The notes under the pieces were generated by a model. The model saw only the letters and a list, made by a program, of their open reading frames with translations, had not been told where the DNA came from and did not search any database. A stretch of 64,000 nt of DNA, from IMG/VR virus record IMGVR_UViG_3300032334_000315, positions 64,001 to 128,000 of that record. The stretch is one strand, 5' to 3'. The translations under genes and the position numbers were made by a program. Below are positions 1 to 64,000 of the stretch, piece after piece. Origin of the DNA: a virus. How positions within the stretch are numbered: the stretch's first letter is position 1; each line of letters opens with the position of its first letter.

Positions 1-723
1 AAGTTCTTCGGTTACATCAACGGCTTCATCTGGAATGTCGATGTAGTGTTCTGTGAATAGATCCTTAAGACCCTTCATGAAACCTTCTACGATCTCAGCC
101 TTTAGACCACGCTCTACAGCAACGGCATTGTTTTCCATCCAGCTCTCAACAACATAGTCGAGATATGTGTCTACGCGCTCAACTAGTGACTCGCCTAGGC
201 TTTCTGTTTCTTCAGATAGAGCCAATTCAAATCTTTCATCAAGAACAGAAATCTGCTCATTGACCTTGGTTAGAACGGCTGCTTCAAATACTTCAGTTGC
301 GCGAGCAATGAAATCAGCAGAAACGTCGGTGCCTTCAAAGATGGCCTTGATATCATCGGACACGTCGAGGTCTTCCTTTGTTAGACGGGCAATCTTGGAT
401 TCAGCAACACGGCCCTTTGGATTAACAGAATTACCCTGCATTGGGTTTGTCTTATCGCCCTTGAATGAATCATAAGCTATTGATACTTCGGCCTTCTTCA
501 TTCCAGAGAGTGCTTGAATCATAGAGTTAATCATACCAACCTTTGTGTATGGCTTAACGCTAGAACCCTGCATTGGGTTTGTTCTATCACCAGAATTCTG
601 CGAACCACCGGGAGGTGATGCATTTGCTCCAGTAGGCTCAGGAACCTCAGCATTAACGCCGAAGCTCGCTCTCTTTGCTTCTTGTACGTCGAGCTTATCG
701 ACATTTGTGTCCTGAACTGACAT
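1..723 (-). CDS. gp22: prohead core scaffold protein (5' part, runs off window start)
   Basis: Not in the ORF track; read manually. ATG at 723 after GAGGAG gives MSVQDTNVDKLDVQEAK...FIARATEVFEAAV...ERVDTYLDYVVESWMENNAVAVERGLKAEIVEGFMKGLKDLFTEHYIDIP, the gp22 signature. Lies downstream of gp21. Confidence 0.93.
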   Translation of the reverse strand, partial: MSVQDTNVDKLDVQEAKRASFGVNAEVPEPTGANASPPGGSQNSGDRTNPMQGSSVKPYTKVGMINSMIQALSGMKKAEVSIAYDSFKGDKTNPMQGNSVNPKGRVAESKIARLTKEDLDVSDDIKAIFEGTDVSADFIARATEVFEAAVLTKVNEQISVLDERFELALSEETESLGESLVERVDTYLDYVVESWMENNAVAVERGLKAEIVEGFMKGLKDLFTEHYIDIPDEAVDVTEEL

Positions 724-765
724 ATTCATTTCTCCTCAGGTGTTATCAAAAAATGTTTCTTATGT

Positions 766-773
766 TATTTATA
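766..773 (-). promoter_or_regulatory. T4-type late promoter TATAAATA upstream of gp22
   Basis: TATTTATA on the + strand in the gp21-gp22 gap. Confidence 0.8.
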
Positions 774-776
774 ATA

Positions 777-1433
777 TTAGAGTTTTGACAAGAACTTTTT
801 AAAAGCCTCAATCATTACCTCTTCTTTGTTGCGAGTGGTTCCATAACCTTCTTCAATTTGATCGCGAATCTCAGCAACCTCGCGTTCATGTAGAACGCCA
901 TTTTCCCAAACCCACTCTTTGCCTTCCATGATACCACGAACAAACGCTTGTGGTGCAGAAGGATCAGCAACGATATCAGCAGCGGTAGCAAGGTAGAAAT
1001 CACTACCTACTTCCATGATACCATTTCTCTTTGTTAGTGTTCCCATACCGCGTGAAGATACACCAAGGTTGGCACCTTCCTTCATAAGATCCTTGACGAT
1101 CTTACCGTATGGTGTGTCCATGATCTTTGCACGACCAATAGCATTAGAACCTTCCATGTGAAGATCCTTAATCATGTGTGATACGCGCTCTAGGTTAATG
1201 TTTGGACCTGCAGGATGGCCTAGTTCACCATATGCACGGTTGGTGTCGATATATGCACCACGGTACCTATCGACTTCGCGTGAGACAACATCAACGGGAT
1301 AAACACGACCGTTTTTGTTTTGAATACCAGCTTGCATGAAAATGCCTTCAATGAAGAAGTTCTTTTCACCAGACTCGGTAGCTTCGGTTACGATTTGAAT
1401 ATCGCTTTCGTTTAGTTCGCAGATTAGCTTCAT
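777..1433 (-). CDS. gp21: prohead core protein protease
   Basis: FFIEGIFMQ, NKNGRVYP, AYGELGHP, GVSSRGMG and DIVADPSAP motifs. Confidence 0.96.
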   Translation of the reverse strand: MKLICELNESDIQIVTEATESGEKNFFIEGIFMQAGIQNKNGRVYPVDVVSREVDRYRGAYIDTNRAYGELGHPAGPNINLERVSHMIKDLHMEGSNAIGRAKIMDTPYGKIVKDLMKEGANLGVSSRGMGTLTKRNGIMEVGSDFYLATAADIVADPSAPQAFVRGIMEGKEWVWENGVLHEREVAEIRDQIEEGYGTTRNKEEVMIEAFKKFLSKL

Positions 1434-1855
1434 TAGTAACGCGAACCTCCTGTGATGGCTACCGTCTTATGCAGCTTGAGAATAAGCGTTGCAGGACCAC
1501 TATTGACTTTTGTAATCGTTACGTTTGATGTTGACATTGCGGTGGTATTATCAATCAAACGGCTATCAGAAAGATCAACATAATCTGCACCAGATAGAAC
1601 AAGTGCCATACTTGCACCGCGCTTGATTTCAAAATGTACATTGTTTGCGCCACCGCAATTGACTTCGGCTGAAATAATGTTCATGCTGACAACGGTTTCA
1701 CCAGCAGAATTGGCACCCCACACAGGAACACCACCACCAGTGGTAGTATCAGCAGCATTCAATTTGATTCCACCGCTATTATGAAACTTAGCAATAATCC
1801 AACCACCTTTGGTTTGCTTATTCATAATGCCTTCGTTATTAGAAACAGCGGCCAT
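1433..1855 (-). CDS. hypothetical protein, probably virion-associated
   Basis: 140-aa beta-rich ORF coupled to gp21 within the head operon. Confidence 0.6.
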   Translation of the reverse strand: MAAVSNNEGIMNKQTKGGWIIAKFHNSGGIKLNAADTTTGGGVPVWGANSAGETVVSMNIISAEVNCGGANNVHFEIKRGASMALVLSGADYVDLSDSRLIDNTTAMSTSNVTITKVNSGPATLILKLHKTVAITGGSRY

Positions 1856-1858
1856 GTG

Positions 1859-2443
1859 TTACTCCACTTCTGAATTTGCTACAACGAAATCCATAATCGT
1901 TGTGAATGAGTCTGCGTCTCTGTTAATCATGTCGCGGAATAACTCTTGGTTCTCACCAGTAAGCTTTGAATAAGTTTCACCAATGATATCAAGTGTCTCT
2001 TCGTTTACTTCTACAACATCACCATTTTCCAATTCAATTTCAAACGTCTCTTCGCTTGATTCTGTAATTGAAGAACGGTCATTGAAAACTTCTTCTGCAT
2101 ATGCAGCAACAGACGACTGGCTACGAACTGGTGTCAAATCACCTTGCTTGGATGCGTTTGCGCGTGTCTTTGATTGCTGACCTTTAAAACCAGACTTATC
2201 AGCAAGATCAGATGTGCCCTGCTTGATGATGCCACGATCACCGCTATTTGGCTGATGCTTTGCTTGACCCATTGATTTTGCATTCAATACATTATCTGTA
2301 TTCTTTGCTGGATAAGCGGTATCATGCTGAGTGTGTGCATCTGCAAAATCTGCTTCGCCCTTAGCTTTTGGCTTCAAAGCATCAGATTCGGCATCTTTCT
2401 TAGAGACCGATACAGCTTCACGGAGTTCTTTAAACGTCTTCAT
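1859..2443 (-). CDS. putative prohead core/internal protein (gp68-like position)
   Basis: MKTFKELRE start, charged low-complexity sequence, position in the head module. Confidence 0.55.
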   Translation of the reverse strand: MKTFKELREAVSVSKKDAESDALKPKAKGEADFADAHTQHDTAYPAKNTDNVLNAKSMGQAKHQPNSGDRGIIKQGTSDLADKSGFKGQQSKTRANASKQGDLTPVRSQSSVAAYAEEVFNDRSSITESSEETFEIELENGDVVEVNEETLDIIGETYSKLTGENQELFRDMINRDADSFTTIMDFVVANSEVE

Positions 2444-2624
2444 CTGATACGATCTCCTGATCTTCGACTTCTTCCTGAGGAGTCAACATGTTTGATGCAA
2501 TTTCAATTCGTCTTAGATCAAGCGCATCTGAAATCTTTGCTGATAGCGCAGCACCAATATGCTCGCGAAATGCGTTAGCATCTGATGAAGCTGCTGCTTG
2601 AATTGCTAATTGAATCTCTTCCAT
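2430..2624 (-). CDS. small acidic prohead core protein (gp67-like)
   Basis: 64 aa with KISDALDLRRIEIASNML and an acidic tail; has its own late promoter. Confidence 0.6.
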   Translation of the reverse strand: MEEIQLAIQAAASSDANAFREHIGAALSAKISDALDLRRIEIASNMLTPQEEVEDQEIVSDEDV

Positions 2625-2648
2625 ATTATATACCTTTCTGTGATAATC

Positions 2649-2656
2649 TATTTATA
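2649..2656 (-). promoter_or_regulatory. T4-type late promoter TATAAATA
   Basis: TATTTATA 25 nt upstream of the ATG at 2624. Confidence 0.8.
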
Positions 2657-2664
2657 AAAATGCG

Positions 2665-3405
2665 TTAGTATTCAATAATGATTAGTCCTGGCGCACCAGT
2701 TCCACCTGCGCGAGCGGTAGCGGCCGTGCCATTTCTTGCACCTGACCCACCAGCACCATATCCAGATCCTGGTTGTCCTGCTTGACCAGCAGCAGTTTCT
2801 GGCATAACACCACCTTGACCCCAACCTAATGGAGTGTGAGCACCAATACCGGCTATGTTAGTTGTTGCTGCCATAACACCACCTGCACCACCTGGATATC
2901 CTGTTAAACCCATTACGTTAGATGTACCAAATCCTGATGGACTTGGTGTACCACCAGCACCACCAGCAAGTACCGAAGTAGCGAGTGTTCCGCCTAGGCC
3001 ACCGCCTGCTGAATATGTTACGCTGTTATAGATAATAGAAGAAGGAGATCCAGCAGCACCAGCAGCACCAGAAGCACCTGCGGCTGTAGTACCAGCAACG
3101 GTATATGTTAATGTGTAAACACTAGATACTACAGTGATATAAGCAACAACAACAGATGAAGATCCACCACCACCTCCCATTTGACCAGCAGTAGCAGCGG
3201 TACCACCACCTGAACCACCAGCACCGATGATAGTCGCTTTAAACTTAGCACCAGCATATTGAAGTGCTGCTGGTAATGTGTATGTTACAGATGTTCCTGT
3301 TGTGAACGCAACAAGGTTCATAAATCCAGCACCAGCACCAGCAATCAAAGCAGCATCTACTGTTGCTGATCCGTATACTCTTGTTCCGCTAATCAACTTT
3401 GCCAT
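2665..3405 (-). CDS. glycine-rich fibre-tip/adhesin-like protein
   Basis: IIGAGGSGGG, poly-Gly runs, C-terminal GAPGLIIIEY typical of phage Gly-rich domains. Confidence 0.7.
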   Translation of the reverse strand: MAKLISGTRVYGSATVDAALIAGAGAGFMNLVAFTTGTSVTYTLPAALQYAGAKFKATIIGAGGSGGGTAATAGQMGGGGGSSSVVVAYITVVSSVYTLTYTVAGTTAAGASGAAGAAGSPSSIIYNSVTYSAGGGLGGTLATSVLAGGAGGTPSPSGFGTSNVMGLTGYPGGAGGVMAATTNIAGIGAHTPLGWGQGGVMPETAAGQAGQPGSGYGAGGSGARNGTAATARAGGTGAPGLIIIEY

Positions 3406-3417
3406 ATTAATTCTCCG

Positions 3418-6400
3418 TTATTGTTGACCAGTTGGATTACCAACAGCAGCAGGATATCCAGAAACTCGGTCTGCGGTAAGCGTTGCTGGATATGCACGAC
3501 CAGTTCCCCATATGATTCTAACGCATCCAGGTCCACCATTCCCGCCTGGTTGATTATTACCATCCCCAGCGCCACCTCCACCTCCAAATCTCCCACCATG
3601 AGGAGGCTGATTTGCACCATTAGGATATGGTGTAGCAGTATATCCTCTTTCACCTAATTGCACACCAGAAGCTGTTGTTGTTGCAACACCTCCTGATCCA
3701 CCACCACCACGACCACAACTAGAACCAGCTCCTGCATAAGAAGTTCCTGCTATACTAGCAACTGCGACAGAACCAAATGGTGAAGTTCCACCACCTCCAC
3801 CACCAACAGCATAATATAGTCCAGCAGTTGCACTGCCTCCCCCGGATCCACCTGCACCTCCAGATGTAGATGCAACCCCTGAACCAGCAGTTAGTGTAGG
3901 AACAGTTCCGGTAACAGCACCACCAGCACCTCCAGCAACAGTGTATCCACCAGCTCCGCCACCACCACCACCAGCATATGTTCCGATTCCAGCGCCACCG
4001 GCACCACCAGCAAAACCAGTACCAGCACCAACTGTGCCACCAGCACCACCGGCAGGTGCTGCGTTTGTTCCTCCTGGTTGACCGCCGTTAGCGATAATTG
4101 TTGAAGCAAAAGAACTTGCTCCACCAGCAGTCGGAGTTCCGCCATATACTCCTGGAGCACCACATGTTATCGTATATGTTGTTCCACCTGTTACGGCAAT
4201 GCTTGCACTATATGCTAATGCGCCTCCTCCACCGCCGCCTCCTCCGTTTGGTCCACCGCCTCCGCCTGCACCAATAGCTACAGCAGAAACGGCTGTGTAT
4301 CCTTTCGGTGCTGTAAATGTGAATACGCCTGGAGTTCCTGTATAAACTAAGTTAGGCCCAGAAACATAATCTGGATAAGCACACCAACATTGACCACCAC
4401 CAGGTAATGCAAGTGGTTTTGAAGTATCAGCAACAAGTACAGTCGGCGCAGTTGCCAAGATAGTTCCTGATGTTGAATCAGAACGTAATTGCAATTGAAT
4501 ATCTTGAACACCTTCTTGCAATATGTCTTGACCAACTGTTAACGCGAGTGTTCCTGTTCCATTTGTGATAGGAATTGATCCTTTGTTATCTACAACAAAA
4601 GGATAATCAGGATAATTACGATTTACGATTGTGCTTGGTGGATAATAAAGTGCGGTGCCTTTGATGATACGAATGTTAGAAAGATATCCAACCCATCGCG
4701 CACCACCTGGATCTTGACCAATATTTAATACCGAACCATCATCATATATTGCTGTTGTATGAGCATATTGTCTAACCATTAGTCCGTTTATATAAAGATA
4801 GATAACTCCATTTGTTTTGGTAATCGCAAAATGATACCATGTGCTGATAGCAAATGTTCCTGCAGTGGCATCGTTAATAGTCCAAGCTGAACCGTCGGCA
4901 TTAGCAACTCTTAGATGGAATCTGCTTGCTGTTGTTGTTGATGTGCCAAAATTAACACCGCTGATATTGGATCCGGATCTCTTATAAATCAAACCTTTAT
5001 TGATAGTAGTCGCGCTCGTGTATAGATATCCTTCAATAGTGAAATCATCTGTTGAACCAAAAACAAAATTTTGACTGTGAGGAACATAAAGATATTGTGT
5101 TGTTCCGTTGAATTGATAACTATAAGTGCTGGCAAATGGAATAATAGTGCTACCTGCTGTAACAGTAGCAATGTTTGTTATAGTGTTTATGCCAGTAACA
5201 TCAGTGATAGTCGCTGATTGGGCCGTCAATAGTTTTGTATTAGTGACCGCTGTTAATGCGATTGTCGATGGTAAAAATCCATGTGGATAATTCCAAATCA
5301 TTCTAAGTGCACCAGCACCTCCAGCACCACCAGTAGGATTTCCTCCACCTCCTCCACCTCCATAGATAGCACCAGCACCACCTACAGTCGAGGTTGCGTT
5401 ACCGCCGTTAGAACCTCCAGAACCACCATATCCTCCTTGCCCTAAAATAGCGCCAGTTGAACCTGCAAGATTGACACCACCTAATCCTAGATTTGAAATA
5501 CCTAGAAGACCTACACCGCCACCACCACCACCGTTTCCGGTAGATGTATTAACTACGGTTCCTGTGCTGTCTAATATTCCGGCGCCGCCGCCAGTTGATC
5601 CACCACCACCACCGTTTAGGGAATTTTTTCCTGATTGCGATATATTACCACTCCAAACTCCGCCATTGCCGCCGGCGGCTGTATATCCACCAGCTCCACC
5701 ACCTCCATTTCCTAATGATCCTGATGCAGGCCATCCACCAGCTCCACCAGCAAAACCTGTACCAGCACCTACTATACCACCATATCCTCCATTAGTAGCA
5801 GCATTTCCACCGCTCGCATAAACAATAGTACCATCATTCCAGTAAGTAGGAGCTCCATTAGTACCAGCAGCGACACTAGTGCCACCTACTCCACCTATTC
5901 CAACTTGAATTGGATAAACAGTACCTGGAACAACAGCGACATCTTTAACATATGACAAAGCGCCACCACCGCCTCCGTGTGGACCAGCTGTATCACCACT
6001 TCCACCACCACCAACACAAACAACACTAATACGATACACACCATCAGGACATGTCCAGTTAGCAGCACCAGTTGTCATAGTACCAAGACCTGTGCCTGTT
6101 ACAGTAGATGGATATACACCTTGTGCAAACCAGTCAGAGCCAACTGTTATCGTTAGATTGTTTGTTGGTGTTGTTAATCCTAAGCTTGCACCAGGAATTG
6201 TTATCGTGTCACCAATTTGATATCCTGATCCAGGAGATGTCGGTATTACGGTAAGAACACCATGTGTAGCCATAGTGGTAGTCGCATTGTTTTTTCTAAT
6301 GCTGAATACTGCACCTGTTCCTGAACCACTCGTTGCTGATTGCGTAAGACCTGTGAATGACCAAAGCGTAGCAGTAGCAGTTCCAGACCATGTGAGCGGA

Positions 6401-8382
6401 GTAACGCCATACACAAGGCCGCCGCTAAAATCTGCTGCCGCCATTGAACCAGTATTTGTATAGTATAATATGCCAGACCTTGATAGTGGAGCATTTATTG
6501 TGTATGTTACCGTATCACCTTCATTCACTATTTTTTTATCTGGTGTTATTGTGTACGCGAGTGAAACTTCGTCAATTGAATCATAAACTTGATATGACGA
6601 AGATGTTTGTTTTCTTACAGTAGTACCAGATGTTGCGGTTAATCTTGATGGATTAAGAGTATATTCATCAAACGAACTTTTTATGAATAAGTTACCTCCG
6701 TTAGTCAAACGACTGTCTGACCATGTTATTGAGCTTGCAGTAGGAAAAACTGTTGCTGCTAGTGAATTCCATACGATTCTGATTGCTCCGGCGCCACCTG
6801 CTGCTGCACTAGATCCACCGCCACCACCGCCATATGCGCCGCCTACATCTGTTGCATATCCAGTTCCACCACTGGTACCACCAGAACCACCAGTACCTGC
6901 TACACCTAAACTGTTTCCTGCTGTACCATTACTCCCTAATCCATATAATCCAACGCCACCGCCGCCAGCAGCTCCAGCAGCTCCACCACCACCACCTCCT
7001 CCAGTAGACGATGTTGCGCTTGTATATGTTAGAGATGGATATGGTCCATTTACTGTGCTGCCGTTACCACCGGTGCCAGTATATCCACCAGCGCCGCCGC
7101 CGCCAGCTGATTCTAATGTACCTTGGCCATTACCACCAGTGCCTCCTGCAAATCCAGTTCCAGCTAATACGGTGCCACCAGCACCACCAACAGGGCTAGC
7201 GTAATTACCGCCTGTATAACCACCACCCGCTGCTACAGTAGAAGTATTATTGAAATAACTTGTTCCACCAGATCCTCCATTGTAATCGCTAGGAAATCCT
7301 GCAACTACGGTATATGTTGTACCAGGAGTAACCGAATAGTTATTAATATATGCAAGAGCAGCTCCACCGCCACCTCCACCACCATTATATCCACCAGTAC
7401 CACCTCCACCAACACAAACAACACTAACACTAGTAACACCAGCTGGACATGTCCATGTGAATGTTCCAGCAGTACCAGAGTATGCTAGTGTTCCTGCTCC
7501 TGATGTTGCTGATATAGTAGAAGGATAAACAGCTATTGCGTCTGTATAAACATTAGAACCGCTTGATGGACTATATTCATCAAATGTACCAGGTATCTGA
7601 AGCACACCACTATTAGTAAATCGTTGTGCTAGTGTGCCAACAGTCGCATCTGTAGTGTCGGATAAAGTTAATGTTTCTACTATAACATTGTCACCAAAAG
7701 GACCGTTATTTGTTACAGAAACTAATGATCCTGTGCCTGTTGCAGTATTAACGAAAGTTAAATGGTTTGGCCCATCATCGTATATAATAGGAGATACCGC
7801 TGTTAATAATACAGTTCCGCTAATAGCGGTTAATGTTGATGTGGGAACTGTGTATGTTGTACCGGTATATAAAGCAGTTCCAATAACTATGCGGTGATTT
7901 GATATATAATAATCGGCATATGAAATTGCTCCAGTGTTTTCTGAACCATTAACGTGCCAATTGGCTGCGCTTGTTATTGAGCCTGATATAGTAGTCGTTG
8001 CTATACGAGAACCATCAACATATAAAGATAATGCTGTGCCGGATCTAACATATGCGATATGATACCAACGATCCGGAATAAAATTATAAGTCGTAAGGCC
8101 TGTGGTAGCGGCGCTTCCACCAATAAGAACAGCAGCGTTGAGTGATACATCATTTGTAGATGGATAATTGAAAGTAGCAGCAAGAAATGTTGATGAACCA
8201 GTATTCCATACACCAAAAAGGGATGTATCTCTTTGGGCACCACCAAACATAGAAGAATTAAATCTCACGAATGCTTCTATGGTCCAGTTATTAGTACCAA
8301 AAGCAAGAGTTCCGGTAAATCTTAACTGACCACCATTATAATAATCAGTTCCTTGGCACTTATAAGCATAATCAATAGCCAT
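3418..8382 (-). CDS. giant adhesin-like protein: three Gly-rich domains, two LamG/ConA-like domains, one split Ig/Calx-beta-like domain
   Basis: WTIEAFV...WYHIAYVRSG...LYVDG and FTIEGYLY...WYHFAIT...LYING (LamG); three copies of (W/F)TxPxGxxxxSxVx(V/I)GxGG. Confidence 0.75.
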   Translation of the reverse strand: MAIDYAYKCQGTDYYNGGQLRFTGTLAFGTNNWTIEAFVRFNSSMFGGAQRDTSLFGVWNTGSSTFLAATFNYPSTNDVSLNAAVLIGGSAATTGLTTYNFIPDRWYHIAYVRSGTALSLYVDGSRIATTTISGSITSAANWHVNGSENTGAISYADYYISNHRIVIGTALYTGTTYTVPTSTLTAISGTVLLTAVSPIIYDDGPNHLTFVNTATGTGSLVSVTNNGPFGDNVIVETLTLSDTTDATVGTLAQRFTNSGVLQIPGTFDEYSPSSGSNVYTDAIAVYPSTISATSGAGTLAYSGTAGTFTWTCPAGVTSVSVVCVGGGGTGGYNGGGGGGGAALAYINNYSVTPGTTYTVVAGFPSDYNGGSGGTSYFNNTSTVAAGGGYTGGNYASPVGGAGGTVLAGTGFAGGTGGNGQGTLESAGGGGAGGYTGTGGNGSTVNGPYPSLTYTSATSSTGGGGGGGAAGAAGGGGVGLYGLGSNGTAGNSLGVAGTGGSGGTSGGTGYATDVGGAYGGGGGGSSAAAGGAGAIRIVWNSLAATVFPTASSITWSDSRLTNGGNLFIKSSFDEYTLNPSRLTATSGTTVRKQTSSSYQVYDSIDEVSLAYTITPDKKIVNEGDTVTYTINAPLSRSGILYYTNTGSMAAADFSGGLVYGVTPLTWSGTATATLWSFTGLTQSATSGSGTGAVFSIRKNNATTTMATHGVLTVIPTSPGSGYQIGDTITIPGASLGLTTPTNNLTITVGSDWFAQGVYPSTVTGTGLGTMTTGAANWTCPDGVYRISVVCVGGGGSGDTAGPHGGGGGALSYVKDVAVVPGTVYPIQVGIGGVGGTSVAAGTNGAPTYWNDGTIVYASGGNAATNGGYGGIVGAGTGFAGGAGGWPASGSLGNGGGGAGGYTAAGGNGGVWSGNISQSGKNSLNGGGGGSTGGGAGILDSTGTVVNTSTGNGGGGGGVGLLGISNLGLGGVNLAGSTGAILGQGGYGGSGGSNGGNATSTVGGAGAIYGGGGGGGNPTGGAGGAGALRMIWNYPHGFLPSTIALTAVTNTKLLTAQSATITDVTGINTITNIATVTAGSTIIPFASTYSYQFNGTTQYLYVPHSQNFVFGSTDDFTIEGYLYTSATTINKGLIYKRSGSNISGVNFGTSTTTASRFHLRVANADGSAWTINDATAGTFAISTWYHFAITKTNGVIYLYINGLMVRQYAHTTAIYDDGSVLNIGQDPGGARWVGYLSNIRIIKGTALYYPPSTIVNRNYPDYPFVVDNKGSIPITNGTGTLALTVGQDILQEGVQDIQLQLRSDSTSGTILATAPTVLVADTSKPLALPGGGQCWCAYPDYVSGPNLVYTGTPGVFTFTAPKGYTAVSAVAIGAGGGGGPNGGGGGGGGALAYSASIAVTGGTTYTITCGAPGVYGGTPTAGGASSFASTIIANGGQPGGTNAAPAGGAGGTVGAGTGFAGGAGGAGIGTYAGGGGGGAGGYTVAGGAGGAVTGTVPTLTAGSGVASTSGGAGGSGGGSATAGLYYAVGGGGGGTSPFGSVAVASIAGTSYAGAGSSCGRGGGGSGGVATTTASGVQLGERGYTATPYPNGANQPPHGGRFGGGGGAGDGNNQPGGNGGPGCVRIIWGTGRAYPATLTADRVSGYPAAVGNPTGQQ

Positions 8383-10955
8383 TATCCAAACACCGTATCC
8401 AATGAGCTAGTCGTAGTGTTATAATATGTATAGGCCACACTTGTGCCACTTGTTGTGTTAGAAGCATATCCCACACGTCCAGCAGTATATATGTTGCCAG
8501 TAACACCAACACCGCCAGTCACTTTGAATGCACCGGTCAGATTAGATGTTGATGCTGTTGTATCTGTAACAGTAGTGGCACCAGAAATTGTTCCGCCAGT
8601 GAATGAACCACCACCACCTGTTGCGGTAAATGTTATAGTATCAGTCGTTGGATTAGCAGCGATAGTGATGCCTGACCCAGCAACAAGAGTAAGTCTATCG
8701 GTTGTTGAATCAGCAGAAACTACGTTTGCACCTACAAGAATTCCTGAGAATCCGTTAGCAGCAGAACCACCACCGCCTGCTACAGGAGACCAATAGATGC
8801 CTGTACCTGATGTGCGGAGATAATAACCAGCCGTACCAGCAACACCGTTAGCCGTTAGAGTGCCAGTGATTACTGGATTATTTTTAGTTAGATATAGCGT
8901 TGATGCGTTTGCAACCTGCAATCTATCACTGATAAGAGTTCTAAGCGCAGTGTTAGTGCCAGTAAGATTGGTGTTAATTAGATTGATGCGCAGGTTCGTG
9001 TTTGCGAGCGCAGCACGTTCAATTGCTTTTGTTTGGTAAACAGACGCAGCGTTAGCTACTTGAAGCCTATCGGATACCAATGTGCGAATAGCAGTGTTAG
9101 TACCAGTTAAACCAACCCAAGATGCTTTAGCTAATAATAACGTATTGACGTTTGCAACTTGGTATCTGTCACTGATAAGTGTACGGAGTGCAGTGTTAGT
9201 GCCCGTCAATCCTGCCCATGTAGCTTTTGCATTTAGTAGCGTATTGACGTTTGCAACCTGATACCTATCATTAATCAATAGACGAAGAGCAGTGTTAGTA
9301 CTAGTTAAATTGGTATTGATTAGGTTGATACGACTTGCTTGTGTGCCAATATAAGAATTTGTATTTGCGAGCGCAGCACGTTCAACTGCTTTTGTTTGAT
9401 AAATTAATGCAGCATTCGCTACCTGAAGTCTATCACTAATAAGTAAACGAAGCGCAGTATTGGTACCAGTTACCGACGCCCATGAAGCTTTGGTTGCAAT
9501 GTATGAATTGGTATTTGCAAGGTACACTTTTGTGTTAGCAACAGATATTTTAGTTGCAATAAGACTGGCCGTTGACGTAGCAAAGTTAGGGTCATTTGCT
9601 AAAGCAGCAGCAAGTTCATATAGTGTGTTTAGTGTGCCGGGCGCTGAATTGACAACAGCCGCAACAGATGTGTCCACATAATTACGAATGGCCGTATTTG
9701 TGCTTGTTAATGCAGACCATGATGCTTTTGTAGCAATATAAGAATTTGTATTTGCTAATGCTGCTCGTTCTACGGCTTTCGTTTGATAAGTTGCTACCGC
9801 ATTTGCAACCTGTAGTCTGTCACTGATAAGTGTTCTCAGTGCAGTGTTAGTTCCTGTAACGCTAGTCCAAGTGGCCTTAGCTGCTAACAATGTGTTGACA
9901 TTGGCTACTTGATATCTATCAGATACTAGAGTACGGATAGCTGTGTTAGTTCCAGTAAGCGCAGACCAAGATGCTTTAGTAGCAATGTAAGAATTGGTAT
10001 TAGCGAGTGCAGCACGTTCAACAGATTTGGTTTGATACGTTGCAACTGCGTTTGCTACTTGTAAATACTGAGTAGTAGAGCCTCCGCCACCAGTTAGAAG
10101 ATTAGTACCTACACCACCAGCCGCAGCAGTTAAATCAATATATACACCACGAGCAGATCCACCTTGTTCAAAAATTCTTAGTTTGTTTTGATATGCGTCA
10201 ATAGTTATGCCACCACTAGTTGTTGCATTTGGTGGTTTTGCTAGATTTATTTGGCCGCCTTCATCACCACTAGCGAGAGTTGAAGTCAATTCGGAACCAC
10301 TAACAATTCCAGTTGCTGTTATTGTGCCTGTAATTGACGGATTAGATAATGGTGCATATGTAGCAGCAGCATTGGCAACTTGTAGGCGATTATTGATTAA
10401 TGTACGAAGTGCGGTATTAGTTCCAGTTAAATTGGTATTGATTAGGTTGATACGAAGATTTGTATTGGCGAGTGCTGCTCTTTCTACTGCTTTTGTTTGA
10501 TAAATCGCTGATGCGTTCGCTACCTGAAGTCTATCGCTAATAAGTGTACGAAGTGATGTGTTAGTACCAGTAAGCGCAGACCAAGATGCTTTTGTTGCAC
10601 CAATAGCAGTAGCATTAGCAACTTGCATTCTGTCAGATATCAAAGATCTTAATGCGGTGTTAGTACCAGTGAGATTGGTATTGATTAGATTAACACGAAG
10701 ATTGGTATTTGCCAGCTGAGACTTGATAAACGAATTCGTATTTGCAAGATATGCTTTGGTATTAGCAACTTGCATACGGTCACTGATAAGTGTACGAATA
10801 GCAGTGTTGGTTGATGTAAGCGCAGACCATGATGCACCACCAGAAACTGGTGTTGACCAATATGCCGTATTGCTAGTCGTATTGGCCGTCAGCACCTGAC
10901 CATTTGTTGATCCTGTGACAGTTATTTGTTGTGGTAATATTTTTTGTACAGCCAT
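8382..10955 (-). CDS. long fibre protein with tandem ANTN coiled-coil-like repeats
   Basis: Many copies of LTGTNTALRTLISDRLQVANA and YQTKAVERAALANTN; APGTLNTLYELAAALANDPNFA fibre motif. Confidence 0.75.
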   Translation of the reverse strand: MAVQKILPQQITVTGSTNGQVLTANTTSNTAYWSTPVSGGASWSALTSTNTAIRTLISDRMQVANTKAYLANTNSFIKSQLANTNLRVNLINTNLTGTNTALRSLISDRMQVANATAIGATKASWSALTGTNTSLRTLISDRLQVANASAIYQTKAVERAALANTNLRINLINTNLTGTNTALRTLINNRLQVANAAATYAPLSNPSITGTITATGIVSGSELTSTLASGDEGGQINLAKPPNATTSGGITIDAYQNKLRIFEQGGSARGVYIDLTAAAGGVGTNLLTGGGGSTTQYLQVANAVATYQTKSVERAALANTNSYIATKASWSALTGTNTAIRTLVSDRYQVANVNTLLAAKATWTSVTGTNTALRTLISDRLQVANAVATYQTKAVERAALANTNSYIATKASWSALTSTNTAIRNYVDTSVAAVVNSAPGTLNTLYELAAALANDPNFATSTASLIATKISVANTKVYLANTNSYIATKASWASVTGTNTALRLLISDRLQVANAALIYQTKAVERAALANTNSYIGTQASRINLINTNLTSTNTALRLLINDRYQVANVNTLLNAKATWAGLTGTNTALRTLISDRYQVANVNTLLLAKASWVGLTGTNTAIRTLVSDRLQVANAASVYQTKAIERAALANTNLRINLINTNLTGTNTALRTLISDRLQVANASTLYLTKNNPVITGTLTANGVAGTAGYYLRTSGTGIYWSPVAGGGGSAANGFSGILVGANVVSADSTTDRLTLVAGSGITIAANPTTDTITFTATGGGGSFTGGTISGATTVTDTTASTSNLTGAFKVTGGVGVTGNIYTAGRVGYASNTTSGTSVAYTYYNTTTSSLDTVFG
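8890..10835 (-). repeat. degenerate coding repeats (TNTALRTLISDRLQVANA / ERAALANTN units)
   Basis: More than 10 imperfect copies visible in both protein and DNA. Confidence 0.85.
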
Positions 10956-10962
10956 CTACACC

Positions 10963-10970
10963 TATTTATT
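10963..10970 (-). promoter_or_regulatory. late promoter variant AATAAATA
   Basis: TATTTATT just upstream of the ATG at 10955. Confidence 0.5.
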
Positions 10971-11887
10971 CAAAAAGTTATTGACCAAGTACCCGATAAG
11001 CTCCACTTGTATGTTCTATATCCACCCGCAACAGTAATAGTCGGTGATCCTGTTGTTGTTACAGCAGCAGGATATGTGTCTGGATAACGAATGATAACAT
11101 TTCCAAATGTTCCAGCTTGACCACCATATCCACTAGCTCCACCAGCTCCGCCGTGTCCTGGTATTGTTGTAGTTGGCGAAAGATCCGTAGTGGCAGTTCC
11201 AGCTAATCCGCCGCTACAGTATGTGACACTTGATCCAGAAATAGTACTTACAATTCCAGCGCCAGCCAAGAAGTTTCCTGGGCCCCCAGCACCTCCACCA
11301 GCTCTAGGAGTATTAAGACTACCAGTTATTAGTGTTCCGCCACCTGCGCCACCATCATATCCCTGTCTCGGAGCATTTAAATAAGTTGATCCTGGATAAA
11401 CACCTCTTCCTGGACCCGCAGCGATACTATTTGATCCGTTCCACCAGAATGCAGCCGCTGAACCACCGCCAGAACCTCCACTTAAACCAGAAACGCCGCT
11501 ACTCTGTGTATATGCACCACCTCCCCCTCCTCCTTTGCAAGTTATTGATAAGGATGTTCCAGTAAGAGAGCTATCTGCGCCACTGTTTCCGCGGCCAAAT
11601 GTGCTTGTGCTGACACCACCATAACCAACTACAATCGCATATGTTAATCCCGACATAGATCCCGTAATAGATTGTGTGCCGATTAATAATCCACCAGCGC
11701 CACCTCCAGCACCTTTGCCACCATACGCGCCTCCGTCACCACCTCCACCAGAACCACCTCCAGCAGCAACAAGATACTCTAAAGCTATTGTGCTTATCGT
11801 TTGCAGATTTGCTCTTTTTGAAGATATTTTTTTTAAACTAATTTTTCGCAAAGACGCAAAACTTTTTGATAATATCTTAATACTCAT
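10970..11887 (-). CDS. glycine-rich fibre-tip protein
   Basis: EYLVAAGGGSGG...GNVIIRYPDTY...TVAGGYRTYKW. Confidence 0.7.
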   Translation of the reverse strand: MSIKILSKSFASLRKISLKKISSKRANLQTISTIALEYLVAAGGGSGGGGDGGAYGGKGAGGGAGGLLIGTQSITGSMSGLTYAIVVGYGGVSTSTFGRGNSGADSSLTGTSLSITCKGGGGGGAYTQSSGVSGLSGGSGGGSAAAFWWNGSNSIAAGPGRGVYPGSTYLNAPRQGYDGGAGGGTLITGSLNTPRAGGGAGGPGNFLAGAGIVSTISGSSVTYCSGGLAGTATTDLSPTTTIPGHGGAGGASGYGGQAGTFGNVIIRYPDTYPAAVTTTGSPTITVAGGYRTYKWSLSGTWSITF

Positions 11888-12216
11888 TAAGTTATCTCGG
11901 TACCAAATGCTAAAAACGACATGGTTGCCGAACTGGAATAAACAGTAATTACATCGGTTGTGCCTAATGTTATTCCAAGAGTTAAATATATGGAATCATT
12001 TGCCGGCAAAGCAGCATCATAAGCAATATATTGTGTCGCAGCTAATGCAGCTCCAGCTGGTCTAATTGCTACCCTATAAGTGCCAGAACTAGCAGCCTGG
12101 TTGCAAATAACAATGGTAGATATGATTGCGCTTGTTGCGCTAGGTACTGTGTACAAAGTTGTTGCTGTCGTAGCTGATGGATTTACGTTTCCTAAAACTT
12201 TATATGCTGACGCCAT
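11887..12216 (-). CDS. small fibre adaptor-like protein
   Basis: MASAYKVLG...TLYTVPSAT...FLAFGTEIT, a small beta protein between fibre genes. Confidence 0.6.
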   Translation of the reverse strand: MASAYKVLGNVNPSATTATTLYTVPSATSAIISTIVICNQAASSGTYRVAIRPAGAALAATQYIAYDAALPANDSIYLTLGITLGTTDVITVYSSSATMSFLAFGTEIT

Positions 12217-12219
12217 TTT

Positions 12220-12864
12220 TCACATTCCTCCTAATAATAACCAACCTATATATGGATCACCTGCTGGTCCTGCTGGCCCAGTTGCACCAGTCGCTCCATT
12301 TGTTCCTGCCGCACCAGTTAATCCAGCAACAACAACACCTTCCATACTTCTCGCTTCAATAACAGCAGTGTTGTATGGCGCAGATGTAAATGCTAATGTG
12401 GTTCCTGAAATGGTATAGTGTGTTGTTGGTATTTGCAAAATTCCATTTATCGTAACGATAACATTTTTCTGCTGAACCACCGATGTGCTGAGAGTGAAAT
12501 TTGTTTGTGATCCATTACCAGTAAAAGTTTGAGATGTTGCATCTACAGCCGCGCCTGCCGCCCCACCAGCAGCTGGACTCCAATAGATTCCTGAGCCAGA
12601 TGCGCGTAGATAATAACCAGCCGTACCAACAGATCCATTAGCTGTTAGTGTGCCAGTTATTACGGGATTATTTTTTGTGAGATATGTAGAAGCTGCGTTG
12701 GCTACTTCAAGATACGGAGCTACGAAATCAAAGACAACCGTGCCGTTGGAAGAATATATCTTCTTGTCTTTGGTATTGATAGCAAGTTCACCAGTAGCAA
12801 TATCTGAGGTTGTCGGCACTTTCCCGGCAACGCTACTGCGTTTTATTTTAATCTGTGAAGCCAC
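12220..12864 (-). CDS. fibre connector protein with gp37-like N-terminus (probable GTG start)
   Basis: AGGAG 6 nt upstream of GTG 12864; IKIKRSS...GELAINTKDKKIY; FTGNGSQTNFTLS domain; short collagen tail. Confidence 0.7.
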   Translation of the reverse strand: MASQIKIKRSSVAGKVPTTSDIATGELAINTKDKKIYSSNGTVVFDFVAPYLEVANAASTYLTKNNPVITGTLTANGSVGTAGYYLRASGSGIYWSPAAGGAAGAAVDATSQTFTGNGSQTNFTLSTSVVQQKNVIVTINGILQIPTTHYTISGTTLAFTSAPYNTAVIEARSMEGVVVAGLTGAAGTNGATGATGPAGPAGDPYIGWLLLGGM

Positions 12865-12883
12865 ACCCAACTCCTAGAGAGGA

Positions 12884-12913
12884 AGGCCAAGGGAAACACT
12901 TGTCCCTTGGCCT
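12884..12913 (-). promoter_or_regulatory. perfect 11-bp GC-rich stem-loop (attenuator or stability element)
   Basis: AGGCCAAGGGA-N8-TCCCTTGGCCT; no long U tract follows. Confidence 0.6.
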
Positions 12914-12929
12914 GAGTGATTATATTTAG

Positions 12930-14516
12930 TTAGTAAGTTCCGCCGTCTATGATTGCGTCAAGCTGAGCAAGACCGTAACCAGCGCCAGAGATGTTAACAG
13001 TAGATGTTGGTTCTACAGATAGGCCTGTATATACCTTGAACACGCCATCTGTAGCATCTCTGAAGAGACCAGCATACTTAGTGCCGCTTGATGTGTACAT
13101 GCCGTAGAAACCGGTGTCAACTGCGTCTGTTGAGTTATTAGCAGCCAACTTAATCATTGAGTCATCGACGTTTAGTGTCGATGATGAGATATAAGTAACT
13201 GCACCTTCAACTGTCAAGTCACCATCAATGATTGCAGAACCAGTAATACGAGTATTACCAGAAACAGCAAGATTGGTGCTGATTGTCATACGGCCTGTAT
13301 GAGCTAACAGACCAGATGTAGTTGGATTAGACTTAGTTGCATATGTCGCAACAGCATTCGCTACCTCAAGGTAGATATTCTGTCTTGGCATCGCATCCCA
13401 GTAAGCATTTGTACCGTTCGTGCGAAGAAGATAACCAGCTGATCCAAGCGAGTTATTAGCCTTAAGACCAGTGACGCTGGTGTTTCCAGAAACCTCAAGG
13501 TTTGTGCTGATAGTAGCACGTCCTGTATGCGCTAGAATTCCAGATGTTGTTGGATTAGAAGAACTAGCCTTTGTTGCAATATACGAGTTGGTGTTAGCCA
13601 ATACCGTATTGAATGTGGTTGTGCTTACCTTAGTGCCAATATAGCTGTTGGTATTAGCAAGAGCCGAATTGAAGGTAGTTGAATTGACCTTAGTTGCAAT
13701 GTAGGTATTGGTATTAGCAAGATCAAGTCTAGCCTGGCTCTTTGTCTGATACGTCACAGCCGCATTAGACATCTGAAGTCTGTCAGCAATCAATAAACGA
13801 AGCGCAGTGTTTGTGCCTGTTAGATTTGTATTAACAAGCGTGATACGCTGACCTTGCGTAGAAATATATGCATTAGTATTTGCGAGGTCGGTATTGTGTG
13901 TGGTTGTGTTAAGCTTAGTCGCAATATAGCTGTTGGTATTCGCAAGATGCTGACGCTCAACTAACGCATTCGCTGCAATATACGAATTGGTATTCGCAAG
14001 GTCAGTGTTATGTGTAGTTGTGCTTACTTTTGTGCCAATGTAGGTATTGGTATTAGCAAGTGCAGAGTTGAAAGTGGTACTGCTTACTTTAGTTGCAATG
14101 TAGCTGTTTGTGTTAGCAAGGGCCAGCTTGAAGGTAGTGTTACTTACCTTAGTTGCGATGTAGGCATTTGTGTTAGCAAGCTGTGACTTGATGTATGAGT
14201 TGGTATTAGCAAGCGCACTATTGAAGGTCGTAGAATTGACCTTAGTTGCGATGTACGAATTGGTATTCGCAAGAGCAGACTGGAATGTTGCATTGGAAGC
14301 TGCATAAGCTTTCGTAGCAAACTTAGCGTTAGCATTAGCTACCGTAATATATGCGCCAATGTTGAACGAAGCAGAACCACCGATTTCGAATACAGCAGAA
14401 CCATTCGATGTATAGATTTTCTTATCTACTAAGTTAACCGCTAGTTCGCCTGCATATAGACTACCTGGCGCTGAACCAGGCGTACTACTGCGTTTGATTT
14501 TGATAATTGAAGCCAT
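12930..14516 (-). CDS. fibre protein with gp37-like N-terminus, ANTN repeats and IDGGTY C-terminus
   Basis: MASIIKIKRSS...GELAVNLVDKKIY; repeated FNSALANTNSYIATKV; GDLTVEG...LNVDDSMIKLA. Confidence 0.75.
   Translation of the reverse strand: MASIIKIKRSSTPGSAPGSLYAGELAVNLVDKKIYTSNGSAVFEIGGSASFNIGAYITVANANAKFATKAYAASNATFQSALANTNSYIATKVNSTTFNSALANTNSYIKSQLANTNAYIATKVSNTTFKLALANTNSYIATKVSSTTFNSALANTNTYIGTKVSTTTHNTDLANTNSYIAANALVERQHLANTNSYIATKLNTTTHNTDLANTNAYISTQGQRITLVNTNLTGTNTALRLLIADRLQMSNAAVTYQTKSQARLDLANTNTYIATKVNSTTFNSALANTNSYIGTKVSTTTFNTVLANTNSYIATKASSSNPTTSGILAHTGRATISTNLEVSGNTSVTGLKANNSLGSAGYLLRTNGTNAYWDAMPRQNIYLEVANAVATYATKSNPTTSGLLAHTGRMTISTNLAVSGNTRITGSAIIDGDLTVEGAVTYISSSTLNVDDSMIKLAANNSTDAVDTGFYGMYTSSGTKYAGLFRDATDGVFKVYTGLSVEPTSTVNISGAGYGLAQLDAIIDGGTY
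13565..14300 (-). repeat. ~60-bp (20-aa) coding repeats ALANTNSYIATKVxSTTFNS
   Basis: About 10 imperfect tandem copies. Confidence 0.85.
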
Positions 14517-14519
14517 TTC

Positions 14520-15212
14520 TTAATTCCTTTTTAGCTTTGAACCTTTTGATAAGCCGGTTCTGACTGGGGTTACAACGACGGGTTCCTCTTTAGGCTCTAA
14601 TATAGTTGTCTTTCGAACTCTGTCTGAAACGACACCAGTTGGTCTGGCACTTTTTCTAACCGGAGCTTTAACATTCTCAAGAATTTTATCTATAAGATCA
14701 TTATTGTGTTTGACACTTTTTGAGTTTTCAGCATGTATGATGCCTTTACGCCTATTTTTTTCAGCTTTTGCTAAATTATTGGCCATCAAATCAAAACCAG
14801 AACTAACTGTTGTGGTTTGCTCTGCGAGTACATCGCGCACCAAACCCTTACGTTTCTTGTTCTTTCTCGGATCATGCTCACCTTTAATGTCAAATCCAGT
14901 AACAATTTTTGCAGTCTTAGCCTTAGTACCCGTTGACCCTTTCTTATTGCTCAGAGTAGGACGTGGGCTTAGCATCATCAATTCATCTTTATATTGTCTA
15001 TTTATATCTTTGAGATTTTCAATCTCTGCTTCGTAGTCTTCCTTTAGGAACGCCACTTCATCCGCATGTTTGGTGTCTATCTTACTCATCTCATTTTCTA
15101 GATAAGCAACCTTGGTCTCAAGCATGACGATTGATGACATGAGATTGCTGATTTTATTCTGCTGTTGCTCAATATAAAGATTGAGTGTTTCCGATTCTTT
15201 ATCTGTTTCCAT
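14520..15212 (-). CDS. hypothetical protein: N-terminal coiled coil, basic C-terminal region
   Basis: 230 aa; acidic heptad region followed by a K/R-rich tail. Confidence 0.6.
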   Translation of the reverse strand: METDKESETLNLYIEQQQNKISNLMSSIVMLETKVAYLENEMSKIDTKHADEVAFLKEDYEAEIENLKDINRQYKDELMMLSPRPTLSNKKGSTGTKAKTAKIVTGFDIKGEHDPRKNKKRKGLVRDVLAEQTTTVSSGFDLMANNLAKAEKNRRKGIIHAENSKSVKHNNDLIDKILENVKAPVRKSARPTGVVSDRVRKTTILEPKEEPVVVTPVRTGLSKGSKLKRN

Positions 15213-15221
15213 GGCGCGCCT

Positions 15222-16208
15222 TTAAAAAGAACCTCCGTCTAGGTCGGTAAAAGCTGGTGTTCCGTTAGATGTTATTTGCATTACAGATCCGCTGCTACCG
15301 GTTATGAATCCTATCACAGAACTATTGGCTCCAAACATCACACCATTCTTAGTGAATGAAGATAGGCCTGTGCCACCATACTTTGTTCCTAATACAGTCT
15401 GCAAGACTAACTCTGATATGCTTGTCTTACCCGTGGTACTGGAAGACGTAACGATTGTCTGCGTCAGGTTGTTAGCTTGTGTGACTTGGAAAACACCAGC
15501 ACCTGAAACGCCAAGCGATACTCTACCAATATATATCGTATTTGAAGCCACATATAGGCTTTTGAAACGTCTTCCAGGAGAACCTAACGAATAAGTATTG
15601 TTAGCAGCTGGAATTATATCGCGAACTGATATGGTTGTCGCTACGGTATTTGATATTTTTGTTGCCAGCGCATTGTTTACGTTTGCAGCAAAATTGGCAT
15701 TGTTGCCCATTGCCATCGCGATTTCGCGAAGCGTATTTAATACCTCAGGAGCTGAGTTAACCAGCTGTGAAATTTGATTAGCCACATACAGACGAAGTGC
15801 GGTATTGTTGGCTGTAAATGTTAGTGTCTTATTACCACTAGACGTATTGCTAGTGGTAATCTTAATGCCTTGACCACCAATAATTTTAATCGTGTCTTCG
15901 CCTACGGCCACGAGAGCCGCTTGTCCCGGCACATTCCATGTTTTGAACGAACTGCCTAGACTGACCTTGACTGTATTATTACCCCAACTTGCAACAGAAA
16001 ATCCAGTGTCTTTATCAAAACGGATTGCTGATATACCAGAGAACGAATTGGTAATTGTGTTGGCGGTATTGATTTCACTGACAACGATACCGGTTACGAC
16101 ATTAGCAACCTTCTGGTCAACATATCTCTTAGTAGTCGCGTCCGTATTAGCGGTAGGCGTATCTAAGTTTCTGAATACTGTTGGTGTTGGAAACGAAAGT
16201 ACAGCCAT
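15222..16208 (-). CDS. fibre protein with LDGGSF C-terminus
   Basis: PTANTDATTKRYVD, APEVLNTLREIA, IIPAANNTYSLGSPGRRFKSLY and LGTKYGGTGLSS fibre motifs. Confidence 0.72.
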   Translation of the reverse strand: MAVLSFPTPTVFRNLDTPTANTDATTKRYVDQKVANVVTGIVVSEINTANTITNSFSGISAIRFDKDTGFSVASWGNNTVKVSLGSSFKTWNVPGQAALVAVGEDTIKIIGGQGIKITTSNTSSGNKTLTFTANNTALRLYVANQISQLVNSAPEVLNTLREIAMAMGNNANFAANVNNALATKISNTVATTISVRDIIPAANNTYSLGSPGRRFKSLYVASNTIYIGRVSLGVSGAGVFQVTQANNLTQTIVTSSSTTGKTSISELVLQTVLGTKYGGTGLSSFTKNGVMFGANSSVIGFITGSSGSVMQITSNGTPAFTDLDGGSF

Positions 16209-16211
16209 TTC

Positions 16212-17387
16212 TTATGTTACCACATATATTGTTGTTGCAGCGGAGAAGTTCGTGAAGCCATAAACATTATATGTATAACCAGAGATTGACTGGTTTGTGT
16301 AAGAAACAGTTGGCGTAAGCACAACGTCGCTTCCCAAGAAGATATATTTAAAAGTTCTAGCGGCAGAGGTTGGTGTTGCGATCCATGTATAATCAGCAGG
16401 AGTAGCAGTTGTCATTACAGTTTGACCTACAGCAAATGCTGAATTATTATGACTATCACTTGTTGAGATAGATGGGTTTGAACCCGATTGTGTGATTTTC
16501 CAGAACAGTGGATAGTACACGCTCGCTGGGCCGCGCGTGACTGTTCTATTAGCAGATGTTGCGGTACCAGCACCATTGAGACCAGTTCCGCTATAGTCTT
16601 GAGTGGATAGCGTATAGCTCAACGTGCTGTCTATTGCTGCGCTGGAACCAGCTGTTGAACCGCTAGTGGTTAGCGTTGCCGTGCCTCCTCCAGTATATGA
16701 TGTGGTACCAGCAACGCTTGAACCTGTGACAGCCAAAGACCAGTTGAATGCTTGACTTGTAAGCCAAAACTTAACTGGATTTGTTGCCCAATTTGCTGTG
16801 ATAGATGATACATTGAAAACAGTAGGTGCAGTGCCGGATAGAGTTGTGCCAGATCCAGTTCTTACCGAACGATTCGTCGTCAAGCTATATGTTATGGCCG
16901 TTGAGCTTCTTATCTGAATTGCGGATGAAAAATGTGTAGACGATAGTGTGTATGTTCCGCCTGTTCCAGAAAGACCAAGAGTGTTTCTTAGGAATGTTCC
17001 GCTTAGATTCGTAACACCAGCGATGTTGATATAGTCGCCGTCCTGTATATTAAACGTAGAATTTGTCAAACTAATAGTAAATACGATATTCTGTGTGTTC
17101 ACTGTACCATTAGCATAGTCGGTATATTGATTCTTGGTAGAACCGCCAGATGCCCATGTGTTTGTGAAAGAAGATGCTTCTGCGCCTAGCTTTTGAATCG
17201 TGAATACACCACCAGGAAACTGATTGTTTGCAGTCAACACAACAGACAACGAATCACCGGCAGTGATATTAGTCACTGTGCTGGTTATAAACGTGTTCCC
17301 AAGCGTGTTTACTTTACCAATGACCTCATTGATCTTGGTTCTCACATCTTTGAATTTTATGGAAGAGTTTGCAGTTGTGATGGCCAT
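16212..17387 (-). CDS. Ser/Thr-rich putative virion structural protein
   Basis: 391 aa beta-rich; N-terminal FKDVRTKINEVI resembles fibre attachment helices. Confidence 0.6.
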   Translation of the reverse strand: MAITTANSSIKFKDVRTKINEVIGKVNTLGNTFITSTVTNITAGDSLSVVLTANNQFPGGVFTIQKLGAEASSFTNTWASGGSTKNQYTDYANGTVNTQNIVFTISLTNSTFNIQDGDYINIAGVTNLSGTFLRNTLGLSGTGGTYTLSSTHFSSAIQIRSSTAITYSLTTNRSVRTGSGTTLSGTAPTVFNVSSITANWATNPVKFWLTSQAFNWSLAVTGSSVAGTTSYTGGGTATLTTSGSTAGSSAAIDSTLSYTLSTQDYSGTGLNGAGTATSANRTVTRGPASVYYPLFWKITQSGSNPSISTSDSHNNSAFAVGQTVMTTATPADYTWIATPTSAARTFKYIFLGSDVVLTPTVSYTNQSISGYTYNVYGFTNFSAATTIYVVT

Positions 17388-18520
17388 TATCCACCCAACG
17401 CTACTATACGAGCCTCTAGTGCTGATATTTGCGCCAACGCATTATTCAATGCCGTCGTTAAAATACCAACTGTGTTTGATGTAACAACACCGCCTGTGAC
17501 ATTGACGACAATCAAATCGTTTTCTCTTAGTTCACCAAGTGTTGTTGTTGATACAGTTGCTATGTTATTTGCTGCACCAGATGCTACTGTTCCTGCTTGC
17601 CACTTACGAGTTGTTGCGTTATAGACAAGGGCTTGGCCTTCGGTAGCTGTTTTCAAGCTTGCGTAGTCAACGTCATCCAACTTGTGTAGATTAACTTCAC
17701 CAGAACCAGGTGAGCGTGATATTCCCATCGTTGCTGAATATGCGATTCTTGATAAGCGATTTTCCGCAGCCGTCAAGAATACTTCTACTTGTCTTTTTAG
17801 TGGGGCTATATCGGGAGCAGGTCCAACTGGTCCTATAGGCCCAGCTTCACCCGTTAACCCCTGGGCGCCGTCTTTGCCAGGTAACCCTTGAGGGCCCCTC
17901 TCACCGGGACTGCCGGGATTACCGGGTCTTCCATCAGCACCTCTAGCTCCGTCGGCACCTCGTTCTCCGCGTTCACCAGCAACACCTGGGAGTCCTTGCT
18001 CTCCACGCTCTCCACGTTGACCAGCAACTCCTGGTTCTCCGCGCTCGCCTCGTTCTCCACGTTCTCCACGTTCTCCTCGCTCTCCAGGAATACCTGTAAT
18101 TCCTTGTTCGCCGCGGTTGCCTTTTTCGCCCTTTTCGCCATGCTCTCCCTTTTCTCCGCGTTCTCCGCGTTCTCCAATAGGACCCTGTATTCCTTCAGGA
18201 CCAGTTTCACCACGTTCTCCTTGGTCACCACGAAACCCGCGAGGGCCTGTTGGACCAATTTCTCCTTGTATGCCTTGCTGCCCTTGTAATCCTGGGACAA
18301 AATATTCTCTATGGAACTTATCTTCTATATGTTGGATAAGTTCTTCTCTAACTTGATTGGCTTCTGATTTCGCAAATTTTGAAGCGACAGATAGAATCTT
18401 TGCTTTCTCTAATTCGGTGTTGGAATTTTCCGCAACAAAGCGGCGGCGCAACTCGTCGGTTTCCGCTTTAGCAAACTTAGAAGCTATCGAAAGGATTTGT
18501 GCTTGCTCTAGTCCCTTCAT
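17387..18520 (-). CDS. collagen triple-helix repeat protein
   Basis: About 50 Gly-X-Y triplets rich in GER; duplicated ILS(I/V)ASKFAK N-terminal motif; LHKLDDV...GQALVYNA..KW fibre motif. Confidence 0.9.
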   Translation of the reverse strand: MKGLEQAQILSIASKFAKAETDELRRRFVAENSNTELEKAKILSVASKFAKSEANQVREELIQHIEDKFHREYFVPGLQGQQGIQGEIGPTGPRGFRGDQGERGETGPEGIQGPIGERGERGEKGEHGEKGEKGNRGEQGITGIPGERGERGERGERGERGEPGVAGQRGERGEQGLPGVAGERGERGADGARGADGRPGNPGSPGERGPQGLPGKDGAQGLTGEAGPIGPVGPAPDIAPLKRQVEVFLTAAENRLSRIAYSATMGISRSPGSGEVNLHKLDDVDYASLKTATEGQALVYNATTRKWQAGTVASGAANNIATVSTTTLGELRENDLIVVNVTGGVVTSNTVGILTTALNNALAQISALEARIVALGG

Positions 18521-18522
18521 CT

Positions 18523-20394
18523 CTATAGTGCATCCTTGATCTCTTCCATGTCCTCTATATCTTCTTTAGACACCTTTTCAATTGCGCGAGTCATATTCTC
18601 AATAAGGCGTTTATCTTCTTCGCTAAGAGGTTTTGGCACAAATGGTTCGTACTCTTCCTTCTTTACCGAAGCTTTCTTCTTAGTATCTCCAGAGACTTTG
18701 ATCTCTACCTTCTGTGTCTTAGGTGCAGCAGCCGCAGCAGGTTTTGCAACGGCCTTTGCTTTATCAGCTGGTCCATTCTTAGAACCTAATGCAGCAGCTT
18801 TAGCATCCAACTCTTTGCCTTTGATTTCCATGTCTTTCATGTCCATCTGTTGCTGAGTTTTCTGCATTTCTTGTTCGTGGTCTTGTTTCTGCATCTCTAG
18901 TTCATTGCCCATTGGATCCGGCTCAGAAGCAATCTGCTTGTCCATTTCTTCAATTTCTTCCTCAGTCTGACGAAGAACATGCTTGCGAATCCATTCAACC
19001 GAATAATACTTACCAACATATTGATCCACAACCTGTAGAGTTGCAAGACGTTGGTTAAGAACTTCCTGTTCCTTCATTTCAGAATAATAGTTGTCGCGTT
19101 GGAAATCATAGCGAATATCATTCTTCATTTCTTTCCACTCTTCACGGGTCATTACACCCTTGAGAACGAGCTGGATTTCTAGGAGATGGTCAAAGATGTG
19201 TGCAAATCTATGGCGCAGACGGTCAATGAATTTTGCGAACTTGATTTCATCGCGTGAGATTTCACCTTGACGACCCATAGAGAATGTGCCTTCTGGCTCA
19301 AGACGAGACACGGGAACAGAAAGGGCCTTGTATAGTTTCTTTTTGAAATACTCAACATCGTCCATCTGCCCAAGGTTTTCACCACCTGGCAGTGTAGTGA
19401 TTTCAGTACCACGGCCACCTTCACGACGCGGAAGCCAATAGTCTTCCAACATAGTCATGAACTTACGGGTATCTTGTACATCACCAGTTTCAGCATTATA
19501 GACAAGGCGGTTCTTATGACGAACCATCATATCACGAACATACTGCTCGGCTTTTGCCTTAGGCAAGTTACCAACGTCAATATAGAAAATACGACGCTCA
19601 GGTGCGCGAGCGAGACGATAGATAACTACCGCGTCTTCCAGCATACGCAACTGATTGACTGGCTTGATTGCCTTATGAAGATGGGAAAGAACCATACGAT
19701 TACGATGATCCATGATGCTACTGTGTGTGTAGCAGATGGAATCCTTAGCAATCTTTACGCCCTGTGTGGCTGTACCTGATTGAAGACCTGCTACATTGTA
19801 AAGGAAATATTCTTCATATGGTGGTACGATAAGCTTCGCATTGGTACCAACGATTGGTGTACGTTTGATTGGCTGACGGACTTTGCGAATGCGTCTTGGG
19901 TCAATATAGCGAAGCTCTTGGATACCTGCGCGGGGGTTCTTGATATCTACCATGATATGATAGAACATACGGCCATCAACGTACCAACGACGAAAAATGT
20001 CGTAAGCTAGATTGGAAAAATCCAATAGCTCAAGGACAGTTTTAAATTCTTCTTCAATTTTCTTTTTGATTGATGCTGGTTGTTTTAGATCATCCATATC
20101 CAGCGATACGGGTTCAGCATTATCATCTGTAATGATTGCTTCATTTACGATATCATCAATGGCTGCTTCTACTTCCGGATACAACGCCATTTCGCGATAG
20201 CGGGTTACTAGATCCGCTTCGCTTTTTGCAGTACCTTCGAAATCGACGTAAGTGCCGTAAGCACCGCCTGGCGCAACTTCAATTGCGCCATCGGTATTTG
20301 GTGGAGGGGCAAACGATGGTATCTGTTCGGCCTGTCTGACCTCAGATGTATCGTCCACCTTTCCAATACGGAATCCAAAAAGTTCAATCGCCAT
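18523..20394 (-). CDS. gp20: portal vertex protein
   Basis: ELFGF, YPEVEAAIDDIVNEAI, YRLARAPERRIFYIDVGNLPK and EDYWLPRREGGRGTEITTLPGG motifs. Confidence 0.97.
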   Translation of the reverse strand: MAIELFGFRIGKVDDTSEVRQAEQIPSFAPPPNTDGAIEVAPGGAYGTYVDFEGTAKSEADLVTRYREMALYPEVEAAIDDIVNEAIITDDNAEPVSLDMDDLKQPASIKKKIEEEFKTVLELLDFSNLAYDIFRRWYVDGRMFYHIMVDIKNPRAGIQELRYIDPRRIRKVRQPIKRTPIVGTNAKLIVPPYEEYFLYNVAGLQSGTATQGVKIAKDSICYTHSSIMDHRNRMVLSHLHKAIKPVNQLRMLEDAVVIYRLARAPERRIFYIDVGNLPKAKAEQYVRDMMVRHKNRLVYNAETGDVQDTRKFMTMLEDYWLPRREGGRGTEITTLPGGENLGQMDDVEYFKKKLYKALSVPVSRLEPEGTFSMGRQGEISRDEIKFAKFIDRLRHRFAHIFDHLLEIQLVLKGVMTREEWKEMKNDIRYDFQRDNYYSEMKEQEVLNQRLATLQVVDQYVGKYYSVEWIRKHVLRQTEEEIEEMDKQIASEPDPMGNELEMQKQDHEQEMQKTQQQMDMKDMEIKGKELDAKAAALGSKNGPADKAKAVAKPAAAAAPKTQKVEIKVSGDTKKKASVKKEEYEPFVPKPLSEEDKRLIENMTRAIEKVSKEDIEDMEEIKDAL

Positions 20395-20443
20395 TTATTT
20401 TCCTTCAAGGTCTAATCAATTATATAGGAAAACTAAAGCGATC

Positions 20444-21052
20444 TTAATCGTCAATCAAGTTGCCGAGTAGGTCGGCTTCAACTGACCAGTAATCGTATGC
20501 GAACTCCACGGTAAATTCTTCAATCGCGTCTGTTGTTTCCCAGTTTAGATCAATGTTTGAAATGTTTAGAGGGAAGATGTTGTTAAAAGTATATATGCGT
20601 GTAGGAATAGCCGCATCACCAGCCGCTGTACCAGAACCATATACACCTGTCTTTGCGTAGTGGCGAACAGTAGCGCGTGAGCGATATGCTGCTTGACCAG
20701 ACTCAAAGATAAGACCAGGGTCACGAAGGTTATTTTCGTGGCTGTTAATTGCTGCTGACCAATCTTCGAACGCATGACGGATTGAGAAATCTTCGTCGTT
20801 CATAATAGTTACGGTCCAATTGTCAAATGTTCTGTTACCAGCCATCTTGACCTTGCGACCGAAATAGGGCACTTCAATTTGCCCTACTGTTGATTGTGGA
20901 ATCGACGAGGCTTTACAGACGAATCGAAACTGTGCTTCTGCTGTAGGATTTGCTAGTCCAGCTGGGAGTGTCAAGAACACCTCAAAAAGAGATGCCCTTG
21001 CGCCACCGTATGGAAGTCCTAGAGAAGCGAAAGTTGTTACATTAAAGGGCAT
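20444..21052 (-). CDS. gp19: tail tube protein
   Basis: YFGRKVKMAGNRTFDNWTVTIMNDEDF; IEEFTVEFAYDYW. Confidence 0.95.
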   Translation of the reverse strand: MPFNVTTFASLGLPYGGARASLFEVFLTLPAGLANPTAEAQFRFVCKASSIPQSTVGQIEVPYFGRKVKMAGNRTFDNWTVTIMNDEDFSIRHAFEDWSAAINSHENNLRDPGLIFESGQAAYRSRATVRHYAKTGVYGSGTAAGDAAIPTRIYTFNNIFPLNISNIDLNWETTDAIEEFTVEFAYDYWSVEADLLGNLIDD

Positions 21053-21079
21053 ATTATTTGTCTCCCTACCTTTTCTCTT

Positions 21080-21087
21080 TATTTATT
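21080..21087 (-). promoter_or_regulatory. late promoter variant AATAAATA upstream of gp19
   Basis: TATTTATT in the gp18-gp19 gap. Confidence 0.55.
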
Positions 21088-21095
21088 CGCCAAAA

Positions 21096-23051
21096 TTAGA
21101 ACTTTCCTACCACTTCAGTGAAATCTACGCCTGTGCGTACAGCCACGAAGTTAAGCTGGATAAAGTTAATTGAACGAGCTGGCTTAATGTAGATATCACC
21201 AATGAACTCGTTACGGTCGATAACTTCGCCTGTGTTGTTTGTTTCGTCGCAAACTACACGGAAGTCTGTGATACCACGACGACCCTGAACGTCACGAAGG
21301 AAAGGTTCTACCATGGCCTTGAACTGTGCGCGTGTGAATGCATCGTTAAATTCAAACAATGTGAACTTAGCCGCAGTTGCGATTGCCTTTTCAAGCACAA
21401 TGAATAGGCGACGAACATTGATACGATCAAAAGCTGATGGCTTAGAAAGCAATGTCTTGTCACCGAATAGGATTGTACCCTGACCCGGGAATGTCACAAT
21501 TGGATTGATGCCATTCTTGTATAGTTGGTCACGATCGGCCTTACCTGGATTGTAGGACATCTTGATAACATTCTTGATGCCTCCACGGTTATAACCGGCT
21601 GGTGACCACCAAGGATCGCGATCATTGTCTGTACGAACCATTAGACCAGCGGTATCACCATTCGAAGGAATGTAGCGATACAAGTCGTTATACTTATCGT
21701 ATTGATACTTCCAACCGGAATCCATAATTGCATATGAAGTTGAAGGTAGAAGATTACGATACGCAATAATGTCGTTCTGTTCTTTACCAGAATAGCTATT
21801 GTTGTTTACGCAATCGCTATAACGAGGAGAAAATATAGCTACGCAATCCTTACGATATTCAACAATGTTATTGATGATGTGAATGGCACGTGTCTGAGTG
21901 GATGCACCAGAAATAAGTAGTGAAACATCAACATCTTCGGCATTACGGAAAAGATTATATCCATTAATATAATCTGCTTCGCGCGGCTGAGAACCATCGC
22001 GACCTTTACCTAGTGACGCATTCTGTGGACGAGAAGCCGCACTTCCTGTAGTATTGTTAAAATTGATAGATGATGCAATCTTAAAGCCAGTTCTAAATCC
22101 ATTAGGATGACCAGACCACCAAAGCCATCTAGAATTCTGATTGATATAGTCTTTATAGTAGATATTTGTGCCGTTTTCGCTACGAGCATCAATGGCCTTT
22201 GATAGGCCTTCGTGAATTTCAAGAACTGTATTGGCAAATCCACTAATACCACCATCCTCGTCAGCTATAACGATATGCATTTCGTCGTTAGTTGCGCCGT
22301 GGCGAGAAGCATCAGCGGATGTTCCTGGTGAATTGCTGACTCTGTTATAGAATTCCCAACGACGCACAACTGATGACTGCGTAATATTGTTGCCAATATA
22401 ACGATCTTTTAGTGTGATGGTTTTACCAGCTGCGTTAAGACCGGATACTACCACTTCAATTTTATCGGGGCCCGCAAGAAGAATATCGCCTGGTGTCAAC
22501 ACCAAAGCTTGGTTAGCTGATGCTGTTGCTGTTGTTGAACCGTTAGCAAAAGCAATTGTACCAGAAAGTGTTGACTGGTATGCGTTTGCAGATCCACACA
22601 TAGAAACTCTGATGTTGTTGCCTATAACACCGGGATACTTAGCAATCCAACCACCAGTTGATGCAACGCCGGTAGAATAATTTAGCCCGTAGTCTTCTTC
22701 ATTCTTGATGATGACGTTTGTATTGTTATTTGCGTTAGCATGTGCATTTCTTGCAACTGTAGTATCGGATGAGCGGGTTGATGCGTTTGCATCACGAACC
22801 ACGCGAGTTACATACAATGCATTGCCATAAGACAAAAAGTTTGCTGCTGTGAAGAAATCTACCGCTGTGTTTGAACCAGGCTTAGTAAAATTAGCAACAA
22901 GCGTATTTTCCGAGTCTGTAAGAACACGAATGCCTATTGGACCCCAAGAAAAGTGTCCCGCAAATGCTCCTGTTGTACTGCTGACTGCCGGAATAATCGT
23001 AGTAAGATCAATCTCACTTACGTTAACTCCGGGAGAGATTTGAAATGGCAT
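21096..23051 (-). CDS. gp18: contractile tail sheath protein
   Basis: SPGVNVSEIDLT, WWSPAGYNRG, FDRINVRRLF and IKPARSINFIQLNFVA motifs. Confidence 0.97.
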   Translation of the reverse strand: MPFQISPGVNVSEIDLTTIIPAVSSTTGAFAGHFSWGPIGIRVLTDSENTLVANFTKPGSNTAVDFFTAANFLSYGNALYVTRVVRDANASTRSSDTTVARNAHANANNNTNVIIKNEEDYGLNYSTGVASTGGWIAKYPGVIGNNIRVSMCGSANAYQSTLSGTIAFANGSTTATASANQALVLTPGDILLAGPDKIEVVVSGLNAAGKTITLKDRYIGNNITQSSVVRRWEFYNRVSNSPGTSADASRHGATNDEMHIVIADEDGGISGFANTVLEIHEGLSKAIDARSENGTNIYYKDYINQNSRWLWWSGHPNGFRTGFKIASSINFNNTTGSAASRPQNASLGKGRDGSQPREADYINGYNLFRNAEDVDVSLLISGASTQTRAIHIINNIVEYRKDCVAIFSPRYSDCVNNNSYSGKEQNDIIAYRNLLPSTSYAIMDSGWKYQYDKYNDLYRYIPSNGDTAGLMVRTDNDRDPWWSPAGYNRGGIKNVIKMSYNPGKADRDQLYKNGINPIVTFPGQGTILFGDKTLLSKPSAFDRINVRRLFIVLEKAIATAAKFTLFEFNDAFTRAQFKAMVEPFLRDVQGRRGITDFRVVCDETNNTGEVIDRNEFIGDIYIKPARSINFIQLNFVAVRTGVDFTEVVGKF

Positions 23052-23103
23052 AGACTTATCTCCTCTATAGACGAAGGTATTCTTCGATTTATTCTTGTTC
23101 TTT

Positions 23104-23111
23104 TATTTATA
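23104..23111 (-). promoter_or_regulatory. T4-type late promoter TATAAATA upstream of gp18
   Basis: TATTTATA in the gp17-gp18 gap. Confidence 0.8.
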
Positions 23112-23126
23112 AAAACGAGGCTTTTG

Positions 23127-24746
23127 TTACCCAAAGCGAAAGTCGCCAAAACCCATTCCAGTTGGTATTGGATCGTCAATTGCCTCTATTTCCTGTCTAC
23201 CATCGTCTATAAATCCTACCGGAAGTAAGTCGTCATGCACATCCTTCATAGTTTCACGAGCTAAATTTTGCCTAATGTCACTGTTCATTAAGTCTTTAAA
23301 ATATGCCTGAGTTATGAGCCACCCAAAAAGAACCAGAGTCATAGCCAAATCATCGTGGCAACCTTCTTCGGCTTTGTAGGTGTCTTTATCCTCTACGAAT
23401 GTCGTCAGTTCCTCAATCGTATCAAAATCGGTTATCAGGAGTTTATTACTCTCAATAATCGTCTTCAGATTTGAACAGCCAATTTTCTTGACCTGTTTCG
23501 TAGTACGCACACCGAAGGCCGACTTAGCTGAGAATCCACCACCAACTTTGATAGCTTTTCCCTTAGAGAACGACGCTATCACATTCTCATATTCAAGATC
23601 CATGAACAGAGAATTCACTACCTGTTGACCAATATTGTTGGTTTCACCTAGAACATATGCGTTATTGTACCAGCGAGCAAACCGATAAACCACATCTGGA
23701 AACAGAAGTGGCGAGACGTTTTTGTCCCTATATTTGGCTACCTGTCGGTACGGCACCTGTGATACATCAAAGACGGACAGGGCTGAGTAGTCGCCGCCGA
23801 CACCTTCGGACACATCAAAGACCATAATATAGGATTTGTTTGGATTTGGTAGCTCATAATAGTCTAACCCAAACTTATCTTTTTGAGGGCGAACGTGCGT
23901 CAGTTCGCGGAGCTTTACTGGGTTAATAAGAGTGCTGGATGAACCGATGAACTCGCATTCAAATTCCTGACGGAACTGTTCTTCACTGGTGTTGGCAATC
24001 GTCTGCTTCTTCCATTCTTCGTCGCGGCCGGGCACGTCAGCCCAATGGATCTCAACAGGTGCATATTCACTATTGCCTTCAATAGCATCTGTCCACATAC
24101 GGTAGAAATGATTCATACCGAGAGGTGTGGAAACGATTATAATCTTAGTCGTCTTACCAGATGAAATTGTAGGATAAGTAGACGCAAAGAACGCATCCGC
24201 TAGATTGCGCTGGACGTGCGCGAACTCGTCAAGGAAAATCAGGTTGAATGAGCCACCGCGGATAGCACTGGATGACGTAGCAGCAGCGAGAACCTTTGAT
24301 CCATTTTCCAGTTCGATGTTACCTTTGTTCCAGACGACAACACCCTGCTGAAGCCAGATCGGAAGATATTCATATGCAAGCTGAAGTTTGGCTAATAGGT
24401 CACGCGCAAGCGCGCCCTTGTTCGCGAGAATAGCCACATTCTGTTGGTCTGTGAATAGAATAAGCCAGAGGATATATGCGATAGATGTGGTAGATTTGCC
24501 TACCTGACGAGGAAGTTTGCAGATAGAGAAACGGTTGTCCGCAAACGTGTGGAGCATCTTCGCTTGGAAGTCCCACATTTTGAACGGCATAAGACCGTGA
24601 TCTACGTTGACGATCTTGACATAAGTACGAGCGAAATATTCAACGTCTTTCGCGCATTTTATATACTCTTCAACCTGCTCTTTGGTATACTGAATAGGCA
24701 CTCCATATCGTTTAAGATTTGGATTGCCGAGATACGTCTTGCTCAT
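23127..24746 (-). CDS. gp17: terminase large subunit
   Basis: YLGNPNLK, Walker A PRQVGKST, Walker B LIFLDEFAHV, HDDLAM nuclease motif. Confidence 0.97.
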   Translation of the reverse strand: MSKTYLGNPNLKRYGVPIQYTKEQVEEYIKCAKDVEYFARTYVKIVNVDHGLMPFKMWDFQAKMLHTFADNRFSICKLPRQVGKSTTSIAYILWLILFTDQQNVAILANKGALARDLLAKLQLAYEYLPIWLQQGVVVWNKGNIELENGSKVLAAATSSSAIRGGSFNLIFLDEFAHVQRNLADAFFASTYPTISSGKTTKIIIVSTPLGMNHFYRMWTDAIEGNSEYAPVEIHWADVPGRDEEWKKQTIANTSEEQFRQEFECEFIGSSSTLINPVKLRELTHVRPQKDKFGLDYYELPNPNKSYIMVFDVSEGVGGDYSALSVFDVSQVPYRQVAKYRDKNVSPLLFPDVVYRFARWYNNAYVLGETNNIGQQVVNSLFMDLEYENVIASFSKGKAIKVGGGFSAKSAFGVRTTKQVKKIGCSNLKTIIESNKLLITDFDTIEELTTFVEDKDTYKAEEGCHDDLAMTLVLFGWLITQAYFKDLMNSDIRQNLARETMKDVHDDLLPVGFIDDGRQEIEAIDDPIPTGMGFGDFRFG

Positions 24747-24883
24747 TTTTTATTTTTCTTAGGATTAGCAGCCGCTTTGGCTACAAGTTCTTCAACTGTT
24801 GGTTCTCTTTTAACTTTTTGCGACGGCATTGGAAGAACCAAGTTTGGATTTTTCATTGTATCGTCTAGGATCTTTTTTAGCAT
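24743..24883 (-). CDS. 46-aa basic protein between gp16 and gp17
   Basis: Read manually: MLKKILDDTMKNPNLVLPMPSQKVKREPTVEELVAKAAANPKKNKK. TGATG overlap with the gp16 stop and ATGA overlap with the gp17 start. Confidence 0.65.
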   Translation of the reverse strand: MLKKILDDTMKNPNLVLPMPSQKVKREPTVEELVAKAAANPKKNKK

Positions 24884-25290
24884 CACTTTCTCCCGTTGAT
24901 TAATTGTTGCAACTCGGATGTGCTGCCAACAAAAATCGAATTATTAATTGTCTGTGGTGTTGGATCTTTTTCGTCAATCCGCTTTAACTCTTTTAGTTTC
25001 TTCTGAATGTCCAGAAGATCCTTATTGGCATCCACCAGTGTTTTAATTAACTGGCCTACCACTTCAAACGCTCGAGGATGCTCGGATGTTTTGGCTACAA
25101 TAAGAGCTTCTTCCAGAGCATCGCTACCCTGGTTAATAATCTGGTGTAGGTTATTTCTTGCTGTAGCAAAATCGCTATCCAAATCGGAATCAACGTCAAC
25201 CCGCTTTAATGGTTGTACCATTGCAGGAGATTCTGTAGGCAAATTTAATGCCTGTTCGATGCTTTTCTCAAATATTGTTTTGTCACTCAT
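24883..25290 (-). CDS. gp16: terminase small subunit (start at MSDKTIF)
   Basis: DFATARNNL, SEHPRAFEV and NNSIFVGSTSELQ motifs. Confidence 0.93.
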   Translation of the reverse strand: MSDKTIFEKSIEQALNLPTESPAMVQPLKRVDVDSDLDSDFATARNNLHQIINQGSDALEEALIVAKTSEHPRAFEVVGQLIKTLVDANKDLLDIQKKLKELKRIDEKDPTPQTINNSIFVGSTSELQQLINGRK

Positions 25291-26155
25291 CGTTACCTGT
25301 TCTTGGGTTATATTTAAATCCATCTGTGAAGAAGAATGTGTTTGACGCAAATCCATAATTTGAATTTGCTGAAATTTGTGAATACGGAATAGACGCAGCA
25401 CTGTTTGTTGTTGGTGATCCGTTTGCTAATAGTCCTGGCGTTACTACCACACGAGAACTGCGAGCGGTACGAGCAACATCTTGAAGCGTAATTTTGCCAG
25501 AAGAATTTGCAACCACACCAAAGTCCACCTGTGCGCGCTTGATAACACCCTGGCGACGAACTGGTCCGTAGAAGTATCCTTTAACTGTGAAATCCAATGT
25601 GTATATGATAGCACGACGATTTTCAAAGCTACCATCATATGTATCTTCAATTGAAACCGTATTGAGAACGGTAGGAATATCCATGTTGATATTCATGCCA
25701 GGAATTAGCTTTACGGTGTTTGTCCACTCTGGCCCAAAATAAGGCACAATTTGCTCTAGGACTTGTGCGCCATCATCAGCGTTACGCACATACGCATAGA
25801 GATTGAATGTCATATCATATGGCACTGGCATATGCTGGTAATCAGCCTTGTTGTTGTCGGATACCACCACTATGTTTTTACCTTTGGTATTAAGACGACG
25901 AGTACCATCATAGTTGAGTGTGGTCATTTCAAATGCAAGACGAGGTAGCTGAATTGAGATTTGTTGATCCAAGTTAGGATCTTGTTCCGTACGAGTCAAG
26001 AACTTTTCTTTTGGACCATATGCGATAGGCACCGCAACCGCTGACGCAGTGGTGCCATCTTTATTATATTGCTTGACCACGATATCGTTGAACATGTTAC
26101 CAAACATGATAACATATTTTCGCAGTGACTGGTGGTAAAACTGTGATCCGAACAT
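25283..26155 (-). CDS. gp15: tail sheath stabilizer/terminator
   Basis: FYHQSLRKYVIMFGNMFNDI, VPIAYGPKEKF, EQIVPYF. Confidence 0.95.
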   Translation of the reverse strand: MFGSQFYHQSLRKYVIMFGNMFNDIVVKQYNKDGTTASAVAVPIAYGPKEKFLTRTEQDPNLDQQISIQLPRLAFEMTTLNYDGTRRLNTKGKNIVVVSDNNKADYQHMPVPYDMTFNLYAYVRNADDGAQVLEQIVPYFGPEWTNTVKLIPGMNINMDIPTVLNTVSIEDTYDGSFENRRAIIYTLDFTVKGYFYGPVRRQGVIKRAQVDFGVVANSSGKITLQDVARTARSSRVVVTPGLLANGSPTTNSAASIPYSQISANSNYGFASNTFFFTDGFKYNPRTGNDE

Positions 26156-26988
26156 TAGTACCTATCAACCTCTGAGAATGGATTGCGTTCACTGAAGTCA
26201 ATAAACTCCAGTGATTTCTGCGTGAAGTATTCATTATTGGCTGTTAGTGTCTGTACCTCTATGCGATATTCATTCAACATGAATCCGCCATCTTCGTTCA
26301 TCAGATATGTGCCATCTTCCAGCATTGTCTGATAGATGAGGATATTCTGGTCATAGCGCGTACCAATCGCGTCAATATCAGTGTTGCCAGTAGCAATAGC
26401 ATCTGGGCCAATACGATCCACGAGTTCGCAATTCAAATCGTATGTGTATAGTTTACCGTGCTGGTAGAAGATAGCCTCGTGTTCAACAAACTTGATTTCG
26501 TATAGCTTCTTATTCAGTGGAAAATAGATCCAGTCACCTTCAAATGGACGAGGTGTCGTAATGCTATAGTTATTACCGTTGCCGGATTCTAACATGATAC
26601 ACTGTGTATTGCCCCATGAGTTGGTATCAGCAGTTTCTACCTGATAATTATAGCCAACTTCCGTTATGAGTTTCTCAGTTGTGATTTGATTCCAACGCTT
26701 ACGAGCCATCGTAAACGTGATGGAGTCATTGATCTGGAGATTGAACTTGGATAGAAAATCACCTTCGCCCTCAAAGCCTTGAACATTTTTAATATAGACT
26801 TCAATATCAACCGCATCATCAAATGTGGATGTTGGATCTTCACCAAGAAGTGGATCCACATTTTGAAGTGTGCGCGGCAAATACTTTACGTCCAGACCAT
26901 AAATCTTAATCGCTTGCACGATAAGATCCTCAGCAAGATCCTGCTGGCGCCCGTATGTGAATGGTCGGAAGTATTTGTTTGTTGTCAT
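26155..26988 (-). CDS. gp14: neck protein
   Basis: IKIYGLDVKYLPR, FLSKFNL, PFEGDWIYFP, DFSERNPF. Confidence 0.93.
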   Translation of the reverse strand: MTTNKYFRPFTYGRQQDLAEDLIVQAIKIYGLDVKYLPRTLQNVDPLLGEDPTSTFDDAVDIEVYIKNVQGFEGEGDFLSKFNLQINDSITFTMARKRWNQITTEKLITEVGYNYQVETADTNSWGNTQCIMLESGNGNNYSITTPRPFEGDWIYFPLNKKLYEIKFVEHEAIFYQHGKLYTYDLNCELVDRIGPDAIATGNTDIDAIGTRYDQNILIYQTMLEDGTYLMNEDGGFMLNEYRIEVQTLTANNEYFTQKSLEFIDFSERNPFSEVDRY

Positions 26989-26990
26989 TC

Positions 26991-27734
26991 TTAGCCGATC
27001 ATATCCGTAACAGGCAAGCTATAGTCATTAATGAGCGATGCTTCCATCGTTGTTATCATATCGTTTGCTTCTTCCCAAATCTTCTGTCCATTAAATGCAA
27101 TACCACCAGGAAGCTGCATGCCTTCATATAGCTTTAGATTCTCGCCCCACTGGCGCTTCACGAGCGCGGTCGCGTACTGTTTTAACCATGAATCGTTCCA
27201 TACATCCGTATATGTGTTCGGATCCAAACTTGCATATCCATCCACGATAATACTATATCCTGGCTGTACGTCGGTGGACCATGCCATGTCAATGTGTAGG
27301 GTATTAGTGTGGCGATTGAAACGGATAGGTTTTTTACCGACAAAGATTTCTTCCAGCGTCTCGATGTGGCGCATAGCCATAACATATGGTGCCACAGAAA
27401 CGCTGGTAATATTGAATAGCTCGTTTAGATGAAGCTGATAGCGAACATTGAACATACTGGTCGTGCTATAGCTATCGCCGAGATCAAAGATACGGGTAAC
27501 GCCAATGATGCTTTCCGGAAGAGTAATGTAACGATTGGTAATGTCGGTAGGAGTAACCACATGCCTATAGAGAACATGTTCGGTGCCATCATAGTGGTAA
27601 TCGCGGTACTTTGCAATAGCGTCGTCGATACGATCTTCGACCTGCTCGTCATCCACATTGATATCAATAACTGGCGCTCCGAGGCGGCGCAGGATATAGT
27701 CTTTGAATTCCTGTCTTGATGCTGGAATAGCCAT
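26991..27734 (-). CDS. gp13: neck protein
   Basis: LRRLGAPVIDINV, WLKQYATALVKRQWGENL, LPGGIAFNG. Confidence 0.95.
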   Translation of the reverse strand: MAIPASRQEFKDYILRRLGAPVIDINVDDEQVEDRIDDAIAKYRDYHYDGTEHVLYRHVVTPTDITNRYITLPESIIGVTRIFDLGDSYSTTSMFNVRYQLHLNELFNITSVSVAPYVMAMRHIETLEEIFVGKKPIRFNRHTNTLHIDMAWSTDVQPGYSIIVDGYASLDPNTYTDVWNDSWLKQYATALVKRQWGENLKLYEGMQLPGGIAFNGQKIWEEANDMITTMEASLINDYSLPVTDMIG

Positions 27735-27757
27735 TTATCACTCCGAGTTAGTTCTGC

Positions 27758-27788
27758 TATTTATGTTCTTGACTATTTAGTCTATATA
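27758..27788. promoter_or_regulatory. divergent late-type promoter pair (CATAAATA/CTAAATA on minus for gp13; TATATA on plus for the TctC operon)
   Basis: TATTTATG at 27758-65, TATTTAG at 27774-80; TATATA at 27783-88 lies 5 nt before the ATG at 27794, with no SD. Confidence 0.5.
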
Positions 27789-27793
27789 GTGCT

Positions 27794-28756
27794 ATGATTC
27801 GTTTGATCGTAATGCTCTTTATTGGCTTCATCTCGCTTGCGGCTGCGGCGGCTGAGCTAAAAATAATCACTCCATCCAATGACGATAGCTATAATATCAA
27901 CGCCAGGATTCTATCCAGGCATCTCGGTAAATACTTACCAGACAATCCTACTATAACTATCCAATCCATGCCAGGCGCTGCGAGCTTAGTTGCAGCCAAT
28001 TACATATACAATATTGCGCCGAGAGATGGTAGCGTTATCGGCATTGTCTATAAAGAGATTCCGTTTGTCGGGCTATTAGGCGGTGACGGAGTCCAGTTTG
28101 ATCCTAATCATTTCAACTGGATTGGGTCGGTAGCAGACGGCCGCAAGGATGCTGTTATTCTATGGGCCAATGAACCGAAGTTTCGGTCAGACTTCGTTGT
28201 AGGTGCTGAGGGTGCCACATCAGGCAACATGGCTTTGTTTGTCAACAAAATGCTTGGCACCAATTTCAAGATTGTCGGTGGTTATCCAACGACCGGTGCT
28301 AACCGTCTCGCGCTTGAGCGCAAGGAAGTGGATGCGGTTATCTATAGTTTGATTGGTATCAAAACGCAAAAGCCCAACTGGTTACAGTCAGGCAGCGGCA
28401 TCTATCCAACGCTTCAGTTTGGCAACGGTACGGCCCGTCTACCAGAATATAAAGAAGTTCCAGCACTGGCTGAATATGTAACAGACGACAAAGACAGAAA
28501 GCTCCTTCATGCTTTTGAATCCCAGTTCATAATGTTGCGCCCATTCGTAGCACCGCCTGGCGTGCCAAAAGCTCGCATAGATGAACTACGCAATGCGTTC
28601 TCAAAAGCAATGGTGGATGCTGAGTATGTTGAAGATGCGCGCCGTGCAAACATAGATATTAATGCTATCAGCGGTGCTGATATGGAAACCATGATAAAGA
28701 CTCCAGTAAATATCGAAACGCTCGATAGTCTCAAACAGATTTATAAGGTAAAGTGA
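27794..28756 (+). CDS. Bug/TctC-family tripartite tricarboxylate transporter substrate-binding protein
   Basis: Signal peptide; ARILSRHLGKYLPDNPTITIQSMPGAAS..AANYIYNIAPRDG, FNWIGS, GYP...LALERKEVD, RPFVAPPGVP. Confidence 0.88.
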   Translation: MIRLIVMLFIGFISLAAAAAELKIITPSNDDSYNINARILSRHLGKYLPDNPTITIQSMPGAASLVAANYIYNIAPRDGSVIGIVYKEIPFVGLLGGDGVQFDPNHFNWIGSVADGRKDAVILWANEPKFRSDFVVGAEGATSGNMALFVNKMLGTNFKIVGGYPTTGANRLALERKEVDAVIYSLIGIKTQKPNWLQSGSGIYPTLQFGNGTARLPEYKEVPALAEYVTDDKDRKLLHAFESQFIMLRPFVAPPGVPKARIDELRNAFSKAMVDAEYVEDARRANIDINAISGADMETMIKTPVNIETLDSLKQIYKVK

Positions 28757-28757
28757 A

Positions 28758-29438
28758 ATGTTCGAACATGCTCTATTTCCTACACTGTTAACCGAATTTG
28801 AATATCCAGAAAAAGATGCGTTCAAAAATGCTTTTTACCAGGGCATCTTCAAGTATATGTCACCCGAAGGATACTCAAGCGAGTTCACTGGCCATGTGAA
28901 TATCCACCATGAACCATCGTTTGAGCCATTCTTCAAGTTTGCTTCAGATTGCGTCAAGCAATATATCGCAAGACTTCACTTGGATCCAAACCTGTTTGAG
29001 TACAATGTGGTCAAAACATGGATGAACATTACTAAAAATCGTATGACACCTATGCACAATCATGCGGACGCGCACATGTCATTTACCTACTACATTAACA
29101 TTCCAAAAGAGTTCTCAAAGCCTATTCGTTTCTTCAACTACAATATGAGACATGAACCGTTCCCAGGTTGTATCAAGTTTAATGATCCATCAAAATGGGA
29201 CGACTTCAATGCATACACATGGCAGATTGAACCACAAGAAGGCAGACTGTTTGTTTTCCCAGCAAATTTGACGCATGACACCGTAGGCCATGAAGAAGAG
29301 AAAGAACCAGGATGCTTCACTCCAGACGATCTGGATCAGATGCGCGTCTGTCTTGCGTGTGATATTCTTCTAACATATAAAAATAAAGCAGCGAAACCAT
29401 TGGGTGTCCAACCTGTGAGTAACTGGAGAATTTTCTGA
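28758..29438 (+). CDS. putative 2OG-Fe(II) oxygenase (TIGR02466-like)
   Basis: LFPT start, WMN, HNHADAHMSFTYY, PQEGRLFVFPANLTH, R.CLACD. Confidence 0.8.
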   Translation: MFEHALFPTLLTEFEYPEKDAFKNAFYQGIFKYMSPEGYSSEFTGHVNIHHEPSFEPFFKFASDCVKQYIARLHLDPNLFEYNVVKTWMNITKNRMTPMHNHADAHMSFTYYINIPKEFSKPIRFFNYNMRHEPFPGCIKFNDPSKWDDFNAYTWQIEPQEGRLFVFPANLTHDTVGHEEEKEPGCFTPDDLDQMRVCLACDILLTYKNKAAKPLGVQPVSNWRIF

Positions 29439-30058
29439 TGGCAAAGTATACAACAATTTATAATGATCCATACCGTCGCGCTAAGATTACTTTGCCGTTT
29501 GCATTTTGGGATGGAGCATTCTCAGACGAAGAACTAAAAGCGGTTATTGAGTATTGCGATTCATTCGGTGTCGAACAGAGTACGCTTACTGGCACCACAG
29601 ACATTGAAGAAATTAAAAAGTACCGCGAATCAAAGATTAAGTTTCATGAGCGTAATCAGGACAACGGCTGGATCTTTGACAAACTAAACTTCATCATTCA
29701 GTCTATCAACGAGATGTATTATGGCTTTGATTTGAATGGATATAATGTGTTCCAGTATACCACATATGACGCTGAAGACGAAGGCCGATATGATTGGCAC
29801 ATGGATATGGCAATGGGCCATGAGCAACCTGGTGTGGCTGAAATTCGCAAGCTATCACTCACTCTCCTATTGGACGATGAGTTTGAGGGTGGTGAGTTCC
29901 AGATCAATGGTAGCAATGCACATGAACCTATCATTGCAGAATTGAAAAAAGGACGGGCTATTTTGTTCCCGTCCTTTATGATTCACCGTGTTACGCCAGT
30001 CACAAAAGGCAAGAGGCGATCAATCGTTGTCTGGGTAGTAGGACCAAAGTTCCAGTAA
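29438..30058 (+). CDS. 2OG-Fe(II) oxygenase (prolyl-4-hydroxylase/PKHD-like)
   Basis: QYTTY, YDWHMD, RKLSLTLLL, FEGGEF, FPSFMIHRVTPVTKGKRRSIVVW. Confidence 0.92.
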   Translation: MAKYTTIYNDPYRRAKITLPFAFWDGAFSDEELKAVIEYCDSFGVEQSTLTGTTDIEEIKKYRESKIKFHERNQDNGWIFDKLNFIIQSINEMYYGFDLNGYNVFQYTTYDAEDEGRYDWHMDMAMGHEQPGVAEIRKLSLTLLLDDEFEGGEFQINGSNAHEPIIAELKKGRAILFPSFMIHRVTPVTKGKRRSIVVWVVGPKFQ

Positions 30059-30970
30059 CTACTTCAACACAATGTCTTTTTCATACTTATCGACAATTTT
30101 ATTTATTTTATCAATTTCTTGTTGAATTTTTTCTCGTTCAAAACATCTGAGTTCATGACCAATCTTCTCAAGTAGTTTTATAAAATCAGTCGATCCACAT
30201 ATTTTTGGCAAAAAAATATCAAACGTCTTTACAAATTCAACTCTTTCTTTCGGTACAGAAAATCCGACAGTTGATACAAAATTAAAATCTGGAACACCAA
30301 CATGTTTTCCATTAGGAATATTTGATGCTTCTAAACTAGATGATAAGATTGGTCTCAAGCCTATGATGTCTTGTGGCGAAAATATTGTATAGTCAGCTTC
30401 GTTTACCAATATGCTTTTTGTTATTTCATATGGTGATGTGTAATTTAAATCTTTAGATTTAAAGCCAATCGACTTTAATAAAACAACATTAAGATACGGT
30501 GTTATTGCATTTGTTGTTGTATTCCCAAAGTATACAGTTTTTCCTGAGCTAAAAAGATTTTTTAAATCATTAAACGATTTGATATTTGATTTCGGGTTAA
30601 CGGCAAGATGAAAAGGTGTTCCAGAAAAAGATTGTACTTGAACAACATCACTATTTCGATTATAGGCATTTATATTTGGGCTGGTATATCTACCTAAAGT
30701 GACACCGGATATACCAGACCAAATCAGAACGTCTTCGCCGGCTCTGGCCGCAGATATAGCTCTAAGGGTAGCATTATCTCCACCAGCTCCTGGTATTGAA
30801 GTAAGCCGAAATTGAACATCATTCTGAATAATATTGAGTTGAGATATTACTTCTGTCCCTACAAGCATTCCAACACTGCCTGGGGTAAACATCGAGTAAA
30901 CATTTACTTCTTTTGCCATAGCACAATTTGACAATAGTAAAAAAAATAATGCAAACATTTTATTAAACAT
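30059..30970 (-). CDS. divergent Bug/TctC-like secreted solute-binding protein
   Basis: Signal peptide ending AMA; FTPGS, IPGAGG and LAVNPKSNIKSFNDL motifs; paralogue of 33859..34791. Confidence 0.65.
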   Translation of the reverse strand: MFNKMFALFFLLLSNCAMAKEVNVYSMFTPGSVGMLVGTEVISQLNIIQNDVQFRLTSIPGAGGDNATLRAISAARAGEDVLIWSGISGVTLGRYTSPNINAYNRNSDVVQVQSFSGTPFHLAVNPKSNIKSFNDLKNLFSSGKTVYFGNTTTNAITPYLNVVLLKSIGFKSKDLNYTSPYEITKSILVNEADYTIFSPQDIIGLRPILSSSLEASNIPNGKHVGVPDFNFVSTVGFSVPKERVEFVKTFDIFLPKICGSTDFIKLLEKIGHELRCFEREKIQQEIDKINKIVDKYEKDIVLK

Positions 30971-30982
30971 AATAAAATTTCC

Positions 30983-32185
30983 TTAAAATTCTGGCTTAAA
31001 TTGTCCGAGATAATAAAGTCTAGAAAATAGAGTCTTATTCAAGTTTGATTTGTTTGCTATTTTATCATATTTTTTCCATTTGTGCGATTGATAATCAGCA
31101 TAAAAATCATGCGCCGTATGAGATATACCAATAGTTTCTACCAACTTTATATCGGGACTTATTTTTGTTGGTTTAGAGCCAACAAAAATATTTGGATCCC
31201 AATCCGGATAAATGATTGTATTATACCATCTATCTAAAATAAAACCTGGTGGACATTTTATTTTTGGATCAGACAATGCGTTTTTTACCACATTTCGTAT
31301 GTACATCCACTCATTATATAATTTTTTACTTTTTGCCAATTTATCAATAATTACTTGACACTGTTTTACCGGTATCATTGGAAAATCTGGTGACCAGTAA
31401 AAATCTTCGACTGTATATGGAGCACCTTCTTTTTGAAGAGATACTCCGATATTTGCGAGAGTGATATCGGAAAACAAAAAGAAAATTTTACCATCGTCGG
31501 TAATGTCAATAATGGGTTTTTCGAGGCCTCTGATAACAGCTACATTTTCTTTTGTTATAGACTGTCTTTCGTGTTTAATTAAAAGTGGTGACCAATTTTT
31601 TCCTACACCTCCTGTAACCCATCTAAGTGACCTAGGTTCATCGTTATGACCAAGATACTCATATTTTTTTCCACCTATTTGCGTGATTAAATTTTCCGAC
31701 GAATCAATCAATGTAATTTTAGTGTTTGGACTATATTTTTTAATTTTATTTAACTGTGGTATAACGGCCATCTCAAATTCCATAAACTCGGTGAGATCCT
31801 CGTCATTAAGCAATATGCTACGATCCAATCTATTAATCGCTCTCTGGTGATGAACAATAACGATCTCATCTAAAAAAATATTATTTTTAAGAAAAGTTTC
31901 CAAAACTTGTGTTGAATCGCTACCTCCGGAATATCTTAAAATTAGATATCGGTATTTATCACGCAACTGTTGGGCGCGATCTCTATACAGGACCGATATG
32001 TCAAGGTGTATGGTTTTTTCCCAGTTGATGTTTGAAAAAATATGGTCGTTGTAATAGAATTGAATCTTACCGCCATAATCTTTCTTTAATAGCATAAGAT
32101 CCAATGCATCTTCTCGCATTACAAAAGTTTGGTTATCATAAACATAATAACCCAGGTGTGGGTACTTTATATCAAAAGTTAACAT
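30983..32185 (-). CDS. PP-loop (adenine nucleotide alpha-hydrolase-like) enzyme
   Basis: YRDRAQQLRDKYRYLILRYSGGSDSTQVL..F..NNIFLDEI; RGLEKP; EDFYWSPD. Confidence 0.75.
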   Translation of the reverse strand: MLTFDIKYPHLGYYVYDNQTFVMREDALDLMLLKKDYGGKIQFYYNDHIFSNINWEKTIHLDISVLYRDRAQQLRDKYRYLILRYSGGSDSTQVLETFLKNNIFLDEIVIVHHQRAINRLDRSILLNDEDLTEFMEFEMAVIPQLNKIKKYSPNTKITLIDSSENLITQIGGKKYEYLGHNDEPRSLRWVTGGVGKNWSPLLIKHERQSITKENVAVIRGLEKPIIDITDDGKIFFLFSDITLANIGVSLQKEGAPYTVEDFYWSPDFPMIPVKQCQVIIDKLAKSKKLYNEWMYIRNVVKNALSDPKIKCPPGFILDRWYNTIIYPDWDPNIFVGSKPTKISPDIKLVETIGISHTAHDFYADYQSHKWKKYDKIANKSNLNKTLFSRLYYLGQFKPEF

Positions 32186-32620
32186 TTATTTGTTTTCATA
32201 AAATGGATACAGCTCGCCTGTCTTTCTATTGCGGTATGAATAGTAAAATTGAAAATTTACGTCTCTTAAATTTGACTTTGGATTCAAATCTAGCATTTTC
32301 TGTTTGATATCAACAATCGCTGTATTGTAAGCTCTTGCTAGAGCGATATTTGAAAAGTAATATTCAATAATCAATGTGGTGTCATCTTCTGTATATCTGC
32401 GCGTCCAACCTTCAAATCCTTCAAATAGTTCTGGAGCCATTTGATCTCTAAGATTCTTCGTTGCTCTAAAATGAGCGGTATTTTTTATAGTGACGTTATC
32501 TCTAACATCAAACAAAACATCGACAGCCTTTGGTGAATTGATAGGAACATAGATGTCCGCCCAATTACCGCCCTCAGATTTGACAGTGATTATACTGAAT
32601 ATGATTGGTGCGTCGGTCAT
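32186..32620 (-). CDS. hypothetical protein (144 aa, start MTDAP)
   Basis: GAGGAG SD 6 nt upstream of ATG 32620; first gene of the leftward cassette. Confidence 0.6.
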   Translation of the reverse strand: MTDAPIIFSIITVKSEGGNWADIYVPINSPKAVDVLFDVRDNVTIKNTAHFRATKNLRDQMAPELFEGFEGWTRRYTEDDTTLIIEYYFSNIALARAYNTAIVDIKQKMLDLNPKSNLRDVNFQFYYSYRNRKTGELYPFYENK

Positions 32621-32646
32621 AAAATTCTCCTCGTTTGATTCTGGTC

Positions 32647-32661
32647 TATTTAGCATATATA
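32647..32661. promoter_or_regulatory. divergent late-type promoter pair (CTAAATA on minus; TATATA on plus)
   Basis: TATTTAG at 32647-53; TATATA at 32656-61 lies 5 nt before the ATG at 32667. Confidence 0.5.
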
Positions 32662-32666
32662 AACAT

Positions 32667-33857
32667 ATGAAATTGCATAATGGATATTACACCTATAACG
32701 GAAAAATGTTTTTTGCTCGTGAGGACGCATTTGATGCGATGCTATTGAATAATGATCTCAGCGGTCAAATTTTATTCAATTACAATGATCCTATCTTCGC
32801 GAACATCAATTGGACTAAAGATCCAAAGATAAACATTTCTAGTCTATATCGTATGCGCGCTCAACAAATCCGAGATAAGTATAAGTATGTCATACTTTCG
32901 TTTTCTGGTGGTAGCGATTCAACTCAAGTTCTTCAAACTTTTTTGAATAATGACATATTCATAGACGAAATCCAAGTATCAACTTTGGACAAAATGACGC
33001 ACCGATTTAATAAACAAGAATTGGCTAAAGATCGAGATTTGGGATATATCATGGAATACGAGTATGCTGTAAAACCTATGTTAAAGATCGTCAAAGAAAA
33101 ATCACCAGATACCAAAATTACGATTCATGATGCTTCTGATTATCTACACGATCAGTTGTCTGAGAAGAAATTTTTTCCATTAGGAAATGATGCACGAACG
33201 AGAGTCGGTTCTCCTAGAATGTCACCTGGTGTAGGTCCATCATTCATATGGTGGTATATGTACAATACAATTAATTCAGATAAGTCAACAGACAGAGATG
33301 GTGTATGTATTGTTAGAGGCTTTGAAAAACCGTCAATTATGATTGACGATGACAACAAGATGTATTTTCATTTCTATGACCATACTATGATTTCAACGGC
33401 CGCAATCAATAAAGGTGAAGTTGTTGAAAATTATACCACTGAAGATTTTTTTTGGTCTCCAGATATGCCTTTTATTCCGGTCAAACAGTGTCATATGATT
33501 CTGAATAAGTTCAGAAGTGACAAAAAATTTCTAAACAAATATAAAGATGGATTGAAAGCTATCGACGAATTTGCTAAATTAAATTACAAACCTGTGTATT
33601 CGCCAGCAATTCATATCGAACGAATGTTGTGTGAGATTATATATCCAAATTGGAATCCTAATACGTTTGTGGCACCTAAGCCAACAAACATAAGTCCAGA
33701 GTTCAAGATATATGAGCTGGCTGTTGGAAAACACTTCGGTAATGATTTCAAAAAAGAAATCCAAAACTATAAAGAATCCAAATATGACGCAATATTAGAC
33801 AAAAGACAATTTTATAGAATGATTCCATCGAAAAAATATTATGTAGGAGACATATAG
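32667..33857 (+). CDS. PP-loop (adenine nucleotide alpha-hydrolase-like) enzyme (start MKLHNG)
   Basis: YRMRAQQIRDKYKYVILSFSGGSDSTQVL; RGFEKP; EDFFWSPD; aligns along its length with 30983..32185. Confidence 0.75.
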   Translation: MKLHNGYYTYNGKMFFAREDAFDAMLLNNDLSGQILFNYNDPIFANINWTKDPKINISSLYRMRAQQIRDKYKYVILSFSGGSDSTQVLQTFLNNDIFIDEIQVSTLDKMTHRFNKQELAKDRDLGYIMEYEYAVKPMLKIVKEKSPDTKITIHDASDYLHDQLSEKKFFPLGNDARTRVGSPRMSPGVGPSFIWWYMYNTINSDKSTDRDGVCIVRGFEKPSIMIDDDNKMYFHFYDHTMISTAAINKGEVVENYTTEDFFWSPDMPFIPVKQCHMILNKFRSDKKFLNKYKDGLKAIDEFAKLNYKPVYSPAIHIERMLCEIIYPNWNPNTFVAPKPTNISPEFKIYELAVGKHFGNDFKKEIQNYKESKYDAILDKRQFYRMIPSKKYYVGDI

Positions 33858-33858
33858 A

Positions 33859-34791
33859 ATGTGGATGCGAATTTTATCTTTCTTGCTCGGCACGTCATTT
33901 ATGATAACCAGTGCGTTTGCTTTGGAAGAGCGAGTCAATATTTACACCAGATTTGCAGCTGGTGACAACACTATCATTATGGTTAACATGATGATTAAGC
34001 AGTTGAATAAGAAATATGAAGGTGTTTACGATTTTAGGGTCAACATTATTCCTGGATCAGGTGGAGAATCTGCCGACCAGAGAGCTATATTGGATGCCAA
34101 TGCAGGAATAAACACACTTGTCGTAGGCAGCATTTCAAATTTTGCTATCAATCCAATTGTCTACGATTCAAAAATCAATCGCGATATCGAATTTATTCCA
34201 GTTGAGTTGGCCCATAGATTACCAAACGCAATCATGGTAAATCCAGACTTAAATATCAATACGGTCGACGATCTGGTAAAGCATATTAGAAACAAGAATA
34301 AAGCTTACAGCGGAAACACTCTGCAAGCAACTTCTCCGATTCTGTTAGACTCAATATTCAGAACTCATTATGGATTGAATAATGTTGAGAGTGTAAAATA
34401 TAAAGCACCACCTGAAGTTGCGAAGAGCGTTCTTATTAATGAAGTCGATTATTCAATTTTAAATCCCATCGACACCACAGGGTTAAAGCTTTTAGCAATT
34501 TCGTTTCCTCAAAGAGATGCTTATTTTCCAAATATTCCTACGGGAATTGAATCTGGCATGCCAGATTTTAATTATGCTTCAAGCATGATGTTCTATGTGC
34601 CAAAAGCAAGTCTGAAATTTGTCGCTACTATCAGACAGGAACTCCATCAAGCATGCCTTGATAGCTATGGTATTGATATGGTAAAAACTCTTAAAATTAC
34701 ACCAATATGCAATAACGATGAGACATTTCTTTGGAAAGAAATTACTAGAGAAAGATTGCTAGCCCTAAAACATAAAGACTCACTCAAATAA
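33859..34791 (+). CDS. divergent Bug/TctC-like secreted solute-binding protein
   Basis: Signal peptide ending AFA; FAAGD, IPGSGG, INTVDDLV and R..YFPNIPT..ESG.PDF Bug-like motifs. Confidence 0.7.
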   Translation: MWMRILSFLLGTSFMITSAFALEERVNIYTRFAAGDNTIIMVNMMIKQLNKKYEGVYDFRVNIIPGSGGESADQRAILDANAGINTLVVGSISNFAINPIVYDSKINRDIEFIPVELAHRLPNAIMVNPDLNINTVDDLVKHIRNKNKAYSGNTLQATSPILLDSIFRTHYGLNNVESVKYKAPPEVAKSVLINEVDYSILNPIDTTGLKLLAISFPQRDAYFPNIPTGIESGMPDFNYASSMMFYVPKASLKFVATIRQELHQACLDSYGIDMVKTLKITPICNNDETFLWKEITRERLLALKHKDSLK

Positions 34792-35580
34792 TGCTAAAAA
34801 CTGTTCTTTGGTACCAAAAGTGTGATTAGGATCAGGCGTATGTACTCTATGCTGCCTGATACGGACAAATACTAGATCATATCCTGATCCATAATCATAC
34901 GAGAATTTTGGTCTCCATGGAATGTTATAGATCCTTGATTTGAAATCTTGAACCGTTTCATTACCCATTTCTTTTACCATAGCACAACACAGTTCTGGCG
35001 TGTATGTGAAAAAGTAATGGGTATTATCATTGTGAATTAAAACGTCATTGTAGAAATCCCACTCATTAGCACCAACATACATTTGTCCATCATTGTCGTC
35101 AATGATGTGTTCGCTCATAATCATAATCCCGCCATGATCTTCTGCGTATCTACCGACTATAAGGCCTGGTACAGAATTGTGACCATATCCACTTAATTTT
35201 TTAAATATGTCATCAACAAAGATCGTCAATAGTTCAGACGGTGTTTTGTCGATAACTATAGGATCTATTCCGTACTCCTTGCAAGTACGAAAAGCATAAG
35301 CCGATTCATATTTGTTTATTGGCGTATTGACAATAACGGGAATTACGTTATGATCGCGTTCGACCATACGTCTAAACACGAACTCTGAATCCATACCGCC
35401 ACTAAAACCAATAAACAACTTTTCTGATTTATCAGCAATTAAATCGGCAGTGTAATCTGTAGCTGCATCAAAAGACATTATATTGTATGGCTTTGTATTC
35501 AGATGCACAGAAAAATTTGTCGAATTGTTTATTAATCTTTTGGATAGATTACTTCGAAGCCAATTGTTTTCCGTTGCCAT
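34780..35580 (-). CDS. PP-loop enzyme (shorter subfamily)
   Basis: LFIGFSGGMDSEFV motif. Confidence 0.7.
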   Translation of the reverse strand: MATENNWLRSNLSKRLINNSTNFSVHLNTKPYNIMSFDAATDYTADLIADKSEKLFIGFSGGMDSEFVFRRMVERDHNVIPVIVNTPINKYESAYAFRTCKEYGIDPIVIDKTPSELLTIFVDDIFKKLSGYGHNSVPGLIVGRYAEDHGGIMIMSEHIIDDNDGQMYVGANEWDFYNDVLIHNDNTHYFFTYTPELCCAMVKEMGNETVQDFKSRIYNIPWRPKFSYDYGSGYDLVFVRIRQHRVHTPDPNHTFGTKEQFLALFE

Positions 35581-36016
35581 CTAAGCCTTTCCATGTACCA
35601 AATATCAAGTCCCAAATGGGAATGAACACGCCATAATTTTTGGTGGCATAATCATGGTGAATGAGATGCCACTTGCCACTGGTTAGGAATGGATAGAGAT
35701 TGATGCGCTTGTTATGTTCGACCGCCTCTTGGATAAAGCCAGCCCAAATGTAGTACGCAACTAAAAGCCACCAATGACCAGTGATTGCAGATATTATAAT
35801 CGTTGGAATCACTTCTGTCAACCACTGATCTATGGTGCTATTCCAGGTATCGAAAAAAAGAAATGCGTTTTTCCAGTTTAGACCTTGGATTGTTTGGTCT
35901 GTTACCTGCGCGTGATGATCCATGTGAAATTTACGGACAATCGGAATCACATGGGCCGCACGATGCGCCCAATAGACGACAAAAGTCCATAAAAGAAACA
36001 CAAGGAAGTAGCTCAT
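35549..36016 (-). CDS. fatty acid hydroxylase/sterol desaturase family membrane protein
   Basis: His boxes YWAHRAAH, FHMDHH, EHN and WHLIHH; NYG...WDLIFGT; hydrophobic segments; ATGA-coupled start at 36016. Confidence 0.85.
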   Translation of the reverse strand: MSYFLVFLLWTFVVYWAHRAAHVIPIVRKFHMDHHAQVTDQTIQGLNWKNAFLFFDTWNSTIDQWLTEVIPTIIISAITGHWWLLVAYYIWAGFIQEAVEHNKRINLYPFLTSGKWHLIHHDYATKNYGVFIPIWDLIFGTWKGLDGNGKQLASK

Positions 36017-37068
36017 TTTAGATAGTATGGTTGCGAAAAGAAGCAATGCTTTCTATTTATCGCTGTATGCTTTGATATAGTTCTCATGCCTTCCAGCGTC
36101 ATTCTATACATAGCACTATCGGTTTTTGATAGCATGAACATATCTCTGGCGCTGAGCGAGCTATACATGGATTTGGTCGATTCAAATTGAAGTGGTGTTC
36201 TGAGGTTATATATGATGCTATTCATCCGTTTCATGCGGTCCATATATGCGACTTCTCTTTGCCAACCATGAGGTAATGTTTTACCCTGCATTATCATATC
36301 AACAAAAAGCGTTTCAAACCTCATGACAACGTGGGCCTGCTTTACCATGATCTTTATTACGATGTCATCTGTACCGTTGTAGAAATTGATGCGCTTGAAG
36401 TTTTCATCTTCATAGTTTGCACCATAGTCATTGACGGATAGATCATTAAATCGGACGCAGTTATCGAGGGCTTCATATCCTGGCTTGTCGGAACCCATAA
36501 TATAGCATGTCTTTTTGTTATTGTCTTTGCCAATAAACTTCTTCAGGTCATACCAGAATAGATTATGAACGCTTTTAAATGCACCGATATGATCGGTCCA
36601 TTCATTACCATATTTTTTAATGAGTGTGAAATTGTTTGGATCGGTAAAGTGTTCGGTATAGTCAGATACCGTAATCTTTGTGTTCGGTAGATGCATACCG
36701 TTTAGAGTCGGAAACGCATTGAGATATATGTCGCCGTTATGATTTTCGTCGGTGCCTTTTTGTTTATCTTGAGAGAATGCGCCGACTAAAAGTATCTCGT
36801 CTATCAAAATATTATTGTAGTAGAATGTTTCCAATATGTTGGTAGAGTCGTAGCCTCCAGAATAGCATAGGATCACGTGGTCATATTGATCGCGAATCTG
36901 CTGTGCGCGTTCGCGATACAATACATCTAGAGTTTCAGTTGGCTCTGTTTTCCAATCGACTTTTTTAAAAACGTCATCGTAAAAATAAAAAGAACAATGT
37001 CTGTTTGAAGCAACAGCCGCAGCGTGTGTTGGATAGACATTTCTATCCTCATCATAATAAAACATCAT
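36013..37068 (-). CDS. PP-loop enzyme
   Basis: WKTEP..L..LYRERAQQIRDQYDHVILCYSGGYDSTNIL..F..NNILIDEI; GSDKP. Confidence 0.75.
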   Translation of the reverse strand: MMFYYDEDRNVYPTHAAAVASNRHCSFYFYDDVFKKVDWKTEPTETLDVLYRERAQQIRDQYDHVILCYSGGYDSTNILETFYYNNILIDEILLVGAFSQDKQKGTDENHNGDIYLNAFPTLNGMHLPNTKITVSDYTEHFTDPNNFTLIKKYGNEWTDHIGAFKSVHNLFWYDLKKFIGKDNNKKTCYIMGSDKPGYEALDNCVRFNDLSVNDYGANYEDENFKRINFYNGTDDIVIKIMVKQAHVVMRFETLFVDMIMQGKTLPHGWQREVAYMDRMKRMNSIIYNLRTPLQFESTKSMYSSLSARDMFMLSKTDSAMYRMTLEGMRTISKHTAINRKHCFFSQPYYLK

Positions 37069-37077
37069 TGAATGTGT

Positions 37078-37509
37078 TTACCCTGCTGTTTTGTTGGTAA
37101 AATTATCCTTTGATAGCGAATCAATCAAACTCTTAATATCATCATCTGTTAGAACATCGGCCTTCTTAGCAAGAAGTTCATCAGTATTTTTAATAACGGT
37201 TTTACCAAGCATTGCTTTTACATTTGTTAAAGATGTATCTATATCTGGATTATTTACAGCTTCCATTTTACGAAGCCATGCCATTGGTGCGTTCATAAGG
37301 ATAAAATCTTCAAGCACTTGCCCTTCTAGTGGTGGAATTGGCATGTCTAAAGATACATCCGTGCGGCAGCGCATAGGAGTACTGTCTGGGCGACGATTAA
37401 CATCGTTTGCCACTTTTAGCATTTCTTCGGTTATTTTATCAGTTGTATATCTGACAACAAACAAATGGTCATCAGGCCATACTTCAATGATTCTGTAATG
37501 AATGTTCAT
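37078..37509 (-). CDS. hypothetical protein, possible adhesin chaperone
   Basis: 143 aa, ATGA-coupled to the adhesin gene. Confidence 0.55.
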   Translation of the reverse strand: MNIHYRIIEVWPDDHLFVVRYTTDKITEEMLKVANDVNRRPDSTPMRCRTDVSLDMPIPPLEGQVLEDFILMNAPMAWLRKMEAVNNPDIDTSLTNVKAMLGKTVIKNTDELLAKKADVLTDDDIKSLIDSLSKDNFTNKTAG

Positions 37510-38870
37510 CCTACTGGTCCCGTTCTAGTTCCTGTGTTAATCCAACTTGTCACATATGCATTACCAGTTACGGCATTTCCTTGCGAACCTGTAGCACCAG
37601 TCGCACCTGTGGCTCCTGTGTCTCCAACTGCGCCTGTGGCTCCTGTGTTTCCTGGTGTTCCTGTTCCTCCAACATTTCCTACAGCACCAGCATTACCTGC
37701 AGGCCCATAACCACCTGCACCGCCGCCACCTTGAACGACACCCCAACCGCCTGGTGAACCATAAGGAGGATTATAACTTGCAGCACCACCAGCTCCTATA
37801 TTACCGCCGGGTCCGCCTGATGCGTAACCAGACCAACCAATAGTACCACCACCGCCACCACCATTAGCACCACCACCACCGCCAGCGTTTCCTGAAGTCA
37901 CGCCAGGATAATAGCCTCCGCCACCTCCTCCACCATAACTACCACCACCGCCGCCGCCTCCACCGGCACCGTCCGGATCGGCCTTAGCGTTATAAGCATA
38001 ACCACCTCCGCCTCCTCCACCACCGCCTCCGGTAGCTGCTCCACCACCATTGCCCGGTGAACCTCCAGCGCCCCCAGGTGCACCAGCGCCACCGGGCCCA
38101 CCTGGGCCTCCTGGTCCGCCAGGGCCACCGACTCCGCCGGGCCCTCCTGTTCCACCGGCACCGCCGATAAATGATGTTGTGTTTTCAATAACCGTTATTA
38201 GACCAGTAACGGAGTCAACCTGAAATGCGATACCGCCGGTACCACCAGCGTTACCAGTCACACCAGTGCCGCCTGTATTTCCTTTGCCGCCTGCGTTGCC
38301 TTGCCCACCACCATTACCGGGTGAGCCGTTATTTCCCGGTGCACCGTTATTACCTGGATTAGCAGGTGAACCGCCGCCGCCTCCATTACCAGATACTTGC
38401 CAATAAGCAGGCGAGTTATAACCAGCGGGCACACCCTTAGATGCAGGATAATAACCTGTAGCAGGAAAATAAATTGGTGATCCTGCACCGCCACCACCAC
38501 CGACACCATTTGAACCTGGATTACCTGGTGTCCCAGTATTACCTGGTGTGCCTGGGTTTCCCGCAAGGCCTGTAGTGCCGGAGTTTCCTGTAGTGCCTGG
38601 ATTACCTGTAGCACCTTGATTACCAGAAGTGCCTGTGCCGCCTGTGATGGTAGAAGTATTCTTCACATACACAAACGAACCAGCTTTCCAACCAGTTCCA
38701 GTCTTAAATGCTGGTGTGTTAGGTGATGATGATCCGATGTTATTATTGATAAAGCATAGCAAGTTCAACGGATATGTAGGTGCAGCCGATGTGTTATATA
38801 GGTCTACGTTATTCGTAGAGCTATCAATACTAACAACCTTAGTTGGTCTTGCCATTAAAAATGTGAACAT
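37506..38870 (-). CDS. gp38-like polyglycine adhesin with collagen-like G-X-Y arms
   Basis: NTSTITGGTG, ENTTSFIGGAGG and C-terminal GNAVTGN...WINTGTRTG resemble T-even gp38; long GNPG/GTPG/GATG triplet runs. Confidence 0.65.
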   Translation of the reverse strand: MFTFLMARPTKVVSIDSSTNNVDLYNTSAAPTYPLNLLCFINNNIGSSSPNTPAFKTGTGWKAGSFVYVKNTSTITGGTGTSGNQGATGNPGTTGNSGTTGLAGNPGTPGNTGTPGNPGSNGVGGGGGAGSPIYFPATGYYPASKGVPAGYNSPAYWQVSGNGGGGGSPANPGNNGAPGNNGSPGNGGGQGNAGGKGNTGGTGVTGNAGGTGGIAFQVDSVTGLITVIENTTSFIGGAGGTGGPGGVGGPGGPGGPGGPGGAGAPGGAGGSPGNGGGAATGGGGGGGGGGYAYNAKADPDGAGGGGGGGGSYGGGGGGGYYPGVTSGNAGGGGGANGGGGGGTIGWSGYASGGPGGNIGAGGAASYNPPYGSPGGWGVVQGGGGAGGYGPAGNAGAVGNVGGTGTPGNTGATGAVGDTGATGATGATGSQGNAVTGNAYVTSWINTGTRTGPVG

Positions 38871-38873
38871 GTG

Positions 38874-39902
38874 TTATCTTACATCCGGCATGAATGAACC
38901 ATAGAGATATGTACCATCAGAAACGAACGAAAATACGTCATGCGCGCCCGCAGCAGTAGATAGAGGAGGTGCAACACCAGCAGTCCACTTAAAGATTGCA
39001 TTCCATGTTGCTGTACGACCACCGGTACCGTCTTGATAAATGTGGAGAATATATGTACCGACTTTTAGATTTGATGGTGCACCGATTGTGCGATTACCAC
39101 CAATCGTCACAGTAGCAATCTGACCTAATGCTGTGTTCCACGCTACTGTGGCCGCATCTGAAAGTGTTTGCTGTAGAATGTTTGCGGTTGCGGTGCTTAC
39201 TGTTCCATTGAATGTGGAGTTACCAGAAACTGTGAGATTCTGAGTGACATTTAGTGATCTATTTACAGTAACAAGACCAGAAGATGCAATGGTAAATCTA
39301 TCAGCCAGACCGAGCTGAACACCCCAACCCGAAGTGTTAGCTGTAATCTTTGCGACTTCAACACCATTGATGGTATAGAAGTCATATGTGTTATAACCCG
39401 TCGGCGCTTTTCTTTGGAATGCTGCCGTTGCACCTGTCGATTCGGCCAGAACCGCTTGACTGGCTGCTCTAGAAACCGTAAGAACACCACCAATATTAGT
39501 ATTACCACCAACAAAAAGATTTGTGGAAACAGTCGCACGACCAACAACATTTGCTGTGCCTGTAATAAAAGTTGTTTTGTTTGCTCCACCTAAAAACGTA
39601 TTACCAGATACGTTTAGATTCGTGCCGACTGTAAGGCGACCAGACGCGGTTGTTAGGCCTGTAAATGTGGAGTTGCCTGTAACGCCTAGATTGGTACCAA
39701 CTACGGCTCTACCTGATGCAGTGAATAGACCCGTGACAGTTGCAGTACCTTTTGCAGTGAACGCTACGTTAGATGTCAGAGTGTTAGCATAAAGAGAAGA
39801 GTTGTTGATAGCAAACTGGCTCATACGATCCAACACAGTGTTGGTTCGCGTTCTCCACGTATTAAATGTATCCGTAAGGGCGACGTTAGCTATCTTAGCC
39901 AT
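38874..39902 (-). CDS. tail fibre protein
   Basis: TDTFNTWRTRTN N-terminus, NLxVxGN repeats, C-terminal QDGTGGRT..W...FKW....PPLST domain. Confidence 0.75.
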   Translation of the reverse strand: MAKIANVALTDTFNTWRTRTNTVLDRMSQFAINNSSLYANTLTSNVAFTAKGTATVTGLFTASGRAVVGTNLGVTGNSTFTGLTTASGRLTVGTNLNVSGNTFLGGANKTTFITGTANVVGRATVSTNLFVGGNTNIGGVLTVSRAASQAVLAESTGATAAFQRKAPTGYNTYDFYTINGVEVAKITANTSGWGVQLGLADRFTIASSGLVTVNRSLNVTQNLTVSGNSTFNGTVSTATANILQQTLSDAATVAWNTALGQIATVTIGGNRTIGAPSNLKVGTYILHIYQDGTGGRTATWNAIFKWTAGVAPPLSTAAGAHDVFSFVSDGTYLYGSFMPDVR

Positions 39903-39905
39903 CTA

Positions 39906-40121
39906 TTATCCTATCTTGTCTAAAAGTCGCTGCATCAGCGATTTTATTTGATCTATATCAGACTTCATATTATTTATATCTGAAAGAGCAGCGTCCAATT
40001 CCTGTTGCTTATTTCTCTTACGTCTATAAGCTTCAAGGCCATCAATATCGGTACTCAGAACAGCCTGGTTAGTAACATCTCTGACTAACCCAGGCGCGTC
40101 TTTTACTTTTGCTACTTGCAT
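39906..40121 (-). CDS. small conserved T4-like protein found after VrlC-like genes
   Basis: LVRD...AVL....Y...R...DINNMKSDIDQIKSLM coiled coil. Confidence 0.65.
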   Translation of the reverse strand: MQVAKVKDAPGLVRDVTNQAVLSTDIDGLEAYRRKRNKQQELDAALSDINNMKSDIDQIKSLMQRLLDKIG

Positions 40122-40124
40122 TTC

Positions 40125-43100
40125 TTACCTCTGTAGTGCAATTGCTCTAAGTTCATGGACTGTTGGTGGATTCGTGCTGGTATCAGCAGTCAATACGACT
40201 TTAACAGCAAAGAACTTGAATCGCACATAACGAGCTTTTGTTGAGTTGCGATATTCAACATAACCAGTTGTGTTATTTGCACCATACTGATTGATAGCAC
40301 GACCAGATGTGTCGGTAATAGCAGTTGTTGGGAAGTTTGGCATATTGTATGTTAGCTCAATATAATCTTCCTTATTGATGCTGCTTGAATATCTAGTTGT
40401 TCCAGTGTAACCCTGAGATGTGTCACGACTCATAGGAATCCAACGTGCATCTTCAAACAAATCATTGTCGTCCGCATTTAGGATCTTAGCATATACCTTA
40501 ACATCGGATCCCGGTGGAATGTATGCTGCTAGATACACACGAAGGTCTTCTGCATCTTGACCATCTGCGAGTGTCACGCGACGAGTGACATAACGAGTTT
40601 TAGAATTGCCACCGGACTTTACCCAATCTTCTGATGATCCAATTTCTGTGTTAGAACTAATCAGATTGCGAGTTGCGACCAATGAAATTCTGCGAAGATC
40701 AATAGCTGGTGAAGCAACAGCATTTCGGCCATTAAGAATGTACTGTATTTCAGCGGACTTATTTCTAGCCATTGTTGAGCTTGAAGCTGAAGTGTTTGCT
40801 TCAATGCTGCGACTCAAAATATAATGAGGAGATGAGAGTTCAGCCACATCATTAATTATAATTTCTCCGAATGATGAATCGCGTGTGCTTGTGCTTGAAG
40901 CAAACTTAGCATATGCTCCTACAGATGTATTTGATGGTTGAATCAAATTGGTAATCAAGCTGACATTGTCCATTGATACGCTATCAATTGTTACGATACA
41001 AGCTGTGTACGCATTTGTTTGACCTGTGATGTACATACCGGGGAAGAACATACGGTTTGCACTGTTTGCTGGTCCACTGTTTGCATATGCTGTGTTGGCA
41101 ATATGTAGTTTGGTGTTTGCGTAATTCACAACATCATAATAAACTGTTCTACCAACTGGATATGTTGCAGACTTTAGCGCAGTACATGTACCAATTTGTA
41201 CGCCCGTTGTTGGATTAGTGTTACGAATCGTAATTGTTTCACCACCCTTGAATGCTGCACCAATTGAATTACCTTTAATGCGAATTGCACTAGTGCTCCA
41301 AGATGTGATTGTGCCGGTTGCTCCTGATGTTTGGCCCTGTGCATAGCAAAGGATTGAGCCAGCCGTATTAACTGATTTCGTATTAGAGAACGTACCTACT
41401 AGAAGCTGTTCGCCATAAACAAGTTCACCAATCTTATTGAATGCACCTGTTGTGTTAGCGATAGTGAAGTAGTCGCGATTCTCATTCTTTAGAACCAAAG
41501 TGCCTGTAGAGCTAGAAGCAAATTTTGCGTAGTACGCAGTAAACTTCAAATCTTCATTTTCTACCGGCACCCATGTGCGCTGATTTGCTGAAGTGAATAG
41601 GAATCCTGCAGCTGGCTGCTCAGAAACACGAGACTTTGTTATAATATCTTTTTCACCAAGAACGGCTGTAAATGCATTGTAGTTTGGATTTGTACCTGCT
41701 GGAATGAGAACAATCGCATATTCTTTGCCGTCACCCACATAAACTGGTGATGGGAAATATACCGGTGTTACCGCAGATCCGTCATCGCTGATATTGATAT
41801 CGGCCGACGGAACAACAACACGAGAGAATGGCACAACGCGAGTTGTAATGTACGCTGTAGCTGGATCCACTTCACGCAATTCAATAATAATTGGAAGTGT
41901 TGCATCTTTAGTTGCAAAATATAAATCCAACTTAGTTAGATACATTCCACTTGTTTGAATTCGGTTTGACAATAGTGCTGTAATAAGCATGGTCTGTGCG
42001 ATAGGATCATCTGATCCTCCACAACCACCATCGCCTCCACCACCACCGTCTCCACCGCCTCCACCGTCGCCGGGAGCTGGGCCAGCATCACCTGCATCAC
42101 CAGGAATAACACCAACGAGACGTTGCCCACCAACTTCATTTGTCGTTGTTTGATTGACGTTTTTAATTTCAGTCAACAATTGTTGTGAAATTGTTGCTCT
42201 TTTTGTTGAAAGAGTTAAGTCTGAAATGCCTGCCATCAAACCTTCAGATGAATAATCCGTTTCGGCTGATGTTGTAAACTGACCAAAAACAAGACTATTT
42301 GTTGAATTATCAACAAAACGTAGACGCTTAGTTCCTGTACGGAAACGAAGTGATGAATCGCTAGGTAGACGGAATATACCATATGCAGACCCATCAGCGC
42401 CAGTATTTAAAGATGCTCCTTCAACAGCGGTTGGTTTTGTCGGAACACCGTTTACCTTAAGACCAGAGTTATATTCATCGGCTGTTAGTGGTGTGATGTA
42501 TCTATTAACATCTACTCCGTCAAAAAAACCATAGATACGGCTACTAGACTTCATTCCAACAATTTTGAAGATAATCATGCGCGAGCGCATGAATGGTTGA
42601 ATATTTACGTCTTTAACAAAATTACCTAAAGTCTGTTTATTATTTGTTACTGTAGCTATAGTTTGACTACCAGTTCTTCCTTCAATTGTAGGTGTTGTAA
42701 AGATATTTTGCGTGATGAAATTCTGCATCACGTTTGTGGAACCGTCAGCTTGAGGTACAAGAGTTTGATCCGTATCTCTATTATTTGACGAGCTTAAAAC
42801 TGGTGTACCAACAAATGTTTGTTGCCATCCATTCCATGATGTTGGCCATGCATTAGCTAACCAAATCCAGTTATCTGTGTTCAAATCAATATTGATATCA
42901 ACATCTGGTCGCTGCGTTGTGTCCATCCAATAATCACTATCAGGTGTGATTGTGATTGTGCCTCTCCACAAGAACGCTGTACCAACACAATTACGAGTTG
43001 TCGTTGCATAAGGTTGTGTTACCAAAACATCGTGACTATATGGTAAAGTTACAAGATCGCCAGGAACAGCATTAGATACCGAAACGATAGAAACTGACGC

Positions 43101-46100
43101 GCCACTTAATGTCGAGTCTGATATTGATACAGAGCCACCAGCAGTAAAATTACCAGTAGCATTTTCAACATATAGTTTAATACCATAGCCACGGCCACCA
43201 GTAATTTGTTGGTATGCCATATTTCTAATTGTTGCTGTAACAGAACCTGAAGTTATTGTTGCGCCTGCTAGATTACCAGAAACGCCGTTTTCTGGGCGAG
43301 TTGATACATATTCACTCGGAAGCAAATCTATGATAACTGTCTGGTCTTTAGATATACCGGCTGGTGTTACGTTGGTACGTACAACACCAGATGAGTTTGC
43401 AGTATAAGTCAGAGCAACATTGTCCAGCGTCATCAATGGACGCATTTTGCCCTTTTCGGAGTCAACAGTCCACTTCGTATCATTATCAAATGGATTGGCT
43501 ACTCCATATCCTTTAAACGAATCTACAAGAATGCCATTTTTAAATCTGTCTAATCCACTTGCATCTGGAATCAATAGATCCGTGGTATTCTTTTCCAATA
43601 GATTCAAGGATGTATAATACTCTAGACGATCTATACGATCACGAATGTTACCAATATCGCGCATCGTATAACGCTCATTGCGGATCTTACGAACATTGTT
43701 AGACAAGTCCGCACGATTTACACGGCGCGCAATTTCAACTGGAAGAGAAGGATACGGAGCAAGAGATATTGTGGCTAGTGCCATCATATCTTCCGGCACT
43801 GCTGGTGCAGCAGGTCTGCTATCAGGAACACCTCTTACAATGTTAAAAATACCGGCCTTAGTGACAGCAACAGTGTCTATACGCTTTAGATAATAATCAG
43901 CATCTGTTGTGAAATCTTGACCTGTCGGTGGAAATTTTAAGCAACCAGTTGGATTATAAAATGTCGTAGAGGTAAGCGGATTAATTGAAATATTTGTCAA
44001 TGCCGTCACGCTATTTGCGGTATCGGCAATACGAGGACGAACATCAACACAGTCGCGAAGATCAAATGCTATACCTGATGTCGGAGAAACATACACAGGA
44101 ATGTCATATGTGTACATTTTTGATGTGTCAGTTCCAGCAGTTGAGTCATTTACTGGATAAGAATCGACTGAAAAATATCCTACACCAGACGAATGGCTGT
44201 GTGTAAAATGGTCAAATGTTACAAGCAATCTATCTCCAGAAGAGATAGACAAACTGCTTGATGATTTCTTCTTCAAGCGAGCATGATCGTAATAGTTGTC
44301 TCCCATACCGGTGTCAAGAATGAAATCGTTTGTTACATCTGTACCTTCAGTGGTAGTACTAAAATTTGAACTTGACTTCTTACGAACGGATACAAGTTTG
44401 AATCCATCAGACATACCAAGAGGCCATGGACCTGTGGTATTGGCTGTATATGAAGTGCCGCCTCCGGCGCCGATACGAATTTGAACCAGACGGTTACGAG
44501 CAATTACCTTAGCCGCTTCTTGTCCATCAATTTGATTGACATGTGCTACAATATTAAGTGGAACACCTGTCGTGTTAAATGTCTCGTTTAGATTGATTGT
44601 TGCTCCGCGCGCAGGTGAAGAAGAAATCTGAACTGTACGAGCGCCATTACCACCATATCCACCTAGATCAACAACTTGACCTGAGATAAATTTCTTGTAG
44701 TACTTACCACTTGTTACTGTAGCTGCTGCTGTACCCAGTACATTCAATGATGTATCGCTGTTTACTGCACTAACAATAAGATCACCAGCAAGACCGATAT
44801 GGAGAACATCGCCCACATTGATCTTAGTTGTGAAACCAGAACCGCCAGCACCGGTTACAGTATTAGCACCAGAAGTTATGCTTACGGAACCAACCGCAAC
44901 AGTGTTAGCTGCGCTTGTCACTACAGCATGAAAATCTGTACGGCGTGCTGACTGACTTAGATATGATCCGCCACCATCAAATGTCTGATTGTCGTCACCT
45001 GTGTTTAGTGTAGCAACACCAGATGTATCGGTTGTCTGAGTAAATGTTTTGTAGAATTCAAAATCATTATTGACTACACCTGTTGCATCACGAAGCTTTT
45101 TAGTAGCGATTGTTGGCAATCTAAAAATTGCACGATCTGTAGCAGAGTCTACAGTATTGGCTGATAGATAACGAACATCGGCTTTACCTGGTGTATTTGC
45201 CGAATATGCAACACCCTGAACTTGGGTAAAAGATTTACCAGCAGCCATTTTAATGTCGGTTAGATACATTTTATAAAGAGCATTTGGAGCTCCTGGTGTA
45301 CCACTAAGATATTCAAGACCTCTCACACGCGCGGTACCGATCGTAGCACCTTTAGCGCCTCCTGATGGCCATGTTGTTGAGTATTCAAGTCTAGTTACAG
45401 AATTCGACTGGTTGTCTTTTAGATTTACTAATGACAATCCATTGAGATCCCATTTGCCGGCTACGCAGTCAACAATTAAATAATTACCGTAATCAATAAG
45501 TGCTTTTGCAGACTGAACAGAACTATAGTCAGTGGCTTTATTGAAAGAGATGCGTGTGGATACAATATTTTCATTATCATATCCTTTGACATACGCTTTG
45601 CCAGGTTCAACAATAGCAACAAGTTTTGTAGAAAGGCCACCTTCAGAAGATGTGTATACTCCTTGATTATTACCAACTTTCAAATGCTCTTTAATCGTTA
45701 CGCCCATACCAGAAACAACATAATCGCCAGACTCATCGACTGTACGCTGAGCAAGATAATCGCGGATCTTTGAATACTGAGTGCGATTTGAAATTGACTG
45801 AACGATACCATTTTTTACCTGCATCAACTCAATGAAAGTATTTGACACGGTTGCATCAATATCCACTTTCTTCAAATCAACAACAAGCTTTAAGCGGTTG
45901 GCGCCAGGCGCAGCGTAGTTATAAGATCCAGATGCTGGATCCAATAGCGTTGAGTCATCTACTTCTGAGATAATTGATTCAACGATGTCAAAACCAACGC
46001 GAACGCTAGGTGTCTTATCATATTTACTTAAAACCAAAGTCTGAGCAGGAACACGAATGAAGTGGTCTTTAGCATAAACAATACCAGCATTAAAATTGGC

Positions 46101-46646
46101 TGCAATACCATATCCTTCAGCTGGATATTGTGCAGTTCCTACAATCGTATTTGCGACAAGGCCGCTGCCGTCTGTAGCGATAAGAATTTCGTTGTTGGTA
46201 AAATACTTTCTACCGCTGCTATTAGCTGATTGATATTTCAAAAATAATGTTTTTGTGTGTGGTGTGTTAGCTTCGGAACCATCATTACTATTTACAACCA
46301 ACGCGGTAACACCGGATGTGGAACCACGGAGTGTTTTACCAATAAATAAAGATGGTGTAATTGAAACACCTGTGCTAGTTTTATCACGAAGGCGGACATA
46401 AGTATACATTACGTCAAAGTTCATTTCGAACCCACGCACCGTAGAACCTTCTCTAAAAATATGTTCAGCAAAACGATCAATCTGATTTTGTAGGATCGTT
46501 TGCATTTGAGTCAGTTCACGGGCCTGAACTGCTAGTCCTGGACGAAAAAGGATTCTATGATAGTTCTTTGCCTCATCAAAATCATCGTAGAATGGATCTA
46601 CGTTAAAGTTTGTTGAGAGCGTGACGGAATTTGCTTCTCCAGCCAT
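40125..46646 (-). CDS. giant VrlC-like (DUF4815-type) virion/baseplate protein
   Basis: NVDPFYDDFD...ILFRPG.AVQARELTQMQTILQNQI; YTMRDIG..RI.RLEYYTSL; RFKNGILVD. Confidence 0.88.
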   Translation of the reverse strand: MAGEANSVTLSTNFNVDPFYDDFDEAKNYHRILFRPGLAVQARELTQMQTILQNQIDRFAEHIFREGSTVRGFEMNFDVMYTYVRLRDKTSTGVSITPSLFIGKTLRGSTSGVTALVVNSNDGSEANTPHTKTLFLKYQSANSSGRKYFTNNEILIATDGSGLVANTIVGTAQYPAEGYGIAANFNAGIVYAKDHFIRVPAQTLVLSKYDKTPSVRVGFDIVESIISEVDDSTLLDPASGSYNYAAPGANRLKLVVDLKKVDIDATVSNTFIELMQVKNGIVQSISNRTQYSKIRDYLAQRTVDESGDYVVSGMGVTIKEHLKVGNNQGVYTSSEGGLSTKLVAIVEPGKAYVKGYDNENIVSTRISFNKATDYSSVQSAKALIDYGNYLIVDCVAGKWDLNGLSLVNLKDNQSNSVTRLEYSTTWPSGGAKGATIGTARVRGLEYLSGTPGAPNALYKMYLTDIKMAAGKSFTQVQGVAYSANTPGKADVRYLSANTVDSATDRAIFRLPTIATKKLRDATGVVNNDFEFYKTFTQTTDTSGVATLNTGDDNQTFDGGGSYLSQSARRTDFHAVVTSAANTVAVGSVSITSGANTVTGAGGSGFTTKINVGDVLHIGLAGDLIVSAVNSDTSLNVLGTAAATVTSGKYYKKFISGQVVDLGGYGGNGARTVQISSSPARGATINLNETFNTTGVPLNIVAHVNQIDGQEAAKVIARNRLVQIRIGAGGGTSYTANTTGPWPLGMSDGFKLVSVRKKSSSNFSTTTEGTDVTNDFILDTGMGDNYYDHARLKKKSSSSLSISSGDRLLVTFDHFTHSHSSGVGYFSVDSYPVNDSTAGTDTSKMYTYDIPVYVSPTSGIAFDLRDCVDVRPRIADTANSVTALTNISINPLTSTTFYNPTGCLKFPPTGQDFTTDADYYLKRIDTVAVTKAGIFNIVRGVPDSRPAAPAVPEDMMALATISLAPYPSLPVEIARRVNRADLSNNVRKIRNERYTMRDIGNIRDRIDRLEYYTSLNLLEKNTTDLLIPDASGLDRFKNGILVDSFKGYGVANPFDNDTKWTVDSEKGKMRPLMTLDNVALTYTANSSGVVRTNVTPAGISKDQTVIIDLLPSEYVSTRPENGVSGNLAGATITSGSVTATIRNMAYQQITGGRGYGIKLYVENATGNFTAGGSVSISDSTLSGASVSIVSVSNAVPGDLVTLPYSHDVLVTQPYATTTRNCVGTAFLWRGTITITPDSDYWMDTTQRPDVDINIDLNTDNWIWLANAWPTSWNGWQQTFVGTPVLSSSNNRDTDQTLVPQADGSTNVMQNFITQNIFTTPTIEGRTGSQTIATVTNNKQTLGNFVKDVNIQPFMRSRMIIFKIVGMKSSSRIYGFFDGVDVNRYITPLTADEYNSGLKVNGVPTKPTAVEGASLNTGADGSAYGIFRLPSDSSLRFRTGTKRLRFVDNSTNSLVFGQFTTSAETDYSSEGLMAGISDLTLSTKRATISQQLLTEIKNVNQTTTNEVGGQRLVGVIPGDAGDAGPAPGDGGGGGDGGGGGDGGCGGSDDPIAQTMLITALLSNRIQTSGMYLTKLDLYFATKDATLPIIIELREVDPATAYITTRVVPFSRVVVPSADINISDDGSAVTPVYFPSPVYVGDGKEYAIVLIPAGTNPNYNAFTAVLGEKDIITKSRVSEQPAAGFLFTSANQRTWVPVENEDLKFTAYYAKFASSSTGTLVLKNENRDYFTIANTTGAFNKIGELVYGEQLLVGTFSNTKSVNTAGSILCYAQGQTSGATGTITSWSTSAIRIKGNSIGAAFKGGETITIRNTNPTTGVQIGTCTALKSATYPVGRTVYYDVVNYANTKLHIANTAYANSGPANSANRMFFPGMYITGQTNAYTACIVTIDSVSMDNVSLITNLIQPSNTSVGAYAKFASSTSTRDSSFGEIIINDVAELSSPHYILSRSIEANTSASSSTMARNKSAEIQYILNGRNAVASPAIDLRRISLVATRNLISSNTEIGSSEDWVKSGGNSKTRYVTRRVTLADGQDAEDLRVYLAAYIPPGSDVKVYAKILNADDNDLFEDARWIPMSRDTSQGYTGTTRYSSSINKEDYIELTYNMPNFPTTAITDTSGRAINQYGANNTTGYVEYRNSTKARYVRFKFFAVKVVLTADTSTNPPTVHELRAIALQR

Positions 46647-46658
46647 GATACCTTCCGA

Positions 46659-48251
46659 TTAAAATTTGAGTACTAGCTTAATGTTTTCTGTTTGGTCACC
46701 AGCGCGTTCAACTTTTTCTCTATACTCAGTATATAGTATAAAGCCAGTGTTGCGCTGTAGAGCTGGTCCGATACGCGAGACTACGGTAGCAGTGACACCG
46801 GTGGTACCACCTGTAACAGTTTCGCCTGCTAAGAATGTACCACCTGTACCATTTGTCGTCTCGCGGATCACGCGCACGATGCCTTTAGTTCTTGATGCGT
46901 TTGTATTTGCAAAATACACATTTCTAGCTTTAGCACCTGTCGATAGGCCCGTAATAATCTCGTCTGCTTGAAAATCGCCATTGACGCCAGAGACAACAAT
47001 TCGTGTGCATTGGTCAATGACAGATGCGTTAGCAGTTCTACCATCAGCAAGCAATGGATCACGCATTAGTCCGATGATACGGAAATCATTGTTTGATGCA
47101 AACGTGTTAGCTTCCGATCCAATTAGATTCACGTTAATCATTACATTATAACCGCGCAACTCATCAACGGGATCTGATCCGTGACCACCGATTGGAGGAA
47201 TAATCGCATACGCACTTGCGCCTGAGCCATACAATGGATTACTACCGAATGATACGTTAGCTTGCGAGTAGTCTTCACCATTTTGAATTACCGTGATTTT
47301 ATTGATAAACCCACCAGCACAATTTGACACATAGGCCGATACTCTGGTTCCAACTGATCTACCACTATCACCGCGAACAATCACACGAGGAGAAATATAG
47401 TATTCGCTTGTAGTGTCTGGTATTGTGGTAAACGCATTATTTACAGTCAGAATTCTAGTTGCGCCTCTGTAATTCGTAATCGTTCTAATTTGACCAGAAC
47501 CAGTTCCAGCTCTAATGAATAAAGAAGAACCTGCATATGCGCCATCAAGATTTGTAGCACTATCTTTCAACACAAACGATGTTGCATTAGTCACAGTGAG
47601 AAAAGTATTTGAATTGCATAGATAATTGCTGCCGGTATTACTCACAAGGATGGTATGAATCGCACCATTAGCCGCATTATCCTGAACTGTCCACTGTGCG
47701 CTGCTATCTTGACTCTGTAACGTCTTAACTGGCATCCACGCAGGAGTCAAAAACTTTAGTGCTTCGCCAGCTGAAATGGTATACAGATATTTCCAACGAT
47801 AACCATCGGCCGTTGATATAATTGTAGTACCAGTTCCAGTTGGCTTAACTGTTGACGGACCATACTTATTATTGTCGATGACTTTATATACGTTATTTTC
47901 ATTTGTTAACACATAGTAATTGTGTTCTTGGATCGTATGATTTATATAAAGTTGTAAATTCTCTTGGTCATCCCACTCATCATAAACTGTACCTGATGTC
48001 CAATCGTAGCGCGGCACCACATGCGAAACATCCGATGGTTGAATACGCTTGACCGACATAATGTCGCGCCACTGATTATAGTATGTTTCTTGATATGTAT
48101 CCGTTGGATTTGGTGGATCAACTTCATTATTCCATGCAAAACTTTTTCCGATAAAGAAAAAGTAATGCGTAGGAGATGCTTCACCAAACGATTCAAAAAA
48201 TTGAATCGCGTTGTGAATCCTGAAATGTGAAGTAATTAATCCACCAGCCAT
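46659..48251 (-). CDS. gp8: baseplate wedge subunit
   Basis: VVPRYDWTSG, VYKVIDN, ADGYRWKYLY, GGHGSDPVDEL, ENIKLVLKF. Confidence 0.85.
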   Translation of the reverse strand: MAGGLITSHFRIHNAIQFFESFGEASPTHYFFFIGKSFAWNNEVDPPNPTDTYQETYYNQWRDIMSVKRIQPSDVSHVVPRYDWTSGTVYDEWDDQENLQLYINHTIQEHNYYVLTNENNVYKVIDNNKYGPSTVKPTGTGTTIISTADGYRWKYLYTISAGEALKFLTPAWMPVKTLQSQDSSAQWTVQDNAANGAIHTILVSNTGSNYLCNSNTFLTVTNATSFVLKDSATNLDGAYAGSSLFIRAGTGSGQIRTITNYRGATRILTVNNAFTTIPDTTSEYYISPRVIVRGDSGRSVGTRVSAYVSNCAGGFINKITVIQNGEDYSQANVSFGSNPLYGSGASAYAIIPPIGGHGSDPVDELRGYNVMINVNLIGSEANTFASNNDFRIIGLMRDPLLADGRTANASVIDQCTRIVVSGVNGDFQADEIITGLSTGAKARNVYFANTNASRTKGIVRVIRETTNGTGGTFLAGETVTGGTTGVTATVVSRIGPALQRNTGFILYTEYREKVERAGDQTENIKLVLKF

Positions 48252-48252
48252 A

Positions 48253-48819
48253 TTAGGCGCTTGCTGTATAAGTTACGTTTACAGTGTCGCCGCTTGAAAC
48301 GACCTTATCGCCACCAGTGAATAGACCTACTGAGTAAAGAACGCCAGTTGTGCCATCCTTGGTTGATACCGAGTTCAAGAATGCGCCCTTGACAGTACCA
48401 GAAGAAGTGATAGAGAAAGAAACCGCAGCCGATGTGGCCTTAGATCCAGACGATGCGGCTGACCATGATGGAGTTGGGCGCGCAGCCTGTGAATATGTTG
48501 GGTTATAGGTAGCGCCAGCTTCCAACCAACCTGTGTGTGATGACATTGTGTCACCAGCAGCCACGGCTGTGTAAGATGTGGAGCTGATTAGGCCCATGTA
48601 CCAAGCAGCGGTATAAGCGGAACCAGCTAGATACTTGTCTAGGAGGTCATTCTTACCAACTGTGGTTACGAGATTTGAAAACTCATCTGACCACTTTACA
48701 TTACCATCTTCGTCAACGCATGAGACCATGTAGAAACCGGTTACGTTTACGTCTTCGTTCATACCGCCGCCACGAATAACGGAAGCGTCTGTCATAATAT
48801 TTGCATCAATCTTTTCCAT
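48253..48819 (-). CDS. putative structural protein
   Basis: [30 protein letters not shown]; has its own late promoter. Confidence 0.65.
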
Positions 48820-48867
48820 CTTTTTCTCCTCTGATTAATGGAATTTGTCTAAGCTATTTAGCTTACC

Positions 48868-48875
48868 TATTTATA
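48868..48875 (-). promoter_or_regulatory. T4-type late promoter TATAAATA (second CTAAATA at 48855-61)
   Basis: TATTTATA in the gap downstream of gp7. Confidence 0.75.
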
Positions 48876-48877
48876 TA

Positions 48878-51800
48878 TTATCCCACGCTGTAAGCAAATG
48901 TCGCGTTGGATGTGACTGGAACATAATTTGTGCGAAGCGTCAAGAAGGTATTTGAGAATATCGCATTGACTTGATATGTAGTCGTGCTGCCGCTGCCTAT
49001 GGCCGCTGCTATTACTGTTGTTCCTACGCCACCAACTTGAATGTTTCCTGTGTTTGCTCTAAGCGCATTGTTCGCAAACCACGGAATACCTTTTGCGATA
49101 CGTACCAGGCGTGGTGTACCATTGAGTGCGTCGATAACAAATGGGTCGTAAGCTGATATTGTAGCTGAGTCGTAGAAGGATGCGATATTGTTGGCCATAG
49201 TAACCTGAACATAAGTTCCGTTGACCAAAATAATTTTGATGGCCGATGGTGCGTCTGAAACTGCGGTATTTGCTGTGCCGTCTGCTGGATATGTGCCGAT
49301 CGCAGTCTGTATATGTGTGGTCGTAACAGGTTCGGTTGTTGATCCTGGATATGTGCCGATAGCAGACTGCTCATCACTGGTTGCAATGCTTTCATCAGAC
49401 GTGCCTGGATAGATACCGGTACCACCAAACGAATCAGTTGTGGCAACATTAGCTGTACCGAGACCAAGGAATCTGACAGTGACAGACGGATTACCATTTG
49501 CTGTAGCCACTTCTGGACCAACAGCAACGTCCTTAGACACGAATGCGGCAAGAATTTCATTAGGATTAATCTCATTACCCAATGATGAATCGGTCGTAAT
49601 CTTAGTGCCAGAAACAATTTCAGTTGCATATACTGGTTCAAGATTTCTGACATTGTGGATGTTAGAACTGGACTGTGCGAGCGTGAATGGCAATGAAGCA
49701 CCAGAACGAATGGTATAAGTACCAAACATTTTTGTGCCAGCTGGATGCACCAAGTTTTTGATAATCTCACGGTACTTATTAACAAGCTCATTTATCTGTA
49801 CAACGTATGAGAATTCTTGATAATAATAGTTGTCTTGGATCTTATTGTTCCAAGACAAAAATCCTTTGGTATCTGTGTAGCGACCAGGCAGATTCTTAAC
49901 ACCAGATACTAGTGGTGCACCAGCGCCATTGAATGTTGTCTTTAATTTACGGTATGTGGTACCACGATTGCCTGGTGTGGCCTGAATGATGACACTATTG
50001 CCTTGCGTTACGTTTTGAATTGTAGCAAGTTCGTTTCTATTGAAGTTGGCGCCAGTAGATGTGAGAGCAATACTCACAATTGAACCAGGAGCATAGTCGG
50101 TACTTACGGTAGCATTTCTACCAATAAATCCGCCAAAACCGTCGTCGATGTTTAGAATTGATGTGGTATCATCAACAATACGAATCGTTGGTAATGTCTC
50201 ATAGTTATATCCAGGATTGATAATAGAGATAGAGTTGACTGAATATGTTCCTGTTGTAGAGAATGCAAATGCTGTCTGTAGCGTTGAATCTACATTAGCC
50301 GCAGCAAGACGAATATATGCATCAGCGCCAGGAGCAACAAAACTACCACCAGGTCTAAACACAGACACAAAACTCGTATCACTTATAACCGTATGAACAC
50401 GAAGCGTATTTGCTTGCCCAGGAATACGCACCAACAATCCTGGCTGTAGTTGTGTGCTAAACGATGTACCTATACCAAAAACTGTATTTGATGTGGACGA
50501 AAATGTCAATCTACCAGTTAATTTAGATGAGACGGTAGCTGTGTTTGATCCCATCGACACAAAATAGTTTGGTGCACCAATCATAACTTCGGCCATAGGA
50601 CCGATAGGATCACTATTAACCGCAGTGCTTACGGGTGTGAGTGTCCATGAAGCAATACGAACATCTAGACCTTCACCAGATCCACCTTCAACGATAATTT
50701 CAGTATGTTCTTTGGTATATCCAGAACCACCGTCTGTCAATACGACTTCAACGGCACTCTTATTGCTTACTTGCTCGATGATACCATATGCTGGCTCAGT
50801 TGACGCGGCACCGTTGATTTCAACAAGGTCACCTTTTTCGTGATACGAACCACCGGAAGAGTGATAAGCACCACCCTGTAGAACATTAATACCTGTCAAC
50901 GAACCGAGCTGATTATTAATCGTAGCTGTATTGCCGTATTGATCCGCAACAACCTCACCATCGACAAATAATCCTGATATGGCTTGAATTGTTAGGTCGT
51001 ACACCAAAATACCAGATGCTTCAATGACTTGAATATTTTCTACGCGAGCGACTGCGCGAGATGTTAAACCTGTTATTGTAGTGCCAGTCATAACTGTTGG
51101 TACGTTATTATATGGCGTACCAACACGAACAACAGTTTCTCTTACCCAACGGCCATCAGATGCGCGAAGGACGTCTTGACCAGGATAATAAAACTCAATT
51201 TCTTTGTTGAACATTGCACGGAAAATTGTACGAAAAGAATCGTCAGAACCGCGTGTTCTATAAAACTCTCTGATATATTTTGTCATCAAACGTTGGTCAG
51301 CCATAACATATTTTGGTATGTTTGGCATAAATTCGCGTCTAAAATATGCGATGAACGTATCAAGCGAACGATCTACGTCTTGATTATCAGGCAATCCACG
51401 AATAGCATCAATTGCCATTCCTTGCTGCTCAGCAAACTGGTAGTAACCCTTTAGAAATGAAACAAACTGTGGACCATCTTCACGAATGAACCCAGGGAAT
51501 TGCATTTCAATCTTAGGTGAAATTTTACGATATACGTTTTCAGCACCAGATATTACATGGTTTTCATATACAGGATAATCAACCAGATTGACAGATTCAA
51601 ATATGTCAACAGGAATAACACGAACGAATAAGTCTGTGGCAGTTACGCTTTCGGATATGTTTGCTGGGTATATACCTGCACCAACTTGCGTTACCGCAGC
51701 CGTCATCGTTTCAACAATGTTGGTTATAACCCTAGGTGTATCGGTGAGAGAGACGTTTGCCGTACCAGCAGCAAGTGCAGTTACTAGAACAGACTGAACA

Positions 51801-51964
51801 CTGTTGGCAACCGCACGTTCTGAAACGCTTAGATTCCAAACAGGTCCGCCCTGTACGGCCGAAAGCGCGACATTTGCTGTGATTTGAACGCCAGCAGTCC
51901 ATGTTGCAAATGGATCTGCTGAAAGTGTTAAAAATTCTCCGACACTTACTGTATATGTTGCCAT
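48878..51964 (-). CDS. gp7: baseplate wedge initiator (gp7-like)
   Basis: QFPGFIRED..FVSFLKGYY, FYRTRGS, LRASDGRW, IQDNYYYQEFSY, LVHPAGTKMFG. Confidence 0.8.
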   Translation of the reverse strand: MATYTVSVGEFLTLSADPFATWTAGVQITANVALSAVQGGPVWNLSVSERAVANSVQSVLVTALAAGTANVSLTDTPRVITNIVETMTAAVTQVGAGIYPANISESVTATDLFVRVIPVDIFESVNLVDYPVYENHVISGAENVYRKISPKIEMQFPGFIREDGPQFVSFLKGYYQFAEQQGMAIDAIRGLPDNQDVDRSLDTFIAYFRREFMPNIPKYVMADQRLMTKYIREFYRTRGSDDSFRTIFRAMFNKEIEFYYPGQDVLRASDGRWVRETVVRVGTPYNNVPTVMTGTTITGLTSRAVARVENIQVIEASGILVYDLTIQAISGLFVDGEVVADQYGNTATINNQLGSLTGINVLQGGAYHSSGGSYHEKGDLVEINGAASTEPAYGIIEQVSNKSAVEVVLTDGGSGYTKEHTEIIVEGGSGEGLDVRIASWTLTPVSTAVNSDPIGPMAEVMIGAPNYFVSMGSNTATVSSKLTGRLTFSSTSNTVFGIGTSFSTQLQPGLLVRIPGQANTLRVHTVISDTSFVSVFRPGGSFVAPGADAYIRLAAANVDSTLQTAFAFSTTGTYSVNSISIINPGYNYETLPTIRIVDDTTSILNIDDGFGGFIGRNATVSTDYAPGSIVSIALTSTGANFNRNELATIQNVTQGNSVIIQATPGNRGTTYRKLKTTFNGAGAPLVSGVKNLPGRYTDTKGFLSWNNKIQDNYYYQEFSYVVQINELVNKYREIIKNLVHPAGTKMFGTYTIRSGASLPFTLAQSSSNIHNVRNLEPVYATEIVSGTKITTDSSLGNEINPNEILAAFVSKDVAVGPEVATANGNPSVTVRFLGLGTANVATTDSFGGTGIYPGTSDESIATSDEQSAIGTYPGSTTEPVTTTHIQTAIGTYPADGTANTAVSDAPSAIKIILVNGTYVQVTMANNIASFYDSATISAYDPFVIDALNGTPRLVRIAKGIPWFANNALRANTGNIQVGGVGTTVIAAAIGSGSTTTYQVNAIFSNTFLTLRTNYVPVTSNATFAYSVG

Positions 51965-51965
51965 C

Positions 51966-53867
51966 TTAGAAGTTATTTAACCTTCCGCCTGGAATTACAG
52001 ATGATTGTGTTTGACCAATCGTTTCGATGCTCGTCACGTTAGCTACTACATTTCCAGAAAGATCATCAATAACTTGCACTTTTGATTGTGCCATTAGCAG
52101 AATTTGATTTCGAATAGGAACAATGTTTGTTGTTGTTGGCGCAGCAACAATTGAAATTGTATCACCAATAAAATCTTGTGGTAAAAACGATATTAGAGTT
52201 ACTATACCTTTTTCATAATTAACTGTTCCAGCATTATACGATAGATAATTTCGCGACAAAACTTCAGCGGTTGTGTTTTCAGCAATCGGATAATAAATTT
52301 GAAGTGTGCCATATCCATTATCGTCAAAATAGCAATTTGGATATCCTTTGAAGGTAAATGGTGATGATGTGATGGTGCCCAAACTTATGTTATTTGGAAT
52401 ACCGTCAATATAACCACCAAGGCCTTGAATGGGATGATTGAATCTTAGTGTGTATGTGCTTGGTGTTGTCAATGATGGTATGAACATTTTTTTGGTACGG
52501 ATTGTGGCATCTGATGTTGTTATGGCGTCATCTGCACTGTCAATCATTTCCAAAAATTTAGAGAAACGAAAACGCTTACCGAACGTATTTAATTGTGTAG
52601 TTTCATAGCTTTTAATTTTTCTCGCAATTTTATCAGCAAGTTCGCCTGGTGTGAGTGTGGTTCCGCGCAGGTCCACGCGAGAGATCACGCTCGGTATCAC
52701 ATAGAGATATGTTGGGTCTACCATTTCAACGTCGATTGATTGTACGTTATATTTTTTAAGATTCAATCTAATCGTATCTTTGCGATTTGTTGAAAAAATA
52801 TTACCAATTTTTGGTTTCGCGCACACAAAAACTTTACCATATATTGGTGGACTATTGTCTTCACCACCCCATGTGCTAATAGCTTGAATGTCTGGATTAT
52901 CGCGCAAAAGGATACGCTCATAATCGTTATTGATAACGGCACGATTTTGTGTTTCATATGCTAGTGGCGCATTACGACGCACCGACTCAATATTTTCTAA
53001 TGCTGCTCCACCAGACGCACGGCCTATCGGTGAAATATAGATGCTTGATTGACCAGCAATCGTTGAATCAATCAAACTAAAATTCTTAACACCATTGCAC
53101 GTTTCACCATTACAGACTCGGTATGATATTTGCACAACGCTTGATGTATCTGGATAATAACCAAACACGCCGTCACCAAATGCTACCTTATATTTGTATC
53201 CGCGATCCGCTTCGACATAATAAATTTTTGAACTTGAATTAACTGTTAGAATGTCGTCTGCGCGTGTGTACGTTTGCGTATTGCCTGACATAGTTACAGA
53301 TACGGTTATGCTTGATGTATCAACATTTTCGTTTGGCAAAACAAATGAGGTATTTGATGCGCGATTGAAAAGGAATCTATGCGTCAGTGGTTCACCTTCT
53401 GTGATATTAATATATCCAGAAAAACCACCAACAGAGTTGGCAGTGATTGTGTACGTCTGTGGTGTCACGAATTTAAATGCTGTGCCATTGACGGATGTAG
53501 TGAATCTGGTATTCTTAGGAATTGTTATTGAGCGGAATGTCGCATTGGAAAAACTGTTGGTAAAAATAATTTGCAGATTGGCTGTAGCACCACGCGCAGA
53601 CGACGGAACATATCCTATTGCTTTAGCTCGTGATACCACGCTATCGTAAATTTGTGCGCTATCAAGAAAACCTTCAGTTGTGGCCATATTCGCATAGAAA
53701 GCCTGATAATATGTGTTGTACGCAAGAAGATCAATCAGTGTACCAATAGCCGAATCTTGGAAATCGTAGTCGGTAAATTCTGGCTTTGCGGCCATAAAAT
53801 TGCGTAGATTAGCGCGAATTGACGCGAAGTCTAATCCTGTTACAATGAGATCAGTATTAGCAGCCAT
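51966..53867 (-). CDS. gp6: baseplate wedge subunit
   Basis: LDFASIR..L, LLAYNTYY, FLDSAQ, FGDGVFG, QNRAV..DY, WGGED. Confidence 0.95.
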   Translation of the reverse strand: MAANTDLIVTGLDFASIRANLRNFMAAKPEFTDYDFQDSAIGTLIDLLAYNTYYQAFYANMATTEGFLDSAQIYDSVVSRAKAIGYVPSSARGATANLQIIFTNSFSNATFRSITIPKNTRFTTSVNGTAFKFVTPQTYTITANSVGGFSGYINITEGEPLTHRFLFNRASNTSFVLPNENVDTSSITVSVTMSGNTQTYTRADDILTVNSSSKIYYVEADRGYKYKVAFGDGVFGYYPDTSSVVQISYRVCNGETCNGVKNFSLIDSTIAGQSSIYISPIGRASGGAALENIESVRRNAPLAYETQNRAVINNDYERILLRDNPDIQAISTWGGEDNSPPIYGKVFVCAKPKIGNIFSTNRKDTIRLNLKKYNVQSIDVEMVDPTYLYVIPSVISRVDLRGTTLTPGELADKIARKIKSYETTQLNTFGKRFRFSKFLEMIDSADDAITTSDATIRTKKMFIPSLTTPSTYTLRFNHPIQGLGGYIDGIPNNISLGTITSSPFTFKGYPNCYFDDNGYGTLQIYYPIAENTTAEVLSRNYLSYNAGTVNYEKGIVTLISFLPQDFIGDTISIVAAPTTTNIVPIRNQILLMAQSKVQVIDDLSGNVVANVTSIETIGQTQSSVIPGGRLNNF

Positions 53868-54295
53868 TAGCGAACCCTATTTAAATTGATATCTAGCGAA
53901 ATGTCGCTTAATGAAGCAATTACTTTGAACCGAATCGTAACATTCATGCCGTTGAGGTCTGGGTATGGTAAAACGCTAACAGTATCAACGCCAATATCAT
54001 CCATAATTTTTACACGAGGCTCAAAGTTTTTGAGTGTGGTATTGATTCTGTTTTCCATGTTGGATTGAATAAACGGCGAAAAATTTTCAAACAGTTGTGA
54101 TCTAACATCTCCACCAAATTCTGGTTGAAATGGTCTCTCATACTTGTTTGTTAGAACTAAATTTCTAACAGCCTGCTTTACCGCCTCATCATCCTTCTTC
54201 ATCAAGAGCTTTCCTGTGACTGGATGCTTTCTAAAAGACAGGTCAAAGTCTCTGTAAGATGTTTTATTGAGCGACGATGGTAACTTTTTAGCCAT
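53867..54295 (-). CDS. gp25: baseplate wedge subunit
   Basis: DFDLSF..HP, AVKQAVRNLVLT..YERPF.P.FG, FEPRV. Confidence 0.93.
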   Translation of the reverse strand: MAKKLPSSLNKTSYRDFDLSFRKHPVTGKLLMKKDDEAVKQAVRNLVLTNKYERPFQPEFGGDVRSQLFENFSPFIQSNMENRINTTLKNFEPRVKIMDDIGVDTVSVLPYPDLNGMNVTIRFKVIASLSDISLDINLNRVR

Positions 54296-54316
54296 TGAGT
54301 TTTTCCTTTTATCTGT

Positions 54317-54324
54317 TATTTATT
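54317..54324 (-). promoter_or_regulatory. late promoter variant AATAAATA upstream of gp25
   Basis: TATTTATT, followed on the minus strand by an AAGGA SD. Confidence 0.55.
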
Positions 54325-54336
54325 ACAAAAAAACTC

Positions 54337-54365
54337 TTGACATCCAGTTATTTTTGCGGTATAAT
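54337..54365 (+). promoter_or_regulatory. consensus sigma70-type promoter oriented antisense to the hub genes
   Basis: TTGACA at 54337-42, 17-nt spacer, TATAAT at 54360-65, upstream A-tract. Confidence 0.75.
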
Positions 54366-54392
54366 AAGGATGTTATAACCGGTCAGATACTA

Positions 54393-56261
54393 TTACCCAT
54401 AATCACTACCCACATCAAGACTACCCTGTTGGTCGTAATCGTATCCACCTTCAGATCCTGTATAACTATCATACCCGTCAACAGCAGACATTGGTTCTCT
54501 AGTAACTTGCTCTGTTAGTTTTTGTTCAAGCTGACTATTCCAATCTTGTGGGTCATTAAAGTTATCACCTAATTGATACGGATCAGATCCTCTATCAATA
54601 GTTTTGTTTATTGATGCATAATTTGATTCGTTACCAAATTCACCATCAAGATATTTGTATGCTGACGCGCTAGAATCAAACGGTACCTTAGTGTCAGCCA
54701 TTACTGCGCCGCCTCTATCTGGTCTAGTTGGTTGTGGTATATTTCCAGCAGCATCGGTTGGTGTTCTTAGCTCTTTATATGCATCGTCAAGCAAAACAGT
54801 GGTGCTTGTCGAAGATGTGGCCGCACCACTATCTATGATACCACCAGACTCAAAGTTTCGATTTGAAAATATATTTGAGACTGAATCGGCTAATGCTAAA
54901 CCAGCACTAACGCCAGCAATAATCTGTAGAGCGTTGGCTACCGGTGTATTTGGTCTTATTGCAGGATATCTTCGAACTAACTCAGAATAAGGCATAGAAT
55001 AAAGTATATCATATGGAGTAGCACACATCAAGTCTAATTCTTTGGTGTGTCTTTCAATCTGTGTGCTTAGCATCATACGACGAAGTTCAGCCAATTTTGC
55101 AGTATTTGGTCGACTGCTATTACTGCCCCAATTAATAGTGTTGGCATTTCTTGTCAATTTTTGAGTGCCGTATGAAGTCGCAGCTGGACTTGATGTGACC
55201 ATCTTTGCGATACTGGCAGCACTAGCTATTGTTGAAGCTATATTCATGGCTTGCGATAACGGCTTCATAAGATCGGACACGCTGCCAGCGGCTGCACCTT
55301 CAGCAAATAAATTTTTCAGTTCAACAGGTTTAACTGGTTTTGGCGGCGCCGCAGTTTTAATTGGCGGTTTTGCGTCTTTGGTAGGCAGTTTGCCAGGAAT
55401 TGGCATCATCTTCATAATGCCATCAGGCGATAGACTTAGGTTTGGAAGCTTAGAAGCGATATCAAATCCAGCGCCTGTTAAAGCACCAGCCACCATTTGA
55501 GTAGCGATTGCATTTGGATTAATCATAGGAAATTTTGATGCCATACCAGCGGCCGCGGCCGCGATAGCAACAGGATTACCAGAACTCATAGCTTTAGCCA
55601 TACCAGCAGCTTGCCCAGCTAAGCTAACTGCACCACCAACAGCACCGGCTGCGGCACCGGCTGCACCGGCTACAGCTCCGAGAGCGCCTGATGCTGCACC
55701 TAGTGCAGCTTTTGCTGCATCTGCGGCTTTAGCAACATCGGCTAATAACCCACCTTTCATTGCCATTGCTATGGCCGATGTTGGTCCTTTTAGTGCTGCA
55801 TCCATAGCAGCTTTGACGGCTGTAATTTGCCCTGGAATAGCAATGCTACCTGGACCTAACATCTTTATTGGAAGTTTATCTGTAATTCCACTGGCAAGAC
55901 CTTTCAATCCTTCCATAGCCGCACTTAGGCCTGGCGCAAGCTTACTTACAGCATCGCCCATGCCAGCAAGATCAGCCAATTTACCAGCTGCGGCTGCGGC
56001 TGCAACGCCAGCAACAACAGTAGGAGATAACTGGAATAGAGGCGGTCTATATCCAAGAGGATCACGCATCATAGCTAATGCTATCTGCGGATTAAACAAT
56101 TCAGGATGGTCGCGCTGCAAAAGCATAGATTGCTTATGAATTAAGTCTGTACCCATATACTTATATTTTTGTCCGTATAGGGTGTATTCAACACCAGCAA
56201 CGATATCCTGCACATCAGCAAGAACCGCTCTAAGTTGGTAATCTATCTGTAACTGATCCAT
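54393..56261 (-). CDS. hypothetical Ala/Gly-rich protein (baseplate hub region)
   Basis: 622 aa; long Ala/Gly amphipathic tracts and an acidic tail. Confidence 0.65.
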   Translation of the reverse strand: MDQLQIDYQLRAVLADVQDIVAGVEYTLYGQKYKYMGTDLIHKQSMLLQRDHPELFNPQIALAMMRDPLGYRPPLFQLSPTVVAGVAAAAAAGKLADLAGMGDAVSKLAPGLSAAMEGLKGLASGITDKLPIKMLGPGSIAIPGQITAVKAAMDAALKGPTSAIAMAMKGGLLADVAKAADAAKAALGAASGALGAVAGAAGAAAGAVGGAVSLAGQAAGMAKAMSSGNPVAIAAAAAGMASKFPMINPNAIATQMVAGALTGAGFDIASKLPNLSLSPDGIMKMMPIPGKLPTKDAKPPIKTAAPPKPVKPVELKNLFAEGAAAGSVSDLMKPLSQAMNIASTIASAASIAKMVTSSPAATSYGTQKLTRNANTINWGSNSSRPNTAKLAELRRMMLSTQIERHTKELDLMCATPYDILYSMPYSELVRRYPAIRPNTPVANALQIIAGVSAGLALADSVSNIFSNRNFESGGIIDSGAATSSTSTTVLLDDAYKELRTPTDAAGNIPQPTRPDRGGAVMADTKVPFDSSASAYKYLDGEFGNESNYASINKTIDRGSDPYQLGDNFNDPQDWNSQLEQKLTEQVTREPMSAVDGYDSYTGSEGGYDYDQQGSLDVGSDYG

Positions 56262-56276
56262 GGATATGAAAACCTA

Positions 56277-57083
56277 TTATGGTGAATGGAATGGTGGAGA
56301 TGCAGGACCAGTGCGGCCGTCAAGTGATGGTTGTCCGATATATGTCGTCTTTGTTGTTGTGACAGTTGACGAATCAATCTTAATGCCTGTAGATCCAACT
56401 TTGCTTGTGATATTTGTTCCTGCCAAAACTGTTGTTGCAGCTTCACTATTAATTGTAAGATTGCCAACCGAACTCATACCAAGAGCATCACCAGATGCTA
56501 TGTCCATACCACCGCCGTACAGATAGAACAATCCGCCTACCATTTCATATTTGTCTCCTGCCACGCTGTTGGTATAGTTACCGACAGTTGTTGACATGTG
56601 GTTACCCATTGTGCTGACAGTATTATCACCACCTGTAATAAGATCACGGTTCTTTGATGTTCGGTGTGATGTGTGGCCATTGACTTGAACTCTCTGGTCA
56701 CCACCGTGTTCCTGAAGCGTATTACCATCAGATTTCAAATTAATGTCCTTATGGCTCACTAGTTCAAAATCACCAGCTTCAATCTTCATTTTACCAGTGA
56801 CATTGATTTCGTAGTCACCATCAATCGTAAGACTAAAACGGCCATGCACCACAGTTTCTTTTATGCCATCGACGTACTCTTGGTCATATTTTTGAATCTT
56901 TGTGATACGCGCACCATCATCTTGGATTTCAATGAATGTTCCGCTCGCGTGATACACGTGGATGCGTCTGTCACCCGGTGAGTTATCAATTTCAATCTTG
57001 TGCCCAGCCTCTGTTGTCCAGACGTGGTTGCCAAGATACTTTGATTTTTTGCCACCAGGTGGTATTTCTTTGGCTACTGCCAT
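56277..57083 (-). CDS. gp5: gp5 C-terminal beta-helix spike protein (no OB-fold, no lysozyme domain)
   Basis: Y..NHVWTTEAGHKIEIDNSPG.RRI..YH.SGTF.EI motif followed by VxG repeats. Confidence 0.8.
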   Translation of the reverse strand: MAVAKEIPPGGKKSKYLGNHVWTTEAGHKIEIDNSPGDRRIHVYHASGTFIEIQDDGARITKIQKYDQEYVDGIKETVVHGRFSLTIDGDYEINVTGKMKIEAGDFELVSHKDINLKSDGNTLQEHGGDQRVQVNGHTSHRTSKNRDLITGGDNTVSTMGNHMSTTVGNYTNSVAGDKYEMVGGLFYLYGGGMDIASGDALGMSSVGNLTINSEAATTVLAGTNITSKVGSTGIKIDSSTVTTTKTTYIGQPSLDGRTGPASPPFHSP

Positions 57084-57094
57084 AAATCATTTCC

Positions 57095-58138
57095 TTAAGA
57101 TTGAAATGCAAGGTCGATGCCTATATTAGGATTATATACCGTTGCATTTGGATTTACTGGTTGTTCAGTTTGGAAGCTGGATTCCAAACCTATGTTTGGA
57201 TCAAATGATCCTGCTTTAATTGAACCAGAAAGCATCGACAAATTATCAGAACTTTTAGCTGCTTCTGTTGCGGCGGTAGATGCCGCTTCGCCGAGTTTAC
57301 CTGTTGCTTCATCCATACTAGGAAAAGTAGAACCGCCGGTCGCTGCACTAGCTAAATCTGCAAGCGAACTTGGTGCACCAGAAGTGAGAGACGATAGCAC
57401 ACCACCTAAAGCGCCACCTGCTAATGCGCCACCGAGCGCGCCTAGAACACCACCTTTTGCAGCACCAAGCGCAGCACCGATTAGACCACCTAAAGCACCT
57501 AATCCATCACCACCAGCACCTACTACGCCAAACGGATGCTTGATAGGTGGTCTTGGTATACTATTTGCTTTTTGTCTAGCATCTTTACTAGTTACTCGCG
57601 GATCTGTATCTCTTTCTTTATCAGCACGACCAGGTAAACCGGTTGAACCATCATCATCTTCTGTTGGATGTACAGATGGATTGCCACCAACACCAGAATT
57701 GCCACCTCCACCTGGTATTTTTGATACTGCATCCAATAGGCCTGCAACAAGCGCAACCTTCTGTGGTATCGTCATGCTTTTTTGTTTATATTGCATTGAC
57801 GCTGTTGTCGGTCTTTTGATTACCAACTCACCATATACGTTATCCGAAACTATAATGATATTATTGGTCACATCAATTACACTGGCTTCAACATCATATT
57901 GCCCAGGATATAAAGGCGATGAAAAGTGAAGTTTCCAAACATTTGGTATGACCGATTCATCAATACCAAGATTACCATCAAACAGTTTATATGTGATATA
58001 ATTTACTGTTATGTGGATTGTTTGGTTTTTCTGACGTTCAAAATTGACCTTTCCTGTGAGAATAGGCGTAGGTGTAGTCGTTGACAGTGGGTTTACGTTG
58101 ATAAAGTAATCCGCATATGGTGACTGTGTTATTGCCAT
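57095..58138 (-). CDS. hypothetical protein (Ig-like N-terminus, Gly-zipper hydrophobic segment)
   Basis: TPILTG...LYPGQYDVEA; GALGGLIGAALGAAKGGVLGALGGALAGGALGG. Confidence 0.6.
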   Translation of the reverse strand: MAITQSPYADYFINVNPLSTTTPTPILTGKVNFERQKNQTIHITVNYITYKLFDGNLGIDESVIPNVWKLHFSSPLYPGQYDVEASVIDVTNNIIIVSDNVYGELVIKRPTTASMQYKQKSMTIPQKVALVAGLLDAVSKIPGGGGNSGVGGNPSVHPTEDDDGSTGLPGRADKERDTDPRVTSKDARQKANSIPRPPIKHPFGVVGAGGDGLGALGGLIGAALGAAKGGVLGALGGALAGGALGGVLSSLTSGAPSSLADLASAATGGSTFPSMDEATGKLGEAASTAATEAAKSSDNLSMLSGSIKAGSFDPNIGLESSFQTEQPVNPNATVYNPNIGIDLAFQS

Positions 58139-58524
58139 TATTTTTTAGGTCCTGATCCTGGCGATTGTTTACCTGAACCGCCTTTCTGCTGAACATGTGG
58201 GAATGAACCGACTGCTACAGGATACTGTGCGCCTTCACTGTCCCAAAAAAATCCATATACCTTTGATCCTTCTGTAATGCCTGTCGGCGAACGACCAACG
58301 CCACTGATGGATGCGGATGTCATCGGTGTTGCAACATCACACCATGGCAATTCTTTAGTTGGTAAAACACTTTTGTCTTCCGTGTGATGCCCATGGATTC
58401 TAACTTTCAAACGGCCGAGCTTCAACTCATCTTTTTTACCAGAGAATTGCCCAGTACCACGATCTTCAACAGTGCCAACCCACCACAAAAGATTTTTACC
58501 AAACATGCTTGCTTGTTCTGCCAT
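58138..58524 (-). CDS. gp5: gp5 N-terminal OB-fold protein (stand-alone)
   Basis: WWVGTVEDR...LGRLKVRIHGHH...LPW...SGVG.SP...GS.VYGFF.D...QYP. Confidence 0.85.
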   Translation of the reverse strand: MAEQASMFGKNLLWWVGTVEDRGTGQFSGKKDELKLGRLKVRIHGHHTEDKSVLPTKELPWCDVATPMTSASISGVGRSPTGITEGSKVYGFFWDSEGAQYPVAVGSFPHVQQKGGSGKQSPGSGPKK

Positions 58525-58536
58525 GACTAAACTCCT

Positions 58537-59799
58537 TTATTTACTATGCGAATCAGATTTGCATTCCAAAACACAGTTGTATTTGAAATCTTTGTCATCT
58601 TTATATATGATATGGCGAACACTTGTCACTAAAAATACACCAGAGCGATTGTCAAGTTCATTGTTTTCTTGGTTAGATGGAATTTGAAGCTTCACTTTTA
58701 TGCCGGGTTTAATTGTTGTGTTGCCTGGAACAAGGACGTTCATCACTAAATTTTCTAGTTGGTTTGCAATTGCAGATTGTGCACCATGCTCACCAATTGT
58801 TCTTTTGTTTTCCGCATCTTTTGGTGAGCGAGAATCAATATATTTGCTTTTTTCACCAGCACCTTTACCAACACCGCCATGTGCAATGTTGAAGCGGATA
58901 ACTTTTGTGCCAATAGATCCTTCTGTACCTTTAGATTCGTCTTTTTCTACGATTGCGTTTTTATTCAGTGTTTTTGAATCTTGGCCCTGTCGTTTGCCAC
59001 CTGGTACAGAATCCACTTTTCCTGTTAATGGATCATAGATATACTGGTGGTCCGATTCTGCGCCACTATCACTAGCATCTAGGCCATGAAAATCTTGTTT
59101 CTGTTCAAACGAAATTATACGTTTTGATGCGTCACCACCAGAGCCAGTGTTTTGCAAAGCATATGAGAATGTCATAGCTTCAGAACCTTCAAGCATAGAT
59201 GCTATCGTTTTGAAGTGGTATCCATCTCTGTCTTGGTAGTAAACATAATTTGAAGCTTTAGCTTTTGCTGATTTAGCTTCTTTGCCAGCCCAACGAAATA
59301 CTGTTGTGGGATTACGACCAGTGCCAACGTAGTTCTGTTTACCTTCGCTCTCTTCATTAGTAATCAAGTCTTTTTTGATTGTCTTTGAATCTTTGGTGTA
59401 TATCTCATGGACTTGCTTGACCATGTCAGATAGCTTCATGTCTTTATATGGCTTATCAATTGCCTTTGCGTTGTCGGATGCCATCTCTGACGACACGGCT
59501 GTGAGCGTGTACATGTCCTGTTTGTCTTTCACGCGCATACGATCACCAACAATAGCCACTTCAAATTTCATTTTGATTTGAGCGCCTGATCTGCCACCAA
59601 ATCCAATCTCAACGTCTTCGCCATTCTTTAAATTGGCGTTTTGACTGAATCCGCTTCCGTCGTTGATAACGATATTACAAGACGCGCTGGTTGTGTATAT
59701 GCTTTCAAAATAATCAAGTTGATTTACAATAGCACGAACATCGGTGCCTTTAATTGTGCATGTTGAAAGTAAACCAGCACCAGTTGTTTGGTCGCTCAT
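58537..59799 (-). CDS. baseplate hub protein (gp27-like)
   Basis: YFESIY, YVYYQDRDGYHFKTI, VPGNT.I.PG, SG.FLVTSVRH; lies between gp53 and gp5. Confidence 0.65.
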   Translation of the reverse strand: MSDQTTGAGLLSTCTIKGTDVRAIVNQLDYFESIYTTSASCNIVINDGSGFSQNANLKNGEDVEIGFGGRSGAQIKMKFEVAIVGDRMRVKDKQDMYTLTAVSSEMASDNAKAIDKPYKDMKLSDMVKQVHEIYTKDSKTIKKDLITNEESEGKQNYVGTGRNPTTVFRWAGKEAKSAKAKASNYVYYQDRDGYHFKTIASMLEGSEAMTFSYALQNTGSGGDASKRIISFEQKQDFHGLDASDSGAESDHQYIYDPLTGKVDSVPGGKRQGQDSKTLNKNAIVEKDESKGTEGSIGTKVIRFNIAHGGVGKGAGEKSKYIDSRSPKDAENKRTIGEHGAQSAIANQLENLVMNVLVPGNTTIKPGIKVKLQIPSNQENNELDNRSGVFLVTSVRHIIYKDDKDFKYNCVLECKSDSHSK

Positions 59800-60383
59800 C
59801 GAACGGTAACTCCATCAAAAATATTTGGATGTTGATCTTTAATGAGCAACAAATAGTTCAAATCAAGTAGAAATATCTTTCTACGGTCTTCATTTAATTC
59901 TACTTCGTATTCATATATTGTTTTTGTTTTTCTTTCAAATGCAGCAAGAGATAGATATGTGGTTTCGTCAACAATTAATATTTTTTCTGGAACAATCCGC
60001 TGTGTGCCATTGTCATTCTGAATATACTGCTGCTGGATAATTTTTTCATAGTGGTGGATTGTTATCTGTGTGTATTCAACCGAACCATATTTGTCTCTTA
60101 GATATGAATCCATTTCTTCATATGATAGAGGCCATTGGAAATATGGATCATGGATTTCATTGACAAGTAAGATTAACCAATCCATAGTCACATCACCATA
60201 ATAATCATATGCAACAGAATCCGCTCGTTCACCATCTTGAACAAAATATGTATCAAATGCAACGCTGCTATTTTTTAAAAAATCAGCAGCAGAAAACCTA
60301 CGAGTGATATCCGTAACAGGAATCGACTTCGTGCTATTTGGTATTTTGTACTGAATCGTAGGAAATGGTGTGAAATAAAGCAT
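59796..60383 (-). CDS. gp53: baseplate wedge subunit
   Basis: YF..FP.I.Y, DGERADSVAYDYYG, WLILLVN.I.DP..QWP, IHHYE. Confidence 0.92.
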   Translation of the reverse strand: MLYFTPFPTIQYKIPNSTKSIPVTDITRRFSAADFLKNSSVAFDTYFVQDGERADSVAYDYYGDVTMDWLILLVNEIHDPYFQWPLSYEEMDSYLRDKYGSVEYTQITIHHYEKIIQQQYIQNDNGTQRIVPEKILIVDETTYLSLAAFERKTKTIYEYEVELNEDRRKIFLLDLNYLLLIKDQHPNIFDGVTVR

Positions 60384-60386
60384 TGA

Positions 60387-61517
60387 TTACCTTGGTGGTT
60401 GATTTAACATCTGTTCTCTTAGTCTGTTTATACGATCAGAATTAATTGACCCCGGTACATCTCCAAAAACAGCATCTCTCTCGGTTCGAACTCTAACCGC
60501 TTCTGGATCATTATCAGACCTAAGGTCCGGCTCTCTTATAGCGGAAACTGGACTGCCAGGATTTAAGAATTGCTTTGAGATGATCTCGGTTTCTTTAAAT
60601 GTTAGAGACAAAGATACTTCGGCTGGTGCCGGTTCACCACTGCCATCCGCATTTCTGATATAGGCTGCATAAGCTTGTGGATGGTAATCCACTTTGATGT
60701 CAGTGCAAACAGAAGGCCTCATTTTGAAAAGATATGCATCTCTTGCAAATTTAATTTCAAAAAATTCAGGATATTTAAAAAACAAACCACCAGCAACGAA
60801 TTCTGGATGAGAATAATAAGTAAACATGGCTATGATACGGCGGATAATGTCGGACTCTCTTCTATTGCGTGGAGATAGTTTCCAGCTAAATGAATGGTCA
60901 CGAAAATCAACACCGGTAAATAGCACAATCTTATGTGGGTTTTGAGCAATACCACCACCAACTTTTAGTGCAGCACCTAAAGCGTCGCCCGTTACACCCA
61001 TGCCGGCTAATCCTGCTTGTGCAATTTTAGCAGCTCCAGTTGTTGCTGCTAAAGCGCCTATACCAGCTAAACCAGCACCAGCAAGTCCTGCGCCAACCGC
61101 AGCTTGCCCAGGTATATCGTTATTGCCATATATTGCTCTATCAAAAGGTTTAAGCGCAGATCCGGCGGCCATATGTAAATCTGGTGTGCTATATGTTGGA
61201 TTATAATCAGTTGAAAGATTTGCTGGAAGAGGCAAACGAACTACTCCGCCTGCACCTTCTACGGCACTGCCAAACCCTGTTAGTCCTAACGCCGAAAGAG
61301 TAGCACCTTCCAATACACCTTTTGTAGGCTTAGCAACAAATTCCATCCAGTTATTATTCATTGCAAGATCACTAGGAAATGAGTTATCATCTCCTTTAAA
61401 AGGATCACCACCTGTACCACCAATTAAAGACGGATTGGAAACATTATTAGTATTGATTCCTGGCGGTGGACCTGCATTTGCTCTTGATGCTGCCAAGTCT
61501 CTTGCTGTATCTGCCAT
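60387..61517 (-). CDS. gp48: baseplate tail-tube cap
   Basis: LPLPANL, NPHKIVLFTGVDFRDHSFSWKL.PRN..ES, L.L.FKETE. Confidence 0.85.
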   Translation of the reverse strand: MADTARDLAASRANAGPPPGINTNNVSNPSLIGGTGGDPFKGDDNSFPSDLAMNNNWMEFVAKPTKGVLEGATLSALGLTGFGSAVEGAGGVVRLPLPANLSTDYNPTYSTPDLHMAAGSALKPFDRAIYGNNDIPGQAAVGAGLAGAGLAGIGALAATTGAAKIAQAGLAGMGVTGDALGAALKVGGGIAQNPHKIVLFTGVDFRDHSFSWKLSPRNRRESDIIRRIIAMFTYYSHPEFVAGGLFFKYPEFFEIKFARDAYLFKMRPSVCTDIKVDYHPQAYAAYIRNADGSGEPAPAEVSLSLTFKETEIISKQFLNPGSPVSAIREPDLRSDNDPEAVRVRTERDAVFGDVPGSINSDRINRLREQMLNQPPR

Positions 61518-61541
61518 ATTTTGGTATCTCCCTAACCAATC

Positions 61542-61560
61542 TATTTATACGCAATACATA
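61542..61560. promoter_or_regulatory. divergent late promoters (TATAAATA on minus for gp48; TACATA on plus for gp4)
   Basis: TATTTATA at 61542-49; TACATA at 61555-60 lies 6 nt before the ATG at 61567. Confidence 0.65.
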
Positions 61561-61566
61561 GAGTGC

Positions 61567-62013
61567 ATGAAAGCATATACTGGTCGGTTTGTACCGAAAA
61601 ATCCACAGAAATATAAAGGTGATCCTACGAAGATTGTTTACCGATCGTCGTGGGAACTGCGCGTCATGGGATATCTGGACAACAATATCAACGTCATTCA
61701 ATGGGCCTCGGAAGAGCTTGCGATTCCGTACAAGTCACCGATAGATGGCAAATGGCACCGATACTTTCCAGACTTCGTGGTTAAGATGCGTGACAGAGAT
61801 GGCAAAGTCACAGTGAAGATGCTGGAAGTTAAACCAAAAGCGCAGTCTGTACCGCCTACCATCAAGAAAGGTGTATCAAAGCCAAGTAAGAAATACTTGA
61901 AAGAAGTGATGACTTGGGGCATAAATAGTAGTAAATGGGAAGCTGCAAAGGAATATTGTGCTGACCGCAACTGGCAATTCGTAGTGCTTACGGAAAAGGA
62001 ACTCGGTCTTTAA
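61567..62013 (+). CDS. gp4: head completion nuclease (start MKAYTG)
   Basis: P.NPQKYKGD...YRSSWE, WASEE, HRYFPDF, EVKP, N..KW.AA. Confidence 0.93.
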   Translation: MKAYTGRFVPKNPQKYKGDPTKIVYRSSWELRVMGYLDNNINVIQWASEELAIPYKSPIDGKWHRYFPDFVVKMRDRDGKVTVKMLEVKPKAQSVPPTIKKGVSKPSKKYLKEVMTWGINSSKWEAAKEYCADRNWQFVVLTEKELGL

Positions 62014-62615
62014 TGGTCGCATACATCTTCGATAGTCTGATCCATAAGGCTGAGAGTGCTGGTATTAAACGCGACTCCCGCGCATGGTTTCGTAAGCAAG
62101 CGCAGGCCGTCAATGCTAATCCAGCTTTGATGCTTCGCAGTCAAGCAAACAGGTTAACTAATATACCAATGATTGGTCGCATGTACCTGTTCCGCTATGA
62201 TCCAAAAACTAAAAACAAACTGCCGTATTATGATAGGTATCCGCTTGTTATTCCAATTGGTACTGGTGGCAAGACTGGTGGTACTGCATCATCTGGTGGT
62301 TCGTTTCTTGGTTTGAATCTTCACTATCTACCACCGGTGCTGCGAGCAAAGCTGATGGATGCTCTGTACAATGTAGCATCTTCAAAAACATTTGACGACA
62401 AGACAAAGCTAAAGATATCTTACGACATCCTTAGCCAAGCATCGCGTTACCGTTTCTTCAAGCCGTGCGTCAAGCGTTACCTGATCTCGCATGTGCAATC
62501 TAAATTTTTCTATATTGAACCCACAGAGTGGGACATGGCTTTGTTTCTTCCGCTTGATAGATTTGTTGGAGCTAGTAGAAATGTTGTCTACAAAGACAGC
62601 CGAAATAGGATTTAA
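62013..62615 (+). CDS. gp2: DNA end protector protein
   Basis: GRMYLFRYDPK.K..LPYYD.YPL, GLNLHYL, KPCVKRYL. Confidence 0.93.
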   Translation: MVAYIFDSLIHKAESAGIKRDSRAWFRKQAQAVNANPALMLRSQANRLTNIPMIGRMYLFRYDPKTKNKLPYYDRYPLVIPIGTGGKTGGTASSGGSFLGLNLHYLPPVLRAKLMDALYNVASSKTFDDKTKLKISYDILSQASRYRFFKPCVKRYLISHVQSKFFYIEPTEWDMALFLPLDRFVGASRNVVYKDSRNRI

Positions 62616-62617
62616 CG

Positions 62618-63355
62618 ATGCCTTTTAATATAGCAGATTTTAACTCTGAGATTGCCAAAACTGGTATTGCAGCAACATCGCACTTTGAAGCTGTGATAAC
62701 AAGAGGTCCAGGTGGCAGATCACTAGCACCATATGGCCTTGACCAGGGAATGCGCTTTCGTATTGAGAGCGTCAATTTACCAGGCCGTACGCTTACAACA
62801 TTGGATCAACAATATCATGGTCCTGTTCGCGCAATGCCGTATCGTTTCCAACACCAACCAGTAACATTCACAGTTATTCTCTCGCGTGACATGCGCGAGC
62901 GCGAAGTGTTTATGAAGTGGCAAGATTTCTTTGTTGGGCATCATCGTACCAATTATAATACCGCTGTAGTTCCAGGTATGTTCGACTCAAAATATTATGA
63001 CGATGGCATCGGCGAGATTGAAATTTGGCAATACTCTCAGCCAACACCACAACGATTTCCATCCAATGCACCTAAATCAAATTCATATCAACAAAGCAAT
63101 CTATCGCCCGGTGCACAAACTGGTAATCCTTATCTTTCTATGCAAGAACAACCAGATGCTGTTGTGCAAAATCAAATTAGATTTCTGGAAGCATATCCAA
63201 GTTCCGTAAATGATATTGCTATGTCATGGGGCGATGAAGGATATGCAAAACTTCAGGTTGAAATGAGATATAGGACTGTTATTGAAACCAACAAATCGTT
63301 TAGAAATAACACTGCATTTAATCAAGACGCACGTTCAGGATACGGATTCTTTTAA
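62618..63355 (+). CDS. gp54: baseplate tail-tube initiator (gp54-like, tube fold)
   Basis: ESVNLPGRTL, F..WQ, EAYP..V..I.MSW; synteny with gp2 and gp26. Confidence 0.7.
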   Translation: MPFNIADFNSEIAKTGIAATSHFEAVITRGPGGRSLAPYGLDQGMRFRIESVNLPGRTLTTLDQQYHGPVRAMPYRFQHQPVTFTVILSRDMREREVFMKWQDFFVGHHRTNYNTAVVPGMFDSKYYDDGIGEIEIWQYSQPTPQRFPSNAPKSNSYQQSNLSPGAQTGNPYLSMQEQPDAVVQNQIRFLEAYPSSVNDIAMSWGDEGYAKLQVEMRYRTVIETNKSFRNNTAFNQDARSGYGFF

Positions 63356-63372
63356 TATAAGTGAGGTAAATT

Positions 63373-64000
63373 ATGGCACTACCGAAATTGGCTACACCAA
63401 AATTTGGATTAGACTTACCATCAAGTGGGCAAAGAATTAATTTTAGGCCGTTTGTTGTGAAAGAGGAAAAGATGTTGCTTATGGCTGCATCCGCTGAAGA
63501 CCAAAACTCTATGATTGACGCTGTGAAAGATGTTATCGCAGCCTGTGTGACGAGCGATATCAATGTGGATAAGCTACCATATTTTGACCTTGAATATATC
63601 TTCCTCAACATTAGAGCGAAGTCAATTGGTGAAATCGTCAAGATGGAATATCGCCACACTGGCGGTGTAAACTATGCAGGCATCGCATGTGAAGCTGTTA
63701 CACCAGTTGATATCAATCTTGAAGAAGTGAAGGTCCAAAAAAGTGATAGCCACTCAAGCAGAATTGATCTTGATGGTATTCTTGGTATGGAAATGAGATA
63801 TCCTACCATCAGTGATATCAAACAAATTACACAAGGCGACGATGAAATTGAGATGCTGGCTAAATGTATTATGTCGGTATATGACGCAGAAGAAGTTTAC
63901 GAACCGGATAATTTGGCTGATTCAATTCAGTTTATTGAAGGCCTCAATAGCGTCCAGTTTGCTAAAGTAATGCAGTTCATTCAGACGATTCCAAAGCTAA
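63373..64000 (+). CDS. gp26: baseplate hub assembly protein (runs off window end)
   Basis: Read manually after GAGG SD: MALPKLATPKFGLDLPSSGQRINFRPFVVKEEKMLLMA...FDLEYIFLNIRAKSIGE. Confidence 0.92.
   Translation, partial: MALPKLATPKFGLDLPSSGQRINFRPFVVKEEKMLLMAASAEDQNSMIDAVKDVIAACVTSDINVDKLPYFDLEYIFLNIRAKSIGEIVKMEYRHTGGVNYAGIACEAVTPVDINLEEVKVQKSDSHSSRIDLDGILGMEMRYPTISDIKQITQGDDEIEMLAKCIMSVYDAEEVYEPDNLADSIQFIEGLNSVQFAKVMQFIQTIPKL

Follow-up and report, generated by a model that had tools for sequence, protein, structure and literature searches.

A conserved virus-specific island in an uncultured T4-like phage encodes PP-loop enzymes beside TctC-like binding proteins

Results

An uncultured T4-like phage from water (IMG/VR record of 154,689 bp, estimated 93% complete) carries a conserved, virus-specific accessory module in which PP-loop enzymes are encoded beside TctC-like binding proteins. 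The reading that we favour, and to which we give an even chance of being correct, is that the module mediates TTT-type uptake of organic acids via a host permease, followed by ATP-dependent amidation and oxygenase tailoring. A literature search found neither a paper nor a cultured phage that describes such a module.

The island lies in a window of 64,000 nucleotides, the whole stretch of DNA analyzed. An earlier note had claimed eleven packed genes at positions 27794–37068, and all eleven ORFs were found there. Its tally was also borne out: four SGGxDS PP-loop paralogues (PP1 to PP4), three TctC/Bug-type proteins with signal peptides (SBP1 to SBP3), two 2OG-Fe(II) oxygenases (OG5 and OG3), and one His-box FA_hydroxylase (FAH). 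The remaining small protein, previously an unknown, is indeed present and has now been modelled with an ABM-like alpha/beta barrel. The island comprises three sub-units, i.e., an SBP1-OG5-OG3 operon; two mirror-image cassettes, each of the form (ABM-like small protein)-PP protein of about 400 aa-TctC-like protein; and a PP4-FAH-PP3 triad in the same orientation as the fibre genes. Both PP-SBP pairs have a GC content of 33–37%, compared to 42% for the window. Genes were called as longest ORFs, clusters were built by BLAST, and N-termini were assessed by a hydrophobicity test, all three being crude measures; comparative counts come from the loci of the best 80 of 532 contigs, near-duplicates included.

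The PP-loop proteins are true paralogues, as the earlier note proposed. PP1 (30983–32185, minus strand; 400 aa, SGGSDS) is a PP-loop family member with an AsnB-synthetase-like fold, and its paralogue PP2 (plus strand, SGGSDS) is encoded by an ORF that opens at 32553 and ends at 33857, with 32667 preferred as the start because it fits the N-terminus of the family. PP3 (34780–35580, minus strand; SGGMDS) is short, at 266 aa, and PP4 (36013–37068, minus strand; 351 aa, SGGYDS) leads the conserved triad. BLAST linked all four, with PP1 and PP2 sharing 43% identity (E 3e-103) and weaker links between PP1 and PP4 (E 2e-23) and between PP2 and PP3 (E 1e-3). Natural fusions of 677–689 aa, in which a PP3 part is N-terminal to a PP1-type part, also tie PP3 to the family, and PP3 weakly matched the LarE PP-loop profile. 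PP3 and PP4 form separate clades; the former usually adjoins FAH, and the latter has FAH as a neighbour in 17 of 21 cases. A fifth PP paralogue adjoins a phage-encoded outer-membrane beta-barrel protein.

Sequence searches placed these proteins in no known family. PP1 to PP4 matched nothing in Pfam, NCBIfam, or PHROG, and none of 105 family members matched the Pfam models of QueC, TilS, AsnB, or PAPS reductase, the housekeeping families that the earlier note had named. Structure alone revealed a relationship with AsnB. By its best matches, the AF2 model of PP1 (pLDDT 94) appears closest to the synthetase domain found in asparagine synthetase B and in beta-lactam synthetase, but has no glutaminase domain. 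The top five structural matches were all AsnB-family synthetases with 281–293 aligned residues each, namely asparagine synthetase B (1ct9_A, Z 11.2, 293 aligned), human ASNS (10.7), beta-lactam synthetase (1jgt, 9.8), TsnB9 (9.4), and carbapenam synthetase (8.6), whereas other PP-loop enzymes aligned over only about 165 residues (Z < 7.8). The SGGxDS motif occurs in 104 of 105 members at a median position of 83, and none of the 105 has a cysteine at position 2; given a PP-loop at about residue 83 and no Cys2, the N-terminal glutaminase domain is absent. The family thus has in common with AsnB, beta-lactam and carbapenam synthetases, and TsnB9 the SGGxDS loop, a fold that aligns across some 290 residues (Z 11.2 to 8.6) and, by analogy, the expected chemistry, in which ATP would adenylate a carboxyl group that a nitrogen nucleophile then attacks. 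In contrast to them, it has no detectable similarity to PF00733 (0/105), lacks even the dead or repurposed glutaminase domain of these relatives, occurs as several paralogues paired with transporter receptors, and looks both virus-only and large (532 IMG/VR contigs; 1,827 clusters at 50% identity).

The three binding proteins all have a signal-like hydrophobic N-terminal segment. SBP1 (27794–28756, plus strand) is a divergent TctC/Bug-type protein that opens an operon whose gene order is preserved in 16 loci; it matched Pfam TctC weakly (16.5 bits, E 0.006), though its family profile aligned to the TctC-like profile with 96.9% probability (hhalign; E 1.5e-10, 274 columns). SBP2 (30059–30970, minus strand) and SBP3 (33859–34791, plus strand), the cognate partners of PP1 and PP2, respectively, are 34% identical (E 1e-36). 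The signal peptide of SBP2 reads ...CAMA/KE. SBP3 scored 44.4 bits against Pfam TctC (cut-off 27), and its family profile matched solved TTT binding proteins (8e-16 to 8e-11) in alignments that include the PGAGG motif. Across the families, a hydrophobic N-terminus was observed in 65/71 TctC-like and 16/16 SBP1-like proteins but only 3/162 PP proteins, and two cysteines are invariant throughout the TctC-like family. No match to SBP3 was obtained by tblastn against 50,697 phage records.

Comparison of loci supports the claim of a concerted module. The same array occurs in T4-like contigs whose PP proteins share only 35–40% identity, and the proposed check of synteny found a PP gene adjoining a TctC-like gene in 50/77 loci from the best 80 of 532 contigs; the two gene types therefore co-occur, contrary to the possibility that they occur independently. 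In the same set, adjacent pairs numbered 61; both genes lay on one strand in 57 of them, and the spacing within pairs had a median of -4 nt, usually a stop/start overlap. This adjacency spans unrelated phage contexts, and after dereplication of the long PP proteins at 60% identity it was seen in 40 of the 71 resulting groups. Where loci contain at least two pairs, the paralogue assignments of enzyme and binder agree 28 to 5, and these sequence comparisons indicate that PP-binder pairs are inherited as units.

Association is incomplete, and one could instead regard the island as independent accessory genes gathered in a hypervariable region without a common pathway. Its PP-SBP block is low in GC, an adjacent binding protein is absent from about a third of PP loci and from 30/71 dereplicated PP groups, and 12/77 loci among the best 80 of 532 contigs have no binding protein at all. 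DctP-like genes mostly occur without PP (PP within 6 kb in 29/80 loci and adjacent in 9), and cyanophage-like myoviruses commonly encode 2OG oxygenases whether or not they have the module (PMC9146016). We nevertheless consider such a chance assemblage very unlikely: TctC-type binders are otherwise rare in phages, as the tblastn result suggests, yet abut PP genes in overlapping, co-oriented pairs that co-diversify, and the full array is retained at 35–40% protein identity. Among DctP-like proteins beside PP in other phages, 0/29 have signal peptides; since these proteins also mostly occur without PP, not every binding-protein homologue in such cassettes is a periplasmic receptor.

The flanks raise a different explanation. 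The earlier note had set the island between a gp38-like adhesin and the neck gene gp13. The gp13/gp14 side was confirmed, by a Pfam match for gp14 and by a PF26809 (Phage_T4_gp13) domain in the homologue of 26991–27734 in a related locus (L005); the adhesin was not. The opposite flank contains a conserved 143-aa ORF (37078–37509, minus strand), for which Pfam, PHROG, and NCBIfam yielded no match, and then a 454-aa collagen-like protein (36% Gly; up to 14 consecutive G-X-Y repeats) with zero matches in Pfam. In the T4-like clade, the 143-aa ORF comes before the island; its cluster comprises 23 proteins from as many loci, each encoded upstream of PP4 or FAH. The enzymes might decorate fibre or adhesin proteins encoded on the same strand, for example with a P4H-like oxygenase hydroxylating the collagen-like protein and PP ligases adding an acid or amine. 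Consistent with this, the island in this clade always follows fibre-side genes (phiTE_241_C-like, glycine-rich protein, 143-aa ORF), the triad runs in their direction with overlapping or very closely spaced genes, and OG3 belongs to the prolyl-hydroxylase-like PF13640. Decoration is nonetheless distinctly improbable. Fibre-side genes occur in only 23/78 PP loci (best 80 of 532), while PP-TctC adjacency crosses lineages; the binding proteins have signal peptides and would therefore leave the compartment of virion assembly; FAH is a membrane enzyme; and one relative has PP among tctC, tctB, and tctA. Of the earlier interpretation, the concerted module and carboxylate capture gained support, whereas ligation onto virion proteins or lipids did not, and nor did late expression, as the T4 late motif TATAAATA is no commoner than expected by chance.

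OG5 (28758–29438, plus strand) belongs to PF13759 (45.4 bits, cut-off 27) and resembles TIGR02466 (NCBIfam, 36 bits, under the cut-off). OG3 (29438–30058, plus strand; 54.8 bits against PF13640, above the cut-off) is prolyl-4-hydroxylase/PKHD-like, with an HMD...H motif. FAH (35549–36046, minus strand; likely start 36016, overlapping the PP4 stop as ATGA) is a membrane di-iron enzyme of the FA_hydroxylase family (Pfam 60 bits, cut-off 31) with His boxes HxxxH, HxxHH, and HxxHH (HRAAH, HMDHH, HLIHH). The small companion protein (ORF 32186–32656, minus strand; likely start 32620, MTDAP...) belongs to a conserved family with D-x-R-D and W-x-R-x-Y motifs. Its model (pLDDT 86) matched ABM, IsdG, and SnoaB-type dimeric alpha/beta-barrel proteins (Z 8.3–7.5, 90–102 aligned), a range that supports a common fold only; the companion differs from them in having no sequence similarity and about 35 extra residues. 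The predicted ABM-like fold is typical of small-molecule tailoring enzymes.

FAH also bears on whether the island remodels the envelope, with FAH and the AsnB-like enzymes modifying host lipids, peptidoglycan, or surface sugars and so blocking superinfection or altering the cell surface. Bacterial AsnB homologues amidate peptidoglycan and uronic acids, integral-membrane FAH faintly resembles the ornithine-lipid hydroxylase OlsE (E 0.0014), and a beta-barrel gene adjoins the fifth PP paralogue. We view this as a remote prospect, since the OlsE score of 18 bits is far under the cut-off of 475, the island has no glycosyl- or acyl-transferases, and tight receptor pairing and tctB/tctA neighbours would be left unexplained.

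A link to transport comes from other phages. In one (L066), the gene order is tctC, PP, a 203-aa ORF, tctB (PF07331, 2.8e-10), and tctA (PF01970, 2.4e-156), which gives real support to the claim that the island captures carboxylates; in another (L080), PP occurs with a DctP-like gene, tctA (6e-34), and one TctC-like gene. Phage-encoded tctA is rare (3/47 records). As claimed, TctA and TctB were not found in the window, nor across the 154,689-bp record; DctP and DctM were likewise not found in either.

Discussion

Pairing of an enzyme with a binder could also arise if PP proteins and oxygenases made an exported amide-linked molecule, such as a metal chelator or signal, that the exported binder recaptures or senses. 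This proposal, which we judge unlikely, draws on the inheritance of cognate pairs as units, on the amide-forming AsnB relatives beta-lactam synthetase, carbapenam synthetase, and TsnB9, which make natural products, on the ABM-like, 2OG, and di-iron oxygenases as typical tailoring enzymes, and on the iron or radical-SAM enzymes frequent among neighbours in other phages. However, the island lacks an exporter or scaffold-building enzyme (NRPS, PKS, NIS synthetase), TTT systems are importers, and an imported external acid is a simpler account of the same pairing.

In the uptake and amidation reading, TctC-like proteins would be exported to the periplasm as high-affinity TTT-type receptors, each taking a small organic acid to a TctAB permease, the host's in this phage and the phage's own in a few relatives. 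The cognate PP enzyme would then use ATP in the cytoplasm to adenylate a carboxyl group of the imported acid, and an amine, free ammonia or other, would attack the adenylate to form an amide. PP3 probably acts as a subunit alongside a long PP protein, and the 2OG oxygenases, membrane di-iron hydroxylase, and ABM-like protein may tailor substrate or product. We infer the ligand class and order of steps, as well as when the genes would be expressed and how the phage would benefit. Against this reading, host TctAB must accept very divergent receptors (24–27% identity to Bug proteins), and a genome with four or five paralogous ligases has more of them than the simple amidation of one nutrient would require.

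Cellular systems offer partial parallels. Pfam TctC, PGAGG, and a signal peptide are common to the phage proteins, TctCBA systems, and the orphan Bug receptors known from Bordetella and its relatives; Bug systems likewise include many receptors without their own permease, and their receptor genes likewise adjoin genes for cytoplasmic enzymes presumed to act on the ligand. The phage receptors differ in being only 24–27% identical to bacterial Bug proteins, in being encoded by a lytic-type phage with no tctA or tctB in its genome, and in having a partner enzyme family not known from cells. Cyanophage PstS provides a precedent, being a phage-encoded periplasmic receptor that joins the host transporter and raises uptake during infection. 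PstS closely copies a host gene and occurs on its own, whereas the receptors of the island are ancient viral lineages, present in multiple copies and locked to a virus-specific ligase.

Gene content and genomic setting of the island

Genes were called as longest open reading frames, and families come from BLAST clustering and custom HMMs. All eleven genes that the earlier note had reported between a gp38-like adhesin and gp13 (27794-37068) are present, and the kinships that it had proposed for them were borne out. The four SGGxDS PP-loop proteins are paralogues: PP1 (30983-32185, minus strand) and PP2 (32667-33857, plus strand) share 43% identity (E = 3e-103), with E values of about 1e-20 to 1e-23 for PP4 (36013-37068, minus strand) and 1e-3 for PP3 (34780-35580, minus strand). 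Among the three signal-peptide TctC/Bug-like binding proteins, SBP3 (33859-34791, plus strand) exceeds the Pfam cut-off for TctC (PF03401; 44.4 bits, cut-off 27), SBP2 (30059-30970, minus strand) is 34% identical to SBP3, and SBP1 (27794-28756, plus strand), which falls below that cut-off at 16.5 bits, was recognized by profile-profile comparison (96.9% probability, E = 1.5e-10). Both 2OG oxygenases score above their Pfam cut-offs, i.e., PF13759 for OG5 (28758-29438; 45.4 bits) and PF13640 for OG3 (29438-30058; 54.8 bits), and the 206-aa oxygenase contains an HMD...H iron-binding motif. The His-box hydroxylase, FAH, also exceeds its cut-off, matching FA_hydroxylase (PF04116) with 60 bits against 31, and carries the boxes HRAAH, HMDHH, and HLIHH. 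It was assigned to no specific enzyme (the OlsE model gave 18 bits versus a cut-off of 475). We consider envelope remodelling as the role of the island highly improbable. No PHROG family was found for any of ten island proteins. With likeliest starts at 32620 for the 'unknown' ORF and 32667 for PP2, a 46-bp divergent gap separates two mirror-image cassettes.

The record that carries the island is 154,689 bp long (estimated completeness 93%), of which the window covers bases 64001-128000, and comes from a phage that, judged by its sequence, is a T4-like myovirus. Pfam matches to the neck protein gp14, gp15, a small terminase domain, and TerL lie at 23.1-27.0 kb of the window, and TerL is about 56% identical to the TerL of Pelagibacter phage HTVC008M and of cyanomyoviruses. 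A megablast search of 50,697 records with the island returned no match, and no deposited phage is close. At 33-37%, the GC content of the two PP-SBP pairs (30059-34791) is below that of the window as a whole (42%) and of the neighbouring genes gp13 and SBP1 (45-46%), which suggests that this block differs in origin from its flanks or arrived later.

A 454-aa protein (37506-38870, minus strand), with 36% glycine and up to 14 consecutive collagen-like G-X-Y repeats, is conserved just upstream of the island (cluster of 17); it had been called gp38-like and has no Pfam match. Beyond it on the same strand lie genes for a 342-aa protein (38874-39902), homologues of which carry PF26209 (Phage_phiTE_241_C), and for a 2,173-aa protein with DUF4815 (40125-46646); both probably belong to the fibre or baseplate, and in the T4-like clade they lie ahead of the island. 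The T4 late-promoter-like motif TATAAATA occurs seven times in the window, a count not above chance, and all copies (766, 2649, 14999, 23104, 39971, 48868, and 61542) are on the minus strand. The copy at 39971-39978 is upstream of the run of fibre, PP4, FAH, and PP3 genes. Most structural genes are also carried on the minus strand. Scans for the late-promoter motif, sigma-70 promoters, and terminators all gave results at chance level.

The PP-loop proteins resemble the AsnB synthetase domain

Each of the four window paralogues has the SGGxDS ATP pyrophosphatase motif, as do 104 of the 105 family members. Membership of a housekeeping family (QueC, TilS, AsnB, or PAPS reductase) had been raised as the rival identity for these proteins; no sequence model assigns them to one, and of all HMM and structure searches only structure comparison revealed a resemblance, to AsnB. 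The PP proteins fit no model of Pfam, NCBIfam, or PHROG: none of the 105 members matches PF00733 at E ≤ 0.01, a single weak ATP_bind_3 match is the only one to a Pfam PP-loop family, and the NCBIfam LarE model, with a cut-off of 150 bits, scored 19.5 and 11.9. Searches of PDB sequences by phmmer and by profile returned no match. The PP model built from the 105-sequence alignment has a pLDDT of 94 and a pTM of 0.92. Foldseek recovered the shared PP-loop core only. In an exhaustive structural search, the five best matches were all of AsnB type, with 281-293 residues aligned in each case, namely E. coli AsnB (1ct9_A; Z = 11.2, rmsd 5.3 over 293 residues), human ASNS (10.7), beta-lactam synthetase (9.8), TsnB9 (9.4), and carbapenam synthetase (8.6). 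The next matches, i.e., GMP and NAD synthetases, TilS, LarE, and QueC, came lower (Z < 7.8) and aligned over about 160-185 residues. For the housekeeping families QueC, TilS, PAPS reductase, and LarE, the structural alignment spans a core of only about 160-180 residues, with Z values of 6-7.

AsnB proteins share the SGGxDS motif and the synthetase-domain fold with the PP proteins, but differ in having an N-terminal Ntn glutaminase with a catalytic cysteine and a match to PF00733. Cysteine is found at position 2 in none of the 105 members and the PP-loop lies at median residue 83, indicating that there is no glutaminase domain, since one of about 200 aa would not fit. As modelled, the PP family is a new stand-alone branch shaped like the AsnB synthetase domain rather than a member of AsnB. 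Given this resemblance and the intact PP-loop, its chemistry would be expected to consist of carboxyl adenylation followed by nitrogen attack.

The family is large and looks essentially viral. A word-indexed search gave 147 matches, all 'hypothetical', and an exhaustive search gave 1,827 clusters or representatives at 50% identity (E ≤ 1e-3); members occur on 532 IMG/VR contigs. The nearest Atlas clusters consist of 99-100% viruses, and a cellular-genome scan of limited sensitivity across 185,579 species matched two MAG contigs by one search pattern. No tblastn match to PP1, SBP3, or the distant PP protein P0071 was found in 50,697 records of cultured or deposited phages. The PP tree comprises four subfamilies: the short PP3-type, the PP4-type, the PP1/2-type, and a heterogeneous clade of proteins encoded by other phages. 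Natural proteins of 677-689 aa are fusions of the PP3-type to the PP1/2-type, which suggests that these two act together. A fifth paralogue of 380 aa is encoded outside the window in L003 (G000:C1:7439-11368), where it is flanked by genes for a radical-SAM/SPASM protein and an outer-membrane beta-barrel protein, with an AdoMet decarboxylase gene nearby. In the viral loci L006 and L049, too, PP genes adjoin radical-SAM/SPASM genes.

The small companion protein was modelled as a dimeric alpha/beta barrel (pLDDT 86), and its family has the motifs D-x-R-D and W-x-R-x-Y. Nearly all of its top 20 structural matches are of ABM type (Z = 8.3-6.4; Foldseek E only about 1e-2), led by ABM, IsdG, and SnoaB-type proteins (Z = 8.3-7.5). 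Such a predicted fold would fit small-molecule tailoring, with Z values that support a shared fold only.

The binding proteins resemble exported TTT receptors

All three island binding proteins have a hydrophobic N-terminal segment followed by an A-x-A-type site, and a hydrophobic N-terminus is likewise found in 65 of 71 TctC-like and 16 of 16 SBP1-like relatives, as scored by a hydrophobicity heuristic rather than a dedicated predictor. The profile of the phage TctC-like family matches solved receptors of tripartite tricarboxylate transporters (TTT), i.e., 7ndr (8e-16), BugE, Bug27, the terephthalate-binding protein, and BugD, and its PGAGG motif aligns with theirs. The family has two invariant cysteines, and its nearest cellular relatives are only 24-27% identical; it is therefore no recent acquisition from a host. 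The island proteins share the kinship with PF03401 (above cut-off for SBP3) and a predicted export signal with TTT solute-binding proteins, but the island lacks the TctA and TctB membrane components. The reported lack of these partners in the window extends to the whole 154,689-bp record, from which DctP and DctM are also absent. Orphan receptors are normal among bacterial Bug proteins.

DctP-type proteins adjoin PP genes in other phages. An arginine of the DctP family is generally understood to bind carboxylate, and its usual position is kept in 14 of 19 of the DctP-like proteins. This role has been described previously (PMC4646407). A signal peptide was found in none of 29, and a reciprocal scan from the DctP side found PP genes in 29 of 80 loci, adjacent in nine. 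We therefore dropped the DctP-like proteins as a partner equivalent to TctC. The signal-less DctP/TRAP-type family (L006:11237-12205 and 434 IMG/VR contigs, L095-L174) has the invariant motif G-[LM]-A-F-T-Y-S-G-G and, on sequence features, would comprise cytoplasmic 'binding proteins' encoded mostly apart from PP genes. Among 50,697 phage records, the leaderless protein had two weak matches, to unannotated gut contigs. An apparent literature match for phage DctP concerned dCTP.

PP and TctC-like genes are inherited as pairs

To follow the island genes across viruses, ORFs were called and clustered in 86 fetched loci, in which PP loci were represented by the best 80 of 532, near-duplicates included. 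In this best-80-of-532 set, PP directly adjoins a TctC-like gene in 50 of 77 IMG/VR PP loci, the two genes lie on one strand in 57 of 61 adjacent pairs (median gap, -4 nt), and 40 of 71 long-PP groups dereplicated at 60% identity adjoin TctC. In the PP tree, 37 of 40 members of the PP1/2-type are neighbours of TctC. Where loci of the best 80 of 532 hold several pairs, enzyme and binder paralogues agree in 28 cases versus 5, indicating that the two are passed on together. For PP1 and mature SBP2, complex prediction gave a score of 0.00, which lies below the mark and counts neither for nor against pairing.

The T4-like loci keep a single array at a PP identity of only 35-40%: fibre-side genes, a 143-aa ORF, PP4, FAH, PP3, a small ORF, and PP with TctC (one or two copies); OG3, OG5, and SBP1 come next, on the opposite strand, and gp13-gp17 after them. 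With such conservation and joint inheritance, it is very unlikely that the island is merely unrelated cargo. The position of the array beside fibre-side genes would suit decoration of fibre proteins by the island enzymes. Such genes occur in only 23 of 78 PP loci (best 80 of 532), indicating that the fibre link is a feature of one clade and the PP-TctC link is general; we regard fibre decoration as rather improbable. In other phages, neighbours of the PP-SBP cassette include genes for tryptophan halogenase, PhoH, a peroxiredoxin-like redoxin, DUF2061, and ferritin (L064:4440-5684, L083:4682-5455, L077:5131-5667), which are accessory cargo typical of aquatic phages.

A ligase gene within a transporter operon

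TctA is encoded in 3 of 47 viral records. In L066, a contig of an uncultured phage, the gene order is tctC, PP, a 203-aa ORF, tctB (2.8e-10), tctA (2.4e-156), and a B12-binding radical-SAM gene; with two TctA homologues, one TctB, and at least two TctC-like proteins (L066:9108-15383 and 2799-5035), this contig encodes what amounts to a complete TTT transporter. The order in L080 is PP, a DctP-like gene, tctA (6e-34), and a TctC-like gene. Enzyme-receptor pairs inherited together would also be expected if each synthase made a molecule that was released and sensed by its own receptor. That a complete TTT operon contains a ligase gene speaks more strongly than any other single finding for receptors that function in uptake and an enzyme that acts on the imported compound. 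We consider a self-made, released molecule unlikely.

Proposed function and significance

Our best reading, which we judge about equally likely to be right or wrong, is that an organic acid would be captured in TTT fashion via a host permease, that the cognate PP enzyme would amidate it at the expense of ATP, and that the oxygenases would perform a tailoring step. More tentatively, and as less likely than not, we suggest a virus-exclusive 'capture-and-ligate' strategy, in which pairs of exported receptors and cytoplasmic AsnB-like ligases harvest particular dissolved organic acids in uncultured aquatic phages, and the amide-linked product serves a phage-specific purpose unseen in cells, as a virion or genome building block or a released molecule. 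In line with the earlier statement that no characterised phage system is known to have such a combination, we found no paper, PHROG, or cultured phage with the module; literature searches on TctC, TTT, or DctP in phages, on AMGs, and on asparagine-synthetase-like proteins in phages yielded no description of it. New here are the reciprocal DctP test, the count of pair inheritance, and the tctC-PP-tctB-tctA example.

The PP proteins are a large unnamed enzyme family, without a Pfam model and apparently confined to viruses, which would extend the asparagine-synthetase superfamily by a stand-alone branch that depends on ammonia or an amine. Their pairing with receptors provides a testable handle that is rare for phage 'dark matter', since the ligand of a purified binder would name the substrate of the enzyme. 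Phosphate, through PstS, is a known case of phage-encoded uptake, and acid import would go further: were the module to import and transform dissolved organic acids, phages would directly alter what infected aquatic bacteria take up. Should the receptor-ligase pairs prove to harvest acids for a purpose of the phage's own, they would represent a novel type of metabolic system in phages, distributed across hundreds of lineages.

Follow-up and report, generated by a model that had tools for sequence, protein, structure and literature searches.

Genes encoding a PP-loop enzyme (PP) and a solute-binding protein form a real module, found in many uncultured phages, and a freshwater T4-like phage with a 154.7-kb genome carries two diverged copies of this two-gene unit. 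We tentatively propose, at somewhat below an even chance, that the phage captures an organic acid through the binding protein, imports it and converts it by the PP-loop enzyme. The two copies, cassettes A and B, and the genes around them lie as follows in the window, i.e., the whole stretch of 64,000 nucleotides analysed here:

27794-28756, plus strand: TctC_C, third TctC protein (Pfam)
28758-29438 and 29438-30058, plus strand: two 2OG-Fe(II) oxygenases (Pfam)
30059-30970, minus strand: TctC_A, predicted exported TctC/Bug-family solute-binding protein of 303 aa, cassette A, 34% identity to TctC_B
30983-32185, minus strand: PP_A, putative orphan PP-loop ATP-pyrophosphatase of 400 aa, cassette A, 43% identity to PP_B
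32186-32620, minus strand: orf144, small protein of 144 aa upstream of PP_A (start choice and predicted fold)
32621-32666, no strand: divergent intergenic gap of 46 nt, read off the sequence
32667-33857, plus strand: PP_B, putative orphan PP-loop ATP-pyrophosphatase of 396 aa, cassette B (ATG at 32667)
33859-34791, plus strand: TctC_B, predicted exported TctC/Bug-family solute-binding protein of 310 aa, cassette B (Pfam TctC)
34780-35580, minus strand: PP_C, PP-loop protein (PP-loop present)
35549-36046, minus strand: fatty-acid-hydroxylase-like membrane protein (Pfam FA_hydroxylase, E 4e-16)
36013-37068, minus strand: PP_D, PP-loop paralogue, matching PP_B at E 2e-20
37078-37509, minus strand: orf143, context gene

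The start of PP_B is best placed at ATG 32667, giving 396 aa, and that of orf144 is most likely at 32620, just after a GAGGAG and giving 144 aa; together these starts leave a divergent gap of exactly 46 nt. An ORF check bore out the gene order, strands and gap given in the preliminary description, and TctC_B was found to start 1 nt past the PP_B stop. The exact T4 late-promoter TATAAATA is absent from the gap, and sigma-70-like sites showed no enrichment across the region. An assembly artefact can be dismissed: the same arrangement is seen in L098, a 20.8-kb contig of a second metagenome (98-100% aa identity), and one contig of 8,606 bp, from a freshwater sequencing run in a separate study, covers 28397-37002 with 196 differences. 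The whole island sits in the tail-fibre/host-recognition region, with neck genes on one side and fibre genes on the other. The order PP_C, fatty-acid-hydroxylase-like gene, PP_D and orf143 is syntenic in about 15 loci, and in P0012 and P0092 a PP_C-type protein is fused to a PP_A/B-type protein. Upstream of PP, homologues of orf144 occur in L005, L006, L007, L013, L021, L022, L025 and L029. Its AF2 model (pLDDT 77) predicts a dimeric alpha/beta-barrel of the ABM/IsdG-like kind, the roughly 40 top VIA matches being mostly ABM/dimeric ferredoxin-like proteins at moderate Z scores of 5.6 to 7.5. In the same genome, an outer-membrane beta-barrel protein gene adjoins a fifth PP paralogue, an observation consistent with envelope remodelling for uptake.

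Across phages, the module was followed in 80 distinct PP genes from viral contigs. A TctC gene was directly adjacent in 52/80; when DctP, a binding-protein family unrelated to TctC with which PP pairs in other phages, was included, a binding-protein gene was adjacent in 60 and at most 2 genes away in 69. The median same-strand gap between PP and the binding-protein gene was -1 nt, overlap or abutment being usual, and adjacency was kept in both gene orders (38 PP>TctC, 16 TctC>PP), down to 27-30% PP identity and on unrelated phage backbones including those of jumbo phages. A Mantel test shows the PP similarity matrix varying together with that of TctC (rho 0.73, 0/999 permutations), and in the T4-like island PP similarity follows the adjacent TctC (rho 0.57) more than it follows other island genes (-0.08 to 0.36). 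Two pairs per genome were also found in L012, L015, L037, L043, L056 and L067; in two-pair genomes, 7 informative quartets, none of them from the window's own pairs, match PP to TctC paralogues and 0 mismatch. The preliminary description had taken the enzyme and the binding protein for a paired unit, to be checked by conserved adjacency and by comparing the phylogenies of adjacent genes; the paired unit is supported, with adjacency kept in distant phages and PP and TctC similarities co-varying.

The two PP proteins had been said to align end to end, and they do so with 43% identity (E 4e-104) and with all the quoted motifs visible, including the SGGSDS PP-loop motif in both; residues S79, G80, G81 and D83 are invariant across 33 PP homologues. 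No Pfam match was found for PP_A, and no Pfam or NCBIfam match at E <= 0.1 for PP_B. The family has no PDB relative by sequence, a profile search of PDB sequences included (no AsnB relative), nor any match among 50,697 GenBank phage records, and it comprises 1,763 clusters at 50% identity, nearly all viral or metagenomic. The AF2 model of PP_B (pLDDT 88.7) shows a HUP-class alpha/beta fold, as in GMP synthetase, NAD synthetase, LarE and TilS. Its best structural matches were AsnB (1ct9_A, Z 11.3, rmsd 5.0, 284 residues aligned) and 9b6c_A (Z 11.3), followed by beta-lactam synthetase (1jgt_A, Z 9.8) and carbapenam synthetase (1q15_A, Z 8.6), with TsnB9 also among the matches, while generic PP-loop matches sit lower than AsnB, at Z about 7.5. 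More than 30 different PP-loop enzymes matched at Z 5-11, and Foldseek gave the same class. Motif and predicted fold together place the PP proteins in the PP-loop (N-type) ATP pyrophosphatase superfamily.

In the predicted structure, PP_B has the synthetase-domain architecture, a PP-loop core with a helical C-terminal subdomain, and superposes nearly whole on the synthetase domain of the AsnB, beta-lactam and carbapenam synthetases, which carry the same SGGxDS motif and make an amide or lactam by way of an adenylated carboxylate. Unlike these enzymes, the PP proteins have no Ntn glutaminase domain with its catalytic Cys and no GATase match in Pfam: the ATP-binding core begins after only about 55 residues, the PP-loop starting at residue 79 of about 396, and alignment of the model with AsnB sets in only at AsnB residue 137. 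The structural alignments show 6-10% sequence identity, and even a profile detects no similarity in sequence. Membership of the AsnB family (Pfam Asn_synthase) was rejected on the missing glutaminase domain and the absence of an Asn_synthase profile match, and the likeness of the modelled fold to AsnB does not by itself show PP function.

The binding proteins TctC_A and TctC_B had been described as related yet more diverged than the enzymes, in line with their 34% identity over 276 residues (E 1e-37), and the common IPGxGG and Y..P.E..KS.L.NE.DY blocks are seen in the alignment. The C-terminal Cys pair pointed out earlier (Cys258/Cys276 in TctC_A) does not vary among 20 aligned sequences of this phage TctC clade. 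TctC_B matches Pfam PF03401 at 44.4 bits (cut-off 27, E 2e-11); TctC_A alone falls below the PF03401 threshold, and the profile of its clade (A3, with TctC_A as first row) matches 11 solved Bug/TctC proteins, best BugE 2dvz over its full length at 1.1e-17. On these profile matches, both proteins belong to the TctC/Bug family PF03401. TctC_C belongs to a conserved clade of its own and shares 97% identity with its counterpart in L006. A hydropathy heuristic, used in place of a trained predictor, found a hydrophobic N-terminus in TctC_A (2.12), TctC_B (2.10) and TctC_C, and in 72/76 PP-linked TctC proteins vs 2/118 PP proteins, suggesting that the TctC proteins carry an export signal and are periplasmic. 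By sequence, the PDB matches of TctC_B are the terephthalate-binding protein, the AdpC-like 5oei, BugE, Bug27 and BugD, and these relatives bind di- or monocarboxylates.

Like the Bug/TctC receptors BugD, BugE, Bug27, AdpC and TBP, the phage proteins have a full-length profile match, the PGxGG loop, a predicted signal peptide and about 300 aa, and like the Bug genes of Bordetella and Comamonadaceae theirs are orphan genes without adjacent TctAB. They differ from cellular Bug proteins, the nearest of which are only 24-27% identical, in the clade-specific invariant Cys pair, in being encoded by phages, in every case with a coupled PP-loop enzyme gene, and in lacking conservation of the first carboxylate-clamp loop (GG-S/T-D after strand 1).

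Permease genes, TctA or TctB, stand beside PP in only 3/80 loci: TctC-PP-orf-TctB (2.8e-10)-TctA (2.4e-156) in L038, PP-DctP-TctA-like (6e-34) in L070 and PP-TctA-like (4e-29) in L071, the last from a 317-kb phage record with a terminase. These three loci support the capture of an organic acid in the periplasm and its import, with adenylation or amidation in the cytoplasm. Among the roles suggested earlier, substrate capture thus gains ground, while a cytoplasmic sponge does not fit TctC proteins that are predicted to be exported. No TctA or TctB was found in the genome of the present phage; a complete TctABC transporter was rejected here, as the membrane subunits are not encoded. A compatible host permease is therefore an assumption.

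What follows on the kind of ligand, on the direction of flow and on the chemistry of the module is inferred. The TctC/Bug-type receptor, translationally coupled to the PP gene, would be exported to the host periplasm, bind an organic acid and pass it to a TctAB permease, which here would be that of the host and which a few related phages bring themselves. The cytoplasmic PP-loop enzyme would then adenylate a carboxylate of the imported compound and turn it, with free ammonia or an amine, into an amide or other acyl derivative; additional tailoring may come from the oxygenases nearby and from the other PP-loop paralogues. Two alleles would mean two ligand specificities. The conserved adjacency, the co-inheritance of PP and TctC, the permease genes in three loci, the hydrophobic N-termini and invariant Cys pair of the TctC proteins, the invariant SGGxDS, the AsnB-like predicted fold, the low dN/dS of both genes and the carboxylate-binding PDB relatives speak for this capture model. 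Against it count the unconserved carboxylate-clamp loop, the rarity of permease genes, the lack of any sequence link from PP to a characterised enzyme, and swapping of the kind seen in arms-race genes. Moreover, the PP-linked DctP-type proteins fit simple periplasmic capture poorly, since the hydropathy heuristic found a signal peptide in 0/30 of them.

The history of the two copies was only partly as proposed. A unit duplicated as such and then diversified was suggested; the paired unit and the deep paralogy stand, but local duplication followed by drift does not, as the distance between cassettes A and B is roughly that which separates them from the alleles of other phages. Cassette A, PP_A included, is wholly missing in L005 and L006, the closest relatives, whose PP is orthologous to PP_B at 48% identity, and the sister of PP_A, weakly placed, is the Oxy2-proximal PP of L015. 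Both cassettes have a GC3 of 0.22-0.34 vs 0.43-0.48 in the flanks (TctC_A: GC 0.327, GC3 0.217). Where the flanks of two phages still share 87-97% identity, cassette identity drops to 48-51%, and the block replaced between the window and L006 takes in orf144 and part of Oxy2. As dN/dS is 0.03-0.09 for both PP and TctC between close phages, indicating purifying selection, the divergence reflects the exchange of old alleles and not fast local change. We therefore regard the two copies as old, diverged alleles of a virus-specific module set back to back, a duplication of the unit at this place being only partly supported. The module is swapped between close phages in the host-recognition region, a pattern also typical of arms-race genes.

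An unlikely alternative, the synthase/receptor reading favoured in the preliminary description, is that the PP-loop enzyme and the oxygenases make an exported small molecule, which the cognate TctC binds for siderophore-like re-uptake or for signalling through a host sensor. The island does look like a tailoring cluster, with four PP-loop paralogues, two 2OG oxygenases, the fatty-acid-hydroxylase-like protein and the ABM-like orf144, PP and TctC co-vary, and signalling of TctC-type proteins to sensor kinases is established for BctC/BctE (review PMC5812351). However, no exporter or sensor gene is conserved beside the pair, the membrane genes, where present, are the importer subunits TctA and TctB, and release followed by recapture seems a costly course for a lytic cycle in dilute fresh water.

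Quite unlikely, too, is an AsnB-like enzyme acting as lasso-peptide cyclase or amidotransferase on TctC, a tail-fibre protein or a small peptide, in cognate enzyme-substrate pairs. Such a role would suit the 1:1 translational coupling and co-replacement of the pair, the position of the island between neck and fibre genes, and the radical SAM/SPASM or B12-radical SAM genes that adjoin PP paralogues in this genome, L038 and L094. But no PP-TctC fusion or docking evidence was found, the sole fusions being of PP_C with PP_A/B, and orf144 and the oxygenase neighbours suggest small-molecule chemistry. PP pairs with both TctC and the unrelated DctP, which is easier to account for by a ligand class common to the pairs than by a common protein substrate.

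Envelope defence or superinfection exclusion, in which exported TctC blocks a permease used by rival phages or PP amidates an envelope precursor, with arms-race alleles, is improbable. The hypervariable host-recognition setting, the low identity of the cassettes between flanks of high identity and their foreign composition agree with it; yet close relatives show purifying selection and no sign of the positive kind, and neither the enzyme-receptor coupling nor the whole TctAB permeases of some phages are explained. Very improbable, finally, is the absence of any functional link, the genes being neighbours merely through a shared accessory-gene recombination hot spot: linked genes co-vary through inheritance alone and the replaced block reaches beyond the pair into orf144 and part of Oxy2, but adjacency survives down to 27-30% PP identity, on unrelated backbones and in both gene orders, with stops and starts overlapping, and PP similarity follows TctC more than any other linked gene.

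Coming back to the capture model, one of its closest counterparts is the cyanophage PstS, likewise a phage-supplied exported receptor presumed to work with a host membrane permease. PstS was copied from the host recently, has a known ligand and lacks a coupled enzyme, whereas phage TctC is an ancient viral protein, multi-allelic and with a dedicated partner enzyme in the cytoplasm. It is possible, and we put it forward with reserve, that a previously undescribed class of auxiliary module extends through many uncultured phages, T4-like to jumbo, in which virus-specific AsnB-like adenylating enzymes matched one-to-one with virus-evolved TctC/DctP receptors re-tool host TTT/TRAP import and convert organic acids, interchangeable alleles setting the ligand specificity. 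The work offers a first way in, through structure and gene context, to a large "dark matter" family of viral PP proteins, and, given the paired architecture, ligands co-purifying with the receptors should point to the substrates of the PP enzymes. If the capture model is true, phages would keep their own ancient, diversified receptor-enzyme cassettes, beyond copying parts of host transporters, and would add a new layer of viral control over the uptake of dissolved organic acids in fresh waters.

The ORF map reproduced the gene order and strands of the preliminary description, namely two diverging cassettes (A and B), each pairing a PP-loop ATP pyrophosphatase-type enzyme (PP) with a TctC-like solute-binding receptor. 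The features were as follows:

30059-30970, minus strand, receptor TctC_A (ORF map)
30983-32185, minus strand, enzyme PP_A (ORF map)
start at 32620, minus strand, orf144, upstream of PP_A (from the sequence; the most plausible start, behind a GAGGAG ribosome-binding site)
ATG start at 32667, plus strand, enzyme PP_B (from the sequence)
33859-34791, plus strand, receptor TctC_B (ORF map)

Given the starts of orf144 and PP_B, the divergent gap is indeed 46 nt; an exact T4 late promoter was not found in it, and scans for promoters and terminators gave no enrichment. The genes are tightly packed, as orf144 abuts PP_A, 12 nt separate PP_A from TctC_A and 1 nt separates PP_B from TctC_B, while the ends of TctC_B and PP_C (a further PP paralogue) overlap. 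The proposed relatedness of the cassettes also held, with PP_A and PP_B aligning end to end (43% identity, E 4e-104) and the receptors being more diverged (34%, E 1e-37). At the DNA level, the inverted repeat between the cassettes covers only 98 nt at 70%, which is coding-level similarity. The same arrangement was present in an independent 20.8-kb contig (L098, 98-100% amino acid identity) and in one 8.6-kb contig from a different study.

The window covers bases 64001-128000 of the record (154.7 kb, completeness estimated at 93%), which belongs to a T4-like myovirus, with the neck genes gp13, gp14 and gp15, the sheath and the terminase just upstream of the island and a fibre gene of 2,173 aa downstream. 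The module sits in an accessory island with neck genes on one side and fibre genes on the other; for marine T4-like phages, this position has been named the "host recognition cluster" (Zaragoza-Solas et al., PMC7029224). The stretch was detected in freshwater metagenomes of several studies, and no RNA data set was listed as carrying it. No psbA was found in the genome and no tRNAs in the 64-kb window.

The PP proteins had no Pfam, NCBIfam or PDB-sequence match, even with a profile; in the PDB, the sequences of PP_B and PP_C and the PP profile brought up nothing meaningful. Neither tblastn of PP_B and PP_D (another island paralogue) against 50,697 GenBank phage records nor megablast of positions 29000-36000 against GenBank phages gave a match. 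In PHROGs, PP_B had only a marginal PAPS-reductase match (0.0055), and its Atlas neighbours were only viral hypothetical clusters. The family is nonetheless large, with 1,763 representative clusters at E <= 1e-3, 897 of which reach 1e-30, and is carried by more than 509 viral contigs. Among 185,579 prokaryotic genomes only 7 loci were found, all in MAGs and several phage-like; the context of the Bacteriovoracaceae locus gave no lead.

In the PP homologues the SGGxDS loop is invariant, as are some 20 further positions. The AF2 model was confident (pLDDT 88.7), and its best structural match was the synthetase domain of asparagine synthetase B (AsnB; Z 11.3 over 284 residues), followed by beta-lactam synthetase, TsnB9 and carbapenam synthetase, while generic PP-loop enzymes reached a Z of about 7.5; Foldseek against the PDB gave weak E-values only. 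Because the model matches AsnB-type synthetase domains, we treat PP_A and PP_B as putative carboxylate-adenylating, amide synthetase-like enzymes. Neither their sequence nor their domain architecture places them in the AsnB family, and the glutaminase domain is absent from PP proteins. Two homologues, P0012 and P0092 (677-688 aa), are natural fusions of a PP_C-type and a PP_A/B-type protein, implying that both types act together; P0012 (677 aa) had been considered a PP-TctC fusion, which was rejected. The same genome has a fifth paralogue of 380 aa outside the window (locus L003, G000:C1:7445-11365). Its neighbours are the genes of an outer-membrane beta-barrel protein of the 8-strand type (Pfam OMP_b-brl, 8.8e-10), of a radical SAM/SPASM enzyme and of the AdoMet decarboxylase SpeD; no binding-protein gene adjoins it there.

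As for the receptors, TctC_B passes the Pfam TctC threshold and matches solved Bug/TctC receptors. TctC_A alone falls below that threshold, and a phage-clade profile that includes it matched BugE over its full length (1.1e-17), together with ten other solved family members. Hydrophobic N-termini are found in all 3 TctC paralogues of the window, in 72 of the 76 PP-linked relatives and in 13 of 13 proteins of the type of TctC_C, the third paralogue; with a Cys pair that is invariant across the phage clade, they are compatible with periplasmic export. This clade has not conserved the first carboxylate-clamp loop. Since the nearest cellular Bug proteins, from Comamonadaceae, are only 24-27% identical, the phage proteins are, judging from sequence comparison, no recent host captures. 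No match to TctC_B was obtained by tblastn against GenBank phages.

We asked how regularly the two genes occur together. The island is syntenic across about 15 T4-like loci, in the order orf143, PP_D, a fatty-acid-hydroxylase-like gene, PP_C, sometimes orf144, PP, TctC and then, inverted, the 2OG-Fe(II) oxygenase genes Oxy2 and Oxy1 and TctC_C. In far more distant phages, jumbo phages included, whose PP proteins are 27-33% identical, PP still adjoins TctC, and the gene that follows often encodes a binding protein of the DctP (TRAP) type. The count covered 80 distinct PP genes flanked by 1 kb or more of sequence: TctC was the direct neighbour in 52, TctC or DctP in 60, and one of the two lay within two genes in 69; same-strand gaps between PP and receptor had a median of -1 nt, and both gene orders occurred (38 vs 16). 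The similarity matrices of PP and TctC co-vary (rho 0.73, 0 of 999 permutations). Mere linkage, a rival reading of the pairing, predicts some of this co-variation by itself. Within the island, PP similarity gave a rho of 0.57 with the adjacent TctC, against -0.08 to 0.36 with the other genes, and all seven informative paralogue quartets (from seven two-pair genomes, with the window's own pairs in none) matched PP to TctC paralogues. The proposal of a unit with conserved adjacency across phages is thus borne out by the 80-gene count, the synteny and the matrix co-variation: the PP-TctC pair is a unit.

The preliminary description also held that this unit was duplicated and then diversified. The unit stood, while a recent local duplication did not, given relatives without cassette A, deep paralogues and foreign GC3. 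The closest relatives, L005 and L006, have one pair only, and PP_B and TctC_B are its orthologues; in L015, the second pair, which lies near Oxy2, is the weak sister of PP_A and TctC_A. In L005 and L006, collinearity with the window runs to 30054 and sets in again at 32349, so that precisely cassette A is missing. Compared with L006, identity is 92-97% in the neck genes and TctC_C and 87-92% in PP_C and the hydroxylase, and drops to 48% in PP_B and 51% in TctC_B; likewise, the second pairs of L012 and L015 share 42% (PP) and 38% (TctC) between flanks at 64-89%. Between close phages, dN/dS of PP and TctC is 0.03-0.09, hence both are under strong purifying selection, and with a GC3 of 0.22-0.34 vs 0.43-0.48 both cassettes are compositionally foreign. 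Considering the orthology pattern, the missing cassette A, the identity drop, the purifying selection and the foreign composition, the most parsimonious interpretation is that the cassettes are old alleles exchanged as wholes by recombination, two of which are present here in opposite orientation. One homologue, P0029, is 48% identical to PP_A and perhaps shares a contig with a 99% PP_B; its contig was not found among viral or metagenome contigs. In metagenome run X3, another sample of the source study, no contig reached 90% identity over 32416-34420, and cassette A pieces were more than 99% identical, a pattern that mixed strains may explain. Over window positions 30751-32225 in this run, PP_A pieces were more than 99% identical and flank pieces 90-95%, a contrast that could reflect recent cassette transfer or a strain mixture.

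Three loci place PP inside transporter operons. L038 (7117-13392) carries TctC, PP, orf203, TctB and TctA (TctA E 2.4e-156), then a B12-binding radical SAM enzyme; L070 carries PP, DctP and a TctA-like gene; and L071, within a 317-kb phage record that has a terminase, carries PP followed by a TctA-like gene. The L038 contig has a second TctA-like gene at 808-2142. No TctAB genes are present in this phage's genome. Because the receptor has a signal peptide and the PP enzyme has none, the most economical link between them is a small molecule that crosses the inner membrane. Carboxylates are bound by receptors of both the TctC and the DctP family and are adenylated by AsnB-type enzymes; for this reason we tentatively favour, with somewhat less than even confidence, a model in which the exported receptor would capture an organic acid, TctAB (the host's in this phage) would import it, and the PP-loop enzyme would adenylate or amidate it. 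Several observations count against this capture model. The PP-linked DctP proteins of cluster c2 (L031:10192-11151 and 29 other loci; Pfam 1.8e-47), which come after PP-TctC in many distant phages, lack a signal peptide in 30 of 30 cases, which is unusual for the family and is not explained by transport. The unconserved clamp loop and the hypervariable host-recognition position also speak against it. Among the rivals are biosynthesis coupled to a receptor and the modification of proteins or peptides, to which the radical SAM neighbours of PP genes lend some colour. Envelope defence is a further rival.

Other neighbours were also characterized. The orf144 model resembles a dimeric ABM/IsdG-type alpha/beta-barrel, with a moderate score (Z 7.5) and a match list consistently dominated by that fold; an Atlas search gave no lead. 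Oxy2 (29438-30058) is a prolyl-4-hydroxylase-type 2OG oxygenase (PF13640). A Gly-rich protein of 454 aa, encoded some 7 kb from it (37506-38870), has Pro-rich, collagen-like G-X-Y runs, which makes fibre hydroxylation by Oxy2 possible. In metagenome contigs, the Gly-rich gene has many length variants (joints) within 37600-37970. Distant phages repeatedly encode, beside PP, TctC and DctP, a protein of some 245 aa that has an HxD...H pattern (L037:1387-2121 and cluster c24, 9 members); it has no Pfam match and may be a cupin or 2OG-oxygenase. Directly upstream of PP, many distant phages have the gene of a conserved protein, some 185 aa long (L031:3219-3851 and cluster c6, 19 loci) with the motif CSWR..AGG....GDYIDWYCSG.

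We found no description of a systematic coupling of PP to TctC or DctP receptors in the searchable literature; searches for phage TctC/PP-loop modules yielded only tctA domain matches in SUP05 phages and the pelagimyophage host-recognition cluster. The parts of the module belong to known superfamilies; the PP family is specific to viruses and lacks a Pfam model.
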